This document shows positions 1 to 64,000 of a stretch of DNA of 64,000 bases, piece by piece. A program made the translations under genes and the position numbers. This stretch comes from Candidatus Harrisonbacteria bacterium (GTDB lineage Bacteria > Patescibacteriota > Minisyncoccia > UBA6257 > 02-FULL-45-10c). Position 1 is the first letter of the stretch; every line of letters begins with the position of its first letter. The DNA is taken from the NCBI GenBank assembly GCA_016192685.1, contig JACPTS010000001.1, positions 161,710-225,709 on the forward strand, given 5' to 3'. The notes under the pieces were generated by a model. It was not told the DNA's origin. It worked only from the letters and a program-made list of their open reading frames with translations, and did no database searches.

Positions 1-174
1 CAATTTTAATTTACCGATTGTCTGCCGGCTTTTCAGTGAAGTTTTATCCGCCGTCATAATCAAAATTTCTAAAATAAAATCTTTATTTTCATCCATCAAA
101 ATTTTTACCGTTTCTTCCAAAGAAAAGGTTTCGTTAATTACCGGCAAAATTATAGAAACATTTTTAGTATTCAT
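1..174 (-). CDS. GT2 glycosyltransferase (Dpm1/ArnC-like), N-terminal fragment running off the window; the ORF track missed it
   Basis: ATG at 174..172 overlaps the stop of the upstream GT-C ORF (ATGA); the translation MNTKNVSIILPVINETFSLEETVKIL has the GT2 N-terminal motif (IILPxxNE). Confidence 0.5.
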   Translation of the reverse strand, partial: MNTKNVSIILPVINETFSLEETVKILMDENKDFILEILIMTADKTSLKSRQTIGKLKL

Positions 175-1757
175 AGTTCATAAACAGCTAGATTACTTCC
201 GCCATAATTTCCTTCCGTCGGGAAACCGCTTACATCCAACTTTTTCAAACGCTCTATCGGATTATCAATCCCCAAAAAAGATTTATAGCGGTAAGTCAAA
301 GCAATTTCATAATCAATAATATAATTGATGTTTGATTTTTGAAAAAATTCCCATAAACGATTCTCTTTCATCGCCTCGTACGCCTGCTGATTTACCAACC
401 CATCCGCGTTCAGCACAAAACGGCCGCTGAAATATCCCATAATTCCGCTGTTAAACGACGCCATTCTCGCGTTTTCCGGCAGATGATTCCTTGCCCACAC
501 CGCCAGACGGTACATATCAGCTTGATTCGCCTGCTGGAAAAAAATATCCTTGGCGTAAAATCCGTAAGAAATTAAATAAAAAATCAGAAAAAAAACCGAA
601 ATTCGTTTTTGGTAAAAAGAAAATGGCTCTTCGCTGATCAATAGAACGGCGAATAAAATCGCGACTATCGGAAAAATGGAAAAATACCAGGGTCGGTTAG
701 ACCAACGAATTCCGCCGTGAACTAAAGCCAAAGACAAAAATCCCAAAAAGAAAATTGCAAATATAGTCCAGCCGGCTGATTTTAAAAATCCAAGACCTTT
801 TCTTTTCCATAAATAAATAACCGGACTGGCCAAAAAACCCGCGAACAACAACAGCCAGGCAGCTGATCTTGCCCACGCCTCAATCGCGTAACGCGACATC
901 GGCAAACCGATAGTCTGCAAAGAAAAAGCCAAAGCTCCGCCAAAATTATAAATTGACCAGAGAATAATCCTTGCTAAGCTGCGGCTCTTGTAAAAAAATA
1001 ATCGATGATTAATCAGGGTATAGGCCAAACCACTGGTCGGGAAAAATGAACCAAAATAAATCTTATTGTATAAAAACCACGGTCCGGCCAGCAGCGCCGC
1101 CGGCAAACAAAACCAAGTCAGCTTCTGCCAATCCGATCCTCTTTTCCAAATAATCGCCAAAACCGTAAAAGCGGCAAATAATCCGTAATCCAAACGGGCC
1201 AAAATCAAAAGTCCGGAAATTATACCCGCCAAAATAAAATTTTTATCGCTGTCTTGGCCGGAAAAAATTTCCAAACAAATTAAAATGAGCCAGCTGAAAA
1301 ATAAAAGTGATAGCGGCGTTTCCAAACCGTTTAAATAAAAAGTTAAATTCCAGGGATTCAAAACATAAGCGCCAAGCAGAATATACTGAACAATCCGATC
1401 TTTTATAAAAAAGTTTATTATTCTCCAAACAATTAATGCGGTAAAAAAATATAAAACCGCCGAAAGCCCCAAAATAACTTTAACTGCCAAAATCTTATCC
1501 GCCGGAATGAAATAATAAATCAACGCCAATAGCCCCATCCAAAGCGGATGATAGCCGTTGGTAAAATGCTCGCCGTCAAAAGTCGGCCCCAATCCCTTTG
1601 CTATATTAGAAGCGATTTTAAAATAATAAAAAGCGTCGTCAATAACAAAATAAGACAATATCTTTTCTATCGGCAAAAAAACCGTAGAAAAATAGGCCGC
1701 GAAAAGCAAGAATAAAAACATCGCGAAGATTTTATTTTCTTTCAAAAGCTGGACCAT
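171..1757 (-). CDS. GT-C fold polytopic membrane glycosyltransferase (PMT/ArnT-like)
   Basis: 528 aa with more than 10 predicted transmembrane helices; the loop motif VIDDAFYYFKIASNIAKGLG...TNGYHPLW is typical of polyprenyl-phosphate-dependent GT-C enzymes. Confidence 0.5.
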   Translation of the reverse strand: MVQLLKENKIFAMFLFLLFAAYFSTVFLPIEKILSYFVIDDAFYYFKIASNIAKGLGPTFDGEHFTNGYHPLWMGLLALIYYFIPADKILAVKVILGLSAVLYFFTALIVWRIINFFIKDRIVQYILLGAYVLNPWNLTFYLNGLETPLSLLFFSWLILICLEIFSGQDSDKNFILAGIISGLLILARLDYGLFAAFTVLAIIWKRGSDWQKLTWFCLPAALLAGPWFLYNKIYFGSFFPTSGLAYTLINHRLFFYKSRSLARIILWSIYNFGGALAFSLQTIGLPMSRYAIEAWARSAAWLLLFAGFLASPVIYLWKRKGLGFLKSAGWTIFAIFFLGFLSLALVHGGIRWSNRPWYFSIFPIVAILFAVLLISEEPFSFYQKRISVFFLIFYLISYGFYAKDIFFQQANQADMYRLAVWARNHLPENARMASFNSGIMGYFSGRFVLNADGLVNQQAYEAMKENRLWEFFQKSNINYIIDYEIALTYRYKSFLGIDNPIERLKKLDVSGFPTEGNYGGSNLAVYEL

Positions 1758-1829
1758 AATACGGACAATAAATTTATTTTACCTCCGAATCGGTTAAAAA
1801 TAAACCCGAAACCCGACATTTCTGTTATA

Positions 1830-3305
1830 TTGTATATCATGAAAGCTTGTTTATTTTTGCACAGAAGATACACCCAAATCGGCCACGCGCTGGCTGTTAA
1901 TCTTAAAAAATTGGGGGTTGCGGAATTTTGCGCCTACGTCAGTTTCCGTCCTCCTTACGATTTTTTGATTTCCCAAAAAGACATCAAATATACCGCCTTG
2001 CTTTTAGACCAAGACTTGCAAAACCAATCCGAAAAAGAAATTTTAGATCCGGAATTTCTTAAAAATCTGGAAAAAAAATACGGGATTCCCAACCTTTGGC
2101 CGTATCTTTACAACGATCGGACAATAATGATGGGAGTTCCGCCGCGAGAATACCAATGGAGCCCCAAACCGCCGTTTTCCCACGAGAAAATGATGAAAGC
2201 CATTCAGGCGCGGGCAAAAGCCATTATTGCGATGCTGGAAAAAGAAAAGCCTAATTTTATTTTTATGGCAGTAGTCAACAATTTGGGGCCGACCCTTCTT
2301 TATCACATCGCCAAAAAAATGGGCATCCGGACTATCTTGTTAAGCCCGACTCGGATTGGCATAAGACAAAATTTAAGCGATGATTATAAAACTTTTACCG
2401 AAACCAATAAAATTTTTGAGGATTATCAAAATGGCATCCGCAAAAATAATCACCGCGAAGAAGCCATAAAATTTCTTGAAACCTTTCGTGCCAATCCCAG
2501 CCCGTATTTTAAAAGATATATTCCCCAATACGGTTATACAAAAATATTCAAATCATTTTTCTGGCTGATTAAAAGCAATCTGAAATATATTTTTAAAAAA
2601 AATAAAGGCTTTGACGATGAAATTCCCTGGCTAACCTTCTGGAATAAGACCCAAATAAAAATGCGGAATCTTTACGGTTTCAGCGATTTTTATTCCGAAC
2701 CAAATTATGAAGAAGATTATGCTTTTTACACTCTGCATGAAGAACCGGAAATGGCCACGCTGCTTTTTGCTCCGCATTATACTGATCAAATACACGTCAT
2801 TAAGCAGATTGCCCGTTCTTTGCCGTTACATTACAAGCTCTATGTAAAAGAACATCCTTATATGGTCGGTTACCGGCCAAGGGCTTACTATAAAGAATTA
2901 TTAAAAATTCCCAATGTCTGCCTTATTAATCCGAACCTAAAAAGTTTTAAACTTACAAGCAACGCCAAAATAGTCTTTGGAATTACCGCTACCGCGAATT
3001 GGGAAGCAATTCTTCTTAAAAAACCGGCTATCAGTTTCGGCGAGGCATTTTACAATAAACTTTCCATGATAAAACGCTGCTCAAGCTATGAAAATCTCCC
3101 CCTTTTAACAAAACAACAGCTTGAAAATTTCCAACACAACGAAGAGGAGCTGATAAACTTTGTTTCCGCTATTCTGGAAGATTCAGTGGAAGCTGATATT
3201 GTTAATCTTTGGGAAGGGCCGATGATAACCAATGAAGAAATGTATGAAAACGAAGGAATCGTCAAACTGGCCGCCTTTTTGGCAAAATATTTAAAAATTT
3301 CCTAA
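1830..3305 (+). CDS. capsule polysaccharide biosynthesis protein (KpsS/KpsC-like, Capsule_synth family)
   Basis: C-terminal KEHPYMVGYRP...SNAKIVFGITATANWEAILLKKPAISFGEAFY matches the KpsS-type HP and G-x-A-x-Y motifs. Confidence 0.45.
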   Translation: MYIMKACLFLHRRYTQIGHALAVNLKKLGVAEFCAYVSFRPPYDFLISQKDIKYTALLLDQDLQNQSEKEILDPEFLKNLEKKYGIPNLWPYLYNDRTIMMGVPPREYQWSPKPPFSHEKMMKAIQARAKAIIAMLEKEKPNFIFMAVVNNLGPTLLYHIAKKMGIRTILLSPTRIGIRQNLSDDYKTFTETNKIFEDYQNGIRKNNHREEAIKFLETFRANPSPYFKRYIPQYGYTKIFKSFFWLIKSNLKYIFKKNKGFDDEIPWLTFWNKTQIKMRNLYGFSDFYSEPNYEEDYAFYTLHEEPEMATLLFAPHYTDQIHVIKQIARSLPLHYKLYVKEHPYMVGYRPRAYYKELLKIPNVCLINPNLKSFKLTSNAKIVFGITATANWEAILLKKPAISFGEAFYNKLSMIKRCSSYENLPLLTKQQLENFQHNEEELINFVSAILEDSVEADIVNLWEGPMITNEEMYENEGIVKLAAFLAKYLKIS

Positions 3306-4023
3306 TTCTATCCAGCGCGATAAATCTTCTGCTTTTAAACACATAAGTGTATTCCTCCCCCTCGCGGCTGCCGAAAAACATTTTAAAATTAGCTACATTA
3401 GCTTTCTGGGGAGTTGAATAATTAATGGAACCTAATCCGACAAATTCATATCCTTTTTCTTTGGCATATTTACAAATCTCAAAAATCAATCTTCTGGTAG
3501 CCGAACCGATAAGCTTATAAAGCTCTTTATTTCTCTCGCCCATTCCCATTCTTTTTGAACACATAGCTCTTACCTGAAGATAAGGAAATAAATCGTAGCA
3601 AGGCACGGAGGCAATCAACTCATCTTTATAATAAGCATTAAAAAGCAAGGTGTTTTGAAAACTGTCTATTTTCCAGGGCTTTCTCCCCTGCGCCCGCTCA
3701 AATTCTTTATAAAGATTATAAGTTTTTTTTAAATCATCGTTGGCAAGCCGGAATTCAAGATTGGAAATCTTGTAAGTCCCCAAAACCTCCTGCCTGGTTC
3801 TTCTCGCGAATCTGTCTAAAATTTCCTCAATTGTCCCGCCTAAATGAATATTGGCCAGTTTTTTACGCACCAAGCCATAACCTTCTTTTTCCAGGCTTAA
3901 ATCATTATAAGAAATTACGGTTATATAATCGTATTTATTCTTATCAAGCAATTCCCTAAGATTTTCTCCTTGATATAAAACCCTCAAAGAATGCAGAAAA
4001 AATTTGTTTTTTTTAAAAATCAT
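3262..4023 (-). CDS. FemAB/GNAT-like acyltransferase
   Basis: 253 aa; acyltransferase-like fold signature; translationally coupled to the upstream fusion gene (4020/4023 overlap). Confidence 0.4.
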   Translation of the reverse strand: MIFKKNKFFLHSLRVLYQGENLRELLDKNKYDYITVISYNDLSLEKEGYGLVRKKLANIHLGGTIEEILDRFARRTRQEVLGTYKISNLEFRLANDDLKKTYNLYKEFERAQGRKPWKIDSFQNTLLFNAYYKDELIASVPCYDLFPYLQVRAMCSKRMGMGERNKELYKLIGSATRRLIFEICKYAKEKGYEFVGLGSINYSTPQKANVANFKMFFGSREGEEYTYVFKSRRFIALDRIRKFLNILPKRRPV

Positions 4024-5870
4024 TTTTGAGCGATATAAATCGGAAATTTATCCAAAAAAGCCAGCGCGAATTCCGGCGCGATTAATAATTTTCTTCCGTT
4101 CCCGATTATTTTAACATCTTTAAAACCCGATCTCAAAAGAGATTTCTTTTCTCCCCAAAGATTATTATAATATTGGGTTACTTTTCCAAAATCATACCTC
4201 TCAATTCTCCAGTGCGGACCGATTTTTAATCTGCCGATATTATTCAAAAATATCCTCCGGCTGGTTTTTGTTCTGGGGATGCAAAGACCGTTGTGGCTGG
4301 AATAAATTAAAACTCCGCCGGGCCTCAAAACTCTCTTCATTTCTTTTATGGCATTTTCCCTTTCTTCCAAAGAAGGCAGATTATCTATTCCATTGAACGA
4401 AAAAAATACGGCATCAAAACTATTGTCTTTAAAATCCAGCTTTCTGGCGTCCATCGCCCTGAAATCAATGCTTGGATAGTCTTTTTGGGCTTGCTCAATT
4501 AAAGGGAGAGAAATATCAACGCCAATAACCCCGCACCCGTTTTTAAAAATATAATAAGTAGTCCTGCCGGCTCCGCATCCGACATCCAATACCCGGGAAC
4601 CGGCCGGCATATATTTTTTAATTACATATTCTTCGCCCGGACGCAAATATTTTTTTGAATATTCCTTAACTGAAAGTTCGGAAGAAAAAGAACGGGTATT
4701 TTCCAGGCCGATTTCAGTTATCTGATTTTTGGAAATTCGTTCAATAAAAGCCAGAATGCTTTCCACTCTTTTTTGCCAGGTATATTTTTTAACATCAATC
4801 AAAGCTTGGGCAACAAGGCCTTCTGAAAAATCGCGGTTTTCAAAAATTTTGATTATAGCCGCGGCCAGATCTGATGGACTGTTCGGAGAAATTAATACGG
4901 AATTATGATTATTAAAAATCTCTTTGAGCGAGGGTAAATTAGTGGTAATAATCGGCCGGCCGGAAGCCATATATTCAAAAACTTTAAGCGGCGACATATA
5001 AAAATTATAATGTTCGTTTTCCGGAAAAGGGGCGATCAAAACATCAAAGGCCCTTAAATATAACGGAATCAAATCGTGTTTTACCATGCCGACAAAAATA
5101 ATTCTGTCTTCTAAATTTCTTGTTTTGGCCTCATTTTTATAAAATTTTATGTCGTCTTCGTGACCTCCCACTAAAACCATAAGAATATCCCGGTGATTTC
5201 TTAAATCAGCAAGAGCCCCAATAGCCGTATCAATGCCTTTTTCCATACCCAAAGTTTTTAACATTCCCGCGTAACCGATGATTTTTTTATCCAATGGCAG
5301 ATTTAATTTCTTTCGGCATTCATCCTTGGTCAAATTAATATTAAATTTTTCCAAATCCACCGCATCAGGCGCAACCAAAATCTTATCAGGAGCTATTCCC
5401 AATTTTACCAATCGCTCTTTTATAAAACTGGTTAAAACAACCAGAGCCTTGGCGCGTCTCATAACCAGCAAATAAAAATTACCGGCGCCCCTGGACAAAG
5501 AATGAACCTCTAAAACAACGCCGCTAAAAAATATCCCGGCGGCCGGCTCTCTGGAATAAAGCAAGTCGTAGTTGGAGAATAAAAGTCTTAATCTGGAAAT
5601 CAATAAAAAACTGTATAGCTGTATAAAAAACGCTATCCGGCTGCCCATAAACCATGGGAAAAGATCCAGACAAAATATTTTTTTTATTAAAAAATTTTTC
5701 TTTATTCCATAATGGTCAAAAGGGTCCTGTTCTTTCTCTATTCTCCTGGGAACCCAAAGCTCAACTTCACAGCCATTTTCCGCGAAAGCCGAGCACATCT
5801 GCATCACTTGAAAACCATGCGCCAAATTGGTGGGCAATCTTGAATTAGAAATATAAATCAGCTTTTTCAT
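4020..5870 (-). CDS. bifunctional GT4 glycosyltransferase (N-terminal) fused to a class I SAM-dependent methyltransferase (C-terminal)
   Basis: GT4 motif EYMASGRPIITTNLPSL; C-terminal VLDVGCGAGRTTYYIF...DNSFDAVFF...LRPGGVLIY (methyltransferase motifs I-III). Confidence 0.7.
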   Translation of the reverse strand: MKKLIYISNSRLPTNLAHGFQVMQMCSAFAENGCEVELWVPRRIEKEQDPFDHYGIKKNFLIKKIFCLDLFPWFMGSRIAFFIQLYSFLLISRLRLLFSNYDLLYSREPAAGIFFSGVVLEVHSLSRGAGNFYLLVMRRAKALVVLTSFIKERLVKLGIAPDKILVAPDAVDLEKFNINLTKDECRKKLNLPLDKKIIGYAGMLKTLGMEKGIDTAIGALADLRNHRDILMVLVGGHEDDIKFYKNEAKTRNLEDRIIFVGMVKHDLIPLYLRAFDVLIAPFPENEHYNFYMSPLKVFEYMASGRPIITTNLPSLKEIFNNHNSVLISPNSPSDLAAAIIKIFENRDFSEGLVAQALIDVKKYTWQKRVESILAFIERISKNQITEIGLENTRSFSSELSVKEYSKKYLRPGEEYVIKKYMPAGSRVLDVGCGAGRTTYYIFKNGCGVIGVDISLPLIEQAQKDYPSIDFRAMDARKLDFKDNSFDAVFFSFNGIDNLPSLEERENAIKEMKRVLRPGGVLIYSSHNGLCIPRTKTSRRIFLNNIGRLKIGPHWRIERYDFGKVTQYYNNLWGEKKSLLRSGFKDVKIIGNGRKLLIAPEFALAFLDKFPIYIAQK

Positions 5871-5903
5871 ATCTATTTAACCATCCTGAAAGATGAGTGG
5901 TTT

Positions 5904-6695
5904 TTATGCCCAATTAAACGGTTCTAAATAAAACCACCGCATCCTCGCAGACTGTCCCGCCGCCAGACTGTCGTGTCTTCCTTCGTCCATACTATTAAAA
6001 ATAAAATATTTTTTAAAAAAAACATTATAAAGTTTAGGCAGAATCATTGGAAAATCCTCAAGCATCCTTTTTCTTTCCCATATTTCAGTGATTTTATGGG
6101 TATTTTTAAAACGGCCTTGAATCATGTCTCCAATTCCATCAAATACGCAACAATCATGTATCTCAACTATTATATGGCAGGTATTGAGTTTTGGAATTAT
6201 AAAATTATCCAAAAGAATTGCTTCCGCTCCCTCTATATCCATGATAATCAAACATTTTTTATTATTCGGTATGCTTTCGGTTAAAGACTTGGCGTCGCAC
6301 AATCCATAAACTTTTATCCTATCAAAGACACCATTGATTCTGGCCATTTTCTCTATGGAATCCCTGCCATTTTTATCCGCCTCAAAAGCAATAATTCCGG
6401 CCTTAGGATTTTTCATAGCCATGCCAACGGCATAATATCCTTCCGCCGCCCCGACATCAATAATAACCTCAAATGATTTTTCAAATGTCTTTCTTATTGT
6501 CGGAGCTATTTCCAATTCATAGGTTCCCAGAAGCTTTGGCAGAAAACGGCTTCCTACGCTCTCATCAACATACTTCATGCCCAAAAAGGGGCCTGAAATT
6601 ACTGTATTATTAATTTTCCGCTTAAAAAAATAGGTAACGTATTTCCGGGTGATAAATCTTTCTAAATACCGATTTAAAATACGAAATAGCTTCAT
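5904..6695 (-). CDS. FkbM-family methyltransferase
   Basis: VIIDVGAAEGYYAVGMA...IIAFEADKNGRDSIEKMARINGV...IIMDIEGAE. Confidence 0.7.
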   Translation of the reverse strand: MKLFRILNRYLERFITRKYVTYFFKRKINNTVISGPFLGMKYVDESVGSRFLPKLLGTYELEIAPTIRKTFEKSFEVIIDVGAAEGYYAVGMAMKNPKAGIIAFEADKNGRDSIEKMARINGVFDRIKVYGLCDAKSLTESIPNNKKCLIIMDIEGAEAILLDNFIIPKLNTCHIIVEIHDCCVFDGIGDMIQGRFKNTHKITEIWERKRMLEDFPMILPKLYNVFFKKYFIFNSMDEGRHDSLAAGQSARMRWFYLEPFNWA

Positions 6696-6702
6696 TAAAA
6701 AA

Positions 6703-8466
6703 TTATTTAATTACTTTGAAAATTAAATTGTTTTCCACGGCGGCCGCTAATTCCAAAAAAGGATAATTCATAAATTCTTTCTCTAAATAGCCGTATTCGC
6801 TATCGTCCCTATCCAATAAAATATAATCAGCGGAATATTGCTTCAAAGATTTTTCAAATCCAAGTTCTCTGTAAAAATCAATTTTTTTTAAAATTCTATC
6901 AACATATTCTTTCGGAACCAATGTGCTCGGCCTGGTCTTAACCTTAAAAAGACCCAAAATCTTGTTGCGAATCACTTCATTTTGGTATCTTTCTATAAAT
7001 TTATTGGTCCAAATATTCATATTTTCTCCCTCAATATATCCGCCATCAATTCCCTTTTTGAAAAAGTTTTGCGCAATCCATCGATTTTCCAATTCATCGT
7101 CAGAAATCAGAAATCGGCCGACATCGGGATTCCAAAAAACATTGTTGGAAGTATAAATAGGAATAAACCAGCCATAATTTTTTCCAAGCGAATAAACAGC
7201 GGAATTTTTCGGGGAATTATCATTAAACCAATCCGCCACGCCGGAAAGCTTTTGCCAATCCTTCAATGCGGAAATATTCGCAGGCATTATAAACCAAGAA
7301 GAGCCGAATTCAATTCCCTTTCTCTCCCGATAAAATAAAAAGCTTAAAAGAAGCAATATTAAAATAACCGCTAAATAACTTTTAGCGTTTAAAATATTGC
7401 TTTTATAATTCTTCCAAATTATTGAAGCGCAAAAAGCGAAAATTAAGAACAAAAACAATACCACAATCGGATAATAATGCGTTGAAAAAGAAAGCGCCTT
7501 GCCAGTCAGAACATTTTGCCAATTCAATGCCGTGCCGCCCAAAACCAAACTATAAACAAAAATATTTTTTTTGTAATCGGCGCCTTTGCCAATAAAATAC
7601 CAAATCACCAAACCAGCGACGATAAGCGAAACATTAAAATAGGCAGCCGGGTAATGATTCAATAAAAATCCAAAGCGGAACCAAATATCAATATAATCAG
7701 GATATGATTCCGCTTTCTTCAAATTCAAAAAATATGGAATAACAAATAACGCGGCGGGAATGATAAAAAGCAAAAAATTCTTAAAGTGATAAACTATTCT
7801 TTTCTCCTTAATAGCTAAAAAAAGCAGGGTTAGGCAATAAACGGCCAGAATAGCCGCCCAACAATAAGGATAAATATATAAAACCGCGCTGGAAACCATA
7901 GCCAAAATAAAATTCAATATTGCCAGCTGCTTCCAAGTTTTTTCTTTATCGCTGATAATTTTCAAAACCAATAACAAACCTAAAAACAAAAAAATAAAGC
8001 TGAATTGCGGATTAATGGGCCTATTAAAATAGAAAATAAATAATAAATAATAAAAAGCGGAAAAAATACTGGCCATAACCCTAGACTCAACCAATTGCAA
8101 TATCAAAAAATAGAGAATTGCCACGCCCATAAAGGGCAATAAAAAATCATTTATCGCCGCCGCGGCCGGAACAGATAAATTAATAAATTTCGCTTCAAAA
8201 GCCAAAATAATTTCTGCCAATGACGGAGTTATGTAGGGTTCGTCTTTATGTTCTTTTAAATAAACATTTCCAAAATTATAATGACCGTCATAAGCCTCCT
8301 TAGTCATGGCTATATAATGAGTCTCGTCATTATTAAACATCGGGAAAATACCCTTAAAATCAGGTCCAATTTTGCTGATAACAGAAATGGTCGGGAAAAC
8401 AATCAATACTCCTATTGTAAAAGCAAATAAAAAAATAAAGCCGTGCTGTTTTAGGAATTGCTTCAT
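6703..8466 (-). CDS. polytopic membrane protein, GT-C-like (possible glycan polymerase/transferase)
   Basis: 587 aa with more than 12 transmembrane helices; DE-containing first loop (FNNDETHYIAMTKEAYDG) similar to the neighbouring GT-C genes. Confidence 0.4.
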   Translation of the reverse strand: MKQFLKQHGFIFLFAFTIGVLIVFPTISVISKIGPDFKGIFPMFNNDETHYIAMTKEAYDGHYNFGNVYLKEHKDEPYITPSLAEIILAFEAKFINLSVPAAAAINDFLLPFMGVAILYFLILQLVESRVMASIFSAFYYLLFIFYFNRPINPQFSFIFLFLGLLLVLKIISDKEKTWKQLAILNFILAMVSSAVLYIYPYCWAAILAVYCLTLLFLAIKEKRIVYHFKNFLLFIIPAALFVIPYFLNLKKAESYPDYIDIWFRFGFLLNHYPAAYFNVSLIVAGLVIWYFIGKGADYKKNIFVYSLVLGGTALNWQNVLTGKALSFSTHYYPIVVLFLFLIFAFCASIIWKNYKSNILNAKSYLAVILILLLLSFLFYRERKGIEFGSSWFIMPANISALKDWQKLSGVADWFNDNSPKNSAVYSLGKNYGWFIPIYTSNNVFWNPDVGRFLISDDELENRWIAQNFFKKGIDGGYIEGENMNIWTNKFIERYQNEVIRNKILGLFKVKTRPSTLVPKEYVDRILKKIDFYRELGFEKSLKQYSADYILLDRDDSEYGYLEKEFMNYPFLELAAAVENNLIFKVIK

Positions 8467-8479
8467 ACAAAAAAATATA

Positions 8480-9214
8480 TCATACGAATATCTTATGCCG
8501 CAACCAAAAATAAAATCCGCTTAGCTTAAAAACAAATTTAAATAATGAAGTATTCGCGTAGATATCCGTGCGATTATTTAAAACCCTTGCGCCTCTCTCG
8601 TTCAAAAAGGAGGTGATTAGCTGATTTCCGGCTCCTTTTGGAAAAACAAAAACATCGGGATAACTATTTTCCTTAAAATTTTCTTTAATAAAATTTTCGG
8701 ATTTTTTATACTCCAAAACAATTTCAGCCTCGGTTAATTCTGAAAAAGATTTATGGGAATAGCCATGATTGGCTATGGCCGCGCCGCTCTTTTCCAAACT
8801 CTTAAGATCCGGAAGGGAGCAAATGCTTCTCTGTTTATCTTTTTCCTTCGTGGCAAAAACAGCCTTTTTCCCCAATAAAGCCGGGTTAATAAAAACAACT
8901 GCCGGAAAATTATATTTTTTCAAAATCGGCATGGCATTTATAAATATATCTTTAAAAGCGTCATCAAAAGTGATAAGAACGTTTCTGCCTTTCAATTTTA
9001 ATAATCCGTTTTTGAAATCTAAAAAATCTTGCAAGCTTATGACTTTCGCCCCGCTTTTATCCAAAAAGGCCATCTGCTTTTCAAAGTTGCCGCTGGATAC
9101 GGAAATCGGCGTTTCTCCGTCAGAGACCGAATGGTAAATTAATACCGCCGGAGACGCAAAAAATAACTTATCTATTTTAATTAATAAAAAATTAAAAATC
9201 GGTAAAAAAATCAT
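8480..9214 (-). CDS. polysaccharide deacetylase (NodB/CE4 family)
   Basis: VLITFDDAFKDIF..., NFPAVVFINPALLG, IANHGYSH. Confidence 0.7.
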   Translation of the reverse strand: MIFLPIFNFLLIKIDKLFFASPAVLIYHSVSDGETPISVSSGNFEKQMAFLDKSGAKVISLQDFLDFKNGLLKLKGRNVLITFDDAFKDIFINAMPILKKYNFPAVVFINPALLGKKAVFATKEKDKQRSICSLPDLKSLEKSGAAIANHGYSHKSFSELTEAEIVLEYKKSENFIKENFKENSYPDVFVFPKGAGNQLITSFLNERGARVLNNRTDIYANTSLFKFVFKLSGFYFWLRHKIFV

Positions 9215-9266
9215 TTTATCAATAAAACAACTGGTTCCGAATTAAGGTTATATATAAGTATAACGC

Positions 9267-10436
9267 ATGAGAATCACTTTTTTAACAACCCAAATCAATC
9301 TTAAAACCGGAGGCGGATCTAACCTTACCCCCCATTTAAAAGCTTCCTCAATGCGAAAACTCGGCTATGAAGTAAGAATGATTACGTTTTTTCCGGAAAA
9401 AAATGCTTTTCTGGAAAAACCGCCTTATTTCGTGATAGAATCGCCGACTAAGTTCAAAAATTGGCTGATGCTCCAATTAAAAATATTTTTCGTTCTTAAA
9501 AAATACGAAAATACTTGCGATGTTTTTGCTTTTGAGGGCGAACATTTTATTTGGGGTGCCGGCCTTTATCGCTTGTTAAACGGCAAAACGCCGATTCTTT
9601 TGCATTTTAACGGCCCAATTTTTTCCATCTACGAAAATGGCACAACCTATAAAGCCGAATATCTTCCCAAAAAATCAATAAAGGCAAAAATATCGTTCTG
9701 GTTAAGAATAATATTTGAAAAAAATATCGGATTACTCTGGGCAAATAATATTGACATTTTTACCGCTGATTCTCCGTTAATTAAAAATTGGCATGAAAAT
9801 TTCGGATTTGATAAAAATAAAATTGTGGTCTTACCGGAATTCGTGGATTTAGAATCGTACTTTAAAAAATCAGCGGCTGAAAGCGCGGCCAAAAAAGATA
9901 AAATAAACCTTATCTATGTCGGAAGACTGGCTCCGGAAAAAGGCGTTGATACTCTTTTAACCGCGATAAAAGAAATGAAAAATAAAACGGATGTTTTAGT
10001 CCGCATAGTCGGCGACGGACGCCAAAAAGAAGAACTGATAAAACTCGCGCGCGAGTATAAAATAGAAAATACTGTTATTTTTTATCCATGGGCTGATAAA
10101 AAAACTCTGGCTGACTTATATCATTGTTCTGATATATTCGTGCATCCGGCGCGATGGGCCGAACCTTTTGGCGTAACTATAGTTGAAGCAATGGCCTCCG
10201 GTCTGCCCGTAATCACGCCGAAAATCAGCGGGTCATCCTGGGCTGCCGGAGAAGGGGGCCTTACGTTTGAAAACGGCGATTCCGAAGATTTAAAAAACAA
10301 AATAGAAAAATTAGTTAATGATGAAAATCTTAGAAAAAAACTGGCTGGGAAAGCGAAAAAACGGGCAGAACAATTTGATTACAGAAATTACATAAAAACA
10401 TTGGAAAATCTGATTAAAAAAATAGCGATAACTTAA
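9267..10436 (+). CDS. GT4 family glycosyltransferase
   Basis: ARWAEPFGVTIVEAMASGLPVITPKISG (E-x7-E motif). Confidence 0.8.
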   Translation: MRITFLTTQINLKTGGGSNLTPHLKASSMRKLGYEVRMITFFPEKNAFLEKPPYFVIESPTKFKNWLMLQLKIFFVLKKYENTCDVFAFEGEHFIWGAGLYRLLNGKTPILLHFNGPIFSIYENGTTYKAEYLPKKSIKAKISFWLRIIFEKNIGLLWANNIDIFTADSPLIKNWHENFGFDKNKIVVLPEFVDLESYFKKSAAESAAKKDKINLIYVGRLAPEKGVDTLLTAIKEMKNKTDVLVRIVGDGRQKEELIKLAREYKIENTVIFYPWADKKTLADLYHCSDIFVHPARWAEPFGVTIVEAMASGLPVITPKISGSSWAAGEGGLTFENGDSEDLKNKIEKLVNDENLRKKLAGKAKKRAEQFDYRNYIKTLENLIKKIAIT

Positions 10437-11401
10437 GATTTGCGCGCAAAAACCCCTATAATACCGCTCTTTCCGGCCGCCAACGCGCTAATAAACAAAA
10501 AAACAGAAATAATCGCCGCGGGCATAATAACAATCAGGTTAACCGCTAAATCCTTAAAATGCTTTTTATAAACATCACGCCAGGCAATCTTATGATTTAA
10601 AAAATCAAAAAGCAGATTTTTTCTTTTAGTCAAAACATTTAAAATACTTTGCACATAGCCGAAAAACTCATAAATAAAACTCCCGGGGAAAACTTTAATT
10701 TCAGAAAATCCAATCTCTTTAAGAAGTAAGTTTATTCCTTTTGGGGAAAAATGGAATAAGTGGCGAGGCACGTCCAAATGAAACCAATTTTCTTTGAAAA
10801 TTTTTGCCTGCAATGATTGAAAATTTGGAACTTCTATAATTAGAACGCCTTCCGGCCGTAAAATTCTTTTAATTTCAACTAAATACCCCCGCAAATCGCT
10901 AAGGTGCTCTAAAGAATGCCACATAGTAACCGCATTAAAAAAATTGTTTGCAAATTTTTGGCCCCCAAGATCTCCCTTATAAATAAAACTCTCTGCCCCG
11001 ATCAATAGATGCTCCGGCGGCGCCATTTCCGTCCCTACCGCTGACCAGCCGCGCGCGCGCATGCTCATCAAAAAAGTTCCGTTGCCGCAACCGATGTCCA
11101 ATAAAAAAGGCGGGGCGGTTTTTTCTTTTGCAAATTTCATTACTTCCCTTTCTCGGCTATAATTTATAAATTTTTCCACAAAAGATTTTCTGCGGCCATA
11201 ATACCTTTCATTATAATATTCAGCAATGCTCTTGCCGGGCGATTGCAATTTAATAACGGCAGAACCGCAATGAGAACATTCATAAACCGCGAAGGGCTCT
11301 AAAGAAATATAATCCCTGGCCTCAAAAGAACGACTCAAAATCGCATTTTTGCACACGGGGCAAATAAAATCAGAATTTTCCATAAATTTCATAACCATCA
11401 A
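10433..11401 (-). CDS. class I SAM-dependent methyltransferase with N-terminal Cys4 zinc ribbon
   Basis: CPVCKN...CSHCGS; LLDIGCGNGTFLMSM; LRPEGVLIIEVPN. Confidence 0.7.
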   Translation of the reverse strand: MMVMKFMENSDFICPVCKNAILSRSFEARDYISLEPFAVYECSHCGSAVIKLQSPGKSIAEYYNERYYGRRKSFVEKFINYSREREVMKFAKEKTAPPFLLDIGCGNGTFLMSMRARGWSAVGTEMAPPEHLLIGAESFIYKGDLGGQKFANNFFNAVTMWHSLEHLSDLRGYLVEIKRILRPEGVLIIEVPNFQSLQAKIFKENWFHLDVPRHLFHFSPKGINLLLKEIGFSEIKVFPGSFIYEFFGYVQSILNVLTKRKNLLFDFLNHKIAWRDVYKKHFKDLAVNLIVIMPAAIISVFLFISALAAGKSGIIGVFARKS

Positions 11402-12830
11402 TTCTTACGGCCTTTGAATAATAATTTTTCAGGGCTATAATTTCCGCCTCTGAAAACTCTTGTCCCGAAGCAAATACCAAAACATCCGGAAAGTGATTAA
11501 TTAAAAAAGAATTATTGCCTATCGCCGGAATCCCGGCCAAAGTAATTGCCTGATATCGCTTGTCAGTCCGCAAAAGAACCGAGAGTTTCGGAGAATCAAG
11601 AATTCCAACTGATTTCTGCGAAAAATTATCATTAATATAGGATGCCGTTTTAATTTCTGAAACAGAATGGAAAATCTGGGCGCCGGTAAATAATCGGGCA
11701 AATTGAATTACGATTAAAAATCCTGAGGTAATAATAACCGCTTGCTCATTATTAATTTTAAGTTTAGAAATAAATTTTCCGAATCTTAAAAAAATTTCCG
11801 ATAAAGTCCAGGGCAATAAAATAAATATTAAAAGCTCGGCTATTAAAATATATCTCAGCCAGCCCGGGCTTCGCAAATAATAAATAAAAGCTAAAAGACA
11901 ATAAAAAACAACAAAATTATAAAGGGACTTTATTTTTTTGTCTTCCGCGTAATACCAGCCGAATAAAATCAAAATAAATAAAACGCCAAAATAAATAAGC
12001 GTGGGAGAATGTAAAAAATTCAACAAATTATTAGTGACATTGGCGGTTATTTCGGAACTATAAGGATTTCTATAAAAATTAAACAAGCCAAACCAAATGT
12101 CTTTTAAAAAAGGGTTCTGCGGAACTAAAAATATCCAGCCGATAGCCGCCGGCGCCATCCCTAAAATGATTTTTAATAACCTCTGAAAAAAAATCTCCCC
12201 CTCTAAAAAGAAAGCGAAAATAATTGCCGGAAATGCCAACAAAAATACCGCTGGCTTTGTGACTATTGCCAGCCCAAGAAATAAGCCGCTCCAATAATAA
12301 GCGCTCTTATTCAACCAAAAATAAATAGCTGAAAGCAAAAAAATAAATCCCGGTATTTCTCCCACCGCCGTCCGGCCGCTTCCATAAAATGAAGCAAATG
12401 AGGCTATCAAAATAACGGATAATAAAGATTTATTTTTACCGAATAAACTTTTTCCGAAAAAATAAACAGCCAATAAAGCAATAACCATTAACAACAGCAT
12501 AAAAATTCTAACCGCCGTAAAATTATAGCCGAAAAATTTAAAGATTAATGCCAAAGCAATCGTTAAAGGGTAGCCTGTTGATTGTAAAAACTGGGGAAAT
12601 CCCGAAAATTTATCCGGCGCGATTTGGATGTCCAAAATTCCCAATCTTGAAAAACCGCGCGCCAGTTCTAAAGTAACCGTTTCATCAATCCAGATTCGCG
12701 GTTTAGTCGTTAGCGTAGAAATAGAAAAAGACAAGACGAAAAAAATAATAACGCCTAAAAATACCCGCGCGTAATATTGTTCAAGAAAATTTTTCCACCC
12801 TGCTAAATTGGACATAATTTTTAATACCAA
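11370..12830 (-). CDS. GT-C fold membrane glycosyltransferase (PMT/ArnT-like)
   Basis: DE motif in the first loop (WIDETVTLELARGF); about 12 transmembrane helices; overlaps the upstream GT2 gene. Confidence 0.6.
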   Translation of the reverse strand: MVLKIMSNLAGWKNFLEQYYARVFLGVIIFFVLSFSISTLTTKPRIWIDETVTLELARGFSRLGILDIQIAPDKFSGFPQFLQSTGYPLTIALALIFKFFGYNFTAVRIFMLLLMVIALLAVYFFGKSLFGKNKSLLSVILIASFASFYGSGRTAVGEIPGFIFLLSAIYFWLNKSAYYWSGLFLGLAIVTKPAVFLLAFPAIIFAFFLEGEIFFQRLLKIILGMAPAAIGWIFLVPQNPFLKDIWFGLFNFYRNPYSSEITANVTNNLLNFLHSPTLIYFGVLFILILFGWYYAEDKKIKSLYNFVVFYCLLAFIYYLRSPGWLRYILIAELLIFILLPWTLSEIFLRFGKFISKLKINNEQAVIITSGFLIVIQFARLFTGAQIFHSVSEIKTASYINDNFSQKSVGILDSPKLSVLLRTDKRYQAITLAGIPAIGNNSFLINHFPDVLVFASGQEFSEAEIIALKNYYSKAVRIDGYEIYGKF

Positions 12831-13563
12831 ATCTAAACAATAAATATCTCAATAAAACCGCTAAAATCGCGAAACCATATTTTATACTTCTCATAAACCC
12901 AATCATGGAAGCCTCCGGAAAATATCTGGTAATAATCGGGACCTCCCTTATCTTCGCTCCGGCAATTTTCATTTGAACTATAATTTCCGTATCAAAAACA
13001 AAATCGTCGGAATTCAATTCCAGCGGCAATTCTAAAACTTTTCTGCTATACGCGCGGAATCCGGAATGATATTCGCTTAAATTCGTACCGACAACTAAAT
13101 TTTCAAATTTGGTTAAAAAAATATTGGCGATAAATTTCCAATAAGGCATTCCTCCGGCCAAAGCATCTCTAGGAAAAACCATACGCGAACCAATAACCGC
13201 GTCCGCGCCGCCATCAGCTATCAAAGCAACCATTTTAGGAATATAGGTCGGGTCATATTGAAAATCCGGATGAACCATCACCGCGATATCAGCTCCTAAT
13301 TTCAACGCTTCCGCGTAACAAGTTTTTTGGTTGCCGCCATAGCCGAGATTTTTTTTATGGATAATAGTTTTTAATCCTAATTTTTTAGAAACTTCGGCGG
13401 TATTATCCTGACTGGCATCATCAACTAAAATAATATCATCTACCCAATCTTTAGGAATGGCAAAGAGGGTCTTTTCCAAAGTTTTAGCGGCATTATAAGC
13501 GGGTAAAACAACGATAATTTTTTTATCAGACACCATCTTACTCATAAAATAATAATACCCCAA
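12781..13563 (-). CDS. GT2 glycosyltransferase (polyprenol-phosphate sugar synthase, Dpm1/ArnC-like)
   Basis: IIVVLPAYNAAKTLEKTL...DDIILVDDASQDNT...ADAVIGSRM. Confidence 0.8.
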   Translation of the reverse strand: MGYYYFMSKMVSDKKIIVVLPAYNAAKTLEKTLFAIPKDWVDDIILVDDASQDNTAEVSKKLGLKTIIHKKNLGYGGNQKTCYAEALKLGADIAVMVHPDFQYDPTYIPKMVALIADGGADAVIGSRMVFPRDALAGGMPYWKFIANIFLTKFENLVVGTNLSEYHSGFRAYSRKVLELPLELNSDDFVFDTEIIVQMKIAGAKIREVPIITRYFPEASMIGFMRSIKYGFAILAVLLRYLLFRFGIKNYVQFSRVEKFS

Positions 13564-13742
13564 AACTCTTATTTTACCTCTCTCAAGCTATTTTAGAAGC
13601 GCCTGACTAATCCGGTTGAAAACACAAAAGGCATTTCATATTTTTATAGTATATAGTACTATATTAAAAAACAAAATAATAGGCAAAATAAAGCCTTGTT
13701 CCTTTTTGGAATTCCAAAGAGTTATAATATAAACGATAATTT

Positions 13743-14819
13743 ATGACCAACCAAGAAATCTTTAAAAGAGATATTGATTCTATTATTACTTCAATTGAAA
13801 AAGAAGCGGTCAATTTTTCCGGAAAAACTATTTTAATGTCCGGCGGCGCCGGATTTCTTGGCAACTACATTATTTCTGCCCTTTTACGGCTTAATGATAG
13901 CCTGCTTAAAACCAATCCTTGTAAAGTGATAGCTATGGACAATTTTATAACCGGGTCAAGTTTGTCCGAAAACCTTACCAAAAATCCTAATTTCCAATTT
14001 ATTGAACACGACGTCCGAAAACCGCTCCCGGAAGATTTAAATGCTGATTTTCTGATTCACGCGGCCGGCCTTGCTTCTCCTTATTATTACCGCAAATTCC
14101 CGCTGGAAACTATTGAAGTGGCAGTTAACGGCACAAAAAATTTTTTAGAATTTGCTAAAAATAAAAAAGTCCAGAGCTTATTATATTTCAGCTCTAGCGA
14201 GATATATGGCGACCCGGAGCCGCGCTTTATCCCTACGCCAGAAACCTACTGGGGCAATGTTTCCGCTATCGGGCCTCGCGCCTGCTATGACGAATCAAAG
14301 CGGCTCGGCGAAACGCTTTGCATGACCTATTATCAGCTCTATAAAGTACCGGTAAAAATCGTGCGTCCATTCAACGTCTATGGCCCAGGAATGAAAGCCA
14401 ATGATTACCGGGTAATCCCGACTTTTATGGTGAAAGCAATAAAAGAAGAACCTCTTCCGGTGCATGACCGAGGAAACCAAACTCGGACTTTTTGCTATAT
14501 TACCGATGCCACCCAAGGATTCCTGAAAGTACTGGCTTCCAATAAGAATGGGGAGGTTTATAATGTCGGTAAAAATGAAGAAGAAATTAATATGATGAGT
14601 TTAGCGGCAATAATCAGCAATTTGGCTAATAACAAAGCCCAAGCCCAATTAATCGCTTATCCGGAATCTTACCCGGCTGGCGAACCGCAGCGCCGCTGTC
14701 CGGATTTAACTAAAATTAAAAAAGAATTGAGCTATAATCCCAGCATTGACTTAAAAACTGGCCTCGCTCGCACTTTAGCTTGGTATAAAAATCTAATTAA
14801 TCAACAAAACGAGTCTTAA
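13743..14819 (+). CDS. UDP-glucuronate decarboxylase / UDP-xylose synthase-like NAD-dependent epimerase/dehydratase
   Basis: ILMSGGAGFLGNY, MDNFITGS, SSSEIYGDP, YDESKRLGE..VRPFNVYGPGM (short-chain dehydrogenase extended family, UXS/ArnA-C-terminal-like). Confidence 0.7.
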   Translation: MTNQEIFKRDIDSIITSIEKEAVNFSGKTILMSGGAGFLGNYIISALLRLNDSLLKTNPCKVIAMDNFITGSSLSENLTKNPNFQFIEHDVRKPLPEDLNADFLIHAAGLASPYYYRKFPLETIEVAVNGTKNFLEFAKNKKVQSLLYFSSSEIYGDPEPRFIPTPETYWGNVSAIGPRACYDESKRLGETLCMTYYQLYKVPVKIVRPFNVYGPGMKANDYRVIPTFMVKAIKEEPLPVHDRGNQTRTFCYITDATQGFLKVLASNKNGEVYNVGKNEEEINMMSLAAIISNLANNKAQAQLIAYPESYPAGEPQRRCPDLTKIKKELSYNPSIDLKTGLARTLAWYKNLINQQNES

Positions 14820-15495
14820 TAACCGTCCATAAAATCAAAAAGCCGTGTTTCCAACTAATTTTTTTGCCTTGTTCATAATCGCGCGGGTAGTAACGAATCG
14901 GCACATCCACTATTTTATAGCCGCGCTTTAAAATTTTGCAGATAAGCTCGTTATCATAATCAAAATTATTAGTTTCCACCTCAACTGAATCAGCGAGTTT
15001 TTTAGTAATCGCCTTATAACAGCCTTCGTATTCTTCGGCATTATTCCAATAAAGCCAATTAGTGGCCCAAGTAATCGCGCTATTGCCAAACCAATGCAGC
15101 CAATAAGAAAGCGTGGTCCGGCGAGAATCATTTGGCGGTTGGATGCGTACACCATTAGTAACTTCAGCCTCACCTCGCAAAATCGGGGCAATCATCACTG
15201 AATAATCGTTAGGGTCATATTCCAAATCCGCATCCTGGGGAATCAACAAATCTCCGGTGGCGGCTTTAAAACCGGTTTTCATTGCTCCGCCCTTGCCAAG
15301 ATTCTTTTCGTGGAAAATGTAACGGATACCTGAAATTTTCTTTATAATATCCCTGGTTCCGTCATTAGAACCGTCATCAACCACAATAATTTCCTTTTCT
15401 ACGCCAACTAAATTTACTGCCTTAATGCGGCGAATAATTTCCTCAATAGTGTTTTTTTCATTATAAGCGGGTATAATAATTGAAAGTTTAAGCAT
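14797..15495 (-). CDS. GT2 glycosyltransferase
   Basis: LSIIIPAYNEKNTIEEII...IIVVDDGSNDGT. Confidence 0.75.
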   Translation of the reverse strand: MLKLSIIIPAYNEKNTIEEIIRRIKAVNLVGVEKEIIVVDDGSNDGTRDIIKKISGIRYIFHEKNLGKGGAMKTGFKAATGDLLIPQDADLEYDPNDYSVMIAPILRGEAEVTNGVRIQPPNDSRRTTLSYWLHWFGNSAITWATNWLYWNNAEEYEGCYKAITKKLADSVEVETNNFDYDNELICKILKRGYKIVDVPIRYYPRDYEQGKKISWKHGFLILWTVIKTRFVD

Positions 15496-15523
15496 AAAAA
15501 GATTATACCAATATTAGTGAAAA

Positions 15524-16252
15524 TTATTTTTCAAGAATTCCGGCAGCAATAAGATTCGCGCGCAAAAGCGAATCAAAAGTGCCGGCATCAGTCCATTCTG
15601 ATTCTAAAATCTTATAGGACATTAAATTTCTTTTTATATAATAATTATTAACGTCGGTTATTTCCAGTTCTCCCCGCTTTGACGGCTTAATTTTTTTAAT
15701 AATTTCAAATACCTCATTGTCATAAAGATACATCCCGGTAACCGCTAGGTCAGATTTCGGCTTTAACGGCTTCTCTTCCACCTTAACCACTCTGCCCCTA
15801 GAAATCTCAGCAACTCCAAAACGGTTGGCATCCGAAACGGACTTTAAAAAAATTTTTGCCCCCCTTTTTTGTCTTGCAAACTCCCGAACTCCCCTTTGAA
15901 TCTCCTTAGAATCCATAAAAATATTGTCTCCAAGAATAACGGCGATTTTACCGTTATCAGAAAAATCATCGGCAATATCTAGGGCATGAGCAATTCCCCC
16001 GGCATTTTCTTGTACCTCATAGGATAAATTCACTCCGAATTTTTTGCCGGAACCAAGCAAATTAACAAAGTGCCCGGCATGTCCCCGGCCGGAAATAATC
16101 AAGATGTTTTTAATGCCGCATTGGATTAAAGTCTCCAACGGCCAATAAATCATCGGTTTTTTATATACCGGCAAAAGATGTTTATTGGTTACTAAGGTCA
16201 ACGGACTTAACCTGGTTCCATTTCCGCCAGCTAAAATTACTCCTTTAAGCAT
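15524..16252 (-). CDS. sugar-1-phosphate nucleotidyltransferase (RmlA/GlmU N-terminal-like)
   Basis: MLKGVILAGGNGTRLSPLT...KHLLPVY.KPMIYWPLE. Confidence 0.75.
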   Translation of the reverse strand: MLKGVILAGGNGTRLSPLTLVTNKHLLPVYKKPMIYWPLETLIQCGIKNILIISGRGHAGHFVNLLGSGKKFGVNLSYEVQENAGGIAHALDIADDFSDNGKIAVILGDNIFMDSKEIQRGVREFARQKRGAKIFLKSVSDANRFGVAEISRGRVVKVEEKPLKPKSDLAVTGMYLYDNEVFEIIKKIKPSKRGELEITDVNNYYIKRNLMSYKILESEWTDAGTFDSLLRANLIAAGILEK

Positions 16253-16324
16253 AAAAATTTATAAATTATTAATATTACCGCTCTTTTTTAAAACATTCCG
16301 GACTCAGTCAAGGTTTTCTTGTGA

Positions 16325-17668
16325 CTAATAAGATAAATCCCTGATTCTTTCTATAATCCGCTCCCAATTTCTTAATATATCAAAAACGGCATTTGTCAGC
16401 AGCAACAATGCTAAATACAGAGCCGGCTTCCAAGAAATGCGCTTAGCTAAAAATTCACTTAATCCGTAACCGGCAAAAACCGCAAAAAACGGGTAAGCTA
16501 GCATCCGATATCTGGTTTCTATTATAATACCGACTACCGCAAGCGGCATCATTACCAGCATTGCCAAAAAAATTTTGGCGAGGGTTTTTTCTTTGGCTTC
16601 TAAATTTCTAATCTGCCAGATTCCCCAAAATCCAAGAATAAAAAGCAAAACTGAATAAACCGCCGATGAAGTTAAAGTAACTGCCTTACTCCAACCAGAA
16701 AGATGGAACCAAAAACCAGTTGGCCGGGCAAAACTGAAATAAATAGAAATCCTATAAATGGTCAGTTTTAAAAATTCCCAAGGATTACTCAAGATAAATT
16801 TTATGGCATCATTAGTAGCCAATTTATTAACCTGAACTCCATTTAATCCCGATGGATAACGATCTAAAACCGAAAAATCTCCTTGTTCGCCGCTTGCTCC
16901 CGGATGGTTGCCAGTCAACAAATTAAATCCGGCGGCCGCGTTAGTTGGCGCAAAAACTCCGTAAATTTGATAATTTCTGGCAATCCAAGGCAAAAATAAG
17001 GCCAAAATAGCAATGCCTGCCAAAAATAAATGTTTCCAATTTTTAGCTGTTAAAAAATAAACGGCAATCGGGAAAAATAAAAATGCCGCCGGAGTGCGCA
17101 CTAAAGCTGCAGACCCGACAGCCAGTCCCAGCCACAAAGCCAAAACCGGGGATTTTTCCGCCGCATTATAATATCGGCAAAATAAATAAGATGTCAGGAT
17201 AATTAAAAAAATCCCTAAAGTTTCCGTCATTAACATACCCTGCATAGTAATCAAATCCGGAGAAAAACCGATTAAAACCGCGGCAGTTAATCCAATAAAA
17301 TAATTCCAGCGGGTTTGAAAAATTTCCTTAGTAATTAAAAAAATCAATAAAGCTGATAATGCGCTTAATAAAGCTTGAATAATCCAAACTGCTTCATAGT
17401 TATGGCCAAAAATATAATAAATCAACGCTAAGAAAATTTCGTATCCCGGGCCGATTCTGATAATGGAATTATCTTGCTGGATAGTAGTATCCAATGTTTC
17501 CCGATAGCCATTTCCCAAAACAATATTCCAAGCAATGTTATCGTAAGCCCCGGCATCTACCGCCGGAGAAATCTGGAAATAAAAAGAATAAGATAAAGAA
17601 ATAAAAAAAATCGCAACTAAAAATATTAATAACCAAATCTCTTGTTTTCTATTTAAAAAATAATCCAT
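16325..17668 (-). CDS. GT-C fold membrane glycosyltransferase (ArnT/PMT-like)
   Basis: 447 aa polytopic; loop DAGAYDNIAWNIVLGNGY is paralogous to the motif in ORF 171..1757. Confidence 0.6.
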   Translation of the reverse strand: MDYFLNRKQEIWLLIFLVAIFFISLSYSFYFQISPAVDAGAYDNIAWNIVLGNGYRETLDTTIQQDNSIIRIGPGYEIFLALIYYIFGHNYEAVWIIQALLSALSALLIFLITKEIFQTRWNYFIGLTAAVLIGFSPDLITMQGMLMTETLGIFLIILTSYLFCRYYNAAEKSPVLALWLGLAVGSAALVRTPAAFLFFPIAVYFLTAKNWKHLFLAGIAILALFLPWIARNYQIYGVFAPTNAAAGFNLLTGNHPGASGEQGDFSVLDRYPSGLNGVQVNKLATNDAIKFILSNPWEFLKLTIYRISIYFSFARPTGFWFHLSGWSKAVTLTSSAVYSVLLFILGFWGIWQIRNLEAKEKTLAKIFLAMLVMMPLAVVGIIIETRYRMLAYPFFAVFAGYGLSEFLAKRISWKPALYLALLLLTNAVFDILRNWERIIERIRDLSY

Positions 17669-18075
17669 TAAACTATATTATCAACGTCATCGGTAGAAGC
17701 GTGGTTAGTTTTTATCTCTAAAAAACCAAGGCCGGTTTCTTTGGCAACAAGATTTTTAACGGCAATACGCTGACGGTTAATATCTCGAATTAAAATCGCG
17801 CGCCGGCCGACTTCTTCCAGTCCCAATATTCCCTCTTTGCCTTGCCGAATGTCCGCCTCTAAATCCCAACAATTGCCATTAATTTTATGAAGTTGGTCTA
17901 TCCAATCCTGTTTTACCGATACTCCCTTCATACGGTAGTTATCTATGGCTTTTTCATAAGCTAAAAATTCCTTTTCCAAAAGGGGTTCAAATTTTTTTTG
18001 CTCTAAATTTAATCTTTCTAATTTTAACTTCAAAATAGTATAACGGTCAATTAAATCTGCGAGTGATATTTCCAT
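17668..18075 (-). CDS. hypothetical coiled-coil protein
   Basis: 135-aa ORF inside the operon (stop overlaps the next start). Confidence 0.4.
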   Translation of the reverse strand: MEISLADLIDRYTILKLKLERLNLEQKKFEPLLEKEFLAYEKAIDNYRMKGVSVKQDWIDQLHKINGNCWDLEADIRQGKEGILGLEEVGRRAILIRDINRQRIAVKNLVAKETGLGFLEIKTNHASTDDVDNIV

Positions 18076-18144
18076 AAATATGGCGCTAATCTTAATAATA
18101 TATAACTATATTCCAAATAAATTTATTTGTATACAAAAAATTAT

Positions 18145-19287
18145 CTAATTTAAACCCAAAATCTTTTTATATAATAAAAAATTTTCTTTAGCATAACTTT
18201 CCCAAGTGAAAATTGCCGCCCGCCTTAAGCCTTTTTCTATCATTTTCTTTCTAAAATCATTGTCGGTCATTACTTTAACCATTGCCTCCATTATTTCCTC
18301 AACTTTATAGGGGTCTACCAATAATGCCGCGCCTCCGGCAACCTCCGGCAAAGAAGTCAAATTAGAAGTAATTACCGGAGTGCCGCAACCCATTGCTTCC
18401 GCCACCGGCAAACCAAAGCCCTCATTCAAAGAAGGGAAAACTAAAGCAGTTGCTCCGCGATAAAAAGCGGGCGAATCCTCCAATGGTACATAATTGATGA
18501 ATAAAATATCATTTTTATATTTTGAATTCTGCGCCGTTCTCCGAACCTCATCGCCTCCATAAGAACCCTTGCCAATAAGAATTAATTTTTCTTCAATTGG
18601 CCGGGAATCGCGCAACATAATATAGGCCTCAACTAACCGCTTAACATTTTTGTGAGTTTGCATTCCCCCCAAATAAAGGAAGTATTTTTCAAAATTAACA
18701 TTGTATTTTTTAAGCGTTTGGCGCACAATTTCTTCCGGCAATGGCTTATAAATCGGATCAATACCGTTATAAATCGTGAAAACTTTTTCCGGCAAAAGAC
18801 GAAAATCATAAATCGCCTCTTTATTGCCGTATTCCGAAACCGCGATGGCCACGTCAATATAATTGTTAAAATGGCGCATATAAAAGTTAAAAAAGAAATT
18901 CGGAATCGTAAAAATATGAGGCGCCCGCTCGCCCGTTCCTCCATGAACGGTCACTACCGTCTTTTTTGCCGGCACCCGCCAGAAAAAAGGATAAGGCCGC
19001 GGCATAAGCCAATGAACAATATCAAATTTTTCTTTGGTAGTCAGACAAAACCAGATAAAAGAAAAAAAATGGGATGCCCAGGGAAGACGCAATAAAGGTA
19101 TTAAAATTTCATGCGCTTTTTCATAAAGCGGGTCATCCGGCATTTTTTTATAATGGATTAAATAGATTTCCAATTCCGGATACTTAAGCAAATTTTCAAC
19201 TAACCGCCTCGCAAAGACCGAGCGTTCCGGCCGCCGATCCATCACATCGGATATAATGGCGATTTTAATCTTTTGATTAATTTTCAT
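18145..19287 (-). CDS. GT4 family glycosyltransferase
   Basis: FPSLNEGFGLPVAEAMGCGTPVITSN. Confidence 0.8.
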   Translation of the reverse strand: MKINQKIKIAIISDVMDRRPERSVFARRLVENLLKYPELEIYLIHYKKMPDDPLYEKAHEILIPLLRLPWASHFFSFIWFCLTTKEKFDIVHWLMPRPYPFFWRVPAKKTVVTVHGGTGERAPHIFTIPNFFFNFYMRHFNNYIDVAIAVSEYGNKEAIYDFRLLPEKVFTIYNGIDPIYKPLPEEIVRQTLKKYNVNFEKYFLYLGGMQTHKNVKRLVEAYIMLRDSRPIEEKLILIGKGSYGGDEVRRTAQNSKYKNDILFINYVPLEDSPAFYRGATALVFPSLNEGFGLPVAEAMGCGTPVITSNLTSLPEVAGGAALLVDPYKVEEIMEAMVKVMTDNDFRKKMIEKGLRRAAIFTWESYAKENFLLYKKILGLN

Positions 19288-19288
19288 A

Positions 19289-20215
19289 TCACGGCTTTTT
19301 AAATATTAAAAGCATATTTTTACCGTCTTTGGGATAAAAAAATCCCAGAATTTTATTCAAAAGGACAATAAAAGGATTTTTATAATGTTCAACAAATACC
19401 CAATATAGATGATTATAAGTTTCAAAAAATATTAACTCAAAATTTAAATATTGATTAATGTCTTTAATGGTAAATCCCCTGATATTATAATATTCAACTA
19501 TATTATCAATTTTCAATCTGGTAAGCCTTTGATTAATTAAACCCTCTGCCAAAAGGCTATTATTTATTTTGGCTGTTAATTCATCTTCCTGATTTCCCTG
19601 CTTCAAAATTGTTTTATCATACTCTAAAAATCCCCTTTTTCTCAAAATATCAAAAATAGACTTAGGGTGGTATAACACATACAAAATTCTATATAACGTC
19701 CAAATAATCCAATTTTTATAAAAAAGCGCGTTGGCCTCATGGCCGATAATCAAATATCCCCCTTTTTTTAAAACACGGCTAACTTCTTTTAAAAAAAATC
19801 CGGTATCGGGAATATGATGCAGTACTGAATTCATGGTTATCACGTCCGCGGAATAATTCTCTAACGGGAGACATGTGCCGTCATAAATTTTATATGACAG
19901 ATTACAATCAAATTTCTTTTGTCCCAATTTTGTCCGGCATTGATTTAATATTTCCCGAGAAATATCGGCGCAAATCATCTCATCGTCACGTTTTAGATAA
20001 GGGCAAATAACACTGGGGACAAAGCCTGTTCCACAGCCTACATCCAAAACTATTCTTTTCTTTTCTGAATTTTTCAAAAATAATTCCGCGATCTTTTTCC
20101 ACCGCGGGACTTCCAATACAATAATTTCATCGTGGGAATGATCATAGGATTCACCGCCTAAATTATAAAAAAGCTCATTGGTCCTGCGAACTAATTCATC
20201 TGAATATTGAATCAT
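19289..20215 (-). CDS. class I SAM-dependent methyltransferase
   Basis: VLDVGCGTGFVPSVI...ADISREIL...LKKGGYLIIGH. Confidence 0.7.
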   Translation of the reverse strand: MIQYSDELVRRTNELFYNLGGESYDHSHDEIIVLEVPRWKKIAELFLKNSEKKRIVLDVGCGTGFVPSVICPYLKRDDEMICADISREILNQCRTKLGQKKFDCNLSYKIYDGTCLPLENYSADVITMNSVLHHIPDTGFFLKEVSRVLKKGGYLIIGHEANALFYKNWIIWTLYRILYVLYHPKSIFDILRKRGFLEYDKTILKQGNQEDELTAKINNSLLAEGLINQRLTRLKIDNIVEYYNIRGFTIKDINQYLNFELIFFETYNHLYWVFVEHYKNPFIVLLNKILGFFYPKDGKNMLLIFKKP

Positions 20216-20261
20216 AAATTTACTTATTTTTAATATAACTCCACGCCGATAAACGCTGTTT

Positions 20262-21362
20262 CTACCTAATTAATTCCGTAAATTTATTTATGGCATTAAG
20301 AATATCATAACGCTTAACCCAATCCTTTAAAGATTGTTTTATTTTCTCCAATTCTTCCGGTTTCTTAGAAAGAATTTCCGCTATTTTTAAGGAAAATTTT
20401 TCTGTATCGTTGGCTTTGACCAAGTAGTTATGCATTAGAGGCGGGATGATATCACGAACCGCGCCAACATCGGTCGCAACAAATGGCACGCCGGTAGCCA
20501 TTGACTCTAAAATAACATGAGGGAATCCTTCCTCGTCTGACGGCATAATAAAAACATCCGCAATGGCAAAATACCGCAACACTTCATTTTGCGGAATCCA
20601 ACCCAACATCCGAACCTTATCCCGTAATTCATAATTCCTGATTCCTAATTCTATATTTTCACGTTCTGGCCCGTCGCCGATTATAAGAATAACAAATGAT
20701 GAATTATGAATAATGAAATTTAATTTTTTTGCGATTTCCGGCAAATAATGCGCCCCTTTTCGTTTTGACAACCGATGCGCAAACAAAATCACTTTTTTAT
20801 CATTATCAATTTGCAGTTTCTTTCTCAATTCACCGCTTGTCGCTTGCCGCATGTCGCTTGTCACTTGCTCAATATTTATCCAATTAGGCATTATTTTTAT
20901 TTTTTTAATCGGGATACCGTAATATTCAGAATAATTTTTAGCTAACGACTCGGTGCCGGTCACAAAAAAACTTATTGATTTATAAACGGCTCTTTCAAAA
21001 CTTTCCCTGAAAATATTTCTTTTATATTTCCATGGTTCACCGCAATTCCAATAAAATACCCGCCCGCCGAAAACCTTTACTGCCAAAGACGCCATAAAAG
21101 CTCCTAAAAAAGAATAATGGACATAAAAGTCTTTATATCCGCGAAAACGCGCGTATAACAGATTACCCAGCATCCTAATGAATCGTATCGGCCAAAAATC
21201 ATAGAAAAAAACCTGGGTTTTCTCCGTAATTAAATAAATATTAAAATTTTTTTTAAGCTCATTTAGAAAATTGCCTAGGTAAGCAAAATGGGTGTGGTCG
21301 TTTTTTTTAAATTCCCGCACCAGATAACACAATTTGATTCTTCCCGTAAAATCTTTTTTCAT
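20262..21362 (-). CDS. GT4 family glycosyltransferase
   Basis: MPSDEEGFPHVILESMATGVPFVATDVG. Confidence 0.8.
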   Translation of the reverse strand: MKKDFTGRIKLCYLVREFKKNDHTHFAYLGNFLNELKKNFNIYLITEKTQVFFYDFWPIRFIRMLGNLLYARFRGYKDFYVHYSFLGAFMASLAVKVFGGRVFYWNCGEPWKYKRNIFRESFERAVYKSISFFVTGTESLAKNYSEYYGIPIKKIKIMPNWINIEQVTSDMRQATSGELRKKLQIDNDKKVILFAHRLSKRKGAHYLPEIAKKLNFIIHNSSFVILIIGDGPERENIELGIRNYELRDKVRMLGWIPQNEVLRYFAIADVFIMPSDEEGFPHVILESMATGVPFVATDVGAVRDIIPPLMHNYLVKANDTEKFSLKIAEILSKKPEELEKIKQSLKDWVKRYDILNAINKFTELIR

Positions 21363-21382
21363 AATAAATTCAATGCTTGAGA

Positions 21383-22114
21383 CTATTTTCTGAAACGCAA
21401 AGCGAAAGCTACCCTTAAGGATTCAAAAATATCCTCTAAAGAACTCTTGGAGGCGCCGCCGCCCCGTTCTAAAAATTTGATCTGAATCTCTTTTATTTTC
21501 GCGTCGTTCCGGTACATTTCATATAATAAATGAATTTTATACGCGTGCCGCCTGGATAAAATCCTGTTTTCATCCAATGGCAATTTTTCAAAAAATCCTT
21601 CTGCGCGCGATAATTTCAAACCGGAAGTATTATCATTGGTCGGAAGCCGTAAAACCCATTTTATAAATAAACTGCCAAATCGGCTTAAAAGCTTCCTGTG
21701 CCAGGCCCATTCTTGCGGTATGCTTCCCCCGAGAACGTAGCGGGAACCGATCACATAATCATAGCCATTATCTAACTCCGCGATCAGCCGCTTTATGTCT
21801 TTAGGGTCATGCTGAAAATCGCCGTCAAATTCAATAAAGGCGCCGGCTTTTAAATCCTTAACCGCGTAATTTATGCCGGTAATATAAGCCATGCCCAACC
21901 CCCGCTTTTCTTTTTCCACTATTAAATCAATGTTTTTATAAATTCCCTTCTTTTGATTCACTGCTTCAGCCGTACCGTCCGGAGAATTTCCGTCCACGAT
22001 TAAAATCCCCATCTCATGATTCGGAATATTCTTGAATTCTTCCTCTAGGGCATCAATCAAATTAGAAATGGTTTCCCGCTCATTATAAGTTGGAATAATA
22101 ACTACAATTTTCAT
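21383..22114 (-). CDS. GT2 polyprenol-phosphate sugar synthase (Dpm1-like)
   Basis: MKIVVIIPTYNERETI...ILIVDGNSPDGT...YDYVIGSRY; the start overlaps the stop of the upstream GT-C gene. Confidence 0.8.
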   Translation of the reverse strand: MKIVVIIPTYNERETISNLIDALEEEFKNIPNHEMGILIVDGNSPDGTAEAVNQKKGIYKNIDLIVEKEKRGLGMAYITGINYAVKDLKAGAFIEFDGDFQHDPKDIKRLIAELDNGYDYVIGSRYVLGGSIPQEWAWHRKLLSRFGSLFIKWVLRLPTNDNTSGLKLSRAEGFFEKLPLDENRILSRRHAYKIHLLYEMYRNDAKIKEIQIKFLERGGGASKSSLEDIFESLRVAFALRFRK

Positions 22115-23793
22115 GGTAATTTATATAACGCTACCGGCGGGCCGAATTCTTTAATTTTAAACAAATTAAAGGGATTTCCTAAAAGCTGGCCTATATACGG
22201 CGAATACCTCTCCTGAAATTCCCCAAAGGATTCCAATAATGCCCCGCGGGAGGCAATACTTTGAATCCGATTGAAATGCGCTGGATTTTTCTCAAAATCT
22301 ATCTGGCTGGTCAAAAGATATTGATATTTTTGCTTTTTGGCATAATTCTCCAGGCCGGAATAAAATTCCTGATTTTGAATTGTATATAAATTTAAAGCAT
22401 GAAAACTCGGCTGCTTGGGAAAATTTTCTTCCGCCAAATCTACTTTTCTTAATGACCCGGAATCAATAATTCTTTGTTCTTTAATAGCTTCCGGAGTGGC
22501 CGGCAAACGAGTTAGCCGCGCGTAAACCAAAATTTTAGAGCCGGAAGGGATATTAGCTTGAGTCCATTCTATTAAATGATTGCGTGAATCATTCTGATAC
22601 AATAAATAGCTTAATCGTAAAGAAAAAACTGCCGGCATAGCCAAGATCAGAATCAAAATAGCAATCAGAATACGACTATTAATCCTTTTATAAGACTCCG
22701 CCACGCCATAAGCAGCCATTATCGCTAATATCGGGAAAACCGGCAGAGTAAAACGATGCTCGTAACGGAAAAATAAATAAAAAATCGCGCTATATGCGTA
22801 TATAAAAAGAAATACCGGCCAAAAAAGATTACGCCTGTGAAAAACGGTAAATAATAATCCCAAAACGGCAAAAAATGCCAAAATCGGTTCAGATAATACT
22901 ACTGGCTTCAAAAAAATAAACAAACTCGTGACAATTCCCAAAATAGATTTTGTTTCCTGAAAAGTTAAATCGCCGCGAAATCCAAAACTTTGAGGATATA
23001 AAGCTCCGGGTAGAATTGCCAGCCAAGCAAAAATAACTAAACTGCCGTAAAAATATTTTTCTTTAATAAGAGCCGATAAATTTCTTTGTTCGTAAAATAA
23101 GTACCAAACGGCAATTAATATTAATAAAAGCACATTAATCGGACTGACACCTACCCCAACTCCAACCGCTAAAACCGCCGCCAAATACCTTTTCCCTAAA
23201 TCCCGCATAGCGGGATCGGGCGTCCCGCTTCGCGGGATTAGTCGAAATTCCCAATCTAAATTTAAAATCCACAACACTAAAATCGTAAAAAAAGACACTG
23301 GCAGCCAATGCCGGCCGTTAGTCGACATAAGAATATGGAATAAGCTGGTAGTCAAAAAGAATGCAGCTAGTAAAGCCGGGGCTTCCTGTCTTAAAATATT
23401 TTTTGCAACTCTATACAAGAGATAAACTGAAACAACCCCCATTAAAACATTAAAAAAACGGGCAATTAGAAAAAATTGGGATAAATCACTGGTAAGATAA
23501 TAAATAAATTGCTCCCGGCCGCCGCTAAAAAGCAGATATTTTATGCCAAGTAAAATGGAAAATGGTAAAAGATATAAGTAAGAAAGATAGGGCGGATAAT
23601 ACAAAACCGTCCTAAATTCTTCTAAATAAGACGCCGGCAGCAAAGTTTTCAGCTGGATCATTTTTAGGGCCGCCAAAGTAAATGGCGGCTCGTCATCAAT
23701 CAGCCAAAGCGGCAAACCATAATTGATACCCGCCACCCTAACCAAAAAAGCAAAAACTAATATATAGATAAGAAGCCATTTTGGACTAAACAT
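22111..23793 (-). CDS. GT-C fold membrane glycosyltransferase
   Basis: 560 aa polytopic; LIDDEPPF DE motif after the first transmembrane helix; a GC-rich double-hairpin insert lies at 23195..23250. Confidence 0.55.
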   Translation of the reverse strand: MFSPKWLLIYILVFAFLVRVAGINYGLPLWLIDDEPPFTLAALKMIQLKTLLPASYLEEFRTVLYYPPYLSYLYLLPFSILLGIKYLLFSGGREQFIYYLTSDLSQFFLIARFFNVLMGVVSVYLLYRVAKNILRQEAPALLAAFFLTTSLFHILMSTNGRHWLPVSFFTILVLWILNLDWEFRLIPRSGTPDPAMRDLGKRYLAAVLAVGVGVGVSPINVLLLILIAVWYLFYEQRNLSALIKEKYFYGSLVIFAWLAILPGALYPQSFGFRGDLTFQETKSILGIVTSLFIFLKPVVLSEPILAFFAVLGLLFTVFHRRNLFWPVFLFIYAYSAIFYLFFRYEHRFTLPVFPILAIMAAYGVAESYKRINSRILIAILILILAMPAVFSLRLSYLLYQNDSRNHLIEWTQANIPSGSKILVYARLTRLPATPEAIKEQRIIDSGSLRKVDLAEENFPKQPSFHALNLYTIQNQEFYSGLENYAKKQKYQYLLTSQIDFEKNPAHFNRIQSIASRGALLESFGEFQERYSPYIGQLLGNPFNLFKIKEFGPPVALYKLP

Positions 23794-23799
23794 ATGAGC

Positions 23800-24969
23800 T
23801 TATTTTAACATCATTAGAGAATCTCTGTATTTTTCCAAATATTCTTTTTTAACAGGCCATTTTTCCAGTAATTTTAAGCTGTTTTGCTTAAATTCTTCTC
23901 TTTTTGGCGGCCTGCCTGCCGGTAGGCAGGAATTTTCCATTAGTTCCAAAATCGCTTTTGCAAGCGCTTTTTGGTCTCCTATCGGAACTACTTTGCCGTC
24001 CAAATCATCAATCAAAAGCTCCCCCGCTATACCCACATCAGTCATGACCACCGGCAATCCGGCCGCCATTGCCTCAACCACCGTGCGGCCATAACCCTCA
24101 TAATTAGAAGTCAATAAAAATAAATCCGCGGTTTTATAATAGGAAAATAATGTTTGAGAATCAACGACAGATTCAAATTGAACATTATTTTCCAACTTAT
24201 AACTTTTAACTAATAACTTATAACTTTTTAATTCCGGTCCGTCGCCGACAATCAGCAACAAAAGATTCCTGATTCCTGATTCCTGATTCCTAATTCTATT
24301 AAATGCCTCAATCGCCATTCCGATATTTTTTTCCTTTGTCAGGCGCGAAGCCATTAAAATTATAAAATCATGTTCAGGATATTTATTATGAAGATCAGTT
24401 TTTACTTTGGCAGATTGAATTTTTTTAATATCAACGAAAATTGGCAAAACTACTGGTTCAGCTTTTAGCTTTAAGCTTTTAGCTTTTAGTGATTGTTTTA
24501 TTCGCTCCGAAACAACGCGAATACCATCGGCGCGGGGTAATAAGAATTTAGCAAGCAATACGCGCAATCTATTAAGTAAGGATTCATTTTTAAAATACGG
24601 ACTAAAAACATCGGTATGGATTTGGAATTGAAGCGGCAATTTATAACGCAATTTTAATAGCCAGCCGACAAAACCGGTTTCAAAAGGGTCCTGGCAAGTT
24701 ATAACTGATAACTTATGACTAATAACTAATGACTTTGCAATTTGATAAGCATCCCATAAATATAATATTTTTAAACGGCTATTGGTCGGATAAACCCAAA
24801 TATTGTTGTCAATTGTTGTCTGTTGTCTGTTGTCTGTTGTCTGTTTTTTTGTGAAAACAACAATATGCAGCTCCTCAAAAAGCGTTCCGTATTCCACCAT
24901 CCGTTTTTGCGTCCCCGAACCATTGTCTAAAGCAGTGCGGTCAGTTGAAAACATTAAAACTTTAATCAT
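23800..24969 (-). CDS. GT4 family glycosyltransferase (contains two in-frame 7-mer tandem arrays)
   Basis: SNYEGYGRTVVEAMAAGLPVVMTDVG; arrays at 24264..24291 and 24814..24841. Confidence 0.75.
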   Translation of the reverse strand: MIKVLMFSTDRTALDNGSGTQKRMVEYGTLFEELHIVVFTKKQTTDNRQQTTIDNNIWVYPTNSRLKILYLWDAYQIAKSLVISHKLSVITCQDPFETGFVGWLLKLRYKLPLQFQIHTDVFSPYFKNESLLNRLRVLLAKFLLPRADGIRVVSERIKQSLKAKSLKLKAEPVVLPIFVDIKKIQSAKVKTDLHNKYPEHDFIILMASRLTKEKNIGMAIEAFNRIRNQESGIRNLLLLIVGDGPELKSYKLLVKSYKLENNVQFESVVDSQTLFSYYKTADLFLLTSNYEGYGRTVVEAMAAGLPVVMTDVGIAGELLIDDLDGKVVPIGDQKALAKAILELMENSCLPAGRPPKREEFKQNSLKLLEKWPVKKEYLEKYRDSLMMLK

Positions 24970-26078
24970 AACTTTTTCAATAAATCCATTAATTCTCTAA
25001 GCATTTTTTCTTTAGAAAAATTCTTGGCGGTATTTCTAGCCGTTTCGCTTAACTTTTCCCGCAACCGGCTATCTGTCATCAATTTTTTCAATGCCAAACT
25101 AAACGACTGGATATTATTATATTCTGCCAACAAACCGTTTTTGCCGCTCTCAATAACTTCCGAATTTCCTCCGACTTTAGTGGTTAAAACCGGCAAGCCC
25201 GCCCCCATCGCCTCAATTATCTGATGAGAAAATCCTTCATAGCCGGTATTTAAAGCAAAAATACTGGCCCGGCTTAAATAAGCATTTAATTCACTTTTTG
25301 ATAAAGCCCCGGTAAAAATAACCTTATCTAAAACTTTCAACTTTTCACTTTTAACTTTTAACTTATTAAGTTCCGGACCATCGCCAATAATAACTAATTT
25401 CCAATCCGGAAAATCTTTTATTAAACCGGAAAAAACTTCCAAGAGTATTTCAAAGCCTTTCCAGGGCACCAGCCGGCCAACCGAAATAATAAGCTTTTCC
25501 CGAACGCTTGATTTTAATTCCGGCAGATCAATACCATTATAAATAACTCTAATCTTATAGCTTTCTACTCCCCACCCTAAAACTATTTTTTTTAAATACT
25601 CACTGGGAACAATCAATAAATCGGCGTTTTTAGCGGTAAATTGCTGGAAAAAACGGAGTATTTTCACCGGCAGTCCATAACGCTTTTTCTGAAATTCATC
25701 CGGCAACTCCTTAACCCCGAATCGCTGAACCCCCTGCTCCCAGGCATAGTCGCCGACTATTTTAAGGACAAATTTTTTCTTTGATAATTTAGCCGCGAGC
25801 ATCGCCGGCAAGCCGGCGCTGATCGGATCCTGAGCAAAAATAATATCCGCATTCCGCCCTAACTGAATAGCTTTTATAAAATAAATAAGATGCCTCAATC
25901 CTTTTGGTAATCTTCGAGATACTCTAAAAACCCTGTCAGCATCTCCGGCCGGCGCTTCGCCATAAGTTAGCACTTTAGCCAAAAAATCTTCGGGTAATTT
26001 TTCTAAAAGCAATTTAGTATAGGTAGCCGGACCGCCGATTTCCGGCGGGAAAATTCCTGTGGCTATTAAAATTCGCAT
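24966..26078 (-). CDS. GT4 family glycosyltransferase
   Basis: NTGYEGFSHQIIEAMGAGLPVLTTKVGG; 7-mer array at 25333..25367. Confidence 0.8.
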   Translation of the reverse strand: MRILIATGIFPPEIGGPATYTKLLLEKLPEDFLAKVLTYGEAPAGDADRVFRVSRRLPKGLRHLIYFIKAIQLGRNADIIFAQDPISAGLPAMLAAKLSKKKFVLKIVGDYAWEQGVQRFGVKELPDEFQKKRYGLPVKILRFFQQFTAKNADLLIVPSEYLKKIVLGWGVESYKIRVIYNGIDLPELKSSVREKLIISVGRLVPWKGFEILLEVFSGLIKDFPDWKLVIIGDGPELNKLKVKSEKLKVLDKVIFTGALSKSELNAYLSRASIFALNTGYEGFSHQIIEAMGAGLPVLTTKVGGNSEVIESGKNGLLAEYNNIQSFSLALKKLMTDSRLREKLSETARNTAKNFSKEKMLRELMDLLKKL

Positions 26079-26079
26079 G

Positions 26080-27282
26080 TTAAGTATTAATTAATTTATC
26101 AAAAATATTTTTAAATAATCCGGCGATTCTGTCCCAAGAATAGTTTTCTTGAACAAGCAACTGGCCATTTTTTATAATATTTTTCCTAAGTTCCGGGTTC
26201 ATTAAAAGCCGGTGGATTTTTTCCGCTAAATCCTTCGGGTTATTCACTTTGGCGAAAAGGCCGGTTGCCTGCCCTGAGCTCGTCGAAGGGTCTTTCAAAA
26301 AGTCAGTAATTCCACCGACCGGCGTTCCAATTACCGGCAAGCCGGCGGCCATAGCTTCCAAAAAAGAACTTCCCAATCCTTCAGATCGGGACGGCCGGAC
26401 AAAAATATCAGAAACTTTAAGATAAAGCGGAATATCCCGCTGCGAAATCTGACCTAAAAATAAAACATTATTTTCTAACTTGAGACTTGAGACTTTGGAC
26501 TTGAGATTTTTATATTCCGGGCCATCGCCTATTATCAAACATTTCATATTCAACATTTTACTTTTACAAATAGCAATCGCTTCTATCAAAGTATCAATCC
26601 CATTTTTATAAACCAGCCGTGAAGTGGTAACAATCACGTATTCATCTTGTAAACCTAAATTTGCCCGCGCGGCTTTTAATTCCGCGTTGGTATATCCTGT
26701 TCCGAATAATTCCAAATCTACGCCATTGGGAATAATTTCAATTGGCGCTTTTGCTCCCCGCCGCTTAACAAAATCCTTCAAATAACTGCTGATAGCCTGA
26801 ATATAATCGGCTTTTTTAATAATCATTCCTCCAAAAAATCCAACTAAACCGAATTTTCCTAAAACCATATGTTTTTCTGAATCACCCTCCTGAATAGTCA
26901 ATAAAAACGGGATTCCCGGATGGTTTAATTTAAAAAAAAGCGCGGCGATTCCGCCGTAGGAAGCCATAATGGCCCAGATCGCCTGAAAACGTTTCTGCCG
27001 ATGCAATCGCTCCGCCTCTTGCCAGGCGCTAAAAATGTAAAAAATTTTATTCCAGACTCGGCCGTATCTTTTGCCTTTATTACTGCCCTTCCCAAACCGA
27101 ATAATTTCAACGTTTTCCTGCCTTTCTTTAGACAGCCAGCGAGAATCAAATTTATAAGTAAAAACCGTGAAATTTAACCCCTTTTGTCGTTTAATAACCT
27201 CCCGGGCGGCTATCTCCGCCCCGCCCTCAAAGGGGGCATAAGCTAGAGAAAAAACCGCTATATTAGACTTATTCATAATCAT
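26080..27282 (-). CDS. GT4 family glycosyltransferase
   Basis: PSRSEGLGSSFLEAMAAGLPVIGTPVGG. Confidence 0.8.
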   Translation of the reverse strand: MIMNKSNIAVFSLAYAPFEGGAEIAAREVIKRQKGLNFTVFTYKFDSRWLSKERQENVEIIRFGKGSNKGKRYGRVWNKIFYIFSAWQEAERLHRQKRFQAIWAIMASYGGIAALFFKLNHPGIPFLLTIQEGDSEKHMVLGKFGLVGFFGGMIIKKADYIQAISSYLKDFVKRRGAKAPIEIIPNGVDLELFGTGYTNAELKAARANLGLQDEYVIVTTSRLVYKNGIDTLIEAIAICKSKMLNMKCLIIGDGPEYKNLKSKVSSLKLENNVLFLGQISQRDIPLYLKVSDIFVRPSRSEGLGSSFLEAMAAGLPVIGTPVGGITDFLKDPSTSSGQATGLFAKVNNPKDLAEKIHRLLMNPELRKNIIKNGQLLVQENYSWDRIAGLFKNIFDKLINT

Positions 27283-27311
27283 AAAAGTTATAATTAAGTA
27301 TAACTAAAGTT

Positions 27312-28454
27312 ATGAAACAAAAAGTACTCTATATAATCACTAAAGCCGATATCGGCGGCGCCCAGAAATACGTTAACGATCTATCTACTGGCATTGACAA
27401 AAACGTTTTCGAACCGAAAATTCTTTACGGCGGCCGCGATATCCACTGGTTAATCCGCGATGCTAAACCTTGGCTATTTTTTCTTCCTGACTGGCTAGCT
27501 ATTATAGAATTGATAAAAATTTATAAACGCGAACGGCCGCAAATTATCCATCTAAATAGCTCCAAAGCCGGATTTCTTGGCTCAATTGCCGCAAAATTAT
27601 ACTCATTAACTCTACGACCTACGACCTACGACCTACGACCTAAAATCATTTTCACCGCCCATGGCTGGGTATTCAACCCAACCAATGCCATCTCTCTGCC
27701 AATCCGTTGGTTTTATATTCTCCTCCATAAAATCGCCGCGTTGTTTCAAGATAAAATTATTTGTGTTTCAGAATATGACTACAATCTCGCGTTATCCCGC
27801 GGGATAACGCCAAAAGAAAAATTAGTTACAATTTATAACGGCATTGACCCGAATATTAAATTTTTAGATAAAGAAACAGCTAAAAACGAAATAACAAAAA
27901 AACTTACGACTTACGACTTGCGACTTACGACTAATTGGCCGTGGATTGGATCAATTGGGAGACTCGTTAAAGAAAAAAATTATGAAACCTTATTAGCGGC
28001 AGCGAAATTTATTCCTAATGCTTATTTTTTTATTATTGGCTCAGGGCCAGAGTCAAATAGTCTAAAAGTCAAAAGTCAAAATTCAAATGTCAATAATCGG
28101 TTTTTCTTTATTGAACCGACTGGCAATGATGCCCAATATTTAAAAGCTTTTGATATTTTTGTAATGTCCTCCATTAAAGAAGGTTTACCCTACATATTAT
28201 TGGAAGCGATGGCGGCCGAATTGCCAATTGTGATAACCGAAGCTGGCGGCATGCCGGAAATAATTAAAAATCATGAAAATGGCTTGATGGTATCGCAAAA
28301 GAATCCGGAAATGCTCGCTAAGGGCATTCAAGGATTATTATTTAATAAAAATATCGCCGCGGAACTTGGAAAATCAGCTGGTTTAATAGTCCGAGAAAAA
28401 TTCGGTTTGAATAAAATGATATCGGAAACTTCCTCACTTTATTTTGATATATAA
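27312..28454 (+). CDS. GT4 family glycosyltransferase (contains two in-frame 7-mer tandem arrays)
   Basis: SSIKEGLPYILLEAMAAELPIVITEAGG; arrays at 27613..27640 and 27903..27930. Confidence 0.8.
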   Translation: MKQKVLYIITKADIGGAQKYVNDLSTGIDKNVFEPKILYGGRDIHWLIRDAKPWLFFLPDWLAIIELIKIYKRERPQIIHLNSSKAGFLGSIAAKLYSLTLRPTTYDLRPKIIFTAHGWVFNPTNAISLPIRWFYILLHKIAALFQDKIICVSEYDYNLALSRGITPKEKLVTIYNGIDPNIKFLDKETAKNEITKKLTTYDLRLTTNWPWIGSIGRLVKEKNYETLLAAAKFIPNAYFFIIGSGPESNSLKVKSQNSNVNNRFFFIEPTGNDAQYLKAFDIFVMSSIKEGLPYILLEAMAAELPIVITEAGGMPEIIKNHENGLMVSQKNPEMLAKGIQGLLFNKNIAAELGKSAGLIVREKFGLNKMISETSSLYFDI

Positions 28455-29116
28455 TCTTCTAAAGCAGATTTAAGCCTTAAATTATCAGGATTAGCCATCA
28501 ACCCTTGCAATAAAATACTTTCTGTCTGATTAGATTTTTCCTTATAAACCGATTCATAAATAGTCGCCAAGTCTAAATAAGCTTGGATGTTTTGCGGATT
28601 ATTTTGAATAGATTTAAGATAATTTTCTTCGCTTTTGGGATAATCTTTTATATAAAACCCGTACAAATCTCCCAAATTATGATAGCCGATATAATCTTTA
28701 GGGCGAATCAAAGCTCCAAAAGCCCAGGCCTCAGCCGCGCCGCTATAATCACCGATCACCCGACGATAAGCTCCCAAATCATACCAAGCGTAAATCGTGT
28801 CGTAATCAGATCTTATTAAATCGGAAATTTCTTTTATTTTTGCCTCTGCCCGTTTTCTATCAATTTCCGCAAGCGGCGCGCTAACCATAACTGGCCGGGA
28901 AATAATTTCGGCGGCCATCGCCCTTAAAACTTCTTTATTATCTTTTTTAACAATTTCTTCTACTGGCGGCTTTTCTTCAATTTTTGAAGCCGTTGATAAA
29001 TTTTCCGGCAGCTTAATTTCCGGAACTAAAGCGCTGCCCCGCTTCGGGCTAAAATACCAACCAGCAACACCAAGAACCGCTACTGCCAATAAAATTAAAA
29101 GTAATTTTTTTATCAT
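28439..29116 (-). CDS. membrane-anchored TPR-like repeat protein
   Basis: N-terminal transmembrane helix; C-terminal YxxLGxxY TPR-like repeats. Confidence 0.45.
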   Translation of the reverse strand: MIKKLLLILLAVAVLGVAGWYFSPKRGSALVPEIKLPENLSTASKIEEKPPVEEIVKKDNKEVLRAMAAEIISRPVMVSAPLAEIDRKRAEAKIKEISDLIRSDYDTIYAWYDLGAYRRVIGDYSGAAEAWAFGALIRPKDYIGYHNLGDLYGFYIKDYPKSEENYLKSIQNNPQNIQAYLDLATIYESVYKEKSNQTESILLQGLMANPDNLRLKSALEDYISK

Positions 29117-29136
29117 AAATAATCCGATAAAAAATA

Positions 29137-30831
29137 TTATATATCAAAAATGGTGAATTTGTAAACCCTAAACATCGGCAGCCCGTTTTTCCCATAAATA
29201 ATCTTTTCCGGTTGAAGCCCTTTGCTTAATAAATAACTTTCAAATTTTAAGGCGATAGTTTTATCCTTTTTAAAAGGGTTTAAAATCGTATTTTCCGTGC
29301 TTTGCACGAAATAAAATTGGAATTTGCCGTAATCCTGGCCGCTATTTAACGCCTTATAAAAATTTTCTAAATAAAGCGCCGGCGTGCTGTGATAAAAAAA
29401 TCTGCGATAAAATATCCATTCTAAAGTCGGTAAAGCAACATTATCATTATAGACAATCATACGAAGCTCTCTATCGGCGTTTTTAGATTTCCGAAGGGCA
29501 AATTTATAAGTTAGGTCATTTAAATGCGAGTTATCCGATTCCGGAATAACCGCGGATTCTTTTCCGGCGAATTCCTCTTCAAAATAGCGATCTAATTTTG
29601 CCATTCCGTAGTCTGGATATCGGATAAAATTGGTATTAATAGAATGAATAATTTCCCAAGCAAAAAAACCGATCATCAACGCTTTTAGCGCATAACTCCA
29701 TTTCGATTTTTTAAAACTCCATAAAGCAGCCGAAAGAAAACCGACAAAAACAGCGAAGGCCGGGCCGTAAAGAGTTAAAAATCTGTGCGCTGATCCAATT
29801 TTCACCAAAAGTAAAGTAAGGAAAAAAATATACAGCCAGAAAAATAAAATTCCTTTTGAACGATTCTTGGCAAAAACAAAAATAGAATAAACTATTCCGG
29901 CCAAAATCGCCAGCATCGCCGAAATTCCATAATAACCCACGGGGAAAATAGAATTAGTTTTCGCATCCCATCTTTGAACCGCCAAATTTCTCCAAAGATC
30001 GGGGAACGGCGCCTGAGTTTTACCGACAGAACCAGTCCATTCCGGCGTCTCCTGACCAAAAACATAGGCGAACTGAAGGTCAAAATGGCCGGTAGTTTGA
30101 TAAAGATAAAAATTATATACCAAAACCGGGGAAAACATTAATAAAGCTAAAATTAAAGCGGCAAATAAATAGGCCCAATCAGTCCTAATAGTCTTATAAG
30201 TCCAATAAGTTAGATAAACCGGCACGATAAACACGCCGGTATATTTGGTAAGCGCTACCAACCCCAAAGATATTCCCCAAAGCCACCATTTCCGCTTATT
30301 TTCTAAAAATTGAAGAAATAAATGTATATTTAAAAGAATAAAAAACAGCAAAATCGGCTCCAGCATACTAAGGCGAAAAACCCACACCAAAGCCCCATTA
30401 ACCGCGAAAAATAAGGCGGAAAATAAAGCTAAGGCCTCATCTTCAAATAATTTTTTCACAATTAAATAAAGAAGATAAGCGGATAAAACGCCGACAATTA
30501 TCGCCGGCAAACGGGCTACCAAAAGCGAATCGCCGAAAACCCGGAAAAAAAAGTTCATAATCAGAATCCCAAGCGGCGGCAAATCATGAAAAGAAAGTTT
30601 AGACCACCAAGGCAACGGCTGACTTTTATACCATTCCAGAGGTGTAGTCTGAAAACTAGTGCCTAAATAATCTACATAACCAATAGCTCTAAAAGCATCT
30701 ACCGCCTCATCGCCAAATAAATCCTGGCCCCAAACACCCCAAAACCGCAGTAAAAAAGCCAATATCAAAATCCCAAACAAAATTATACGAATTTTCCGCA
30801 TATTCGTATTATTTTCGTATTTCGCAATCAT
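29137..30831 (-). CDS. GT-C protein O-mannosyltransferase-like (PMT/ArnT family, GT39/GT83-like)
   Basis: DE motif in loop 1 (FGDEAVDAFRAIGY); ...SLLVARLPAIIVGVLSAYLLYLIV...LGLVALTKYTGVF; paralog of ORF 31776..33461. Confidence 0.7.
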   Translation of the reverse strand: MIAKYENNTNMRKIRIILFGILILAFLLRFWGVWGQDLFGDEAVDAFRAIGYVDYLGTSFQTTPLEWYKSQPLPWWSKLSFHDLPPLGILIMNFFFRVFGDSLLVARLPAIIVGVLSAYLLYLIVKKLFEDEALALFSALFFAVNGALVWVFRLSMLEPILLFFILLNIHLFLQFLENKRKWWLWGISLGLVALTKYTGVFIVPVYLTYWTYKTIRTDWAYLFAALILALLMFSPVLVYNFYLYQTTGHFDLQFAYVFGQETPEWTGSVGKTQAPFPDLWRNLAVQRWDAKTNSIFPVGYYGISAMLAILAGIVYSIFVFAKNRSKGILFFWLYIFFLTLLLVKIGSAHRFLTLYGPAFAVFVGFLSAALWSFKKSKWSYALKALMIGFFAWEIIHSINTNFIRYPDYGMAKLDRYFEEEFAGKESAVIPESDNSHLNDLTYKFALRKSKNADRELRMIVYNDNVALPTLEWIFYRRFFYHSTPALYLENFYKALNSGQDYGKFQFYFVQSTENTILNPFKKDKTIALKFESYLLSKGLQPEKIIYGKNGLPMFRVYKFTIFDI

Positions 30832-31767
30832 TAAAAGGCAGTAATTTGAGGTCCGACAATCGGGAAAGAATTATTTTTAGTAATCGTAGCTACGCGGTTA
30901 AGGTCATTATAGTCGTAAGCCGAAACATCCAAGACAGATTCAATATCTAACCGAACATATGGTTTTTCCGCTCCGTAACTATAAGTAACAAAATACCCCA
31001 ATACATAATAACTATTTCCGGAGACGATTAGCCCCTTATTTTCTTTAGTTTCATTGGGAATAAGCTTAAATTCAACAACTCCACTTTGAGAAATATCCGC
31101 TTCCGCCAATACCGGACCACTATCCGCGTTAGCTAATAATTTAAATTTCGTAAGATAAAGATTATTAAAAGTGCCTTTATTTTTAAAGCGAATTTGGGTA
31201 ATAGCGATTTTTTCGTCCGCGGAAACTTTAAAAGCGGTTAAAGTTTTTTCTCCGTAACTGCTTAGGGTTATTGATGGATAGGTTGTTTCAATCTTGAGCG
31301 TGCTTTCAAAAGGATTGGGTAAGATTACTGCCGGGGTTGTAGTGGCAACAGCTTCTTCTAAAACTGGTTTAGGCTCTGGCATTGATGCTGGCTCCGGCGC
31401 TTGGGTCGGTGCCGGAGCTGGAGCTGAAACCGCTGCCGGTGCTTGCCCTGAGCTTGCCGAAGGGCCGCCCATTTTCGCCCGAGTTCTCGGACCAAAATAT
31501 CCGGCTGCCGGAGAAACTCCGTTCGCGGCCTGCCATTTGGCAAGAGCTTTCTTGGTTAGAGAACCGAAGGTTTCGGTTTCATTGCCAGGAGAGCCTGCGC
31601 CGCTAAGAGGTAAGGGGGGTGGGAGCTGCTAATTGAGTTTGCAAGTTAGCGATTTGCGCTAACAAGGCTGCAATTTGCTCTTCCAAAGTTGCTCCGTGGA
31701 CGACTGTCAATACGCCAACGCCAGAAAGCGAAACAATTGTAGCCGCTAATAATAATTTCTTTTTCAT
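30831..31767 (-). pseudogene. secreted PG-binding Ser/Thr/Pro-rich surface protein, paralog of the N-terminus of ORF 33555..37193, interrupted by a +1 frameshift in a G6/C6 homopolymer (31614..31619)
   Basis: The ATG at 31767 gives MKKKLLLAATIVSLSGVGVLTVVHGATLEEQIAALLAQIANLQTQLAAPTPLTS*, with the stop at 31603..31605. The downstream frame reopens at 31628 and continues as ...SGAGSPGNETETFGSLTKKALAKWQAANGVSPAAGYFGPRTRAKMGG... to 30831. Deleting one G from the run fuses the two into a continuous 311-aa ORF. Confidence 0.5.
31466..31698. repeat. copy 1 of a duplicated DNA cassette (139 bp plus 75 bp identical segments) encoding the signal-peptide-proximal and PG-binding module shared with the gene at 33555..37193
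   Basis: 31466..31604 is identical to 36778..36916; 31624..31698 is identical to 37019..37093. Confidence 0.85.
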
Positions 31768-31775
31768 TATTTTAA

Positions 31776-33461
31776 TTATAACTTAAATTTATAAACCGTA
31801 AACATTAAAAGATTATCATAGCCATAGATTGTTTTTACAGGGCTTAGGCGCAATTCTTGATTCAAAAATAATTCCAAATCTTCAGCGGCATTAGAATGAA
31901 ATATCGGATTCAAATACGTCTTCCGGCTTGCTTTGGCAAAATAAATATCATAGCCGTCAAATCGGCTAGCGCCGTCTTTTAAAAAATTTTTAAATTGAGT
32001 TACCGTAAAACTTGGGAAGCCGGAATAATACGTGCGCCTGGTAAAAACCCAAAGCCGCGGCGACAAAGCTATATTTTCATCATAAATAATAATGGTTGAT
32101 TTTTCGCTGGCCGGAATCCGCCGGGCGTTCATTTTAAGAAGGCGGTCTAAATGCGGATTGGAAGAAGCCGGAATGGCCAATGACCGTTTCTGGCCCAATT
32201 CAACATCAAAATAATGGTCTAAAGCAGCTATCCCAAAATCCGGAAAGGTCAGAAAAATATCAATCGCAAAAAATAATTCGTAAGCCAAAAAGGTAACCAA
32301 TAAAATCTTAAATAGAACTTCTTTGTGGAATTTAGAATATAAATAATCAAAAAAGTAAGCAATAAGCATAGCCGCGGGCGCGGCATATAAAACGATAAAG
32401 CGGAATGCCGAGCCGATTTTAATAAGCATTAGAGTAATAAAAATAAAATTAAGCAGCCAAAAAATTAAATAATTCTCATTGGTCTTATTAGTCCTATAGG
32501 ACTTATAGGTCCGATAAGCCGCCCAACCGATCCCAGTTAAGGCCGCCAAAAGAAACGGAATAGAATACATCAATGTCAAATTAGAAATAATCTCCGAAAA
32601 GGGGTCTTGAATTTTTCCTAATGACGCCCGCCATTCAGGAGTTGGCTGATTAAATACATACGCAAACTGCAAATCAAAATGGCCAACCGTCTGCCAAAGA
32701 TAAAAATTGTAAATCAAAACTGGACTAAACAATAAAAACGCTAAACCGAAAGCGGAGAACAAATAGGCCCAATCAGTCCTATCAGACCTATTGGTCCAGT
32801 AAGTCTTATAAGTCCAATAAGTTAGATAAACCGGCACCAAGAAAATACTCGTGTATTTTGTTAAAAAAGCAAGGCCGAGCGTCATGCCGAATAGCCACCA
32901 ATCTTTGGAGGTTCGACCTCCATTGGAGGTCGAACCTCCCCAAAGTTTAAAAAAATAATAAATGTTTAAAAGGATGAAAAAAATCTGGACTGATTCAAAT
33001 AAACTGGAACGGGAAATCCAGATATGAATCAAACTGAGAGAAAGCAGCAGAGGCGCGAAAAATTTTGACAATGAATTTATGAAAACTCTCTCTGATAATA
33101 GATAAACCAAATAAATTGATAAAATGCCGGCAATCGCCGACGGCAAACGGGCGACAAAAAGCGAATTTCCAAAAATTTTAAAAAATAGATTCTGGATTAA
33201 AAAAAAGAGCGGAGGATGGTCATGAAAGGAAAGATGCGTCCACCAAGGCAAGACCGCTGCGTCTTTAAACCATTGGATCGGCGCGGTTTGGTCGTCATTT
33301 TGGATATAATCCAGATAGCCGATGGAACGAAATGCGGTAAAGCCCTCGTCGTGGTAAAATTCCGAAGAACCAAGCCCCCAAAATCGCAAAAGCGCGGCTA
33401 AAAAAAGAATCGCGATTAAGACCTGTTTTTCGGTAATTTTATATCCAAAGATAGTAAACAT
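31776..33461 (-). CDS. GT-C protein O-mannosyltransferase-like (PMT/ArnT family)
   Basis: YHDEGFTAFRSIGY DE motif; LFVARLPSAIAGILSIYLVYLL; LGLAFLTKYTSIF; carries a 33-nt perfect GC-rich palindrome insert (32903..32945) that the paralog lacks. Confidence 0.7.
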   Translation of the reverse strand: MFTIFGYKITEKQVLIAILFLAALLRFWGLGSSEFYHDEGFTAFRSIGYLDYIQNDDQTAPIQWFKDAAVLPWWTHLSFHDHPPLFFLIQNLFFKIFGNSLFVARLPSAIAGILSIYLVYLLSERVFINSLSKFFAPLLLSLSLIHIWISRSSLFESVQIFFILLNIYYFFKLWGGSTSNGGRTSKDWWLFGMTLGLAFLTKYTSIFLVPVYLTYWTYKTYWTNRSDRTDWAYLFSAFGLAFLLFSPVLIYNFYLWQTVGHFDLQFAYVFNQPTPEWRASLGKIQDPFSEIISNLTLMYSIPFLLAALTGIGWAAYRTYKSYRTNKTNENYLIFWLLNFIFITLMLIKIGSAFRFIVLYAAPAAMLIAYFFDYLYSKFHKEVLFKILLVTFLAYELFFAIDIFLTFPDFGIAALDHYFDVELGQKRSLAIPASSNPHLDRLLKMNARRIPASEKSTIIIYDENIALSPRLWVFTRRTYYSGFPSFTVTQFKNFLKDGASRFDGYDIYFAKASRKTYLNPIFHSNAAEDLELFLNQELRLSPVKTIYGYDNLLMFTVYKFKL

Positions 33462-33494
33462 ATAAATAATATAAGTCCAATGGCCCCCAAAATC

Positions 33495-33521
33495 AAAACC
33501 CCCCGCAAAGCGGGGGGTTTT
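33495..33521. terminator. rho-independent terminator hairpin (bidirectional), downstream of the giant surface protein gene
   Basis: aaaaccccccgc-aaa-gcggggggtttt. Confidence 0.6.
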
Positions 33522-33554
33522 GTAATCTCTAGATTATCTCAAGTAATTTAGAAA

Positions 33555-36500
33555 CTATTTAGACAAAGTGGTAGCGGTCATGTTCGTTGCCGGTAATCCA
33601 GTCACGCCATAACCATTGGTCCAGTCCAGATTGTACTGGTACTGAAGATTAGATTCATTGGATGAAGTGGATCGCGGCGACCAAATAAAGTCGTTTTGAC
33701 CGTCACTGTTTATCGTGCTAGCTGAACCAAGAGTACCAGCAGTTACGCCACCACTGCCAACATATTGGCCAGGAGTCAAAGTCGGATAAGCCGAGTCGCC
33801 TTCCAACTGAACGCTAAGGTTTTCAGCAGTTCCAGAAGGAGCGAGTGTGCCAACCGAACCTCTTAATTCAAACCAGCGGGATTCGCCGGAAGGAATCTTC
33901 ATAGTAGTGGTGCCTAAGGCACAACCAGTTTTGTCCGGGAAGATTTCCACAAGCGCGGAGCCTGTTCCAAGATTTCCGCCAGTAGCAGCTGATGCGCCAG
34001 ATGTCCTGCCATTGTAGCAATTCCCAGCGTTAATCAAACCGCCAGCATTGTTCGCTCCGCTAAAATCACCGTCTGGAGAACTATATCCGGAATCAGTGAA
34101 AGCGTAAAGCGAAAACTTAGTGGTAGTAGCATTGGAACTTGCCGCTGTTGACGAAGATACGCTGAAAGAAAGCTTAAACAAGTTAATGTCTCCTTGTTTA
34201 GCAGTTATCTTAAAGCGATAGAGCGGCAAGCCATCCTGCGCTTGAAGGGTCTTGTTCGCAAGAGTGCCAGCTTCAAACGTCGGATAAGCTCTCATAATCC
34301 TAACACCGGTGGAAGAGGCAAGAGCGCTGGTCGGAGTAATTGTCTGACCAGAAGAAAGGCCGGTTCCATAGTTAGAAGTGAGGCCGCCGCCGCCGTCATA
34401 GTCAACTTTCAATAAATCGCCAGATTTAACGAGCGGACCAGAAGCGGAAATTCCAGCAAGAGTTCCTTTGACAGTCAAAACTTTAGAACCGTCTTTTGGA
34501 ACTGTGAAGCCGGTAATGGTCGTAGAAGTAGCATTGTCGTTACTGGAGAAAGTGGCAGTGCCAAGCTTGGTAGCTCCATCCCACAAAGTAACTTCTTGGT
34601 TAACTAAGTCAACCGGAGTGTTAGAAGCGCCATCGCTCAATATCAGAGTCAATTGTTTGATGGAAACATCTTCATTAGTAGCGCTGTACTTCAAACGGGA
34701 CAACGTTACTGTTTCGCCAGGAGAAGCAACTAGATAATTCTCTGTAGCTTCCAAGGTAACCGCGAAACTGCCATTGGTTGTCGCCGACATCAATTGGCCC
34801 ATATTATCGTTTTCCGTTACAGTGGCGCTCTGTCCGGATACCAAACCAGTTGGCGACGGAGAAGAATCGCTATCATAACCCCAACGATAAGAACCAGTGG
34901 CCGCGGATTTCAAATCGCACTTCAAAGACAATTGCTTGGTAGCTCCCTTGGTAAGGGTCAAGCCAGTGCCGTCAAAAGTAAACGAAGTGGAAGAACCGCG
35001 AGCCGAAGGATTGACCACGTTACCGCCAGTGGTAAGCAAGGTCGCGCCATCATAAAGTTTGCAGTTAGTTAAATCAGTCGCGCTGCCGCTCGGAATATTA
35101 TATTCCAATGGAAGCGAAGTTAACCGCAAATCTTCACCGGATGCCGCCGTATCCAAGATATACTTGGCAAACTCAAACTGCTGAACGCCAGCAATAACAG
35201 TCTGCGCGATTGGCACAGACGAAACACTGACAGTCATTGCCGGACCTTTGGCAGTCATAGTCTGGCCCGAAACTTTAGAAGTCGGGCTAGGAGTAACTGT
35301 AACGCCAGTAGCTTGGCCAGTTACCGTACCCCAGTCACTGGAAGGAGTAGTAGAAGCCACAATCGTGTCGTTATTTTCAAACGCAGTTGTGCCAGCTGCT
35401 AATTTACCAACCATTTTAAGTTTGGTAACGCCAACCGGGAAGGTAATCGTATCAGTGAAAGTCAAGTTGGCTGTTCCAGCAGTATCCAAAGCTGTTGAGC
35501 TCGGATCAACCGGACCGGCAAGAGTCTTGCCAGTAGCCGCATCAATAAGCTTTACATTATCTAAGTCATCTAGACCAAGACCGGTAGTACCGGAGCTTTG
35601 CGTAAGCGTAATGTGCATTTTTATACTGCCAACAGAAATCTGTTCACCTTTAACATCAACTGACCATCCGCCTAACGGCTGATCAGCCAAGTTAATGGCG
35701 ATATTTTGAGCCGCCACGGTGTTATCCGCGCTAACGGTCATAGTTCCGGTAGAAACCAAGACCTGAGCCGCGTCATACCATGGGTCTTCTGTGTTGCTGA
35801 AAGCGGCCGTATCATCGGTCGGATCAGTTGACCCGGTTTGCGGAGGAATAATGCCATAGCCATAGGTTTCGCCTACGACAAAGAGATCAGTCCTTTTCGC
35901 AAGATCAAAGTCAATTGTCCTGGATGATCCGCTGACAACGTCACCTTTGAGATTGACTTCTTTATTAAAGCCCTTGTCAATCAAGATACCGCTGCCTGGG
36001 AAAACTGATGAATAATACTTCCCATCAGAACTTATAGTAGTGTCGTAGGAAGTACCATCAACAACGGTTTTCACATTGCCCAAATCCGAAGATCCGGCAG
36101 AACCGGTTTGATTCCAACGGATAGACTTCAAATAGACTTTTTCGGCAGAGCCGGCAGTAACTTTAACCGAAGAAAAGGTGTAACTCGTGGTACCAATTTC
36201 TTTGGTTTGGCTAGCGCCTGGATCTAACGGGCCACGAGCCATAGTAACGCTACCAATTGTTAAGGTTTCGTTAATGGTATGAGTGGTTCCAGTAAGAGGC
36301 AAAGCGCCATTTACGGCTGCTGAGGTATTAACCGCAGTTACCCGCAAAGCCAAAGTCTGGCCTCCATAAGAGCCGCCGACAGCTGCGCGATTTGCCGCAA
36401 CCGTTACAACTTTAGTGGTACCGGCTGCTACTTTCATTGACTCGCCAACTGTGGCTTTATGCTCGGAACTTAAAGTCTTTTTAAGGCCAAGCTGGTTGCC

Positions 36501-37193
36501 AGCATCATCTAATAAGAGAACGCTGTCCAAAGCCGCGTCAGCAGCTAAACCAGTTCTTTCTACTGTTAATCCGGTAACAGTTACATCGCCGTCAGCAGAA
36601 GCAGTCAAGTAAACCTTAGTAAAAGGAATTCTTGCCGCATCGCCAGGAGCGAGAGTCGCTGTTGGCTGGTCTGGAGCTAACGTTACCGTTAATCCAGTGC
36701 CTTGCGGTGTTACTACCACCACTGGAGCTGGCGTTGTACCGCCAGTTGTTGGAGCTGGTGCTGGAGCCGCTGCCGCGCCGCCCATTTTCGCCCGAGTTCT
36801 CGGACCAAAATATCCGGCTGCCGGAGAAACTCCGTTCGCGGCCTGCCATTTGGCAAGAGCTTTCTTGGTTAGAGAACCGAAGGTTTCGGTTTCATTGCCA
36901 GGAGAGCCTGCGCCGCTATATTGCTGTAAGGCCTTGACTGCCGCTCCTTTGCTGCCGAGGGTGAGGTCCCCAGAAGAGGTAAGGGTAGCGGAAGCAGTGC
37001 CTGTTCCAGCTGATTCTTGAGCTGCTAATTGAGTTTGCAAGTTAGCGATTTGCGCTAACAAGGCTGCAATTTGCTCTTCCAAAGTTGCTCCGTGAGCAGC
37101 CATTGGAAGCAAAGTTCCTGCTCCGGAAAGGGAAATAACTGTCGCAATTGATACGACAGCTGTAGAAACTTTGTTAATTAATTTATTTTTCAT
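33555..37193 (-). CDS. giant secreted Thr/Ser/Gly/Ala-rich cell-surface protein with N-terminal signal peptide and peptidoglycan-binding-like domain (S-layer-like, candidate O-glycosylation substrate)
   Basis: 1212 aa. Signal peptide MKNKLINKVSTAVVSIATVISLSGAG, then a coiled segment, then a PG_binding_1-like LGSKGAAVKALQQY...ETFGSLTKKALAKWQAANGV...GYFGPRT, then more than 1000 aa of low-complexity T/S/G/A-rich beta-like repeats. Confidence 0.7.
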   Translation of the reverse strand: MKNKLINKVSTAVVSIATVISLSGAGTLLPMAAHGATLEEQIAALLAQIANLQTQLAAQESAGTGTASATLTSSGDLTLGSKGAAVKALQQYSGAGSPGNETETFGSLTKKALAKWQAANGVSPAAGYFGPRTRAKMGGAAAAPAPAPTTGGTTPAPVVVVTPQGTGLTVTLAPDQPTATLAPGDAARIPFTKVYLTASADGDVTVTGLTVERTGLAADAALDSVLLLDDAGNQLGLKKTLSSEHKATVGESMKVAAGTTKVVTVAANRAAVGGSYGGQTLALRVTAVNTSAAVNGALPLTGTTHTINETLTIGSVTMARGPLDPGASQTKEIGTTSYTFSSVKVTAGSAEKVYLKSIRWNQTGSAGSSDLGNVKTVVDGTSYDTTISSDGKYYSSVFPGSGILIDKGFNKEVNLKGDVVSGSSRTIDFDLAKRTDLFVVGETYGYGIIPPQTGSTDPTDDTAAFSNTEDPWYDAAQVLVSTGTMTVSADNTVAAQNIAINLADQPLGGWSVDVKGEQISVGSIKMHITLTQSSGTTGLGLDDLDNVKLIDAATGKTLAGPVDPSSTALDTAGTANLTFTDTITFPVGVTKLKMVGKLAAGTTAFENNDTIVASTTPSSDWGTVTGQATGVTVTPSPTSKVSGQTMTAKGPAMTVSVSSVPIAQTVIAGVQQFEFAKYILDTAASGEDLRLTSLPLEYNIPSGSATDLTNCKLYDGATLLTTGGNVVNPSARGSSTSFTFDGTGLTLTKGATKQLSLKCDLKSAATGSYRWGYDSDSSPSPTGLVSGQSATVTENDNMGQLMSATTNGSFAVTLEATENYLVASPGETVTLSRLKYSATNEDVSIKQLTLILSDGASNTPVDLVNQEVTLWDGATKLGTATFSSNDNATSTTITGFTVPKDGSKVLTVKGTLAGISASGPLVKSGDLLKVDYDGGGGLTSNYGTGLSSGQTITPTSALASSTGVRIMRAYPTFEAGTLANKTLQAQDGLPLYRFKITAKQGDINLFKLSFSVSSSTAASSNATTTKFSLYAFTDSGYSSPDGDFSGANNAGGLINAGNCYNGRTSGASAATGGNLGTGSALVEIFPDKTGCALGTTTMKIPSGESRWFELRGSVGTLAPSGTAENLSVQLEGDSAYPTLTPGQYVGSGGVTAGTLGSASTINSDGQNDFIWSPRSTSSNESNLQYQYNLDWTNGYGVTGLPATNMTATTLSK
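36778..37093. repeat. copy 2 of the duplicated cassette (N-terminus of the giant surface protein gene)
   Basis: see copy 1. Confidence 0.85.
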
Positions 37194-37591
37194 AATCTTT
37201 TTTTGACCTTTCCTCTTGAACTAAATTTATCGACGATTTAACCCAAGAAGAAATTTTTTAGTTATTAATTTGTTAATTTTACGTTTCAAAAATTATCCCT
37301 TTTTACTGTCCCCGCTAAGCGGAGCCGACCCCAGTAAAAGAATAATCTGATATCTAAATGAAAAATCTCGCTTTTGAGCGAGACTGAATTCATTAACTGA
37401 CAACTAACGACCGACGACAAACAACTTTAAAAGTCGTTAGTCGTAAGTTATTAAGTCGTAAGTCAATTTTTCGATCCAGCCTCACTCTGAATCTCTACTT
37501 TTTTAGTATATAACTTTTAGCCTAAAATCTCAAAGCTAAATTGTGTATAATAGGAGACTTTTGGGCTTCAGAATATATAACGATATTGGAG

Positions 37592-38236
37592 CTAATTTAT
37601 TACGCTTTGAACAGCTGCCTTATAATAGCTTGCCGGTCCCCCATTGCCTACTCTTTCAATTACCCCTTGTTCACATAATCTTTGCAGGTCATATCTTAGG
37701 GTTCGTTCGCTAACATCCGGAAATTCAACCAATAAATCCTTAAAGCGGCAACCATTGCCGGATTTTATCCTATTTATGATTGCCGATTGCCGAATTGCCG
37801 CATTTAAACCATTGTTGTTTACTTTTGATTCTGAATCTAAGGACTCTTCTTTCTTATTATTTTCTTCTGGCACTTCTGGTAATCTAGCTCTAAAAAATGT
37901 CTCTAAATCAGGCAATACTTCGTTTAAATTGCCGGATTGCCGAATTGCCGCATTAAGGCTATCTAATTCCCTAACTAAAATCGTGGCGTTGACCGGCTCT
38001 ATTTCATAAATAGAATGGCCAAGGCGGACTAAGCCGTCTAGAACTGAAATTGTAGCCAGTGCCTTGTTAGCGTTATCCAGACTGCTATCCGCGCTTACCC
38101 GGCTGGAATTTTCTAAAAGTTCCACTGCCAGGGCTTCCAATCGCGAACGCAAATCCTCTCTCTTCACGTACCAAGCTACCCTGATTAAGGCATAAGATAT
38201 TTCGCGGGCCTTATCTCTAATAAATTGCGCGGACAT
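37592..38236 (-). CDS. putative transcriptional regulator with C-terminal winged-helix (DeoR-like HTH) domain and an internally duplicated helical N-terminal domain
   Basis: C-terminal RFKDLLVEFPDVSERTLRYDLQRLCEQGVIERVG; duplicated LNAAIRQS segments, encoded by the repeated gccggattgccgaattgccgcatt. Confidence 0.45.
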   Translation of the reverse strand: MSAQFIRDKAREISYALIRVAWYVKREDLRSRLEALAVELLENSSRVSADSSLDNANKALATISVLDGLVRLGHSIYEIEPVNATILVRELDSLNAAIRQSGNLNEVLPDLETFFRARLPEVPEENNKKEESLDSESKVNNNGLNAAIRQSAIINRIKSGNGCRFKDLLVEFPDVSERTLRYDLQRLCEQGVIERVGNGGPASYYKAAVQSVIN

Positions 38237-38282
38237 AGAAATAATTCTATATCTACCGCGAAAGAAAAGTCAACTTAAAAAT

Positions 38283-39050
38283 TTAAATGGTTAATGCCCA
38301 ACTGGAACTCCAAAAAATAAGCCCAGCTAAAATTAAAAAGAAAACCAAGTGCTGGATTAAAAATTCCCGAGAGATGCCGCCGGTAAAATGTTTAAAAAGA
38401 AAATCCGCCAGCGCAAAAGTAAAAAGCAGCATTAAATTAGCCGAACTGATAAAACCGACCGGCAAAAGCGCCGCTGCCCAAAGAAGCTGGGCCACCAGGA
38501 AGGCGGCAACGCCGGCCGCCAAAAGCTCGCGTTTCGGAAAACTAAAAGCGGAAATAAGTTTCAGCCATTCTCGAAAAAGCAAAAAAGAGGCAAAAATTGC
38601 GGCGCCGTATTTCAATAAAAACCACTCGGATTTATCCGACAGGAAAAATTCAATATAAATAGAATAAAAAATCAAAATGGCGGCTAGATAATATAACCTG
38701 CTTCTTTTTATAAAATGATAATTTTTAATTCCCGCCAAAAGATAAAAAATAAAGGCGTATAAAAAAATGCCAGGCCAAAATAAAATAGATTTTTCCAAAA
38801 TCCGCATTCCCAAAATCGCCGCCGGCAATAAAACCAAAAAAGCGTAGCCAGTGGAATAATTTTGAAAAAGCGGCCTGGCGTAAATCGCCGTACTACCCAA
38901 AATAAATAAAAATAACGGGAAAAGACTGAAATCCCAAACCGCTGTCCAGGCCAGCAAAGTGCCGAAAATAATACTTTTAAGAAGTAGCAATAACCGGTTC
39001 TGGTGCGCCTGCCACTGATTTTGTAAGGCTGATTTTAGCTTTTCCGCCAT
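38283..39050 (-). CDS. hypothetical polytopic membrane protein
   Basis: 255 aa with about 8 transmembrane helices; overlaps the 3' end of clpB by 74 nt. Confidence 0.4.
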   Translation of the reverse strand: MAEKLKSALQNQWQAHQNRLLLLLKSIIFGTLLAWTAVWDFSLFPLFLFILGSTAIYARPLFQNYSTGYAFLVLLPAAILGMRILEKSILFWPGIFLYAFIFYLLAGIKNYHFIKRSRLYYLAAILIFYSIYIEFFLSDKSEWFLLKYGAAIFASFLLFREWLKLISAFSFPKRELLAAGVAAFLVAQLLWAAALLPVGFISSANLMLLFTFALADFLFKHFTGGISREFLIQHLVFFLILAGLIFWSSSWALTI

Positions 39051-41703
39051 GTTTTAATTCGCCCTTAATAATCTTATCCGCCATTTTATCTATAATCACT
39101 TTTTGAATCAAACGCCGGAGCGGCCGGGCACCGTATTCCGGGCTATAACCATTTTCTATTAAATAATTTTTTAATGAAGCATCAATAACCAACTTCATTC
39201 CTTTTTCTTCAATCCTCTGCCTTACTTCTGCCAGCTGTTTCTCAACAATCGCTTCAATATCTTTTTTCTTAAGCGGATTAAAAATGATAATTTCGTCAAT
39301 CCGGTTCAAAAATTCCGGCTTAAAACTGTTTTTTAGCTCTTCCTGGATTTTTTCCTTAAAAACCCGACCACGCTCTTCCTGCTCGCCATCGCCGCCGCTA
39401 ATGGCATTAGCGGAAAAACCCAAATTAGCCATTTCTTTTAAGTAATGGCTGCCGACATTGGAAGTCATGATAATAATAGAATTTTTAAAATTCACTATCC
39501 GCCCCTTGCCGTCGGTAAGGCGCCCGTTATCCAAAACCTGAAGCAAAATATTAAAAACTTCCGGATGGGCTTTTTCAATTTCATCAAACAAAATCAAACT
39601 ATACGGGCGGTGCCGGACAATTTCCGTCAGCTGGCCGCCTTCTTCATAACCGACATAGCCGGGCGGCGAGCCAATCATCCGGGAAACCGCGTGCTTCTCC
39701 ATATATTCGGACATATCAATCCGCACCAGCGACTTTTCGTCATTAAACATAAATTCCGCCAGCGCTTTTGCCAGTTCGGTTTTACCGACCCCGGTCGGGC
39801 CGAGAAACATAAATGACCCAAGCGGACGATTTTCATCCGAAAGTCCCGCTCTGGCGCGCCGCAAAGCGCTGGATACCGCGCTGATTCCTTCTTTTTGGCC
39901 GATGACTCTGCCGGATAAAACCTCTTCAATTTTTACTAATTTTTCCCCTTCGGATTCCAGCATTTTCGTTACCGGAATACCGGTCCAGCGGGAAACCACC
40001 AGCGCCACATCTTCTTCATCAACGCTTTCTTTTAAAAACCGCTCAGCCCTATCAGCCCTATCAGACTTATCAGACTTATCAGACTTATTAACCTTATTAG
40101 ACTTATCAGTCCTATTAGACCAACCAGACTTATAATTCCGATTCTCAAAATTCTTGAAGTTTTTCTCGGCCAGCGGCAATTGGCCGTAAAGAATCTGGGC
40201 GACCCTTTCTAAATTGCCTTCCCGCTCGGCCACTTCCGCTTCCCGCTTTAAATCTTCAATTTTCTTCCGCAAATTATGCAAATTTTCAAAAGCGATTTTT
40301 TCCGCGTGCCATTTCGCCGATAAATCGTCATTTTTTTCTTTTAGCTCCGCGATTTCTTTTTCTACTTCTTTAATCCGCTTTTTGCTTTCGGCTCCGGTTT
40401 CTTTCAAAAGCGCTGACCGCTCCACTTCCAGGCGAGTAAGCGCCCGGCGGACTTTATCAATCTCACCGGGCAGGCTTTCCGTTTCTAAACGCCGCGCCGC
40501 GGCCGCTTCGTCCACCAAATCAACCGCTTTATCCGGCAAAAACCGGTCGGCGATGTATCTCGCGGATAAATTCACTGCCGCCAGCAAAGCCTCATCGCTG
40601 ATCCTAAGGCCGTGATGAATTTCATATTTTTCTTTAAGGCCGCGCAAAATCGTCAAACTGTCTTCCAGATTCGGCTCTTCCACTAAAATCGGCTGAAACC
40701 GCCGTTCCAAGGCCGGGTCCTTTTCAATATGCTTTTGAAATTCTTTTAAAGTAGTGGCGCCGATCGCGTGCAGTTCGCCGCGGGCTAAAGCCGGCTTTAA
40801 TAAATTAGAAGCGTCCACCGCGCCCTCTGCCGCTCCGGCGCCTACTATCATATGTATTTCATCAATAAAAAGAATGAGCCGGCCAGCCGCGTTTTGAATT
40901 TCTTTTATAAAAGCTTTTAAGCGGTCTTCAAACTCGCCGCGGAATTTCGTGCCGGCAATCAAAGAACCGATATCCAGCATTATAATTTCTTTATCCTTTA
41001 GGGGCTCGGGAACATCTCCGGAAACAATTCTTTGCGCCAATCCCTCAACAATCGCGGTTTTTCCAACGCCCGGCTCGCCGATTAAAATCGGATTATTTTT
41101 TGTCCGTCGGGAAAGAACTTGGATTACCCGCCTTAGCTCTTCATCGCGGCCGATTACCGGGTCTAATTTTCCATCGCGGGCTTTGTCCGTAAGATTGATG
41201 GCGTATTTATCCAAAACTTGAAATTTGCTTTCCGGCGTCTCATCGGTAACCCGCGTAGAGCCGCGAAGCTGGGCAAGAATCCGAAGCGCCGCCTCTCGTT
41301 TAAAACCGGCCCGCTCCAGTAAAATCTGGGCGGCGGAAGCCGTCTCTAAAATTCCGAGCAGCAAATGCTCACAGGAAATAAATTCGTCTTTTTGGGCCTG
41401 GGCAATTTTGGCGGCTTTATCCAAAACCTGCATCAATTCCTGCGACAAATACAGCTGGCCGACATTGGAAGCGGTAAAAATTTTCGGCAGCTTTTTTAAT
41501 TCTTCTTCAATCTGCTGGTCTAATTTATCCAAATTCACTCCGCTTCGCATTAAAAGCGGCTGGACTAAAGATTGGGTGTCGGGAATAAGCGCCGCCAAAA
41601 GATGGAGCGCCTTGAATTCGCCATGATTTTTTGCAGCAGCCAAGTCCTGCGCATTCTGAAGCGCTTCCTGCGCTTTAATTGTGAAACGATTGAAATTCTT
41701 CAT
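38977..41703 (-). CDS. clpB: ATP-dependent chaperone ClpB, with an in-frame low-complexity (KSD)n-like insert
   Basis: Clp N-terminal domain; two AAA modules ([24 protein letters not shown]); the middle coiled-coil; the ...VSRWTGIPV signature. The insert [34 protein letters not shown] is encoded by 9-nt periodic repeats at 40040..40135. Confidence 0.95.
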
Positions 41704-41769
41704 CTACTTTTTAGTATAACATTTACATTATAGCAGTAGTTTTAGCACTCTGTCAATGGGAGTGCTAAT

Positions 41770-41980
41770 CGGCTCAGCCGGTAACTCTTTCCTCAACCCG
41801 TTTCGCGAATCCAGCGATTCGCTCACTTGTGCTCGTCGTTTCGTCGCTCGGTTTAAATTAAGAACGAGCGGACCATGCCGAAGCGACTGCGCGGGTTTCG
41901 GAGAAAAGTTACCGGCTTCGCCTCTTTATTGGGAAATTTAAAAATAAAAAAACCGCCAAACGAGTTGGCGATTTTTTTCT
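41770..41980 (+). ncRNA. putative structured small RNA of unknown class (long closing stem, internal hairpins, intrinsic terminator)
   Basis: GC-enriched; agccggtaactctttcctc (41776..) pairs with ggagaaaagttaccggct (41903..); internal hairpins gcgaatc-cagc-gattcgc and gctcgtcg...cgagcgg; terminator cgccaaacgagttggcg followed by a T-run at 41945..41980; no ORF. Not SRP, tmRNA or RNase P by motif. Confidence 0.3.
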
Positions 41981-41986
41981 AGACTT

Positions 41987-42223
41987 TTATAAACTATTCA
42001 AATCCGCTTCCGTGCTTTGAAGTTCTGCCTCCAAATCGCCAAAATCAGTGGCATTCAGTTCGGCTTCAATGGCAGTAGTGGTGTCATCCGCGCTAAGAGC
42101 TGGTCCGGCAATTTCCGAAACGCTGGGAGCGCTGGCTGGCCAATAGCTCCAGCCAAGCCAAGCCGCCGCGGCAATCACTGCCGCTACTACAACCCAAAGC
42201 CAAGTTTTTGATTTTTGTTCCAT
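41987..42223 (-). CDS. small membrane-anchored acidic protein (hypothetical)
   Basis: 78 aa; transmembrane helix WLWVVVAAVIAAAAWLGW. Confidence 0.35.
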   Translation of the reverse strand: MEQKSKTWLWVVVAAVIAAAAWLGWSYWPASAPSVSEIAGPALSADDTTTAIEAELNATDFGDLEAELQSTEADLNSL

Positions 42224-42260
42224 GTTGTTATTTGTTGTTATTAATTGTAGTCAATTGTTT

Positions 42261-43172
42261 TTATTGTGTTGGAGCTGGCGCAGTTTCAGTATTTTGAGCC
42301 GGAGCTTCAGCAGCTTCTTCATTAACTTTTGGAACGCGACCAAGAGTCCGGGTAGCCTCAACTACCGCCCTGTGTGCTGTCTGAACTGCTTCTCTTGCCG
42401 CTTTCAAATCTTTATTCAAAGCTTCGCGGGCAGCTGCCACCGCGGATTTAAGCGCATTTTCATCAGTAATGCCAATTGGATAAGTCTTTGCAAGCTGAGC
42501 TTCAAGCGCAGTCCGGGCACTGGCAATGGCAGTTTTGGCTTTTTCTATCGCAGTTCTTACCGCGGAAACATCTTTATCATTAGCCTCGGCCTTGTCCGCG
42601 CGCGCGGAAACTTTTCCAAGCAATTCTTCCAATCTAGTCAAAGTATTTAATAAATGATTGGTTTGCTTGGCGTTGATTTCCGTAAAGCGGTTATCTAATC
42701 GCTCCGCTGCCGCTTTTTTCTTTTCATCTTTAATTTTTTCTAATTTGGATTTTAATTCGGCTTTTTGCGCCTCACGCTTAGTTTTAAATTCTTCTTTGGC
42801 GGCGTCCACTTTTTGTTTAAAGACTTCTCTTTCTTTTTGAAGATTGGCTTTAAACTCGGTCTGCGCTGTTTTTACCGCTTCTCTTTTTTTAGTCACTAAA
42901 TTTCGGACTGCTTCTTTTCCTTTAGTGGCCGCGTTTTTCAAAGCTTCTCTCTGTTCGCCGGCCGCGGTTTTGACTGCTTCCCGTTTTTCGGCGACTGCCT
43001 CTTTCACGGCCGCCTTTCTCTCCGTAACTGCGTCTTTTGCGGCTTCCCTGGCTTCTGTCGCGGCAGTATTAGATTTGGAACTGTTATAATTCTTCGTTTG
43101 CGCGAAAACCGTCAAGCCATTGGCAGCAACTAAACTAGTTACTAAAATGCTGTTTATAATTAATTTTTTCAT
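42261..43172 (-). CDS. secreted Ala/Lys/Glu-rich amphipathic helical repeat protein (apolipoprotein/LEA-like 11-mer repeats)
   Basis: Signal peptide, then repeated EAVxxKREAVKTA-type units. Confidence 0.5.
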   Translation of the reverse strand: MKKLIINSILVTSLVAANGLTVFAQTKNYNSSKSNTAATEAREAAKDAVTERKAAVKEAVAEKREAVKTAAGEQREALKNAATKGKEAVRNLVTKKREAVKTAQTEFKANLQKEREVFKQKVDAAKEEFKTKREAQKAELKSKLEKIKDEKKKAAAERLDNRFTEINAKQTNHLLNTLTRLEELLGKVSARADKAEANDKDVSAVRTAIEKAKTAIASARTALEAQLAKTYPIGITDENALKSAVAAAREALNKDLKAAREAVQTAHRAVVEATRTLGRVPKVNEEAAEAPAQNTETAPAPTQ

Positions 43173-43181
43173 ATATAAACA

Positions 43182-44540
43182 TTATAACACGCGCATTAAA
43201 ACTTTAGTCAATCGGTCAATTTCAGCTTTGGTAGTCGGCCGGCCGAAAGTGAATCGCAGACTGCTCATCGCCCGCTCTTCACTATGCCCCATAGCAGTTA
43301 AAACATGCGACGGCTGGCAGGTACGCGCAGTACAGGCGGATCCCGGAGAAACCGCGAAACCGGCCAAATCTAATTTGATAAGCAATTCTTGCGCCGCACT
43401 GCCTGGAAAATAAAAATTAAGATTATTCGGATTTCTTTTTTCCAAATCTTCCGGACCGTTCAATTTTGCTTTGGGCGCGATTTTTTTCATCCGCGCCAAA
43501 AAATACTCCTGCAATTTCCGCAATCTCTTATTTTCTGAATTTCTTGATTTCTCAACCAATTCCACTGCTTTTCCAAATCCGACAATGGCCGGCACATTTT
43601 CTGTCCCGCCCCGCAAGCCGTATTCTTGTTGGTTACCACCGGTAATAATCGGATGAAGCATAAAACTTGAAGCATGAAACATTTCTTTTTGTTTCAAGTT
43701 ACGTGTTTCATGTTTCATGAAAAGTGCGCCAGCTCCTTTTGGCCCATAAATTTTTTGCGCCGATAGCGTCAGTAAATCCACGCCCAACTCATTAACATCG
43801 CAATTTAAATAATTGAAAGCTTGGACGGCATCGGTGTGCAGCAATGGATATGCCATTGCTGAACTTTTAACATTTAACTTTTGACTTTTAACTTCTCTAA
43901 AATTTCGGATAATCTCCGAAATTTTAGAGATTGGCTGAATAATTCCCACTTCATTATTCACATACATCGCGGAAACTAAAATAGTCCGCTCGTCCAACGC
44001 ATCTTTCAGCTTTTTCAAATCCACTAATCCATTTTTATCTACAGGCAGATAAACCACCTCTACGCCGTCTTTCTCTAAGTCTCGCGCGGTTTCTAAAATA
44101 GAATCGTGCTCAATAGAAGAAACAATTATTTTAGGTAAAAATGGTTCAGCTGTTTTCGTGCGGAAACTACGGAGCTCCGATTTGCTTGGTTCCGCCGAAG
44201 GCGGAAAATCGGAGCGAGGCGTAGCGGGCTCTCGCCGCTGGAGCGAGAGAACCGCGGTTCCGGTAGAAAATTGCTGAACCATTTTCACCGCGCCCCGCAG
44301 CGCCAAGTTATTTGCTTCAGTTGCTGAGCTCGTAAAAATTATTTCCCGATAATTTGCGCCAATAGATTTCGCAACGATATCACGTGCCTGAAAAATCGCT
44401 GCCGAAGCTTCCTGCCCAAACCAATGCAAAGCCCCGGGATTGCCGAATTTTTTAGACCAGTACGGCTCCATCGCCTTTTTCACTCGCGAGTCCAGCGGCG
44501 TCCCAGCCGCGTAATCAAAATAATAACGTTTCAGCCTCAT
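43182..44540 (-). CDS. iscS: cysteine desulfurase (IscS/NifS family, class V aminotransferase), with about 45-aa and about 14-aa in-frame inserts
   Basis: YFDYAAGTP, SSATEANNLA, LLHTDAVQA, SAQKIYGPKGAGALF, class V fold; inserts at 44141..44282 (GC-rich element) and 43650..43720, 43865..43900 (AT-rich repeats). Confidence 0.85.
   Translation of the reverse strand: MRLKRYYFDYAAGTPLDSRVKKAMEPYWSKKFGNPGALHWFGQEASAAIFQARDIVAKSIGANYREIIFTSSATEANNLALRGAVKMVQQFSTGTAVLSLQRREPATPRSDFPPSAEPSKSELRSFRTKTAEPFLPKIIVSSIEHDSILETARDLEKDGVEVVYLPVDKNGLVDLKKLKDALDERTILVSAMYVNNEVGIIQPISKISEIIRNFREVKSQKLNVKSSAMAYPLLHTDAVQAFNYLNCDVNELGVDLLTLSAQKIYGPKGAGALFMKHETRNLKQKEMFHASSFMLHPIITGGNQQEYGLRGGTENVPAIVGFGKAVELVEKSRNSENKRLRKLQEYFLARMKKIAPKAKLNGPEDLEKRNPNNLNFYFPGSAAQELLIKLDLAGFAVSPGSACTARTCQPSHVLTAMGHSEERAMSSLRFTFGRPTTKAEIDRLTKVLMRVL
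44141..44282. repeat. GC-rich multi-hairpin palindromic element, copy A (in frame within iscS)
   Basis: Closing inverted repeat atggttcagc/gctgaaccat; internal hairpins ctccgattt...aaatcggag, ttccgcc-gaa-ggcggaa, ctctcgc-cgctg-gagcgagag; conserved aactacgga, gaggcgtag, cgctggag, ccggt..atagaaa. Confidence 0.8.
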
Positions 44541-44592
44541 ATATATATGATAGCTTGAAATATTAATAAGAATAAGTTACTCTATCAACTAA

Positions 44593-45075
44593 ATGGATAA
44601 ACAATTATTTAACAGCTCTTTTGGCTTGAAATTGACCGCCGGCCAAGTCGTTCAAACCATATCAAAATTTATAGAAGAAGATCCTAAAAGGGAATATAAG
44701 ATTATTGTCGGCACGGATTCCGAAAAACGTTCGGATGATAAAGCTGACTTTGTAACGGCAATTGTAATTCACCGGGTCGGCAATGGCGGCCGTTATTTTT
44801 GGCGCCACGCGGAAGCCGCTCAAATCCATACTCTTCGCGACCGGATGTGGAAAGAAGTTATTTTTTCTTTAGAATTCAGTAAAGAATTGGTGGTGCTTTT
44901 AAAAGACGCGGGTTTGGAAAAATGCGGCTTTGAAATCCACGTGGATGTCGGCGAAAACGGCGCCACCCGTTCCATGATACAAGAACTGGTCGGGGCTATC
45001 CGCGCCAACAACTTTGAAGCCAAAACCAAACCGGAAAGCTACGCGGCCAGTAAGGTGGCGGACCGACACGTGTAA
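44593..45075 (+). CDS. YkuK/DUF458-like RNase H-fold protein (hypothetical)
   Basis: IIVGTDSE...FVTAIVIHRVGNGGRYFW. Confidence 0.35.
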   Translation: MDKQLFNSSFGLKLTAGQVVQTISKFIEEDPKREYKIIVGTDSEKRSDDKADFVTAIVIHRVGNGGRYFWRHAEAAQIHTLRDRMWKEVIFSLEFSKELVVLLKDAGLEKCGFEIHVDVGENGATRSMIQELVGAIRANNFEAKTKPESYAASKVADRHV

Positions 45076-45077
45076 AT

Positions 45078-45641
45078 ATGGATAAATTAGTCATAGACAT
45101 TGAAACCAAAAACACTTTTCAAGATGTCGGCGGGTATCAAAACCTGACCGACCTTCTGATTTCTTTTGTCGGAGTTTACTCCTACAAACAAGACGCTTAT
45201 TTGTCTTTTTTTGAACACGAGTTAGAAGATTTAAAAAAACTGCTTCAAAACGCCGGCTTAATAATCGGCTTCAGCATTAACCGTTTTGACCTGCCGATTT
45301 TAAATAAACATTTAAACATAAATTTAAACGCTATTGATAATATAGATATTCTGGACGATATTGAAGCAAAACTCGGCCACCGGGTCGGCCTTGATTGGCT
45401 TTCGCAAACTAATTTAAAAGTTGGAAAATCAGCTCATGGACTGGACGCGATTAAATTTTATAAAGAAGGCCGGCTGGAGGACTTAAAAAACTATTGCCTG
45501 CAAGACGTAAAAATTACCAAGGATTTATACGAACTCGGCAAAAAACAGGGGCATCTTCTGGTGCCAACTAATTACGGGGCGGAAATCGCCAAGGTGGAAT
45601 TTAATTGGCAGGAACGAATGCCGTTACAGACCCTATTTTAA
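45078..45641 (+). CDS. DEDDy-type 3'-5' exonuclease domain protein
   Basis: Exo I VIDIETKN; Exo III YCLQDVKITKDLY. Confidence 0.55.
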   Translation: MDKLVIDIETKNTFQDVGGYQNLTDLLISFVGVYSYKQDAYLSFFEHELEDLKKLLQNAGLIIGFSINRFDLPILNKHLNINLNAIDNIDILDDIEAKLGHRVGLDWLSQTNLKVGKSAHGLDAIKFYKEGRLEDLKNYCLQDVKITKDLYELGKKQGHLLVPTNYGAEIAKVEFNWQERMPLQTLF

Positions 45642-45670
45642 AAATTAAAAAAACCGCTTTGGTTGCGGTT

Positions 45671-46000
45671 TTATTTTTTTCTCTTTTTTAAATATCTCTC
45701 TTCTAATCTTTCTATCAATTCTTTGTCCTCCAGATAATATAATTCTCCGTCATCAAGAAAAAAATTGAGAATCAATTGACCGAGGCGCAAATCGGAATTT
45801 TTTAACCAAATCTTTTCCAATCTTTGCAAAATTTCCCTGATTCGCGCCGGATTGCGCCCAGGCCCCGAATAATCTTTTTCTAATTTCTTCCAAACTTTTT
45901 CAAAGTCAGAAAAATCAGCTCGTAAACCCTGATTTTTTATCGAGCAGGTAGGCAAATGCCTATCAGCAAATCCGCAAGGACAAAAATTCTTTTTTGCCAT
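45671..46000 (-). CDS. hypothetical protein with N-terminal Cys cluster
   Basis: 109-aa ORF; CPCG...C motif. Confidence 0.3.
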   Translation of the reverse strand: MAKKNFCPCGFADRHLPTCSIKNQGLRADFSDFEKVWKKLEKDYSGPGRNPARIREILQRLEKIWLKNSDLRLGQLILNFFLDDGELYYLEDKELIERLEERYLKKRKK

Positions 46001-46023
46001 TAAACCTCCTTCAAGAAACTAAA

Positions 46024-47421
46024 TTAGACTATAATCAACTTTTTCAGATTTTGCAACTCCTTATTTAAAATATTTTTATCCGTCGATTCTATATTCAAAC
46101 GCAATAAATTTTCTGTATTGGAGGGACGAAGATTGAACCAATAATCTGAAAACTCTATTGTAAGCCCATCTAAACTTAGAATCTGCTTTGCTCCTTGCCG
46201 ATATCTCATTTCAACTGCCCGAAGAACTTTTTCTTTATCCCGAACTTCAAAATTCAGCTCGCCGGAGCGGTAGTATCTCGGCAATTTATCCAACCAACTG
46301 GCCAAATCCCCCTTCAAGGCAGAAACAAAATTTATTACTTCAATCGCCGCTAAAATTCCGGAATCGCAGTAAAAGAATTTTTTAAAGTAGTAATGCCCGG
46401 AATGTTCCAATCCTAAAGAAGCTTTCTTCTCACGCATTAATTTTTTGAAAAAATAATGGCCGACTCGAGAAATAATCGCGCCTTTTACTTTAATGCGTTT
46501 GCTGGATACTACTCCTACCACATAAGGCGATGGAAAAAGTTTTGTTAAAATATAAGCGCTTTCGTTCGGGTCAATCCACCGGCCGCGATTATCTATAAAA
46601 AATACCCTATCTCCGTCCGCGTCAAAAATCACCCCCAGATCGGCCTTTTGTTTTTTTACTTCTTTTTCCAATTGGCCAGTTGCGCCTTTTAAAAGCGGAT
46701 TCGGCCCATGCGCCGGAAAATTCCCGTCCGGATTGTCATTTATAAAAATTGTCGTTAGTTGTTTGTTGTTAGTTGTAAGTTGCCGCAATATGCGGCCGGT
46801 TGTGCCATTGGAACAATCAAAAACCACTTTTAATTTTCGTTTGGGTTTTAAAAATTTTTTAAGAAAATAAGAATACAAGGATATATCGGATTTGCCTGCG
46901 TTTCGTACGGCAACTACGGAGCCGCCAAAAGATTGGTCTCGCCGAAGGCGAGTTTTGGCGGCGAGGCGTAGGCGCGCTCCGCCGCTGGAGCGGAGCGACG
47001 CCGGTGCCGATAGAAATGCAGGCGAAGCCGATACTAATTTCAAAATTTCCTTACCGCTGATTGGCCGCGCATTTTTACCAACTACCTTTAAACCGTTATA
47101 ATTTTTAGGATTGTGAGAAGCGGTTACCATAATCCCGCCATCGGCTTTCAATTTATTAACCAAAAAATAAAGCGTCGGGGTAGTCATAATTCCTACAGAA
47201 ATAACTTTTAACTTGTAACTTTTAACTTTTAACCCGCTAGTAACTGCTTTATATAATGTAGGTGAACTTAACCGGCCATCGCGGCCAACAATTATTTTTG
47301 CCCGCCCGCCAAAATGTTTCCCAACCGCCGCGGCGATTTGAAAAGCTGTTTCCTCATTTAATTCTTCCGGGTATTTCCCCCGGACATCGTAAGCTTTAAA
47401 AATTTTTGGTTCTATCGGCAT
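46024..47421 (-). CDS. pgm: phosphoglucomutase/phosphomannomutase (alpha-D-phosphohexomutase), with an in-frame GC-rich element insert
   Basis: KAYDVRG, IMVTASHNPKNYNGLKV, GVIFDADGDRVFFID, GLEHSGHYYF. The ORF-track start at 47550 is probably too early; MPIEPKIFKAYDVRG at 47421 fits the family. Confidence 0.85.
   Translation of the reverse strand: MPIEPKIFKAYDVRGKYPEELNEETAFQIAAAVGKHFGGRAKIIVGRDGRLSSPTLYKAVTSGLKVKSYKLKVISVGIMTTPTLYFLVNKLKADGGIMVTASHNPKNYNGLKVVGKNARPISGKEILKLVSASPAFLSAPASLRSSGGARLRLAAKTRLRRDQSFGGSVVAVRNAGKSDISLYSYFLKKFLKPKRKLKVVFDCSNGTTGRILRQLTTNNKQLTTIFINDNPDGNFPAHGPNPLLKGATGQLEKEVKKQKADLGVIFDADGDRVFFIDNRGRWIDPNESAYILTKLFPSPYVVGVVSSKRIKVKGAIISRVGHYFFKKLMREKKASLGLEHSGHYYFKKFFYCDSGILAAIEVINFVSALKGDLASWLDKLPRYYRSGELNFEVRDKEKVLRAVEMRYRQGAKQILSLDGLTIEFSDYWFNLRPSNTENLLRLNIESTDKNILNKELQNLKKLIIV
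46894..47012. repeat. GC-rich multi-hairpin palindromic element, copy B (in frame within pgm)
   Basis: Closing inverted repeat gcctgc/gcaggc; hairpins ccgccaaaa...ttttggcgg, ctcgcc-gaa-ggcgag, gctccgc-cgctg-gcggagc. The same conserved single-stranded motifs as copy A, with compensatory changes in the stems. Confidence 0.8.
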
Positions 47422-47472
47422 CGCATTTAAATTATAGCTTAATGATATAATAAAATTGAATTCCGAATTGCC

Positions 47473-49563
47473 ATGACTAAAAAAAATAAGAAAAACAAGC
47501 CTGGCCAAAATTTTCCAGGAAAACTGCGGTCTTTCCGTTCCCAAATCCATCCGGAAACCGAACGGAGCATTTTAGCGGTTTTTTTCATTGCCGCCAGCGC
47601 AGTCTTAATTTTAGCCAGTTTTCATAACGCCGGCCCGGCTGGAGAATTTATTTTTAACTGGCTGACGAAATTCTTCGGGTTTGGCTATTACTTATTTCCT
47701 ACTATTTTTCTGGTTATCGCCGGAGTCTTTCTTTCCGGCGGAAAAGAAGAAAACGACCGGTCGCTGGGAATGACTTTTTTGGGCGGAACGCTTTTTATAA
47801 TTTCCGGACTCGGTTTAATTGATATCCTTTATCCGGCCAAAGGAGGCTGGATCGGAGAATGGATGGGAATGATTGAAATTCCTTTTGGTTATATTGCCGG
47901 CATTATTATCGCCGCCACCATCCTAATCTCCGCCCTGCTTTTAACTATTAATCTGCCGCTAAAATTATGGCGGCCGAAGCCGAAAATTATCATTCAAACT
48001 CCGGAACCAGAAAAACCGGCAGCCGGAGAAACTGCTTTAACTCCCAAGGAAGAAAAAAAGATAGAAGCCCCGACAATAAAAATAGAAAATCCTAAAGCCT
48101 TTTTTACTCCAAAAAAACAAATTAAAGCTTCGGCTGACGCTATTGGAAAAAACTATACTCCCCCGCCGCTTTCGCTTTTAAAATCCACCATTGAGAAACC
48201 GACAGCCGGCGATTTGCGCGCCAACGCCAACATTATTAAAAGAACTCTAGACAGTTTTGGCATTCCGGTGGAAATGGGAGAAATTTCCATCGGCCCGAAA
48301 GTTACCCGATACACCCTAAAGCCAGCCGAAGGAATAAAACTGGCGCGCATCACGGCTTTAAATCAGGACTTAGCCTTGGCGCTCGCCGCCCATCCCATCC
48401 GGATTGAAGCGCCAATCCCAGGAAAATCCCTGGTCGGCATTGAAGTGCCGAATAAATCCGCGGCCATTGTCCGTCTTGGCAGTTTAATGGCTTTTCCGGA
48501 ATTCACCGCTTCCGGCCCGCTGGGATTTATTTTGGGGCGGGATGTCAGCGGCGACCCGATTATGGCGGACATCGGCAAAATGCCGCATCTTTTGATTGCC
48601 GGTTCCACCGGTTCTGGAAAATCAGTCGCCATCCATTCTTTAATTATTTCTCTTTTATATAAAAATTCTCCGGAAACTTTAAAATTGATACTGATTGACC
48701 CGAAGCGGGTAGAACTTACTATCTATAATGAAATTCCCCATCTAATCGCTCCGGTGATTACCGACGGCAAAAAAGCGCTCGGGGTTTTCCGCTGGGCAAT
48801 TGAAGAAATGGAAAAACGGTATGAAAAACTCCAAGCCGCGGGCGCCAGAGACATTAAAAGCTATAACGCTTCCCGACCCAGCGAATCCCTGCCTTATTTA
48901 GCAATCATAGTTGATGAACTGGCGGATTTAATGGCGGCTTATGGCCGCGACGTGGAAAGCGCTATTGTCCGCCTTGCCCAAATGGCTCGCGCCACCGGAA
49001 TCCATCTGGTGCTTTCCACCCAAAGGCCGTCAGTAGAAGTTATCACCGGACTAATTAAAGCAAACATTACTTCCCGCATGGCGCTTCAAGTAGCGAGCCA
49101 AGTGGATTCCCGAACTATTCTGGATATGTCCGGAGCGGAAAAACTGCTGGGCGGCGGCGATATGCTTTTTGTTTCCGCGGAACTTTCTAAGCCCAAAAGA
49201 ATTCAGGGCGCTTACATCAGCGAAGAAGAACTCCACGCGGTTACTGATTTTATTCGCGACAACAATGAAATCTTAAAAAATGAAACCGGTGAAGAACCAG
49301 AAGATCTTAACCCGACGATCGCGGACAAATTTGATTTTGATGAATTCGCCAGCGCCGAAGAAGATGATGAATTATATGACGAGGCAGTAGCCGTTGTCCG
49401 AGAAGCCCAAAAAGCTTCGGCCTCTCTTTTACAGCGCCGACTGGCAGTCGGCTATGCCCGCGCCGCGCGCCTTTTGGACATCATGGAAGAGCGCGGCGTG
49501 GTCGGCCCAGGCGACGGCGCCAAACCGCGGGAAGTATACATTGATAAAACCGATAATTTATAA
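47473..49563 (+). CDS. ftsK: DNA translocase FtsK
   Basis: N-terminal transmembrane helices; GSTGSGKSV Walker A; LILIDPKRVEL; IVDELADLM; RATGIHLVLSTQRPSV; C-terminal gamma winged-helix (LLQRRLAVGYARAARLLDIMEERGVV). Confidence 0.9.
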   Translation: MTKKNKKNKPGQNFPGKLRSFRSQIHPETERSILAVFFIAASAVLILASFHNAGPAGEFIFNWLTKFFGFGYYLFPTIFLVIAGVFLSGGKEENDRSLGMTFLGGTLFIISGLGLIDILYPAKGGWIGEWMGMIEIPFGYIAGIIIAATILISALLLTINLPLKLWRPKPKIIIQTPEPEKPAAGETALTPKEEKKIEAPTIKIENPKAFFTPKKQIKASADAIGKNYTPPPLSLLKSTIEKPTAGDLRANANIIKRTLDSFGIPVEMGEISIGPKVTRYTLKPAEGIKLARITALNQDLALALAAHPIRIEAPIPGKSLVGIEVPNKSAAIVRLGSLMAFPEFTASGPLGFILGRDVSGDPIMADIGKMPHLLIAGSTGSGKSVAIHSLIISLLYKNSPETLKLILIDPKRVELTIYNEIPHLIAPVITDGKKALGVFRWAIEEMEKRYEKLQAAGARDIKSYNASRPSESLPYLAIIVDELADLMAAYGRDVESAIVRLAQMARATGIHLVLSTQRPSVEVITGLIKANITSRMALQVASQVDSRTILDMSGAEKLLGGGDMLFVSAELSKPKRIQGAYISEEELHAVTDFIRDNNEILKNETGEEPEDLNPTIADKFDFDEFASAEEDDELYDEAVAVVREAQKASASLLQRRLAVGYARAARLLDIMEERGVVGPGDGAKPREVYIDKTDNL

Positions 49564-49577
49564 TAAACTGGTTATTT

Positions 49578-50225
49578 ATGGAAACTCACAAAGACCTTAA
49601 AACTTTATTGGATGACGCCCTGGAACTTCGCAATGTCAATCATGAGAGGCTGGCAGAGCTCACCGGCATTTCCGAACGCTACCTTTGGGCAATTCAAAAT
49701 CTGGAAGTTGATAAATTGCCGGCCGCTCCTTACGTCCGCGGCTATCTTAAAAAAATTTCTGAAGTCCTCCATTTAAATCACGACGAGCTTTGGGAAATGT
49801 ATAAAAAAGCCATGGAGAAAAAAACTGCCGGCCGCTATGACACTCTGCCGGCTAACCGTTTTTCTATCCGGCATTTATCCCGGAGAGAATTATTTTTATT
49901 AGGAGCCGGCGCTCTGCTGATTCTTTACCTTATAATTAACCTGCCAAGGCTAATCGGCAAACCAACTCTTGTTGTTACCAATCCAACCGCGCCGATTTTC
50001 GCGTTTTTTGAAAAAACTATTATTTTAACCGGATATTCAAACCAAAGAGACAAACTCACGGTTAATGGCGAAGAAATTTTTATTTCAAAAACCGGCGAGT
50101 TTTCCAAAGAATATTCTTTACAGCCCGGATTAAATAAGATAGAATTTAAGGCAAAGCGATTCCTGGGAAAAGAAGTTTCGGAAATTAGAGAAATAATTTA
50201 TCAACCAATCAATGGTCAAAGATAA
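49578..50225 (+). CDS. RodZ-like cytoskeleton protein (HTH + transmembrane helix + C-terminal domain)
   Basis: N-terminal [33 protein letters not shown], one transmembrane helix. Confidence 0.45.
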
Positions 50226-51210
50226 AAAATTAACAGAAGAAAATAAAGACTTAGAAAATCTCCTTTCCTCGTTGCAGGGAAAATTCGGCGAAGGCGCAAT
50301 AATGAAACTGGGCGACGCCAAAAAAGTAAACGTGGACGTGATTCCCACCGGTTCTTTTTCTTTGGATTTGGCATTGGGCGTCGGCGGCATACCTAAGGGA
50401 AGAATCGTAGAAATTTTCGGCCCGGAATCATCCGGCAAAACTACCCTGGCTTTAAATGTCGTTGCTCAAGCGCAAAAAAAGGGCGGCAGAGCCGCTTTTA
50501 TTGACGCCGAACACGCCATGGACCCGGATTATGCCGCCAAGCTCGGAGTTAAAATAAAAGAACTTTTAATTTCCCAGCCGGACAGCGGCGAAGAAGCCTT
50601 AAATATTTTAGAAAGCCTGGTAAAATCCGGAATGATTGATGTGGTAGTGGTGGATTCCGTAGCCGCCCTTACGCCTAAAGCGGAACTGGAAGGAGAAATG
50701 GGCGCGACTCACGTTGGTTTGCAGGCGCGGATGATGTCCCAGGCGCTGCGAAAACTTACGGCGATTTCCGCCAAATCCAACACGATGATTATTTTTATCA
50801 ATCAGCTCCGGGAAAAAATCGGCGTAATGTGGGGGTCTCCCGAAACAACGCCCGGCGGCCGAGCGCTTAAATTCTATTCTTCCGTCCGGATTGACGTGCG
50901 CCGGATCGCCCAAGTTAAAAAAGGCGACGCCGTAGTCGGCAACCGAGTCAGAGCCAAAGTGGTAAAAAATAAAGTGGCGCCGCCGTTTCGCGAAGCCGAA
51001 TTTGACATTATGTTCGGCGAAGGCATTTCTTACGAGGGCGATGTTCTTAATGCCGCCCTAAAACACGGCGCGGTTACCAAATCCGGCGCCACCTACTCTC
51101 TGGAGGGCCAAAAACTCGGCGTAGGATTTGATAAAGTAACGGAAATGCTGAAAGAAGATAAAAAACTTTTAAACGAACTTAAGAAAAAAACCGAATCAAT
51201 TTTAAAATAA
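50212..51210 (+). CDS. recA: recombinase RecA
   Basis: [64 protein letters not shown]. Confidence 0.95.
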
Positions 51211-51286
51211 TTTTCCGCCAGTCTTGTAAAATTCTTTAAAAAGTTTATCATATAATTAGTCCTAAAAATCATAATGGGCGGTTAGG

Positions 51287-51580
51287 ATGAAAACCAACGG
51301 ACAACTGCCGATTCAAGAATTGGAAGAGTGCGTTAAAAAACTTCAAGAAACTGAAGACGGCAACTATATCGTCTGGGCCGCTATCGGACCGGATGATCAC
51401 TTTCTCAAAGACCAGCAAGGCAAAATTATTGCCAGCACTTCCCCAATTGATATCCAATCAAAAATAGAGGAATGTTATCCGGAATTGGCAAAAAAGAAAA
51501 CTTATCACCTTAAACCTCTGACCGAAGAATACCTGGAAAGAATTAAAACCAGAAGTATTTATCCAAGACTCCCTCATTAG
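51287..51580 (+). CDS. hypothetical protein
   Basis: 97-aa ORF, no recognisable motif. Confidence 0.3.
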   Translation: MKTNGQLPIQELEECVKKLQETEDGNYIVWAAIGPDDHFLKDQQGKIIASTSPIDIQSKIEECYPELAKKKTYHLKPLTEEYLERIKTRSIYPRLPH

Positions 51581-52425
51581 AGGGAGTTTAATTTGTAAAA
51601 ATTTTTAAATATCTCGGCAACTAATATCGGTCCGGTTCCGCCCGGTGTGGGAGTATAAAAGCTTAAATCATGAAGCTTAAAACTTGAAACATCTAAATCT
51701 CCGTGAATTTTTTTCGTATCTGTTTCATGTTTCATGTTACATGTTTCATCGCACAAGCTGTAGCCAAAATCAATAACGCCCGCGCCTGGCTTTAACATTT
51801 CCGGCTTTATTAAGCCGCCTTTTCCAACCGCGGTAATCACCAAATCCGCTTCTCTAATTTTTGATAAATCACTTTTGCTGTGGAAAATAATTAATTCTTT
51901 ACATTTGCCCCGCAGCCAATCCGCCATTGGTTTCCCGACCAAAAATCCCCTTCCAACCACCGCTATCACTTTAGTCTTAAGTTCATAATCTCTGGTCTGT
52001 AGTATATCTTTAACCACTTCCACTGGCAGCGGCGAAACAAATTTTTGGCTTTCCGGCGTCAGCGCGTCAATATCTTGTTTCGGGTTAATTGCGGCTAAAA
52101 CCGTGTCGCGGTTAAAATGCGGCGGCAGGGGCAATTGCACGATTAAACCGCCGATTTCAGGATCAGCGCCGATTTTCTTAATTTCCGAAATTAAATCTTC
52201 CTCTAAAATTTCATCTCCAAATTGAAATAATTCAAAAACTATTCCCAATTCTTTAGCCATCAGTTCTTTCTGCCGCAAAAAACTTTTGGACTGCGCCGCT
52301 TGAGGTGAGCCCGTCGAACCAACTAAAATCGCGGCCAGAATTTTATTTGGTTTTGATAATTTTTTTAAATCTGAAATAATATCACTTGCTAATTTTTTAC
52401 CGTCAATTACCATGCGATTTTCCAT
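51577..52425 (-). CDS. folD: bifunctional methylenetetrahydrofolate dehydrogenase/cyclohydrolase FolD (with C-terminal-region insert)
   Basis: ILVGSTGSPQAAQSKSFLRQK, LIVQLPLP, VIAVVGRGFLVGKPMA, TPTPGGTGP; insert CNMKHETDTKK...SSFKLH encoded at 51660..51750. Confidence 0.85.
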   Translation of the reverse strand: MENRMVIDGKKLASDIISDLKKLSKPNKILAAILVGSTGSPQAAQSKSFLRQKELMAKELGIVFELFQFGDEILEEDLISEIKKIGADPEIGGLIVQLPLPPHFNRDTVLAAINPKQDIDALTPESQKFVSPLPVEVVKDILQTRDYELKTKVIAVVGRGFLVGKPMADWLRGKCKELIIFHSKSDLSKIREADLVITAVGKGGLIKPEMLKPGAGVIDFGYSLCDETCNMKHETDTKKIHGDLDVSSFKLHDLSFYTPTPGGTGPILVAEIFKNFYKLNSL

Positions 52426-53387
52426 TACAAAATCATTCTTATCGCCTTGGCAATTTTCTCCGAATCATGCCGCACGAAACCTTTCGGCCTTAATAAATCG
52501 GCGGTTACCGGCATAAAATTTTTATTCAGGCGGATATTCCCTAAATCCGGCTCAACAAATTCCGCCCGTTCTTTGATATAACCGGCTAATCGCCGCGGCG
52601 ACGGTTTCCGGTTATTGATAATGGCAAAATCCAAAACTTCTTTTCCCAGATAAGACTGCAAAGTATTAATAAAATCAGAAGCGGAAAAATTATTGGTTTC
52701 CCCGAATTTAGTCATTAAATTGGTGAAGTAAGCCACTTTCGCTTTAGTTTTTTGAAGCGCCTCTCTCATTCCTTTTACCAGCAAATTAGGAATTAAACTG
52801 GTGTATAAATCTCCCGGACCGATAATTACTAAGTCAGCTTCTAAAATCGCTTTCCGGGCATTAGGATTAAGCGCCGCTTCCGGCTTTAGCCAAACTCTTT
52901 TTATTTTTATCCGGCCGTCATGGTTGGGAATATCAATATTGGTTTCTCCTTTTATAATTTGGCCGTCTTCCAATTCGGCTAAAAGCTGCGCCCGATCAAG
53001 GGTAACCGGCACCACCTTTCCTTCTGCCAGCAAAATTTTACCGGCCTCCTCAATGGCTTGCTCAAAATCATCGGTAATCCGATGAAGGGCGGTAATTAAT
53101 AAGTTGCCGAAAGTATGGCCAGCCAGCCCCACCCCTTCTTGAAACCGATAAGAAAATAAATTCGCGAGCATCTTATTATCCGAAGCCGAAAGGGCAATTA
53201 AAGCCCGGCGGATATCTCCGGGCGGAAGCATTCCAAATTCTTCCCGCAGAATGCCGGTGGATCCGCCGTCGTCGGCCATCGTGACAATCGCGGTCAAATT
53301 TTTAAAATGCGGCTTGAGGGCGGTAAGAACCGTAAAAACACCGGTGCCGCCGCCGATAACTACAATCTTTTTATTAGCTTGCTTCAT
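52425..53387 (-). CDS. yvcK: YvcK/CofD-family gluconeogenesis factor (UPF0052)
   Basis: KKIVVIGGGTGVFTVLTALK...AIVTMADDGGSTGILREE...LPPGDIRRALIAL. Confidence 0.8.
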   Translation of the reverse strand: MKQANKKIVVIGGGTGVFTVLTALKPHFKNLTAIVTMADDGGSTGILREEFGMLPPGDIRRALIALSASDNKMLANLFSYRFQEGVGLAGHTFGNLLITALHRITDDFEQAIEEAGKILLAEGKVVPVTLDRAQLLAELEDGQIIKGETNIDIPNHDGRIKIKRVWLKPEAALNPNARKAILEADLVIIGPGDLYTSLIPNLLVKGMREALQKTKAKVAYFTNLMTKFGETNNFSASDFINTLQSYLGKEVLDFAIINNRKPSPRRLAGYIKERAEFVEPDLGNIRLNKNFMPVTADLLRPKGFVRHDSEKIAKAIRMIL

Positions 53388-53456
53388 CTCTCAATAATTA
53401 TAACCTCCTATTCTTCCAATTGTTTTTCCAATTAGCTAACAATGCGTTGGAGATTA

Positions 53457-53945
53457 TTATTGAAATAAGCTCCAAATTAAAAATCCAAGCATTACTGTAA
53501 TCAAAGCCAGTTTTATCGCGCTGCCAGCCAGAAATCCAATGGCTGTTCCTTTCGCGGATTGCAAAGCTTGCCCCGATTCTTTTCCTTCAAATAATTCTCC
53601 CAGAAAAGCGCCGAGAAGCGGCCCGATAACAATTCCAATCGGACCCAAAAAGGCAACTCCTAAAATCACGCCGATAAATGAACCGATTATTCCAAAGCGG
53701 CTGGCATTATATTTTTTTGCCCCAATTATTGGCGCAATTATGTCCACCGCCATTGTCAGCAAAACAAATCCTAAAAATATTAAAAGCGCTTTCCAGGTAA
53801 TTGCGGCAAAATTAGTCGCGTAAGCGAAAATCAGCATTCCCAGCCAAGCCATTGGGACTCCGGGCAATAAGGGGAGTATTACGCCCAATCCTCCGGCAAT
53901 CATTAATAGGAAAGATAAAATGATGAGTAAAATTTCTGCTAACAC
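53457..53945 (-). CDS. DUF456-family membrane protein
   Basis: 162 aa, 4 transmembrane helices, GGLGVILPLLPG. Confidence 0.5.
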   Translation of the reverse strand: MLAEILLIILSFLLMIAGGLGVILPLLPGVPMAWLGMLIFAYATNFAAITWKALLIFLGFVLLTMAVDIIAPIIGAKKYNASRFGIIGSFIGVILGVAFLGPIGIVIGPLLGAFLGELFEGKESGQALQSAKGTAIGFLAGSAIKLALITVMLGFLIWSLFQ

Positions 53946-53959
53946 ATTATAATAATAAC

Positions 53960-54334
53960 ATGAGAATAATTATCCCGAAATTAAGCACTGCCCTTCCCAA
54001 TTTTTTACGGCAATGCGGCTATACGCAAATTTCCAATCCCCATAAAAATCAAGAAGTTAGTTATGCCCGCAGTCTGAACCCGGGCCGATTTTATCCGCGT
54101 TTTCACGCTTATCTAGAAATTGGCTCCGTGGAAACAAAAATTAATCTGCACCTGGACGCTAAAAAACCAAGCTACGAAGGAACCACTGCCCACAGCGGCG
54201 AGTATGAAGGCGCGCTGGTGGAGAAAGAGGCAGAACGGATAAAAAATGCCGCTCAAAAATTCCTTTCCCAAACGCCGTCTCAACCCCTTGGCTTTCAAAA
54301 GAAAAAATCATTCTGGAAGCGGCTATTTTCATAA
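53960..54334 (+). CDS. hypothetical protein
   Basis: 124-aa ORF. Confidence 0.3.
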   Translation: MRIIIPKLSTALPNFLRQCGYTQISNPHKNQEVSYARSLNPGRFYPRFHAYLEIGSVETKINLHLDAKKPSYEGTTAHSGEYEGALVEKEAERIKNAAQKFLSQTPSQPLGFQKKKSFWKRLFS

Positions 54335-54390
54335 AGCTCCGCGCAGCAAGCTGCGGAGTATTCGGCGACGGAGAATAAAAATTGGGCCGC

Positions 54391-54702
54391 TTAAAGCGGC
54401 CCAAAAATATATTTAATCAAGGCGGCAATAACTAACAGCAAAACCAAAAACAAAATCGCGCAAACAACAGACTGCCGCCAGCTGACAATTTTATAAATGC
54501 GGTCTTCTACCGGCACCGCCACTGCCGAACACCACTCACACTTTGGCTTTTCCCAATAATCAAACAAAAAGCCGCGGGTCCAATGGCCAACTACCAATTT
54601 CCCGCCGCACTTTAAACAGCAGCCAAACCAAAACCATTTAAGCTTGTTCCGCCAGGTGGCTCGGTTTTTTTGGACTTCATCCAAAAGCTTATTCGGATCC
54701 AC
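54391..54702 (-). CDS. hypothetical Cys/Trp-rich protein with C-terminal transmembrane helix
   Basis: 103-aa ORF. Confidence 0.3.
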   Translation of the reverse strand: MDPNKLLDEVQKNRATWRNKLKWFWFGCCLKCGGKLVVGHWTRGFLFDYWEKPKCEWCSAVAVPVEDRIYKIVSWRQSVVCAILFLVLLLVIAALIKYIFGPL

Positions 54703-54797
54703 CGCTTTGAATTATTTTCAAGCTTTCCTGACCTCAAATTAACACTAAAAAAAGAGCAGGTCAATCAGGGTGCCTAGAGGGAATCACAAATAATTTG

Positions 54798-54869
54798 GGA
54801 GGCATACCGGATTCGAACCGGTGCAAACGCTGCCACAGAGCGTTGTGCTGCCGCTACACCAATGCCTCC
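54798..54869 (-). tRNA. tRNA-His (GTG) with encoded G-1
   Basis: Manual fold: G-1, acceptor GAGGCAT/ATGCCTC, C73, anticodon stem ACGCT/AGCGT with loop CTGTGGC, T-arm ACCGG-TTCGAAT-CCGGT. Confidence 0.8.
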
Positions 54870-54898
54870 ATCTTGGCCCTAAACCCTATTTCTAAACT

Positions 54899-55384
54899 TT
54901 ATTTATAAAGAATTAACCTTCTTGCATAGCCATGATCAACTTTTAATTTCTTGCCAATCTTCCTATAGGATAAACCCCGCCCTCTTAAAAATTTACAAGC
55001 TTTTATCTTTTTCTGCAAACATAATTTATTTTTAAATTGATTAGATACTATTTTTGCGACTATTGGAATAGTTTTTCGCGCAATACCTTTTTTAACTATT
55101 AAATAAGGGTAAATACTTTTAAGAAAAAATAGAACGTCTTTTTGGCGCGCGATGCAATATACCCAATTTTCTTTCCAATGAGGTTTTCTTTTTTTGGCCT
55201 TACAAATATTGCCCATCCCGGAAAAATCTTGAATTTCTTTTAAAACTCCCTCGTGGGTTTGGGGAATTGCAATACGATAATCATTTTTACCGTTTTTCAC
55301 TATATTTCCTTCCCCGTCTACAAATCCAGCTATATAACCCCAATTGATATTCATAATCCCAAGAATAACATATTCTGGTGACAA
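54899..55384 (-). CDS. free-standing LAGLIDADG homing endonuclease
   Basis: WGYIAGFVDGEGN (LAGLIDADG motif), 161 aa, basic C-terminus. Confidence 0.7.
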   Translation of the reverse strand: MSPEYVILGIMNINWGYIAGFVDGEGNIVKNGKNDYRIAIPQTHEGVLKEIQDFSGMGNICKAKKRKPHWKENWVYCIARQKDVLFFLKSIYPYLIVKKGIARKTIPIVAKIVSNQFKNKLCLQKKIKACKFLRGRGLSYRKIGKKLKVDHGYARRLILYK

Positions 55385-55551
55385 ATACTATATACCACTT
55401 ATAATTAAAATCACCAAAATATTAACTTTAATTTATCTTTACTTAAAGATTCAAAGAAAGTCTAGAAAACAAAAAGCCCCGCTAGGATGCGGGGCCACCT
55501 TAAGCAGGAGCTTAAGGATTTGATTGGAGAGGAGTTGTAGGACTGGCCGTC

Positions 55552-55884
55552 CTACGCAGGCACGACGATGAGCATCTTGGGCCGATCCGGAATGGCTTTG
55601 AAAAAGCCGTTCCCCCGGAGATCCACCCCGTAATGCCGTGCGATCTTTCCGAGCACGCGCCGGCTGATCCGCTTCGGAAAGCGGTTCCGGATCTCGGCCA
55701 TCACCCACTGCTCGGCGGTCATCTCGCCGTAGTGATAGTAGAGCTCCTTGACCGATGGCATCGCCGGCAGGCCCAGCCGCTGAATCAGCGGCGCGAGCGG
55801 CACGAGCGGCTCCTCCGTGATCTTCCGGCTCTTGTTCAGCCGGAAGATGTCCAACAGCGACAGCGCGGCATTCTTGAGGTTCAT
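55552..55884 (-). CDS. hypothetical protein in a compositionally foreign (about 60% GC) segment, possibly a mobile-element remnant
   Basis: 110-aa ORF; GC content far above its surroundings; followed by GC-rich terminator hairpins at 55465..55484 and 55514..55532. Confidence 0.35.
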   Translation of the reverse strand: MNLKNAALSLLDIFRLNKSRKITEEPLVPLAPLIQRLGLPAMPSVKELYYHYGEMTAEQWVMAEIRNRFPKRISRRVLGKIARHYGVDLRGNGFFKAIPDRPKMLIVVPA

Positions 55885-55968
55885 GGCTCCACCTCTGCTT
55901 TATTTAGGTACATAAGCTTTTCAGCTTACAAAATAAGTATAGCATACTTTAAAGCTTTTGTCAATAGT

Positions 55969-55990
55969 GCCTGGGCGGTGAATCCGCTTC
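55969..55990 (-). repeat. partial direct duplicate of the tRNA-Phe 3' end (acceptor/T-arm remnant), adjacent to a degenerate copy of the intron 3' hairpin
   Basis: tgcctgggcggtgaatc is identical to 56164..56180; the hairpin cgagcacataaagcattatgtgctcg (about 56050) resembles the intron hairpin ccgagcatataaattttatatgctcgg. Confidence 0.6.
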
Positions 55991-56163
55991 GCTAGAACAC
56001 TCGCCCTTCGGGCTCTTTGGAACCCAGCGGTTCCAACCCGAGCACATAAAGCATTATGTGCTCGGTGCCTCCGCCACGAGAAAACTCCCGTTTTCCCGAC
56101 CCCTTTCCCGTGTTCGATTCACCGCAAAAATTTAAAAACGGCATTCGCCGTTTTTAAATTTTG

Positions 56164-56464
56164 TGCCTGGGCGGTGAATCGAACACCGGACGCCAGCCTC
56201 TTCCAAGGCTAACTTGGACTATATCATCACCGAGCATATAAATTTTATATGCTCGGGCTAGGCGCTTCGTCCCGCAATGCGGGACTACTCCCCGAAAGGA
56301 TAGTCTCTACACCTTCAACGATTACAAAATCGAAGCTTGGCTCGGGATTCCCAAATAAAAATGTCATTTGACCTTCCCCGAATTCACCTAGTTTTTCAAC
56401 CCCGCTTACGCGGGGAAGCCCCAAAGAATTTGAGGGCTGCGCTCTACCACTGAGCTACCCAGGC
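56164..56464 (-). tRNA. tRNA-Phe (GAA) interrupted by a group I intron between positions 33 and 34 (5' exon 56464..56433, 3' exon 56203..56164)
   Basis: Exons fold into a cloverleaf: acceptor GCCTGGG/CCCAGGC, D-arm GCTC-AGTGGTA-GAGC, anticodon stem CAGCC/GGCTG, loop CT|GAAGA, T-arm CGGTG-TTCGATT-CACCG, A73. Confidence 0.7.
56204..56432 (-). mobile_element. group I intron (229 nt, no ORF) in the tRNA-Phe anticodon loop
   Basis: P1: exon GCCCU pairs with intron GGGGC, with U.G at the splice site. P10: intron UCUUU pairs with the 3' exon GAAGA. P7 elements AGAGACUA (R) and GAUAUAGUCC (S). Terminal G before the 3' exon. Confidence 0.7.
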
Positions 56465-56568
56465 ATAAATATAATTTAAACAAAATTGGCATTTAATTCA
56501 AGTTATTGACTTATTAAACTAACTGAAATATCTTTAAACTAACTTTAAAAACCGCATAAGAGTTTGTT

Positions 56569-57585
56569 ATGGACGAATCGAAAAGAGAAGAATTAACCGA
56601 TAGCGGATATTCCTGGAATTTTCTTTGGTATGCCTTGCCAGCCGCCTTTATACTCTTGGTTGGTTATCAATCCTGCCGCAAAAATAAAAATTATAACTCT
56701 AATTTGGAAGCCGGCATTCCTCCGGGGGTAAATTTATACAGCCAGCCGATCAGCTCTGCCACCGCCAAAGAAAAAATTGCCGTGATTTCCATTCAGGGGG
56801 AAATCAGCCCCAAAAACAACATGGTGGAAATTACTATTGCCAAGCTGAAATCGGCAGCAACGGATCCGGATATAAAAGCCGTAATTCTTAAAATAGAAAG
56901 CCCCGGCGGCGATGTAAATTCTACCAATTTAATTTGGAATGAAATAAATAAATTAAAAACTTCAAAAAAGCCGGTAATTGCTTTTTTTAATTATATAGCG
57001 GCTTCCGGAGCTTATTATATTTCGGCGCCGGCTGATAAAATCGTATCCACCCCGGAAACCTGGACCGGCAGCATCGGAGTTATTTTCCAATCTCTCAACC
57101 TTTACGGATTAACTGAAAAATTGGGAGTCAAAATGATGACCATTAAATCGGCGGCCAACAAAGATATGCTTTCCCCATATCGCCAGCCGGAACCGGAAGG
57201 TGAAAAAATCATGCAGGCGCTTGTTAACGAAAGCTATGATGCTTTTGTTGGGGTGGTAAGCCAAGGAAGAAAAATGAACGAGGTCAAAGTCCGAAAATTG
57301 GCCGACGGCAGAATTTATTCCGCCAGACAAGCAAAAGAAAATGGATTAGTGGATGAGATCGGTTACTTTGAAGATGCGGTTAAACTAGCCAAACAATTAA
57401 GTAAATCCGAAGAGGCATCCGTAGTGGAAATTCAAGAAAGAATCAGCTTTTCCGGATTATTTTTTAATCAATTTTTAACTAAAAATGATTCTCCGCCGTT
57501 AAAGTCAATGGAGAAATTGCTGCCTAAAAGCGGATTATATTATATTGATCCGGCTTTACTGATAATGTACCAAAGCAATCATTAA
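56569..57585 (+). CDS. sppA: signal peptide peptidase SppA (S49 family, 36K type)
   Basis: KIAVISIQGEI, AVILKIESPGGDV, KPVIAFFNYIAASGAYYIS, TGSIGVIFQ. Confidence 0.85.
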   Translation: MDESKREELTDSGYSWNFLWYALPAAFILLVGYQSCRKNKNYNSNLEAGIPPGVNLYSQPISSATAKEKIAVISIQGEISPKNNMVEITIAKLKSAATDPDIKAVILKIESPGGDVNSTNLIWNEINKLKTSKKPVIAFFNYIAASGAYYISAPADKIVSTPETWTGSIGVIFQSLNLYGLTEKLGVKMMTIKSAANKDMLSPYRQPEPEGEKIMQALVNESYDAFVGVVSQGRKMNEVKVRKLADGRIYSARQAKENGLVDEIGYFEDAVKLAKQLSKSEEASVVEIQERISFSGLFFNQFLTKNDSPPLKSMEKLLPKSGLYYIDPALLIMYQSNH

Positions 57586-57624
57586 AAATTAAGCGCGCTC
57601 CGATTTATCGGAGCGTTTTATATT

Positions 57625-57696
57625 GTCTCCCCGCGAAGAATCGAACTTCGATCTACTCCTTAGAAGGGAGTCGTTCTATCCGTTGAACTACGGGGA
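57625..57696 (-). tRNA. tRNA-Arg (TCT)
   Basis: Manual fold: acceptor CTCCCCG/CGGGGAG, D-arm GTTC-AACGGATA-GAAC, anticodon stem ACTCC/GGAGT with loop CTTCTAA, T-arm CGAAG-TTCGATT-CTTCG. Confidence 0.7.
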
Positions 57697-57706
57697 GGTA
57701 TATAAC

Positions 57707-57780
57707 TTGGTCGGAGTGCTGGGAATCGAACCCAAGCCGCGTGCTCCCAAAGCACGTATACTGCCATTATACGACACTCC
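57707..57780 (-). tRNA. tRNA-Pro (TGG), CCA encoded
   Basis: C1-G72 acceptor CGGAGTG/CACTCCG, A73, CCA; anticodon stem CGTGC/GCACG with loop TTTGGGA (G37); T-arm TTGGG-TTCGATT-CCCAG. Confidence 0.7.
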
Positions 57781-57897
57781 GATTATTCTATATTACCCAA
57801 AATTATAGCTAAAAAGCAAAAATTGACGAATTTGAATATATGTTTATAATAATAGTAACAATACCTAGCTCATTATAAATTTAAGCGATAACCGAAA

Positions 57898-58056
57898 ATG
57901 GCTAGGAAAAACTGCAAAAAAAGGCGCTGCCATAAACGCTTTCTGCCGTTGCCGAAAATTCCCCTGACCGAAACTCAAAGAAAAACCATAACCGATCCCC
58001 TGGAAATCCTTTCTGATAAATGGGGAAATCGCAAGCCTTTTAAAAAGGCGAAATAG
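57898..58056 (+). CDS. small basic hypothetical protein (52 aa), not in the ORF track
   Basis: MARKNCKKRRCHKRFLPLPKIPLTETQRKTITDPLEILSDKWGNRKPFKKAK; followed directly by a terminator hairpin. Confidence 0.25.
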   Translation: MARKNCKKRRCHKRFLPLPKIPLTETQRKTITDPLEILSDKWGNRKPFKKAK

Positions 58057-58085
58057 CCCTCCGACGTGCGTCGGAGGGCTTTCTT
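58057..58085 (+). terminator. rho-independent terminator
   Basis: ccctccgacg-tgcg-tcggaggg followed by a T-rich stretch. Confidence 0.5.
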
Positions 58086-58692
58086 AACTGACAAGATTAT
58101 CAAACTCCCGCATTTTTTGATTGAAAAGATCATTGAGTATGTTAATTTCCTTAACTTCCTGATTCATATTTTTAATCAAAGTTTGCACCTCTTCAGAACC
58201 TTGCGGAATAACTCCAGAAAAAGTAAGCTCTAAAATCTGCAGAAGCGAATTCAAAGAGTCGTTGTAAACTATTAAATGAGTAATCAGGGCTACTTCATCA
58301 CGCACGGCATCTGTGGCTAAATTTCTCGCTTTAGTCGGGGTAATTCCCCCTGCCGCTTCCGTCATAGCGCCAATTTCTTTAGCTAAATCAGCGGCTTTAA
58401 CCCGAGATTTTTTAGAATTTTCCAATTCTTCCTTAACCAAAACCAAAGCCCTGGGATAATTATTTTTACGCTCCTGCAGGGAAATTTTATCCAGATTTTG
58501 AACAGAAATATCGGTTAAAGCCACTATTTCTTTTGCCACTAAAGCGCTCCGGCTTCTTGCCTCAAAAAATTCATTGGGCACGAAGCTTTTGCCAAGTAAA
58601 AAATAACCGGCCAGATAAAGGGCCAAAAAAGAACCCAGCAGCAGGATTGTTCCCCGAAAACTCTTTTTCATTTTAAAAGCTTTGACATTCAT
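58084..58692 (-). CDS. membrane-anchored hypothetical protein
   Basis: 202 aa; N-terminal transmembrane helix, then a helical domain. Confidence 0.4.
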   Translation of the reverse strand: MNVKAFKMKKSFRGTILLLGSFLALYLAGYFLLGKSFVPNEFFEARSRSALVAKEIVALTDISVQNLDKISLQERKNNYPRALVLVKEELENSKKSRVKAADLAKEIGAMTEAAGGITPTKARNLATDAVRDEVALITHLIVYNDSLNSLLQILELTFSGVIPQGSEEVQTLIKNMNQEVKEINILNDLFNQKMREFDNLVS

Positions 58693-58838
58693 ATCTCTAT
58701 ATAATAGAGGAATTTTGAAAAAATTTACAATATTCTTGTCTGGTAAAATTTTTATTGCTATAATACTTCAGTAAAGAATCTCGCCTTCGCGATCTATTTA
58801 GCGGGCTTGCCCGCCGTAGCTCGCTTCAGCGAGCAAAG

Positions 58839-58912
58839 GCGGGTATCGTATAGTGGCAATACAACAGGTTTCCAACCTGTGGCCGGGGGTTCGATTCCCC
58901 CTACCCGCTCCA
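58839..58912 (+). tRNA. tRNA-Gly (TCC), CCA encoded
   Basis: Acceptor GCGGGTA/TACCCGC; anticodon stem ACAGG/CCTGT with loop TTTCCAA; T-arm GGGGG-TTCGATT-CCCCC; flanked by GC-rich processing hairpins. Confidence 0.85.
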
Positions 58913-59018
58913 TTCTTCGCCACCGGAGAAGAATGGCCCTTCGTAGCTTTACGCGAAGAAGGGCTATTCAAAATTTGACAATGGCTCAACGGAAGGCTTC
59001 GAATGGCTGCGCACTATT

Positions 59019-59261
59019 ATGTATTTTGTATATATTTTAAAAAGTATAAATTTTCCGAATCAAACATATACAGGTTCTTCTTCTAATTTAAAAAATAGAT
59101 TGCAATCGCATAACGATGGCGCCAACAAACACACCAGCAAATTCAAACCTTGGAAATTGATTTGGTTTTGCGCCTTTCCCACAAAACAGAAAGCTGAAGT
59201 ATTTGAAAAATATCTTAAAACTGCTTCTGGTATTGCCTTTAAAAGAAAAAGATTGATATAG
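59019..59261 (+). CDS. stand-alone GIY-YIG nuclease domain protein (YhbQ/UPF0213-like)
   Basis: YFVYILKS...YTGSSSNLKNRLQSHN; about 80 aa. Confidence 0.7.
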   Translation: MYFVYILKSINFPNQTYTGSSSNLKNRLQSHNDGANKHTSKFKPWKLIWFCAFPTKQKAEVFEKYLKTASGIAFKRKRLI

Positions 59262-59445
59262 CGACGGATTTCCGCTCCAGACACACTCTTGAAAAATTTT
59301 CATTAATCAAGTAAAGTATATTTATTGAGTTAAATTGAATCCGTGCCGTTGGTACGGATTTTTAATTTGGAAAAAACCTCATAGCTATTGCGGTATAATT
59401 AGATTAGGAGGCCTTCGTAACTAAGGCAGCCCTCATTCGTTCTAT

Positions 59446-60021
59446 ATGTTAGACAACGAAAAAAATCATATTCGGCAGGCCAAAAAAGGCAATCCAGAGG
59501 CCTTTGGGCTTCTTTACGACCATTATCTGCCCCAGATTTACCGGTTTATTTTTCTCAAAGTATCCAATCGGACAGAGGCGGAAGATTTGACTCACGAAGT
59601 ATTTCTAAGCGCTTGGCAAAGCCTTCCTAATTATAAATACGAAGGTTTTCCGTTTTCCAGCTGGCTATACCAGATTGCCAAAAACGCCACCATTGATTTT
59701 TACCGAACCGCTAAAAAAAATCTTCCGATTGAATTGGTAAATGAAGAATTGGTAAAATTCACCCCCCGTGATCCGGAGGAACTGAATACTCTTCTGGAAT
59801 TGGAGCAGATTAAAACCTGCATTCGCCAGCTGAAACCGGAATATCAAGACGTTTTAATTATGAGATTTGTGGAAGACCTTACTCATGAAGAAATCGCGGC
59901 AGCGCTGGAAAAAAGCCAAGGAGCCGTTCGCCTCATTCAGCATCGGGCAATAAAAGAACTGCGGAATCTATATTATGGAAAAAATTTAAACGACTATGGA
60001 ACAACTACTCACGAAGCTTAA
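59446..60021 (+). CDS. RNA polymerase sigma-70 factor, ECF subfamily
   Basis: Region 2 EAEDLTHEVFLSAWQSL...FSSWLYQIAKNATIDFYR; region 4 DVLIMRFVEDLTHEEIAAALEKSQGAVRLIQHRAIKELR. Confidence 0.85.
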   Translation: MLDNEKNHIRQAKKGNPEAFGLLYDHYLPQIYRFIFLKVSNRTEAEDLTHEVFLSAWQSLPNYKYEGFPFSSWLYQIAKNATIDFYRTAKKNLPIELVNEELVKFTPRDPEELNTLLELEQIKTCIRQLKPEYQDVLIMRFVEDLTHEEIAAALEKSQGAVRLIQHRAIKELRNLYYGKNLNDYGTTTHEA

Positions 60022-60370
60022 ATCAATTCAACCAACCCAAAATTTCCAAGAACGCTCTAAGGCGATTATTTTACTTTCCCGCCAAAACCAGCCGCAAACT
60101 GTCTGGAATTCTCTTCTAGCTATGCCACACCAAAGAATTACCTTTGGCTTAACGGCGTTGGCAGTTTTTCTAATCTTGGGGAGCCTTTCCGCCCTGAATA
60201 ATTCCTCAGTTTCCCAATCTTTGGTTTCCAGCTTAGACCAAGAAAATCTCACTGCCGAAGTTAAATCGCTGGATATCCAGATCCAGCTGGCGCAAATCCA
60301 ATACTACCAAGACTCTATTAAAAAAATTGAAGTGGCCCTGAAAGAAATCTCCGAAGAATCAGAATTATAA
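59996..60370 (+). CDS. putative anti-sigma factor (single-pass membrane protein, translationally coupled to the sigma gene)
   Basis: 26-nt overlap with the sigma gene; transmembrane helix ITFGLTALAVFLILGSL. Confidence 0.45.
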   Translation: MEQLLTKLKSIQPTQNFQERSKAIILLSRQNQPQTVWNSLLAMPHQRITFGLTALAVFLILGSLSALNNSSVSQSLVSSLDQENLTAEVKSLDIQIQLAQIQYYQDSIKKIEVALKEISEESEL

Positions 60371-61152
60371 TGAAAAAGATTTTACAAAACATCTTTATCG
60401 GCCTGCTCTTAACAGGCCTCTTTTTCATTTCTTTCAATTCCGCGGAAGCCCAAACTATTAATCTCCGATCCGCCTTTAAAAAAGCAGCGGAAAAAATAAG
60501 CGCCTTTATTGATTTTAAAAAAAAGGAAACAACGCCCCTACCTTTAGAAAAAACCGGGATTAAAAAAGAAGCGCTCACTAAAATATTTGAACTGACGCTT
60601 TTAGAACAGCAAGATCTTCAAAATAAACTGAGGGGGCTTAAAAATCTTGGCGAAAAACAAACGGAATTAAAAAACGAATTATTAACCTCTCTTCAGGAAA
60701 ATGAAAATGCCTATCGCGAATTAAAAAAACAGCTGGAAGAAGCAAATACCTCGGAAGAAATAAAACGGCTGGCCAACGACTTCAATAATTGGCGGAATTT
60801 AGTTTATAAGCCGAAAGTGGAAAAAGTAATTTCTTTTACGCTGGTTTTCCAGCAAAAAGATACTTTTAATATTGCCAAAACCAGACTGCGAAATATTAAA
60901 AAAGAACTGCCCAATTTAGATTGGGCCGATGATCTTATTGCTAAGGCGGAAGCAAAAATTCAAAAAGCGGTTTCTTTAAATAACCAAGCCGCGGATCTTA
61001 TCTCGCAAGAATTAAGGCCCGGCTTCTTTAAAAGATTAATTGGACAAAATTATCTTCCTGCCATTAAATCACTGACAGAAGAAAGCGACCAGGAAATCAA
61101 AGATGCTTATCAAATTTTTGTTGAATTAGGAAAGGCAGTAAAAGAAAAATAG
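60370..61152 (+). CDS. secreted coiled-coil protein (hypothetical)
   Basis: Signal peptide MKKILQNIFIGLLLTGLFFISFNSAEA; ATGA overlap with the upstream gene. Confidence 0.4.
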   Translation: MKKILQNIFIGLLLTGLFFISFNSAEAQTINLRSAFKKAAEKISAFIDFKKKETTPLPLEKTGIKKEALTKIFELTLLEQQDLQNKLRGLKNLGEKQTELKNELLTSLQENENAYRELKKQLEEANTSEEIKRLANDFNNWRNLVYKPKVEKVISFTLVFQQKDTFNIAKTRLRNIKKELPNLDWADDLIAKAEAKIQKAVSLNNQAADLISQELRPGFFKRLIGQNYLPAIKSLTEESDQEIKDAYQIFVELGKAVKEK

Positions 61153-61155
61153 GTT

Positions 61156-61431
61156 TTACTTTACTGCTTCTTTCAAAGCTTTTCCGGCTTTAAATTTCAC
61201 CCGAATAGAAGCTGGAATAGTCAAGCTTTCTCCGGTTTTGGGATTCCGGCCGGAACGGGCTGCTGCTTTTCTGGTAGAAAAAGTTCCAAATCCGGTCATA
61301 GTTACTTCTTCCCCGCGAGCCAGTGACTTCGTCACCGCGGCAAAAACCGCCTCCACCGCCTTCTGCGCTTGTTTTTTTGTCCCGCACTTCGCCGCCTTTA
61401 ACACGGCTTGTACTAAATTTTCTTTGGTCAT
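61156..61431 (-). CDS. hup: DNA-binding protein HU
   Basis: MTKENLVQAV...GFGTFSTRKAAARSGRNPKTGESLTIPASIRVKFKAGKALKEAV; the ORF-track start at 61491 is a spurious N-terminal extension. Confidence 0.85.
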   Translation of the reverse strand: MTKENLVQAVLKAAKCGTKKQAQKAVEAVFAAVTKSLARGEEVTMTGFGTFSTRKAAARSGRNPKTGESLTIPASIRVKFKAGKALKEAVK

Positions 61432-61592
61432 GTTTTTAATTATACCAAATAAAAAACAAAAATTAAATTGAATTTCAAAATTCTTATTCAACCATTCCCT
61501 GCCTGCCGGCAGGCAGGGATCTAATTAGAGAAAATAAGAAATAAAAAAACCGCTGGGCAAAGGAAGTCAGACTTCCCAAGCCAAGCGGCTTT

Positions 61593-61841
61593 TTATTTAT
61601 AAATTTTATCCCGCGGACCCACCTCTAATAAAAGAATTTCTCTTTCGTTAAGAAATTTGAAAATAATCCTAAACTTACCGACTCGGACTTTATATTTACC
61701 AACCAAATCTTCACGCAATGACTCAATTTTTACTGTACCACTTTCTAATCTTTCTAATTTCTTTTTAACTTGTAATTGAATCGTGTGATCAAGTTTCTTT
61801 ACAGAATCCAAAAAACTATTGCCAAAATGCAATAAGTACAT
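61593..61841 (-). CDS. RelE/ParE-family toxin (type II toxin-antitoxin)
   Basis: 82 aa; ...LVGKYKVRVGKFRIIFKFLNEREILLLEVGPRDKIY (RelE/ParE signature). Confidence 0.65.
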   Translation of the reverse strand: MYLLHFGNSFLDSVKKLDHTIQLQVKKKLERLESGTVKIESLREDLVGKYKVRVGKFRIIFKFLNEREILLLEVGPRDKIYK

Positions 61842-61847
61842 AAAAAA

Positions 61848-62075
61848 TTAAGAAAGCAGCATCTTCAAAAAGGTCTTGGAATTAAACCGATATTTTGGTT
61901 TTTCTATTTCGGCTTTCAAGACCCTTTTAACAAATTCTGGGCGGTATTCACCTTCGGAATCTTTTGCTTTACGCAAAAGTGGGGCGATAAACTCCTTAAT
62001 TAATTCTTGTTTAAGCTCTTCTTTTAGCTCTCTTTTTAATTTTTGTATTGTTGCCGTACTCATAATTACTTTCAT
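61848..62075 (-). CDS. putative antitoxin of the RelE/ParE module
   Basis: 75 aa; lies directly upstream (6-nt gap) of the toxin on the same strand. Confidence 0.45.
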   Translation of the reverse strand: MKVIMSTATIQKLKRELKEELKQELIKEFIAPLLRKAKDSEGEYRPEFVKRVLKAEIEKPKYRFNSKTFLKMLLS

Positions 62076-62133
62076 TATAGCAAAAAATAAAAACTGGTCA
62101 AATGCCGTAATTTAAAAACAAAAAACCGCTTAG

Positions 62134-62436
62134 CTAGCAGCTTTTTAATGAAAGTTCTTTAATATGACCGGATTTAAGCATAATGTTTAAGAAGCTACGA
62201 CATCTTGCCTCATGCGTTTTTCCTCTAAGATAATCCTTCCCAAACTCTGCCGACCTTACCGCTTTTGCAAGATAACTCATGTAATCAGCTTTTGTCCTTA
62301 CTTTTAAAAATGGGCTTCGATCTTTAAACATGTGGTCAACAATTTCTGTCGGCGTGCCAACGGCCAACCCATTCATTCGGCAAGAATATCCGGAATGATA
62401 TCGAATTTTCATTACTTTCTCCTTCTGCTTTTTCAT
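62134..62436 (-). CDS. hypothetical protein
   Basis: 100-aa ORF. Confidence 0.3.
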   Translation of the reverse strand: MKKQKEKVMKIRYHSGYSCRMNGLAVGTPTEIVDHMFKDRSPFLKVRTKADYMSYLAKAVRSAEFGKDYLRGKTHEARCRSFLNIMLKSGHIKELSLKSC

Positions 62437-62571
62437 TATGGTCTCTCCTCTTTCTATTATCGATTTACTATCTCATAGATTACTTTAACTGAATCGTTGC
62501 GTCAAGTTCAAAAAACAAAAAACCCCGCACTGTTAGTGACGGGGCAGACCACTGGGCGAACCCAAGAACAT

Positions 62572-62607
62572 TTGTCTAACCTTTTGCGATCGCAAAAGGT
62601 TAGACAA
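62572..62607. promoter_or_regulatory. 36-bp perfect palindrome centred on GATC (candidate operator/recognition site), flanked by two terminator-like hairpins (62523..62546 and 62625..62652)
   Basis: ttgtctaaccttttgcGATCgcaaaaggttagacaa. Confidence 0.4.
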
Positions 62608-62683
62608 ATCATCAAAAAAACAAAAACCCCCGTAAATTTCATACGGGGGTGGGGCACTGAGTTTATCCAAAGCGGTCTTGGAT

Positions 62684-62908
62684 TTATGAGCTACCCAATA
62701 ACTTGCGCAGCCGGGAATCCCGCTTTTTCTTAATTTCGACGATCTTCGCCTTAATCTCGGCTTTCTCGCTTGCTCTTGAAGAGATATAAAATCCTACGGC
62801 ATCGCGAATCTGGTCAGCAGTCGTGGTATTGTCCAGTTCTGCAAGCGCAAGGAGTAGATCAAGTTGTTCATTATCTAACCTAATAGAAACAATGGTTCTC
62901 TCGCTCAT
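62684..62908 (-). CDS. ribbon-helix-helix (CopG/Arc/MetJ-like) DNA-binding protein
   Basis: MSERTIVSIRLDNEQLDLLLALAELDNTTTADQIRDAV; the true start is probably the internal Met at 62908. Confidence 0.5.
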   Translation of the reverse strand: MSERTIVSIRLDNEQLDLLLALAELDNTTTADQIRDAVGFYISSRASEKAEIKAKIVEIKKKRDSRLRKLLGSS

Positions 62909-63019
62909 TTCATCCCTCTTTTGGAATCTAAAAAGAGGATAACAAAACAATATTTAATTGTCAAATTCTAGAAAATTTAAATTCAACTAAACGAGGTTGA
63001 ATTTTCTAAAACTAAAATA

Positions 63020-63158
63020 AAACCAGCTTGCATGTTTCGTAGAGCAACTACGGAAGCGCCAAAAGATTGGTGTCCTGCGAAGCAGGACTTTTGGCGCTGA
63101 GGCGTAGGCGCGGTCGCCCGCTGGAGGCGACCGACGCCGGTGCTCATAGAAATATACG
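63020..63158. repeat. GC-rich multi-hairpin palindromic element, copy C (intergenic, 3' of rny)
   Basis: Closing inverted repeat aaaccagct/agctggttt; hairpins gcgccaaaa...ttttggcgc, gtcctgc-gaa-gcaggac, ggtcgcc-cgctg-gaggcgacc. Confidence 0.8.
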
Positions 63159-63187
63159 AGCTGGTTTTTAAAATTGGTTCGGAAAAA

Positions 63188-64000
63188 CTAACGAGCCACC
63201 TCCACTGCCCGCATCTCACGGATAACATTCACCTTAATCTCGCCCGGATATTTCATATCGGTCTGGATTTTATGGGCAATATTTTTTGCCAGTTCCAAAG
63301 CGCCAAAATCATCCACTTTTTCCGGAATCACGAAAACTCGCACTTCCCGTCCCGCGGAAAGCGCGTAAGCATTTTTCACGCCCGGAAAACCAGTGGCAAT
63401 TTTTTCCAAATCTCCCAGCCGCTTTATATAATTTTCCACTGTTCCCCTCCGGGCGCCCGGACGAGCCGCCGACAAAACATCGGCCGCGGTAACAATAAAT
63501 GATTCCGGATTGGAATAGGGATACTCTTCATGATGCGACTGCATGGCTTTAATAATTTCTTCATCAATGCCGTATTTTTGCAAAATTTTCCGGCCCAATT
63601 CCACGTGCGTTCCCTCCACTTCATGGTCAATGGCTTTCCCAATGTCATGAAGCAAAGCGCCTTTTTTCGCCACCTCAACCCGCGCTCCAAGCTCTGCCGC
63701 AATAATGGCGGAAATATGCGCCATTTCAATGGAATGGACTAAAACATTCTGGCCAAAACTGGTCCGGAAATAAAGCCGGCCCAAAAGCTGGATAATTTCT
63801 TTCGGCAAACCGACTACGCCGACTTCCAATGCCGTATTCTCGCCGATTTCCACCATTCGCTTATTTAACTCATTTTTCGCTTCTTCCACTTTTTCTTCAA
63901 TTTTTGCCGGCTGAATCCGGCCGTCCTTAATCAATCTCTCCAGCGCCATGCGCGCGGTTTCCCGGCGCAGCGGGTCAAAAGAAGAAAGCACAATCGTGTC
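63188..64000 (-). CDS. rny: ribonuclease Y (KH + HD domains), C-terminal part; the N-terminus lies beyond the window end
   Basis: HDIGKAIDHEVEGTHVELG (HD), ...AGREVRVFVIPEKVDD...YPGEIKVNVIREMRAVEVAR (RNase Y C-terminal signature). Confidence 0.85.
   Translation of the reverse strand, partial: DTIVLSSFDPLRRETARMALERLIKDGRIQPAKIEEKVEEAKNELNKRMVEIGENTALEVGVVGLPKEIIQLLGRLYFRTSFGQNVLVHSIEMAHISAIIAAELGARVEVAKKGALLHDIGKAIDHEVEGTHVELGRKILQKYGIDEEIIKAMQSHHEEYPYSNPESFIVTAADVLSAARPGARRGTVENYIKRLGDLEKIATGFPGVKNAYALSAGREVRVFVIPEKVDDFGALELAKNIAHKIQTDMKYPGEIKVNVIREMRAVEVAR

Follow-up and report, generated by a model that had tools for sequence, protein, structure and literature searches.

How does a perfect, GC-rich palindrome come to lie in frame inside a glycosyltransferase gene? 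This question is raised by a GT-C gene in the 64-kb stretch of Candidatus Harrisonbacteria DNA analysed here (referred to below as the window). The preliminary description of this DNA reported a perfect 33-nt palindrome in the gene, interpreted it as an in-frame insertion of a hairpin element and suggested a general process that seeds such hairpins into coding sequence. The features discussed are listed in Table 1.

Table 1. Hairpin elements in the window and the genes that carry them or are compared with them.
Feature	Position	Strand	Remarks
Element 1, perfect palindrome, 33 nt	32907..32939	.	arm A + 3-nt centre + arm B
Element 1, arm A, GGAGGTTCGACCTCC	32907..32921	+	mini-hairpin GGAGGT-TCG-ACCTCC
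Element 1, arm B, GGAGGTCGAACCTCC	32925..32939	+	mini-hairpin GGAGGT-CGA-ACCTCC; reverse complement of arm A
Host gene 1, GT39 / PMT_2 glycosyltransferase, 561 aa	31776..33461	-	Pfam PF13231, 5.5e-23
Paralogous GT39 gene without element 1	29137..30831	-	46% amino acid identity; alignment, Pfam
Element 2, in-frame insertion, 48 nt / 16 codons, LIPRSGTPDPAMRDLG	23195..23242	-	boundary ambiguous by +/-1 nt
Host gene 2, GT-C glycosyltransferase, 560 aa (PMT_2 / Glyco_transf_22-like)	22111..23793	-	Pfam
~125-nt element, copy 1, GC-rich	44153..44270	-	in frame in cysteine desulfurase (IscS-like) gene
~125-nt element, copy 2	46900..47017	-	in frame, between domains I and II of phosphoglucomutase
~125-nt element, copy 3	63034..63153	-	3' end of, or just past, HD-domain gene

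The palindrome and its host gene

The palindrome (element 1) is present as reported and reads GGAGGTTCGACCTCC-ATT-GGAGGTCGAACCTCC at 32907-32939, with perfectly inverted arms of 15 bp; a repeat finder delimits it as 16+1+16 nt with 100% complementarity. The earlier transcription contained it correctly except for one surplus 'gg'. The '6-bp inverted flanks' described with it held as far as an inverted cttt/aaag pair, the full 6 bp being interrupted by a 2-nt bulge (cc) on the right side. The 15-mer arm is found at two places only in the window, where 0.04 are expected (0 of 100 shuffles had two matches). Block shuffling (60 shuffles) gave longest perfect stems of 8-12 bp, compared with 15 bp in element 1. 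The hairpin stability, whose calculation had been proposed, is predicted to be -31.5 kcal/mol for RNA (z = -6.1) and -19.8 kcal/mol for DNA (z = -6.9). Element 1 is followed on the sense strand by AAAGAUUGG and on the other strand by CCAAAG, and no U-run comes directly after the hairpin on either strand. An intrinsic (Rho-independent) terminator was rejected for this reason and because the palindrome is located inside an ORF. A search of Rfam 15 at this site and at that of element 2 (see below) gave no match at gathering score, and the hairpin matches around the palindrome were at chance level only.

Element 1 makes up exactly 11 codons (175-185, GGSTSNGGRTS) of its host gene, and the peptide given for it before, LWGGSTSNGGRTSKDW, was correct. 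Palindromes of this type contain no stop codon in any of the six frames, and their arms encode six peptides (GGSTS/GGRTS, EVRPP/EVEPP and RFDL/RSNL). Predicted peptides across elements of this type include e.g. ...KLWGGSTSNGGRTSKDWW... and GGSTSxxEVEPP.

The product of host gene 1 is a 100% match to a Candidatus Harrisonbacteria MAG protein. The two GT39 genes of the window score 82.4 and 75.9 bits with PF13231 (cut-off, 26.1). Host gene 1 retains every column that is invariant in the family alignment, D38 and E39 of the N-terminal acidic motif being among them, and judged by these residues it is an intact gene despite element 1. In the AF2 model (pTM 0.83) the residues encoded by element 1 are predicted, at low confidence (pLDDT <50 at residues 177-181), to form a loop between helices 154-174 and 185-201.

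The paralog had been said to lack the segment; this is the case, and element 1 is likewise absent from 29 of 29 other homologs aligned (P0002-P0030). The net gap between the paralog and host gene 1 is 8 codons as against 11 codons in the element, the loop being variable, and no clean empty site was found for element 1. Indeed, loop length is hypervariable among GT39 homologs. Orthologs carrying the same segment without palindromic structure, which had been named as a sign of ordinary divergence, were not found; instead, different GC-rich hairpin inserts are present in the same loop of two or three orthologs. As far as aligned sequences go, comparison with the paralog and the homologs shows element 1 to be an insertion, and the earlier reading as an in-frame insertion of a hairpin element is supported both by this absence and by the recurrence of the element in other genomes.

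Further hairpin insertions in the window

The double hairpin reported for a second GT-C gene (host gene 2) is present as given, and consists of ATCCCGC-ATA-GCGGGAT (23200-23216) and TCCCGC-TTC-GCGGGA (23223-23237). On the sense strand, TCCCGC-GAA-GCGGGA and ATCCCGC-TAT-GCGGGAT are located between imperfect inverted ends, CTAA(A)TCCCGC. Host gene 2 scores 26.8 with PF03901 (cut-off, 23.8) and 25.1 with PMT_2, just under the cut-off of the latter. The 48-nt segment (element 2) is absent from 19 of 19 aligned orthologs, and two orthologs provide empty sites at the DNA level (TTTCGG/AAAAGG and TTCCAG/AAAAAG, with the slash at the insertion point), which leave room for a target duplication of 1 nt at most. 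A second copy of element 2 was not found. A metagenome scan for two successive TCCCGC-N3-GCGGGA hairpins returned more than 120 loci, none of them with the spacer, loops or flanks of element 2; most were unrelated REP-like repeats of GC-rich genomes. Element 2 is unrelated to element 1, and is a hairpin insertion of the same general kind. A local template switch is a possible origin for it.

The larger element family mentioned in the preliminary description is real, with a length of ~125 nt and three copies, two of them in frame in genes. The copy in the IscS-like gene adds ~43 residues compared to solved IscS structures. The RNA-like fold of the family shows strong covariation and includes, on the sense strand, a UUCG tetraloop; no match to the family was found in Rfam. 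A GC-island scan of the window was too unspecific for listing further inserts. Taken together, element 2, the 125-nt family and the varied hairpin inserts of the orthologs show that hairpins have repeatedly been seeded into coding sequence in this lineage, in line with the process suggested before.

The palindrome in other genomes

The proposed search for the palindrome core was extended to 185,579 species genomes, and revealed 36 full or near-full copies at other loci, with the same arms and with different loops and flanks. CPR (Patescibacteria)-labelled MAGs from at least eight candidate groups hold 25 of these copies (e.g., Moran-, Nealson-, Jorgensen- and Wolfebacteria, Saccharibacteria, Parcubacteria), and six are located in MAGs labelled as non-CPR, the labels being taken as they stand. 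By chance, ~1e-5 matches to 30 specified bases would be expected, counting only full palindromes of 30 bases. For the 20-base scan pattern the expected number is ~9 or more, and ~19 partial single-strand matches in GC-rich non-CPR genomes were discarded as chance matches on this basis. Exact copies number one to three per genome in the scan, and the window contains one.

Of the copies of the CPR type, about three quarters lie in frame within housekeeping genes. The genes concerned encode LigA (twice and at different positions), UvrA, UvrD, RecG, the three aminoacyl-tRNA synthetases IleRS, PheT and CysS, Pth, RsmH, enolase, AsnB, two aminotransferases, PilD, a FeFe hydrogenase and an MFS protein. 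In at least 17 host protein families the ORF is open and the Pfam domains are intact on both sides of the palindrome. The intergenic copies are located just downstream of ORFs and fill the short gap between co-directional genes. No description of this palindrome family was found in the literature; it is a previously undescribed family, present mainly in ultra-small CPR bacteria, in frame inside working genes.

Intervening sequences are well known from the rRNA and tRNA genes of CPR bacteria, and a group I intron is present within this window. The segment might accordingly be an RNA-level intervening sequence, cut from the transcript by e.g. an enzyme of the RNase III type or a splicing endonuclease, for which the very stable and perfectly symmetric hairpin and the RNA-like, covarying fold of the 125-nt family with its UUCG tetraloop would speak. 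However, genic copies have lengths of 33, 34 and 35 nt, and none of them closes the host ORF or puts it out of register with the conserved domains downstream (the 35-nt copy corresponds to a 12-aa insertion in a comparison of LigA with LigA). Removal of the bare palindrome would shift the frame of the 34- and 35-nt copies. The palindrome is therefore read through and not removed as such. Furthermore, six stop-free frames would be needless in an excised segment, the perfect stem does not have bulge-helix-bulge geometry, and Rfam families gave no match. We regard excision as very unlikely.

The element consists of two inverted GC-rich mini-hairpins of 15 nt and an AT-rich centre of 3-8 nt, 33-38 nt in total. 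Non-homologous sites and different genomes share the loop subtypes ATAAT, CTTTT and CAA, and one MAG has an identical loop in three different genes. Loop variants shared by unrelated sites speak for copying. In variant subfamilies both arms change in a coordinated manner around an invariant GGAGG...CCTCC. In one MAG the palindrome is the central part of a 112-nt repeat with three copies. As template-switch mutations can produce perfect inverted repeats and loop length is so variable among the GT39 homologs, a one-off local event (template switching or quasi-palindrome correction) in an ordinarily diverging loop could be envisaged for element 1. This is highly improbable, for the arms are identical in 36 unrelated loci, far above the chance expectation, the loop subtypes are common to different genomes, and the element has a GC content of 61% compared with 38% in the host gene. 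The recurrence of the arms across genomes in fact refutes a one-off origin of element 1.

The exact protein with element 1 is known from a single contig only, as might be expected if the palindrome were an artefact of assembly or sequencing, e.g. a chimeric inverted junction. The probability of such an artefact is practically negligible: many independent studies, with many assemblers, have yielded MAGs with the same element, always with intact flanking genes, and in host gene 1 it comprises a whole number of codons in phase. The exact protein of host gene 2 including its insert was recovered from six contigs of NCBI and Logan assemblies.

Four sets of orthologous filled sites were compared. 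Their arms are 100% identical, while the coding flanks are 71-94% identical and the loops vary; at the diverged sites flank identity is down to 71-85%. This invariance at old sites is unlike decaying selfish DNA and speaks for a constraint that still acts, perhaps a function for the host. It implies either continual re-copying or correction by some machinery, or a function of the hairpin for the host. According to the latter explanation the palindrome would be a cis-acting site under host selection that spread or was exapted after insertion, e.g. a hairpin or cruciform to which a conserved CPR protein binds, or a hairpin in the mRNA with GGAGGU/ACCUCC arms that influence translation or decay. 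The arms preserved between diverging flanks and free loops, the GGAGG...CCTCC common to all subfamilies, the low copy number and the filling of short co-directional gaps, as is known for REPs, are all consistent with it. Nevertheless, the hosts and positions are unrelated (at least 17 protein families, two positions in LigA), the element is missing from most orthologs, its copies are read in all three frames, and a terminator role does not fit a hairpin without a U-run. In addition, where one arm differs by a single transition (three copies), it is the mismatch and not a G-U wobble that lies on the sense strand (assessed by eye, and a weak indication with n = 3). A host function as the explanation of the palindrome appears rather unlikely to us; it can coexist with a mobile origin.

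Possible origin and meaning of the palindrome family

We consider element 1 to be probably a copy of a small non-autonomous mobile element, similar to a compact REPIN or a miniature RPE. An enzyme acting in trans would copy such a palindrome to new sites as a unit that forms a hairpin. A candidate is an HUH/Y1 transposase (RAYT- or IS200/IS605-type), which reads single-stranded DNA hairpins and leaves no target duplication. The surviving copies would be those in frame in tolerant gene loops or in short intergenic gaps, because CPR genomes offer almost no other room, and the arms would stay unchanged at old sites because the enzyme or a host factor keeps recognising them. No consistent direct repeat was found at the ends of 25 copies, nor a target-site motif; the flanks weakly prefer T at -1 (28 of the 50 half-sites of these 25 copies). 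The mobile origin has to be weighed against the low number of exact copies per genome, the lack of a recurrent adjoining transposase and the lack of a GTAG/CGTC tag. Among the 25 most recurrent of 122 families, matched by 127 ORFs within 3 kb of the 36 copies, no recurrent transposase was detected, and the only recurrent neighbours were common housekeeping genes and genes for pilins or T4SS. Scans of GenBank phages and PLSDB plasmids gave no match; six matches in a viral collection were rejected, as they represent one unrelated GC-rich phage gene. A search for host proteins with a synthetic protein of concatenated element-encoded peptides in a database of 5.8 billion proteins returned only 98 candidates with shared words, none with E <= 10.

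Two other origins were rejected. The GG-TTCGA-CC of the arm resembles the T-loop of tRNA, but a T-arm should have a loop of 7 nt and not one of 5 nt (or 3 nt with a 6-bp stem); moreover, the TTCGA core is replaced in variant subfamilies. A lox/dif-like recombinase core site does not agree with a spacer of 3-8 nt, a hairpin fitting better than a fixed duplex geometry.

Among known systems, RPE of Rickettsia are present in frame in genes (PMC10969869). The summaries of Ogata et al. (2000) given in PMC10969869 and PMC3733652 describe them as ~100-150 bp long and as restricted to Rickettsia, and PMC10969869 mentions dozens per genome and 44 reported insertions in metabolic genes of R. conorii. Like RPE, the palindromes are hairpin repeats lying in frame in unrelated, intact housekeeping genes, the encoded peptide being accommodated in a loop or on the surface of the protein; no transposase has been linked to either, and the hosts of both have small reduced genomes with scant intergenic space. 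In contrast to RPE, the palindrome has only 33-38 nt, occurs in many CPR groups with one to three exact copies per genome, and has invariant arms at old sites; the 125-nt family of the window is nearer to RPE in size. The palindrome was set apart from RPE-1 to RPE-10 by its length and its hosts.

Classical REP/REPIN sequences are present in tens to hundreds of copies per genome and are mainly extragenic. They share with the palindrome a short, GC-rich, imperfectly palindromic unit, whose inverted pair forms a longer hairpin, the lack of target duplication and the location of intergenic copies downstream of ORFs between co-directional genes (Di Nocera et al. 2013, PMC3733652; Bertels & Rainey 2011, PMC3116915). 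Intragenic REP dimers of other bacteria cluster in DNA-repair (UvrA, UvrD, ligase) and tRNA-synthetase genes (PMC3733652), gene classes that are also hosts of the palindrome. However, a GTAG or CGTC tetranucleotide is conserved at one REP end (PMC3733652), and the palindrome arms do not have this tag. The palindrome unit is also shorter (15 nt compared with 20-40 nt), its copies are few and mostly intragenic, no RAYT is among the 25 most recurrent gene families within 3 kb of them, and identical arms cross deep phylogenetic boundaries.

The GC clusters of yeast mitochondria are hairpin elements in organelle coding regions. Repetitive hairpin-forming elements are present in sponge mitochondria as well (PMC2800124), and Nematomorpha mitochondria have coding palindromes, whose two arms both encode conserved regions of proteins and which did not come in as insertions (PMC6649704). 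The likeness to the palindrome family consists in short hairpins that invade compact AT-rich genomes and can lie inside genes that are still translated; the organellar elements differ in being restricted to organelles and particular lineages and in their unrelated sequence.

MITEs measure 70-300 bp, end in inverted repeats of 15-30 bp, have target-site duplications and can be assigned to a parent IS. The palindrome resembles them in its perfect 15-bp terminal inverted repeats, in having no coding capacity and in forming the core of the three-copy 112-nt repeat. Unlike MITEs, it consists of just two inverted repeats and a few bases (33-48 nt if element 2 is included) and has no target duplication, and no parent element was found.

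The genomes of CPR bacteria are very small and compact, and mobile DNA is usually held to be scarce in them. The 33-38-nt palindromes, the 125-nt family and the other hairpin inserts are nevertheless present in frame in essential CPR genes, and cell-envelope glycosyltransferases are among the hosts of hairpin inserts as well. Such insertions may explain a part of the lineage-specific insertions in CPR proteins. For annotation, GGSTS..EVEPP, GGSTSxGGRTS and RFDLxGRSNL can serve as markers of the element and should not be taken for protein motifs. The perfect arms amid diverging codons pose a testable question, namely which enzyme or host factor reads the hairpin; few Saccharibacteria are cultivable.

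More tentatively, and with considerable doubt, the GGAGGTTCGACCTCC doublet might represent the smallest mobile family described so far (33-38 nt, in essence a pair of recognition hairpins), maintained CPR-wide by a putative hairpin machinery acting on coding DNA. Its arms are invariant even where the neighbouring codons have diverged by up to 29%. If the hairpin serves the host instead, its role could be in DNA transactions, or in translation by means of its Shine-Dalgarno/anti-Shine-Dalgarno-like arms. A mobile family of this kind, along with the covarying 125-nt family and the other inserts, would mean that nucleic-acid-level parasites routinely remodel the proteins of CPR bacteria.

Element 1 in the GT39 gene

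Element 1, located in a GT39 glycosyltransferase gene (31776..33461, minus strand), corresponds exactly to codons 175-185 (GGSTSNGGRTS) and has a GC content of 61%, compared with 38% for the host gene; GC across the window is 34-48%. A repeat finder scored it as 16+1+16 nt with 100% complementarity. The perfect palindrome of the preliminary description is thereby confirmed, although its transcription was one 'gg' too long, and the proposed 6-bp inverted flanks did not hold, the outer pairing being only cttt/aaag with a 2-nt bulge between. Each single arm contains a mini-hairpin (GGAGGT-TCG-ACCTCC). With up to two mismatches (≤2) allowed, the window has no further match to the arm 15-mer (0.04 expected), and the longest perfect stems in 60 composition-preserving shuffles were 8-12 bp, versus 15 bp for element 1. 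The suggested hairpin is predicted to be stable both as RNA (-31.5 kcal/mol, z = -6.1) and as DNA (-19.8 kcal/mol, z = -6.9).

Alignment showed that the paralog 29137..30831 (46% identity) indeed lacks element 1, as do 29 further GT39 homologs. Although the element comprises 11 codons, the variable loop that holds it is only 8 codons longer (net) than in the paralog, with no clean empty site. The host protein retains all columns invariant in the family alignment, and in its AlphaFold model (pTM 0.83) the 11 residues form the loop joining helices 154-174 and 185-201 (pLDDT <50 at residues 177-181).

The GT39 protein matches, at 100% identity, one encoded on a 608-kb contig of a Candidatus Harrisonbacteria MAG (Parcubacteria, CPR/Patescibacteria). 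Its gene belongs to a glycosylation cluster (three GT-C/GT39 genes and several GT4 genes), and the synteny partner of the region is L001, a 97-kb metagenome contig. Loops of both GT39 paralogs contain in-frame tandem repeats with a 9-nt period (TAT-AAG-ACT type) encoding Y-x-T triplets (YLTYWTYKTYWTNRSDRTD, YRTYKSYRTNKTN), the array being longer in one paralog than in the other; the ClpB gene contains a 9-copy array. Many 7-nt-period repeats (~4-5 copies, 31-35 nt each; units AACTTAT, GATTCCT, TGTTGTC, CTACGAC and others) are also present, several within a single glycosyltransferase ORF. Two 100% identical blocks are shared by the 5' end of a 1212-aa PG_binding gene and the region beside ORF 30831..31472, where L001 has two additional genes, encoding a PG_binding protein of 343 aa and another protein of 509 aa; a recent event, deletion or paralog gene conversion, may account for this. 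Elsewhere in the window, a group I intron adjoining a T-arm-like inverted repeat probably splits a tRNA gene that ARAGORN did not call (56106-56442).

Coordinates of the features (L-numbers denote loci in other genomes or metagenome contigs)
Feature	Position	Remarks
Element 1	window 32907-32939	GGAGGTTCGACCTCC-ATT-GGAGGTCGAACCTCC; 33-nt palindrome
Element 2	window 23195-23242	LIPRSGTPDPAMRDLG; 48 nt, 16 codons, contains both hairpins
~125-nt family	window 44150-44278, 46897-47025, 63031-63161	multi-helix fold
GGACATC/GATGTCC inserts	L001:8424-8516, 9324-9380; L003:1684-1728, 2431-2565	
Variant-subfamily, single-arm and array sites	L007:838-881, 4271, 4745; L037:1994-2027, 7395-7420; L054:7496-7510; L018:5740-6110	
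Palindrome copies in or beside type IV secretion clusters	L039:3110-3502, L058:1966-2358, L047:6615-7461	PrgI, T4SS pilins
Small hairpin repeat	L003:1053-1090, L033:613-650, L039:3013-3050	GTCATTCCCGCG-N3-GCGGGAATC
Inspected GC-rich hairpin	window 33494-33522	
Longest palindrome	window 62570-62609	ATTTGTCTAACCTTTTGCGA/TCGCAAAAGGTTAGACAAAT; 40 nt
9-nt-period repeats	window 30164-30215, 32482-32524, 32767-32827, 40043-40133	
7-nt-period repeats	window 24194-28093, 43862, 46754, 47202, 51721	24194-28093: GT4 genes
Identical blocks	window 31464-31698 and 36777-37094	142 and 76 nt
Group I intron	window 56194-56442(-)	73 bits (Rfam)
T-arm-like inverted repeat	window 56106-56190	

Copies of element 1 in other genomes

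One genome per species (185,579 species) was scanned with the pattern GGAGGTTCGACCTCC-N(1-8)-GGAGG. The 55 loci matched have to be read against a chance expectation of ~9 or more for this 20-base pattern, which ~19 partial single-strand matches in GC-rich genomes fit. The full or nearly full symmetric element (arm A, 3-8 nt, arm B; 30 specified bases, chance expectation ~1e-5) was present at 36 loci. According to the labels as deposited, 25 of these are in MAGs of Patescibacteria (CPR; Moran-, Nealson-, Jorgensen- and Wolfebacteria, Saccharibacteria, Parcubacteria/Paceibacterota, among others), six in low-GC MAGs assigned to Bdellovibrionales, Gammaproteobacteria or Bathyarchaeia, and the other five carry no label beyond 'bacterium'. 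Several genomes possess 2-3 copies, with flanks unlike between loci; these numbers are lower bounds, since coverage was 64 kb here and 8-kb pieces elsewhere. Note that a Planctomycetota MAG carries a tandem array based on the same 15-mer arm, and the arm sequence is therefore not strictly confined to CPR.

Loop length is 5 nt in 14 of 25 copies, 3 nt in seven, 4 nt in three and 8 nt in one, and the sequences are AT-rich. Particular loops reappear at non-homologous sites and in different genomes: ATAAT/ATTAT at five loci (including three different genes in one Moranbacteria MAG), CTTTT at four, and CAA/TTG at five (including a Saccharibacterium ligase and a Nealsonbacteria IleRS). In variant subfamilies both arms have changed in concert (GGAGGTCCGACCTCC with GGAGGTCGGACCTCC; GGAGGCTCAACCTCC with GGAGGTTGAGCCTCC), with the outer GGAGG...CCTCC unchanged; single-arm copies are present as well. 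One MAG has three copies of a 112-nt repeat with the palindrome at its core. No consistent target duplication was found at copies of the family, where the sole flank signal is a weak T preference at -1.

Both arms are stop-free in all six reading frames; the peptides they could encode are GGSTS/GGRTS, EVRPP/EVEPP and RFDL/RSNL. Among CPR-type copies, some three quarters are inside long open frames; intergenic copies occupy the short gap between co-directional genes. According to Pfam, the hosts are ordinary housekeeping genes whose domains are intact on both sides of the palindrome; they serve in repair (NAD-dependent DNA ligase, twice at different positions, UvrA, UvrD, RecG), translation (Ile-, Phe(beta)- and Cys-tRNA synthetases, peptidyl-tRNA hydrolase, RsmH) and other functions (enolase, asparagine synthase, two aminotransferases, prepilin peptidase, FeFe hydrogenase, an MFS protein). 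Comparison of ligase with ligase revealed the 35-nt copy as a 12-residue insertion. In fact, the reading frame is preserved whether the palindrome has 33, 34 or 35 nt; it follows that the segment is read through, without excision of the bare palindrome. This contradicts removal of element 1 at the RNA level. The frame conservation suggests that the segment is translated.

At orthologous filled sites in different species, the arms are identical despite diverged coding flanks. The element is unchanged in L023/L028 (31/31; flanks 72.5% identical) and L039/L058/L035 (35/35; 80-85%); in L042/L050 (71.3%) and L024/L052 (94%) only the loop differs, by one and two changes, respectively. The probability of 28 unchanged positions at 72% identity is ~1e-4, and inert decaying DNA should not behave in this way.

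Element 2 and further hairpin inserts

Both hairpins described for the GT-C gene 22111..23793 (minus strand), ATCCCGC-ATA-GCGGGAT and TCCCGC-TTC-GCGGGA, were found. Element 2, which contains them, is missing from 19 of 19 aligned orthologs, the nearest being 78-80% identical. Codon alignment gave the empty sites TTTCGG/AAAAGG (L061) and TTCCAG/AAAAAG (L060) against TTTCG-(48 nt)-GAAAAGG in the window; the insertion was therefore precise, any ambiguity or duplication being ≤1 nt. Imperfect inverted repeats, CTAA(A)TCCCGC, form the termini, and the predicted fold has -30.6 kcal/mol (z = -4.7). The exact insert-bearing protein is encoded on six contigs from independent assemblies; a pattern scan found no second copy of the element.

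A general process seeding hairpins into coding sequence, as previously suggested, is supported by further inserts in GT39 orthologs and by the larger family. In the same GT39 loop, the closest ortholog (L001) has a different insert, the perfect hairpin TTCCGTCCCGC-AGA-GCGGGACGGAA, and ortholog L003 a third, imperfect GC-rich one. Both orthologs carry more palindromic inserts in frame, based on the heptamer pair GGACATC/GATGTCC (peptide RTSDV/RTPDV), one of them a 93-nt hairpin of -45 kcal/mol; these are a further hairpin family within coding sequence.

The larger GC-rich family (~125 nt) was likewise recovered with three copies, two of them in frame. Compared with solved structures, one adds ~43 residues to an IscS-like cysteine desulfurase and another a segment between domains I and II of phosphoglucomutase. 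Compensatory changes affect 26 of 46 predicted pairs (three copies only), the mRNA-sense strand has a UUCG tetraloop, and Rfam gave no match; the family may be an RPE-like element (see below) or an unknown structured RNA.

The remaining long perfect GC-rich hairpins of the window are intergenic, four of five downstream of a stop codon; the one inspected looks like a terminator. The longest palindrome is perfect, AT-rich and intergenic, with minus-strand ORFs on both sides. Furthermore, a hairpin with conserved flanks at three unrelated CPR loci looks like another small repeat family.

Mode of spread and relation to known repeats

Our data show that element 1 is an insertion copied among unrelated sites and genomes, read through in frame, located in a loop and free of target duplication; they contradict both a local template-switch origin of the palindrome and an assembly artefact. 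The element would be moved as a hairpin-forming unit by an enzyme acting in trans, for which the closest analogy is Y1/HUH transposases (RAYT, IS200/IS605), which read single-stranded-DNA hairpins and leave no duplication. Selection would retain only in-frame copies in tolerant loops, or copies in intergenic gaps. No transposase was found among the 25 most recurrent families (127 ORFs, ≤3 kb of 36 copies); the recurrent neighbours are only pilins, T4SS components and housekeeping genes. Proximity of several copies to type IV secretion clusters could reflect a transfer route between CPR lineages, or coincidence.

As the arms are invariant at old sites, something still reads them. They might be read by a host factor, or by the mobilising machinery as it re-copies or corrects them. 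A host factor keeping the arms invariant is the main rival explanation and is compatible with a mobile origin.

The nearest known systems are Rickettsia palindromic elements (RPE) and REP/REPIN. Of the papers in the library searched, none has the 15-mer and none ties palindromic, REP or MITE elements to CPR. Like RPE, whose host genome is reduced, element 1 is inserted in frame into unrelated genes. Its host spectrum strikingly resembles that of intragenic REP dimers in other bacteria, which Di Nocera et al. (PMC3733652) reported mainly from tRNA synthetase genes and genes for DNA repair (UvrA, UvrD, ligase). However, unlike REP/REPIN, it has no GTAG/CGTC tag, its unit is 15 nt, its copy number is low, it is mostly intragenic and no RAYT was found among ORFs near the copies; it is also far shorter than RPE or MITE and shows no target duplication. 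It lacks defining features of the known families, and therefore appears REPIN/RPE-like in its working but is new: unusually small, CPR-wide and with invariant arms.

Follow-up and report, generated by a model that had tools for sequence, protein, structure and literature searches.

Evidence for recent gene conversion of a wall-anchor module between two surface-protein genes, and for disruption of the smaller gene, in an envelope locus of Candidatus Harrisonbacteria

The window, a 64,000-nucleotide stretch of DNA analysed here in full, comes from an uncultured groundwater-type bacterium, Candidatus Harrisonbacteria (Paceibacteria, CPR), and contains a conserved cell-envelope locus. This locus encodes two predicted secreted, wall-tethered proteins, with a separate PMT_2-type GT-C glycosyltransferase gene behind each of them. 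The anchor-coding parts of both genes share two segments without a single nucleotide difference. The account that we favour, and regard as likely, is that the anchor module has been converted repeatedly within this conserved locus and that a recent event disrupted the small gene.

The block is encoded on the minus strand in the order big surface-protein gene, PMTa, small surface-protein gene and PMTb (Table 1), an order kept in about 15 related Paceibacteria contigs. PMTa lies immediately downstream of the big gene and PMTb immediately downstream of the small gene, and a terminator-like hairpin separates the big-gene stop from the start of PMTa. Both PMTs are polytopic membrane proteins of the PMT_2/GT-C family, with matches over the gathering score to PF13231 (E = 5e-21 to 5e-23) and PF02366 (E = 1e-14 to 2e-11). 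Their orthologues form two distinct clades in neighbour-joining (NJ) trees, and PMTa and PMTb share only 70–77% nucleotide identity even in the best-conserved stretches; on both grounds, their duplication is old. Downstream of the four genes, GT4, GT2 and GT-C genes were observed, the GT2 gene being located 8 kb away at 21383–22114. The Rfam search gave no match inside or around the locus. From the conserved adjacency, the Thr/Ser/Pro linkers and the GT2 gene, we infer that the PMTs may glycosylate Ser/Thr residues of the neighbouring surface proteins.

Table 1. Features of the envelope locus, in window coordinates
Feature	Position	Strand	Evidence
Big surface-protein gene, 1212 aa	33555..37193	-	ORF; Pfam PF01471; NCBI match; AlphaFold2; Foldseek
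Tract 1, big-gene copy (coiled segment, HGATLEEQIAALLAQIANLQTQLAA)	37019..37094	-	100% identical to 31623-31698
Tract 2, big-gene copy (C-terminal two-thirds of PG_binding_1, SGAGSPGNETETFGSLTKKALAKWQAANGVSPAAGYFGPRTRAKMGG)	36777..36918	-	100% identical to 31464-31605
GC-rich hairpin with T-run on both strands, terminator-like	33499..33517		Consensus scan only
PMTa, PMT_2-family GT-C membrane glycosyltransferase, 561 aa	31776..33461	-	Pfam PF13231 E = 5.5e-23, PF02366 E = 2.4e-11
Small gene 5' fragment, ATG 31767, signal peptide and coiled segment, 54 codons, TAG 31605-31603	31603..31767	-	Three-frame translation
Tract 1, small-gene copy	31623..31698	-	Repeat search, self-BLASTN
Small-gene-specific linker (CCACCCCCCTTACCTCT), 17 nt, unconverted	31606..31622	-	Same short linker type in L001 and L084 small genes
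Tract 2, small-gene copy; +1 frame relative to ATG 31767	31464..31605	-	Repeat search, self-BLASTN, translation
Small gene 3' remnant ORF, 213 aa from internal Met, without signal peptide	30831..31472	-	ORF
PMTb, second PMT_2-family glycosyltransferase, 564 aa	29137..30831	-	Pfam PF13231 E = 5.3e-21

The big protein comprises a Sec-type signal peptide, a short coiled segment, a PG_binding_1 domain (aa 84–137), an Ala/Pro/Thr linker and some 1050 aa of beta-sandwich (Ig-like) domains in tandem. The Pfam match to PG_binding_1 reached 25.0 bits against a cut-off of 23, and the same region showed a profile match to the PG-binding domain of 1lbu (E = 1.7e-5). A description of the protein as Thr/Ser-rich in the first-pass annotation agrees with its composition (T 13.9%, S 10.6%, G 11.5%, A 11.1%). 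The AlphaFold2 model of aa 139–1212 is all-beta with a pLDDT of 87, and its Foldseek matches are multi-Ig arrays, together with a low-TM match to the N. maritimus S-layer. The protein is 100% identical to an NCBI entry named 'peptidoglycan-binding protein, Candidatus Harrisonbacteria', which lies on a 608-kb contig; more than 1300 full-length metagenomic homologues were found, at 45–72% identity and conserved over the whole length. Exact-protein look-ups for this protein and for PMTa returned no record in the indexed assemblies. Its most likely role is that of a major surface or S-layer-like protein, which is probably O-glycosylated.

The repeat search and self-BLASTN identified tract 1 (76 nt, E = 9e-33) and tract 2 (142 nt, E = 1e-68) as exact repeats of the big and small genes, with chance excluded in 64 kb. 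The copies lie 5.3 kb apart in direct orientation on the same strand. These segments had been reported earlier as 75 bp and 139 bp; they are real and 1–3 nt longer. Tract 1 codes for the coiled segment (big-protein aa 34–58) and tract 2 for the C-terminal two-thirds of PG_binding_1 (aa 93–139), as had been proposed, but the signal peptide that had been included with them lies outside, since identity begins only at its last two codons (His-Gly). No further copy was found by self-BLASTN in the 64-kb window, the next best match being 28 nt at 86%. A protein search with the 115-aa cassette was uninformative, as it gave nothing but short fragments and missed even the query's own protein. The remainders of the two genes, previously called unrelated, are so in sequence, yet both are predicted to form beta-sandwich domains. 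Aligning the small C-terminal domain with the big-protein profile by hhalign gave only weak repeated motif matches (E = 0.003–0.65), and homology of the bodies is therefore not claimed.

Recent gene conversion of the 5' modules, as suggested from the first reading of the sequence, is well supported by sharp boundaries, identity at synonymous sites and homogenisation in four independently assembled relatives. Along the window, small- and big-gene DNA agree at 50/90 positions (56%) in the signal-peptide region, at 76/76 in tract 1 and, after the small gene's own linker, at 142/142 in tract 2, falling to 35/75 (47%) downstream. In all five genomes with a big-type small-gene N-terminus, the best DNA partner of the small-gene cassette was the big gene of the same genome, at 100% nucleotide identity in the window genome, 94% in L001, 88% in L014, 83% in L012 and 72% in L004. 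Between genomes, orthologous cassettes are about 84% identical (83–84% for the window and L001), and over the tract, paralogues within these five genomes (72–100%) were closer to each other than orthologues were. Even the closest orthologous small gene, that of L084, matched the window tracts at only 62/73 and 129/142 positions. Orthologous cassettes differ at 9–17% of nucleotides, mostly at synonymous sites, and a codon-level alignment revealed genome-specific substitutions, silent ones included, that are common to both copies.

The linker deletion of the window small gene is also found in the small genes of L001 and L084 and is therefore older than the last conversion. This shared short linker places the big-type N-terminus before the split of the three lineages, so that 100% identity requires a later homogenisation. 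The donor cannot be read from the orthologues, because the cassettes of the relatives have themselves been homogenised. Furthermore, the small protein occurs with two N-terminal layouts, one of the big type and one of its own type, in which the PG-binding domain precedes a coiled coil. These layouts are patchy among close relatives: P0122, with 81% C-domain identity to the window, is big-type, P0124, with 77%, is own-type, and the own-type genome L015 nests among big-type ones. The NJ trees have short internal branches and give no firm count of how often the module was replaced independently. The anchor module evolves in concert according to this analysis, and is sometimes swapped out whole. 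Gene conversion between neighbouring paralogous modules is a textbook mechanism; the mechanism is ordinary here, and the surface-protein family is uncharacterised but widespread.

The small gene starts 8 nt past the stop of the upstream PMT gene. It had been taken for one small paralogue; as assembled, it is not one ORF, the 54-codon frame ending at a TAG and the rest continuing in the +1 frame. Two gaps noted earlier in this copy are real, one of 56 nt and one of about 27 nt net (33 vs 6 nt), but the larger does not lie in the linker, where it had been placed. With it, the PG-binding domain loses its helix 1 and the reading frame shifts, hence the split. This deletion is window-specific and measures 56 nt against the genome's own big gene and 86 nt against orthologues. 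The 3' remnant consists of a Pro/Ala linker and a beta-sandwich domain of about 160 aa (AlphaFold2 pLDDT 80 overall, above 90 in the domain) with weak cohesin-like Foldseek matches; Pfam gave no PG_binding_1 match in the 213-aa ORF as assembled. All 16 orthologues read (16/16) are intact, 292–373 aa long and equipped with PG_binding_1, the window gene being the only split one (1/17). Because the deletion breaks the frame, the small gene has most likely become a pseudogene only recently and would have lost its function. The NCBI annotation holds only a 183-aa 'hypothetical protein' (P0121), and HYY86_00965 should be annotated as what is left at the 3' end of a broken PG-binding surface-protein gene, not as a free-standing hypothetical protein.

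The deletion junction, CCTCT/TAGCGGC, lies at the 3' end of the linker and has at most 1 nt of microhomology. Its right edge is also the edge of tract 2 and the site of a 30-nt in-frame deletion in the window big gene, unique among 28 aligned homologues; both deletions end at TAT/AGCGGC. The following history is consistent with these data. Both secreted proteins would be tethered to the cell wall by their N-terminal module, a short coiled segment plus PG_binding_1, whose binding is predicted. In part of the clade, the original N-terminus of the small gene was probably swapped for the N-terminal module of the big gene, after which non-reciprocal homologous recombination between the two genes would have re-homogenised the module repeatedly. 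The last conversion in the window genome would be so recent that the tracts show zero differences, while the 17-nt linker between them probably escaped. On an inferred order of events, the loss of these nucleotides from the small gene was probably a by-product of a conversion event ending at this heterology, since the right edge of its deletion falls together with the tract 2 edge and the big-gene deletion.

Could this picture be a product of the assembly, in which reads of the big cassette were used to patch the small-gene 5' region or were threaded into it by mistake, making the identity, the frameshift or the 56-nt gap spurious? We consider this improbable. It is true that the frame break is unique among the 17 small genes, that it hangs on a single base in a C6 run of the linker (31614–31619), that the window proteins are absent from indexed assemblies and that a small-gene-specific junction 25-mer had no match in JGI metagenome contigs; scanning metagenomes with a 33-mer from tract 2 brought up nothing but a relative, 80% identical, whose small gene is intact. 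Big genes are also frame-split in four other MAGs (L011, L021, L033 and L045), so frameshifts in such assemblies are not rare and some may be errors. However, the junction has no repeated k-mer by which a de Bruijn graph might have jumped over the 56 nt, and should therefore be present in the reads. Collinearity with the orthologues extends through the small-gene-specific linker and both flanks, and high within-genome cassette identity recurs in the four independently assembled relatives. The same C6 run leaves room for the gene not to be dead, through a one-base assembly error or slippage: removal of one C yields a single 311-aa ORF, in which PG_binding_1 scores 24.8 bits with the tail of the coiled helix substituting for helix 1. 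A functional protein with a shortened anchor, restored by slipped-strand change of C6 to C5 or by +1 ribosomal slippage on CCC-C, is nevertheless a doubtful reading, as the run is not conserved (L084 and L086 lack it, and L001 has C7 in frame, with no shift needed there), C6 is short for efficient slippage and no stimulatory element was seen.

Explanations that dispense with ongoing conversion fare worse. One such account is purifying selection on a critical anchor, another a single recent domain duplication. The C-terminal half of the PG-binding domain is indeed better conserved in the family than any other part of the module, but we find either account scarcely credible, because orthologues diverge mostly at synonymous sites where the two copies in one genome do not, a pattern that protein-level selection cannot explain, and because the short linker calls for later homogenisation. 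The first-pass annotation had further linked the cassette exchange to antigenic or attachment variation, which is not supported, as homogenisation affects the constant wall-anchor module and not the exposed body. In a programmed form of variation, the shared 5' cassette would be a recombination handle for swapping or switching surface-protein bodies, as in S-layer or pilin systems. An identical 5' module in two surface-protein genes and the more than one swap of the small-protein N-terminal layout in the clade fit this proposal, and the direct repeats could recombine, removing the big-gene body and PMTa and leaving the small body fused behind the big-gene promoter and signal peptide. Still, we judge it very unlikely. 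Only two copies occur in 64 kb, in direct and not inverted orientation, each gene having a separate start codon and promoter-like site; no recombinase or invertase was found among about 15 neighbouring genes scanned, nor a single expression site or invertible element. A deletion between direct repeats cannot be reversed, and the alternative body is frame-broken here. The end-to-end conservation of the big protein is unlike that of a diversifying antigen, and it is the conserved anchor, not a variable exposed part, that is homogenised.

Returning to repeated conversion in a conserved envelope locus, a more speculative extension, which we think unlikely, is that the big and small proteins are two components of one PG-tethered, O-glycosylated surface layer. 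If so, their anchor or oligomerisation modules (coiled segment plus PG-binding domain) would have to match, and conversion would be favoured as a way of keeping the anchors identical. Exchange of whole anchor architectures, own type against big type, would be rapid in evolutionary terms, and the direct repeats of 142 and 76 nt would also permit a one-step deletion in which a small-bodied fusion replaces the big protein.

That paralogous surface-protein genes of bacteria can evolve in concert through gene conversion within a genome is established. The locus resembles such cases in that copies within a genome are closer than orthologues, synonymous sites are homogenised, and sharp tracts of a few hundred nucleotides at most join copies a few kilobases apart on the same strand. 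It differs in its uncultured CPR host and in the extent of the tract, which is confined to the wall-anchor module, the two genes being dissimilar elsewhere; in some lineages, the module took the place of an anchor with another order, PG-binding domain before coiled coil. Campylobacter fetus reportedly has sapA copies with a conserved anchor-coding 5' region in common and one invertible promoter between them. The sap locus, which underlies S-layer protein variation, holds about eight sapA copies per genome (PMC4943207). A common 5' anchor-coding region and recombination between copies are found in both systems, but here only two copies are present, directly oriented; neither an invertible promoter element nor switching of expression was found, and the predicted anchor target is peptidoglycan instead of LPS.

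In S. mutans, the adhesin gene cnm adjoins pgfS (GT-A) and the PMT_2-type pgfM1, both needed for glycosylation of the adhesin, whose threonine-rich region is predicted to be O-glycosylated (PMC5856776). The likeness lies in a wall-associated, Thr-rich surface-protein gene beside GT-A and PMT_2 genes, the window's GT2 gene being downstream. The surface proteins have no sequence relationship, the anchor here is an N-terminal PG_binding_1 and not LPXTG, and glycosylation is predicted from the genes. Glycosylated S-layer proteins of monoderm bacteria have adjacent S-layer glycosylation clusters (review PMC4232325), and like them the big protein is large, secreted, putatively attached non-covalently to the wall through a terminal module and encoded beside glycosyltransferases, in what seems to be its own transcription unit. 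Unlike them, it has no SLH, CWB2 or other recognised S-layer anchoring domain, PG_binding_1 being its sole Pfam match; it may form a lattice and be abundant, on the indirect evidence of the multi-Ig fold with its low-TM S-layer match, the terminator-like hairpin and the envelopes described for CPR cells. Kuroda et al. 2024 report highly expressed PG-binding proteins for Paceibacteria; these need not belong to the big-protein family, and one of them, encoded by a 2079-nt gene, is from that length not evidently a member. CPR cells show S-layer-like envelopes (preprint 10.1101/2022.04.20.488981). The value of the present finding is descriptive: it brings out a conserved, unstudied envelope locus of Paceibacteria, in which one clade pairs the multi-Ig protein with PMT_2 glycosyltransferases and a second, small wall-tethered protein, and which may reasonably be put forward as the source of the glycoprotein surface layer observed on CPR cells.

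Two exact direct repeats link the gene for the 1212-aa wall-anchored surface protein (the big gene) to a shorter, frame-broken partner downstream (the small gene). The 76-nt repeat (tract 1) encodes the coiled segment and the 142-nt repeat (tract 2) the C-terminal two-thirds of PG_binding_1; together they mark a shared 5' cassette. The first-pass annotation had described a verbatim duplication of this cassette, and the repeats are indeed real and exact. A self-BLASTN, proposed there as a check, recovered both and gave no third copy in the 64-kb window, the next best match being 28 nt at 86%. The identical DNA was also said to include the signal peptide, which does not hold, as that region lies outside the identical tracts and agrees at only 50/90 nt between the two genes. 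The features are collected in the table.

Features of the two surface-protein genes and of other elements, with positions counted from the start of the stretch
Feature	Position	Strand	Remark
Exact direct repeat, 142 nt (tract 2)	31464-31605 = 36777-36918	-	repeat finding and self-BLASTN of the window
Exact direct repeat, 76 nt (tract 1)	31623-31698 = 37019-37094	-	repeat finding and self-BLASTN of the window
Big gene, 1212-aa ORF	33555-37193	-	carries the upstream cassette copy at its 5' end
Deletion site in big gene	36919		between codons Tyr92 and Ser93
Intergenic region, AT-rich, 400 nt	37194-37591		upstream of big gene
Promoter-like site	37533-37505		in this intergenic region
Terminator-like hairpin	37385-37364		about 170 nt before big-gene start codon
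Small-gene ATG	31767	-
Small-gene TAG	31605-31603	-	after 54 codons
C6 run	31614-31619		in small gene
213-aa ORF	30831-31472	-	downstream cassette copy lies between it and the PMT-like gene stop (31776)
183-aa hypothetical remnant (P0121, HYY86_00965)			NCBI annotation; sole NCBI call at small gene
PMTa	31776..33461	-	after big gene
PMTb	29137..30831	-	after small gene
75-nt repeat in PMTb / PMTa	30175-30249 / 32787-32861		77% identical
ClpB-like protein	38977..41703
116-118-nt repeat, three copies	44154-44269, 46901-47016, 63035-63152	+	all + as aligned
Cysteine-desulfurase-like ORF	43182..44540		contains a repeat copy
Phosphomannomutase-like ORF	46024..47550		contains a repeat copy
Group I intron	56194-56442	-	full-length RF00028 match, 73 bits
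LAGLIDADG-type ORF	54899..55384	-	about 0.8 kb from intron match
tRNA-His	54797-54868		nearest gene to intron match

An NCBI 'peptidoglycan-binding protein' from a Candidatus Harrisonbacteria MAG (608-kb contig) matches the big protein at 100% identity. Homologues number more than 1300; the best 120 listed are near full-length, with 45-72% identity, and come from Parcubacteria/Paceibacteria. The only Pfam domain of the big protein is PG_binding_1 (aa 84-137), and PG-binding domains were the only matches in a PDB profile search. AlphaFold2 (65-sequence alignment, pLDDT 87) predicts aa 139-1212 as an all-beta string of sandwich domains, for which Foldseek returned multi-Ig arrays (PrgB, mastigoneme, alpha-2-macroglobulin, integrin, archaeal S-layer), with global TM scores all low. 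The composition is rich in T (13.9%), G (11.5%), A (11.1%) and S (10.6%). A terminator-like hairpin lies 3' of the gene; the hairpin in the upstream intergenic region implies either a long big-gene leader or the terminator of the upstream DeoR-like gene.

Downstream of either surface-protein gene comes one for a PMT_2/PMT GT-C glycosyltransferase of approximately 560 aa (PMTa and PMTb, respectively); farther downstream lie a TPR protein, four GT4, another GT-C, a GT2, another GT4 and a methyltransferase. Short insertions of low complexity, rich in K/S/D/R/T/N/Y, were observed inside otherwise conserved proteins, namely PMTa ('TYWTNRSDRTDW' and 'RTYKSYRTNKTNENY'), PMTb and the ClpB-like protein (25 protein letters). 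A related segment, TYWTYKT...RTDWAYLF, occupies the corresponding position in PMTa and PMTb and is underlain by the 75-nt repeat.

Relatives were drawn from homologue look-ups, a GTDB species-representative scan (80 loci) and one metagenome match. The order big-PMTa-small-PMTb was found in about 15 of them, those with a big protein at least ~55% identical, and PMTa and PMTb fall into separate orthologue clades, which indicates that the arrangement is old. The small gene is intact in 16/16 orthologues read (292-373 aa) and occurs in two layouts. In its own layout, the signal peptide is followed by a distinct PG_binding_1 subtype and then a coiled coil (L002, L005-L008, L010, L011, L015, L021, P0124 and others). 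The big-like layout, with a signal peptide, a coiled segment and then the PG_binding_1 subtype of the big gene, is present in the window, L001, L004, L012, L014, L084/L086, P0125/P0128 and also P0122. The distribution is patchy: C-domain identity to the window is 77% for P0124 (own) and 81% for P0122 (big-like), and L015, with its own layout, was nested among big-like genomes in 4/4 NJ trees.

Nucleotide identity between the big and small genes, computed over the alignment columns of the window's two tracts, is 100% in the window, 94% in L001, 88% in L014, 83% in L012 and 72% in L004, while the window and L001 share 83-84% for either gene. The closest orthologous small gene, in L084, matches the window tracts at 62/73 and 129/142. 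This pattern is characteristic of repeated gene conversion or of repeated independent replacement. A short small-gene linker (AAPTPLTS / AAPPLTS / AATPFTS) is common to the window, L001 and L084. These three therefore split after the small gene had acquired its big-like N-terminus, and a more recent event must account for the 100% identity now seen. The 17 nt separating the tracts kept the small-specific linker sequence, so conversion was patchy. Recent gene conversion of the wall-anchor module, as the first-pass annotation had proposed, is the most likely cause of the repeat, since the cassette of every small gene compared is most similar to that of the big gene in the same assembly, and nucleotide alignment revealed genome-specific substitutions, many silent, common to both copies. 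Gene conversion is an already known mechanism; as a description of CPR envelope biology the finding has some value.

As assembled, the small gene is frame-broken. Translation from its ATG yields a signal peptide and a coiled segment before the TAG, and the remaining homologous sequence and the 213-aa ORF lie in the +1 frame. The remnant is predicted to form one beta-sandwich domain, modelled there with pLDDT >90; it has weak cohesin-like matches and no significant sequence similarity to the big body. Relative to the window's big gene, its linker measures 6 nt instead of 33 nt (net 27 nt shorter), and 56 nt encoding 'SGDLTLGSKGAAVKALQQY' are absent, out of frame. Deletions of 56 nt and about 26 nt had been placed in the linker; both gaps are real, but the former removes helix 1 of PG_binding_1. 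In 27/27 other aligned big proteins, the loop between helices 1 and 2 contains residues ('LNANGAQIAA' in close relatives). The window's big gene lacks these 30 nt (10 aa) in frame, which is probably tolerated because loop length varies across the family. In the small gene these 30 nt and the 56 nt before them are missing, a loss of 86 nt when compared with L084 and L086; the deletions in the two genes end at one point, TAT|AGCGGC, the 5' edge of tract 2. The 30-nt deletion may have passed between the genes by conversion, with the extra 56-nt loss arising when the conversion tract ended at that heterology; we infer this order rather than demonstrate it.

An assembly artefact behind the identity and the deletion is improbable, given that no k-mer is repeated at the deletion junction, orthologues are collinear with both the flanks and the small-specific linker, and the same homogenisation appears in four independent assemblies. 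Against this, four other MAGs (L011, L021, L033, L045) have the ~1200-aa big gene split into two adjacent ORFs, either by frameshift errors or by real disruptions, so frameshifts are not rare in such assemblies, which bears on the trust placed in the small-gene frame break. A one-base consensus error in the C6 run is a possible source of that break, since dropping one C in silico restores a 311-aa ORF whose product is still recognised as PG_binding_1. Programmed slippage at this run would restore the frame equally, and is unlikely because the run is not conserved among relatives. Selection at the protein level was also considered as the cause of the identity and rejected, as it cannot yield within-genome identity including silent sites.

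The first-pass annotation had further regarded the cassette exchange as a means of antigenic or attachment variation. Such programmed switching is not supported: the window contains just two directly oriented copies, both copies have a start and a promoter-like site of their own, and no recombinase was found among the neighbouring genes scanned. The homogenised part is the conserved anchor and not the exposed body, the big protein shows conservation throughout the class, and the frame of the partner gene is disrupted. Moreover, if the direct repeats recombined, the big body and PMTa would be irreversibly lost.

Elsewhere in the window, a dispersed GC-rich repeat of 116-118 nt occurs in three copies (75-82% identical), with others at L084:7348-7464 and L060:4015-4118 and cut copies at contig ends (L001:1-108, L086:1-77, L005:7512-7616). 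Its predicted two-hairpin structure shows compensatory changes in 22/42 pairs among only three copies. It had no match in Rfam. A covariance model detects further copies among related genomes, frequently at contig ends. Two of the window copies fall within ORFs; each is translated in a different phase, contains no stop codon and contributes ~39 aa. Rickettsia palindromic elements insert in frame into genes, and the repeat resembles them. The LAGLIDADG-type ORF ('GYIAGFVDGEGN') lies near the group I intron match, around which no rRNA or interrupted tRNA was detected.

Several features suggest that the big and small proteins are O-glycosylated surface proteins: each wall-tethered protein keeps its PMT_2 partner across relatives, throughout the clade the anchor of either protein leads into a Thr/Ser/Pro-rich linker, and a glycosyltransferase block sits downstream. 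In Paceibacteria, S-layer-like envelopes and highly expressed proteins with PG-binding domains have been reported, the latter possibly of a family other than this one. Among studied loci, S. mutans cnm-pgf offers the closest parallel to this neighbourhood: a Thr-rich adhesin there depends for its glycosylation on PMT_2-type membrane proteins together with a GT-A enzyme (PMC5856776).

Follow-up and report, generated by a model that had tools for sequence, protein, structure and literature searches.

A Covarying, Strand-Specific Structured Repeat of ∼150 Nucleotides Positioned Between and Within Genes of Paceibacteria-Type CPR Bacteria

A stretch of 64,000 nucleotides from Candidatus Harrisonbacteria bacterium (contig JACPTS010000001.1), hereafter referred to as the window, harbors members of a dispersed family of GC-rich repeats. 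The copies share a covarying fold that is selected on one strand only, exchange their helices as modules, have been inserted and deleted at orthologous sites, and are translated when they are situated within genes. We favor, with a probability of roughly 0.55, the explanation that the family is a non-autonomous structured repeat of ∼150 nt that has been spread and homogenized through a strand-specific, single-stranded form. To judge from the searchable literature, the family is apparently undescribed. CPR/Patescibacteria have some of the most streamlined genomes known, and yet the lineage of this groundwater bacterium contains dozens of these 150-nt structured repeats, even in the genes for IscS, PGM, MnmA, and AlaRS.

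Listed in Table 1 are the element copies of the window together with the relevant neighboring features. The first-pass annotation had recognized three copies, all of which lie on the + strand. Their places were correct, but the palindromes are longer than had been given, and the number three was too low inasmuch as a fourth, degenerate relative is positioned upstream of clpB. When aligned, the window copies show a mean column identity of only 74%, and hence nothing points to recent transposition. The window was also searched with a second covariance model, for which the 87 hits described below were used, and no additional copies emerged.

Table 1 Element copies and neighboring features within the 64-kb window
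Feature	Position	Strand	Remarks
Copy A	44134..44289	+	full palindrome 156 nt; covariance-model core 44145-44277; 144 bits
Copy B	46884..47033	+	150 nt; core 46892-47024; 147 bits
Copy C	63019..63168	+	150 nt; core 63026-63160; 126 bits
Degenerate relative, upstream of clpB	41771..41922	-	27 bits, E about 1e-4; folding z = -5.9
iscS/nifS-type cysteine desulfurase, host of copy A	43182..44540	-	452 aa; matches P0001, Candidatus Harrisonbacteria
pgm/pmm phosphoglucomutase/phosphomannomutase, host of copy B	46024..47421	-	longest ORF to 47550
rny, HD-domain RNase Y-like gene, 3' part	63188..63991	-	stop codon abuts copy C
clpB promoter TTGACA-18-TATAAT	41727..41756	-	overlapped by CIRCE-like inverted repeat; ∼15 nt downstream of degenerate relative

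Copies A and B lie antisense to iscS and pgm/pmm, respectively, and in the former ∼52 codons (KMVQQFSTG...RTKTAEPFLP) are translated through. Copy C is intergenic, about 20-28 nt past the rny stop codon and antisense to that gene, and an orthologous copy is contained in locus L028. In the degenerate relative, the junction motifs are gone, but the long closing helix is retained, as are the outer GCGA...GAGC module and a hairpin with a CGCUGGA loop. This relative is flanked on one side by a canonical terminator and on the other by the CIRCE-overlapped clpB promoter, and thus would be little transcribed. In three syntenic relatives, the same position is occupied by intact copies. Note that the clpB promoter and the CIRCE-like repeat belong to the context and are no part of the element. 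The window also contains a true group I intron at a location distinct from those of the element copies.

The explanation that no element exists at all, and that these segments represent protein sequence of ancestral origin, a similarity that arose by chance, or an artifact of assembly, carries a negligible probability. The motif TTTCGTNNNGNAACTACGGA has three exact matches versus 0.5 expected by chance, and the combination GAGGCGTAG-N11-CGCTGGAG has three versus 0.02. Identical motifs are found in intergenic DNA. That the segments are insertions, as was originally proposed, is evident from the orthologues that do not have them: the insert is missing from the 72%-identical IscS P0003 and many others, locus L013 retains a remnant, and there are empty sites in PGM orthologues. 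The elements recur in independent NCBI, JGI, ENA, and Logan assemblies, thereby ruling out an assembly artifact.

The starting point for the family search was an exact-pattern scan of species-representative genomes, which yielded seven further copies in four Patescibacteria MAGs, among them Harrisonbacteria, Colwellbacteria, and Paceibacter. A first covariance model, built from 10 sequences, recovered 87 copies (72 distinct, 62-147 bits) from 74 sources, all of them Paceibacteria-type CPR assemblies and composed of 59 metagenome loci, genome loci, and loci fetched via IscS homologues. The density of the family is about one copy per 20-30 kb in Paceibacteria-type CPR genomes (Harrisonbacteria, Colwellbacteria, Paceibacter, and relatives), and two subfamilies are found side by side across distant genomes. 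Six pattern matches were observed in the viral contigs scanned, none of which was confirmed by the covariance model. When further insert-bearing proteins were sought with the 51-53 aa peptide, a word index gave none, and the only hit of a full HMMER scan was an unrelated protein with tandem repeats. With the covariance model, annotators of Paceibacteria MAGs would be able to mark ORFs that are spurious and genes that bear an insert.

The folding energies of complete copies are -75.8 and -81.6 kcal/mol, which correspond to z values of -7.0 and -8.2 relative to shuffled sequences. In the consensus fold of 10 sequences, compensatory changes occur in 40 of the 49 pairs. With the 72 distinct sequences, 43 of the 49 change on both sides, and all helices covary. 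The pair cells of these 72 sequences are occupied by standard pairs in 97.9% of cases versus 65.7% for shuffled partners and at most 42.5% for slid partners. The original proposal of copy-specific yet complementary stems, and of selection for pairing within a palindromic element, is thus borne out. Pairs of the G.U/U.G type outnumber those of the A.C/C.A type by 124 to 18 regardless of the direction of the neighboring gene, and this excess identifies the + strand of the window as the strand that carries the selected fold. Covariation of this kind, with its strand-specific G.U pairs, is among the clearest obtainable. The family has no counterpart in Rfam: when copies A and B and the clpB-upstream relic were compared with Rfam 15, no family reached its gathering score, and a search at E ≤ 10 brought up nothing but noise.

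The overall architecture is that of a three-way junction. The closing helix, P1, is copy-specific with a median length of 18 bp (range 12-24), is related between copies, and covaries heavily. In 23 of 74 copies it is lengthened by tandem G.A pairs and a covarying outer helix of 2-3 bp, AGCGA...GAGCG. A small internal loop follows, and then a 5-bp helix, P2, which leads into the junction bearing P3 and P4. P3 is a long bulged hairpin in which CUACG/CGUAG is followed by a GA/GAGG internal loop, a helix of 10 bp, the GNUUGGU bulge, and finally the hairpin at its tip. The short hairpin P4 has the loop CCGCNGGAG. The conserved motifs, AACUACGGA, GAGG-CGUAG, CCGCNGGAG, and CGGU, are almost all unpaired, as are the nucleotides conserved at 90% or above (AACU-ACGGA, GAGG, CGUAG, GC.GGA, AC, and CGGU). 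The first-pass annotation had described a similar set of motifs as conserved and single-stranded. Conserved they are, but 'gtttc' and 'gaaa' form the inner closing helix, which covaries in other genomes, and CUACG pairs with CGUAG.

Several resemblances suggested by this architecture were considered and set aside. A K-turn in the conserved GA/GAGG internal loop was rejected on inspection, the bulge being on the wrong side of the G.A pairs. Rfam lends no support to a likeness to 5S rRNA, tRNA-like structures, or SRP RNA, and an 8-mer that also occurs in the tRNA-Arg complement is attributable to chance.

Variable ends, conserved loops, and strand-specific G.U pairs constitute the pattern of a structured RNA and not that of a classical MITE. 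Indeed, all 12 P1 pairs display double changes, and there are no terminal inverted repeats common to all copies. A target-site duplication is possible at copy B (TA) and at copy C (TAAAAT), with none at copy A or at the AGCGA...GAGCG copies. Neither split nor ORF-bearing copies that might represent an autonomous relative were observed in about 0.5 Mb of loci, and neither the neighborhoods of the copies nor the 20 window ORFs that were examined yielded a transposase, a recombinase, or a reverse transcriptase.

The helix modules of the element are mosaic. The various P3b types are found in combination with every P2 and P4 type, and the L028 orthologue of copy C has a P3b hairpin from another subfamily. 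This arrangement points to gene conversion between copies, and by such swapping of modules the pairing can persist without selection at the level of the host.

In-frame copies occur in four unrelated host genes and in both orientations, namely iscS, pgm, mnmA (antisense, locus L006), and alaS (sense, locus L053). The better-folding strand is antisense to the mRNA in the first three. An antisense bias of the genic copies was considered but is not claimed because there are just three to four antisense events versus one sense event, and open frames are about equally available on both strands (stop-free frames in 24-47% of copies per antisense frame and in 0-58% per sense frame). Pfam analysis of the PGM, MnmA, and AlaRS proteins reveals host-gene domains only, and the 50 residues encoded by the element are read in differing frames in different copies.

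The iscS and pgm frames both stay open through their copies, as had been noted from the outset. In IscS, the element adds about 43-49 residues, in keeping with the original estimate of ∼45. A solved IscS structure has 10 residues where the window protein has 53, as judged from a PDB sequence alignment, which was employed because an AlphaFold model (pLDDT 55) was too poor for placing the insert. The IscS homologues range in length from 384 to 493 residues, and their alignment demonstrates that the window protein and six others have the insert at one common loop. P0006, P0009, and P0011 retain only ...SFRTKTAEPFLP of the insert, and at the DNA level the remnant corresponds to the 5' arm of P1 and the 5' strand of P2 following an in-frame internal deletion. 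In increasingly distant orthologues, the IscS copies score 138, 112, 98, 62, and 32 bits, all of them antisense and all in frame. The PGM insert falls in the linker between Pfam domains I and II. The same anchors are separated by 291 nt in the window versus 142 nt in an empty-site orthologue, and the difference becomes 150 nt once a 1-nt frameshift in the orthologue is allowed for. An insertion at this site had been claimed correctly, but its size is 50 residues rather than ∼40. In locus L013, the element is found at the identical PGM site, and in L014 an unrelated AT-rich palindrome is located there. The loops of host proteins that house the element house such unrelated palindromes as well and are thus permissive hot spots.

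The reading frame is kept in every genic copy, including those that are shortened, lengthened, diverged, or reduced to remnants, which argues for translation through the element and against its excision. Excision after transcription or translation, whether through a self-splicing mini-intron, a cassette containing a self-cleaving ribozyme, or a module for protein splicing, had been put forward initially and is now judged to be highly improbable. It would be in accord with the strong structure, the conserved junction nucleotides, and the location in essential genes, and a group I intron is present elsewhere in the window. Against these features stands the outcome of the Rfam 15 comparison, in which no family of group I or group II introns or of self-cleaving ribozymes was matched, even with the cutoff relaxed to E ≤ 10. 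An intron would be expected in the orientation of the host transcript and would have no need of an open frame, whereas the copies in IscS, PGM, and MnmA are antisense, and the genic copies are always stop-free, also when they contain internal deletions or insertions. In addition, most copies lie outside of genes altogether. Protein splicing calls for an intein of at least about 130 residues with conserved blocks, and the insert of about 50 residues is far too small, is read in different frames, and displays no intein features.

About 61 of the 75 distinct contexts, or about 80%, are intergenic. For 22 copies, the stop codon of a convergent gene is positioned 4-17 nt from the 3' end, and for seven copies an upstream stop codon on the same strand is positioned 11-19 nt from the 5' end. 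Both orientations are seen after stop codons, and the promoter of the next gene is often located 8-30 nt past the copy. In a genome with very short spacers, such placement at gene ends would be expected if the stretch from stop codon to promoter were the sole dispensable DNA. TTGACA boxes situated 8-30 nt downstream of 14 of the 75 copies were considered as a part of the element but belong to the promoters of the next genes, such as the CIRCE-regulated clpB. With regard to a dedicated promoter at a fixed upstream distance, as in a small-RNA gene, only one of 72 copies has an upstream match of at least 9 of 12 positions, and the opposite side fares no worse. The 3' flanks of most copies contain no T-runs that would signify an intrinsic terminator. 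The notion that orientation is set by replication was likewise rejected, given that copies of both orientations are present in a 22-kb stretch whose genes run in the same direction.

Comparison of orthologous loci reveals both turnover and constraint. The window and L012 both have the IscS copy, of which L013 retains a remnant and L014 nothing. The PGM copy is found in the window and in L013 but not in L012 or L014, and a copy at L012:12131 is without a counterpart in the window. Between the window and L012, the IscS copies are 94% identical (92.5% at third codon positions) with sharp boundaries that coincide with the element, whereas the flanks are 75% identical (53-55% at third positions). 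The percent third-position identities for element versus flanks are 68 versus 44 in L008, 55 versus 47 in L009, and 65 versus 53 for the PGM pair. Orthologous pairs at the IscS, PGM, clpB-upstream, and rny-3' sites contain 12-23 double changes and 0-5 broken pairs. Copy C and its L028 orthologue are identical at 31 of 35 loop positions, and their stems differ by 19 double and no single changes. Their overall identity is 70%, which is comparable to the 63-70% at neutral sites, and strong excess conservation is observed in one orthologous pair only. The conserved loops, the conservation of the IscS copy, and the loop/stem pattern of copy C suggest, from sequence comparison, that individual copies may be under purifying selection.

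Such selection is at the heart of a second explanation, which we hold to be possible though unlikely, namely that each copy is of use to the host as a strand-specific module of structured RNA (or ssDNA) and is maintained by purifying selection at its own locus, even within coding sequence. The module possibly could serve as a binding platform. The three best-conserved unpaired motifs contain GGAG, GAGG, or GGA, which on the + strand resemble Shine-Dalgarno or CsrA-type sites, and the complement, CUCC/CCUC, is anti-Shine-Dalgarno-like. Possibly it could instead act as a 3'-end element for mRNA stability, for ribosome release near stop codons, or for insulation of transcription units, which would be in keeping with copies located 20 nt or less from stop codons. 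However, in most cases the strand under selection is antisense to the mRNA of the host gene or the neighboring gene, it has no promoter associated with it, and stop codons are followed by copies of either orientation. The conserved loops and covarying helices, the retention of pairing at the four orthologous sites, the occupation of the clpB-upstream position in three relatives, and the coexistence of two subfamilies across distant genomes would likewise follow from a host function, but pairing can also be maintained by module swapping without host-level selection. The most forceful observation, the sharply bounded 94% identity of the IscS copy compared with about 54% for neutral third positions, is that of the one pair with strong excess conservation, and copy C is about as diverged from its orthologue as neutral sites are. 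Finally, close relatives have lost, truncated, or degenerate copies with no obvious consequence.

A more far-reaching form of this explanation, about which we are still more doubtful, is that the family represents an undescribed class of functional strand-specific RNA or ssDNA fold in CPR bacteria. Such a fold would have a dedicated protein or ribosomal partner for its GGAG/GAGG/GGA loops, would render the IscS and PGM segments dual-coding, and would have spread without terminal repeats or target duplication. For explanations not yet thought of, a small share of the probability, about a tenth, is reserved.

The preferred explanation, that of a non-autonomous repeat, is favored by the multi-copy, covarying, and dispersed nature of the family, by its gain and loss at syntenic sites, and by its decay in IscS orthologues. 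Counting against it are the lack of a mobilizing enzyme beside the copies and among the 20 window ORFs examined, of conserved terminal repeats, and of a consistent target duplication, together with the combination of conserved loops and variable helices that is the hallmark of a functional RNA. According to this explanation, the family would have spread and stayed intact via a strand-specific single-stranded form, either ssDNA or RNA, that a putative trans-acting protein recognizes, much as RAYT recognizes REP/REPIN or IntI recognizes attC. Gene conversion between copies may assist in this. Individual copies would be largely neutral passengers that last only where the compact genome tolerates them, that is, in the spacer between stop codon and promoter or, more rarely, in protein surface loops and domain linkers. 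In the latter settings, a stop-free copy with a length that is a multiple of three is simply translated into about 50 extra residues. The family thus represents a target for finding a new RNA- or ssDNA-recognizing enzyme or a new function for a non-coding RNA.

In its behavior, the family matches the RPE, ERIC, and REP-type repeats, and in its architecture and conservation it matches structured RNA. The RPE of Rickettsia are palindromic repeats of 105-146 bp that have no transposase of their own and that are found between genes or fused in frame, translated, and tolerated (PMC2229807). The first-pass annotation had drawn this parallel, and it holds: the element described here is a dispersed, multi-copy palindrome (three intact copies and one relic in the 64 kb of the window, 150-156 nt) that is inserted in frame into conserved genes, with empty or remnant sites in orthologues, and in addition to the IscS and PGM copies there are those in MnmA and AlaRS and the many that are intergenic. 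The assignment to the RPE class is a behavioral one, and membership by descent is not claimed, the host phylum (CPR/Paceibacteria) being different. According to their descriptions, RPE form simple, long stem-loops bounded by terminal inverted repeats of 12 bp, whereas the CPR element is characterized by a three-way junction, variable covarying termini, conserved internal loops, and a strand-specific G.U bias. Selfish DNA inside protein genes, known mainly from Rickettsia until now, would thereby be widened to a huge uncultivated radiation. Together with other coding palindromes, the element helps to account for extra segments in CPR proteins and for length heterogeneity among orthologues.

Palindromic repeats of 100-200 bp that are both intergenic and in-frame intragenic include RPE, ERIC, and Correia elements, and in the ERIC/IRU, Correia/NEMIS, RUP, and BOX families of this size the 5' end pairs with the 3' end (PMC2229807). 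The ERIC/IRU-type repeats are found in both orientations within transcribed spacers and now and then inside genes, and their effects on mRNA depend on orientation (PMC2229807). In families of the ERIC/Correia type, the terminal inverted repeats are conserved and the target duplication is TA, but neither feature is evident in the CPR element. The copies of the latter are old and divergent, unlike the near-identical copies of the former.

Among systems that operate through structured RNA, dispersed covarying families that include ORF-less copies are also provided by the omega RNAs of HEARO/IscB and of IS605 TnpB. The CPR element differs from these in having no Rfam match and no adjacent IscB or TnpB ORF. 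Moreover, both of its ends form the closing helix, whereas omega RNAs have a free guide segment.

The attC sites of integrons are conserved in structure over sequence, have one strand as the active fold, and immediately follow the stop codon of the ORF before them, to which they are often antisense. The CPR element resembles attC in the primacy of structure over sequence, the single folded strand, and the position after stop codons. It differs in that it lacks an integrase, a cassette array, and R/L boxes, its neighbors are housekeeping genes, and some of its copies are intragenic.

REP/REPIN sequences are GC-rich hairpins situated just downstream of genes, with GTAG beside the hairpin, and their single-stranded fold is recognized by the RAYT enzyme. 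REP are 20-40 nt in length, REPIN consist of two inverted REP, and both are strictly extragenic. They persist vertically at orthologous sites over the long term. No Y1/HUH gene for mobilization of the REP type was seen among the 20 window ORFs examined and the short loci, and, unlike the REP/REPIN doublet, the CPR element is a 150-nt three-way junction that enters genes as well. In the CPR element, CGUAG lies directly 5' of P4, and CUAC...GUAG flank P3.

The AT-rich palindrome positioned within a glycosyltransferase-like ORF of the window encodes, in its arms, the peptides NFIIHNSSF and ELGIRNYEL. Given that homologues of IscS and of PGM carry inserts with the same peptide pair, IIHNSKFII/ELGIRN, the AT-rich palindromes with such arms are a second family of in-frame palindromic inserts.

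Features of the window and of the related locus L014
Feature	Position	Strand	Remarks
AT-rich coding palindrome	20627-20711	-	within glycosyltransferase-like ORF 20262-21362
Perfect palindrome	32907-32939		16+16 nt, 1-nt spacer
clpB promoter and operator	41727-41770	-	TTGACA-18-TATAAT
LAGLIDADG-type homing-endonuclease-like ORF	54899-55384	-	free-standing, 161 aa; weak Pfam match
Inverted partial tRNA duplicate	56106-56125		T-arm and 3' end
tRNA-Leu(CAA)-like gene with intron	56160-56470	-	intron matches Rfam Intron_gpI
Group I intron	56194-56442		73 bits
Perfect palindrome	62570-62609		20+20 nt, spacer-free
Two palindromes, PGM orthologue of L014	5615-5697 and 5359-5433		L014 coordinates

In the PGM orthologue of L014, an AT-rich palindrome unrelated to copy B, the structured repeat within the pgm gene of the window, occupies exactly the interdomain linker that holds copy B, and an IIHNSKFII-type palindrome is located away from it. 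The linker is a hot spot for differing elements. In another related locus, L012, a 1-nt frameshift at the empty copy-B site (2700-2760) divides the PGM orthologue into two ORFs; possible explanations are a sequencing error, decay into a pseudogene, or a scar left by excision.

Additional repeat-like in-frame inserts are observed in the IscS homologues P0004, P0009, P0013, P0015, P0018, P0022 and P0030 (alignment A3). In P0013 alone, GLGFRVKGLENQNKKNNLYPNPSTLYP is present at three separate sites, and NSKHEARNSKQIQNSKFQ...FRISDLQLV is found in several further homologues. The lengths of the IscS homologues range from 384 to 493 aa, and such inserts seem to account for most of this heterogeneity among the CPR orthologues.

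Across all loci of the structured-repeat alignment (A5), the final pair of the P2 helix is linked to the outer helix of the P4 hairpin, with CGGC-A accompanying GGC/GGA and CGGA-A accompanying GCG. Each of the three unpaired motifs that are best conserved includes GGAG, GAGG or GGA. The linkage and the motifs possibly reflect tertiary contacts, or the signature of binding by a protein or by the ribosome. Upstream of copy C, the intergenic copy, the spacer region contains the longer of the two perfect palindromes.

A CIRCE-like operator, TTAGCACTC-N9-GAGTGCTAA, overlaps the clpB promoter, which is perfect and has a TG upstream. This arrangement implies that clpB would be under HrcA control in the Harrisonbacteria CPR host.

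The group I intron splits the anticodon loop of the tRNA-Leu(CAA)-like gene, which was not called by ARAGORN. The inverted partial duplicate of its T-arm and 3' end lies directly past a terminator-like hairpin. The tRNA-His gene adjoins the homing-endonuclease-like ORF.
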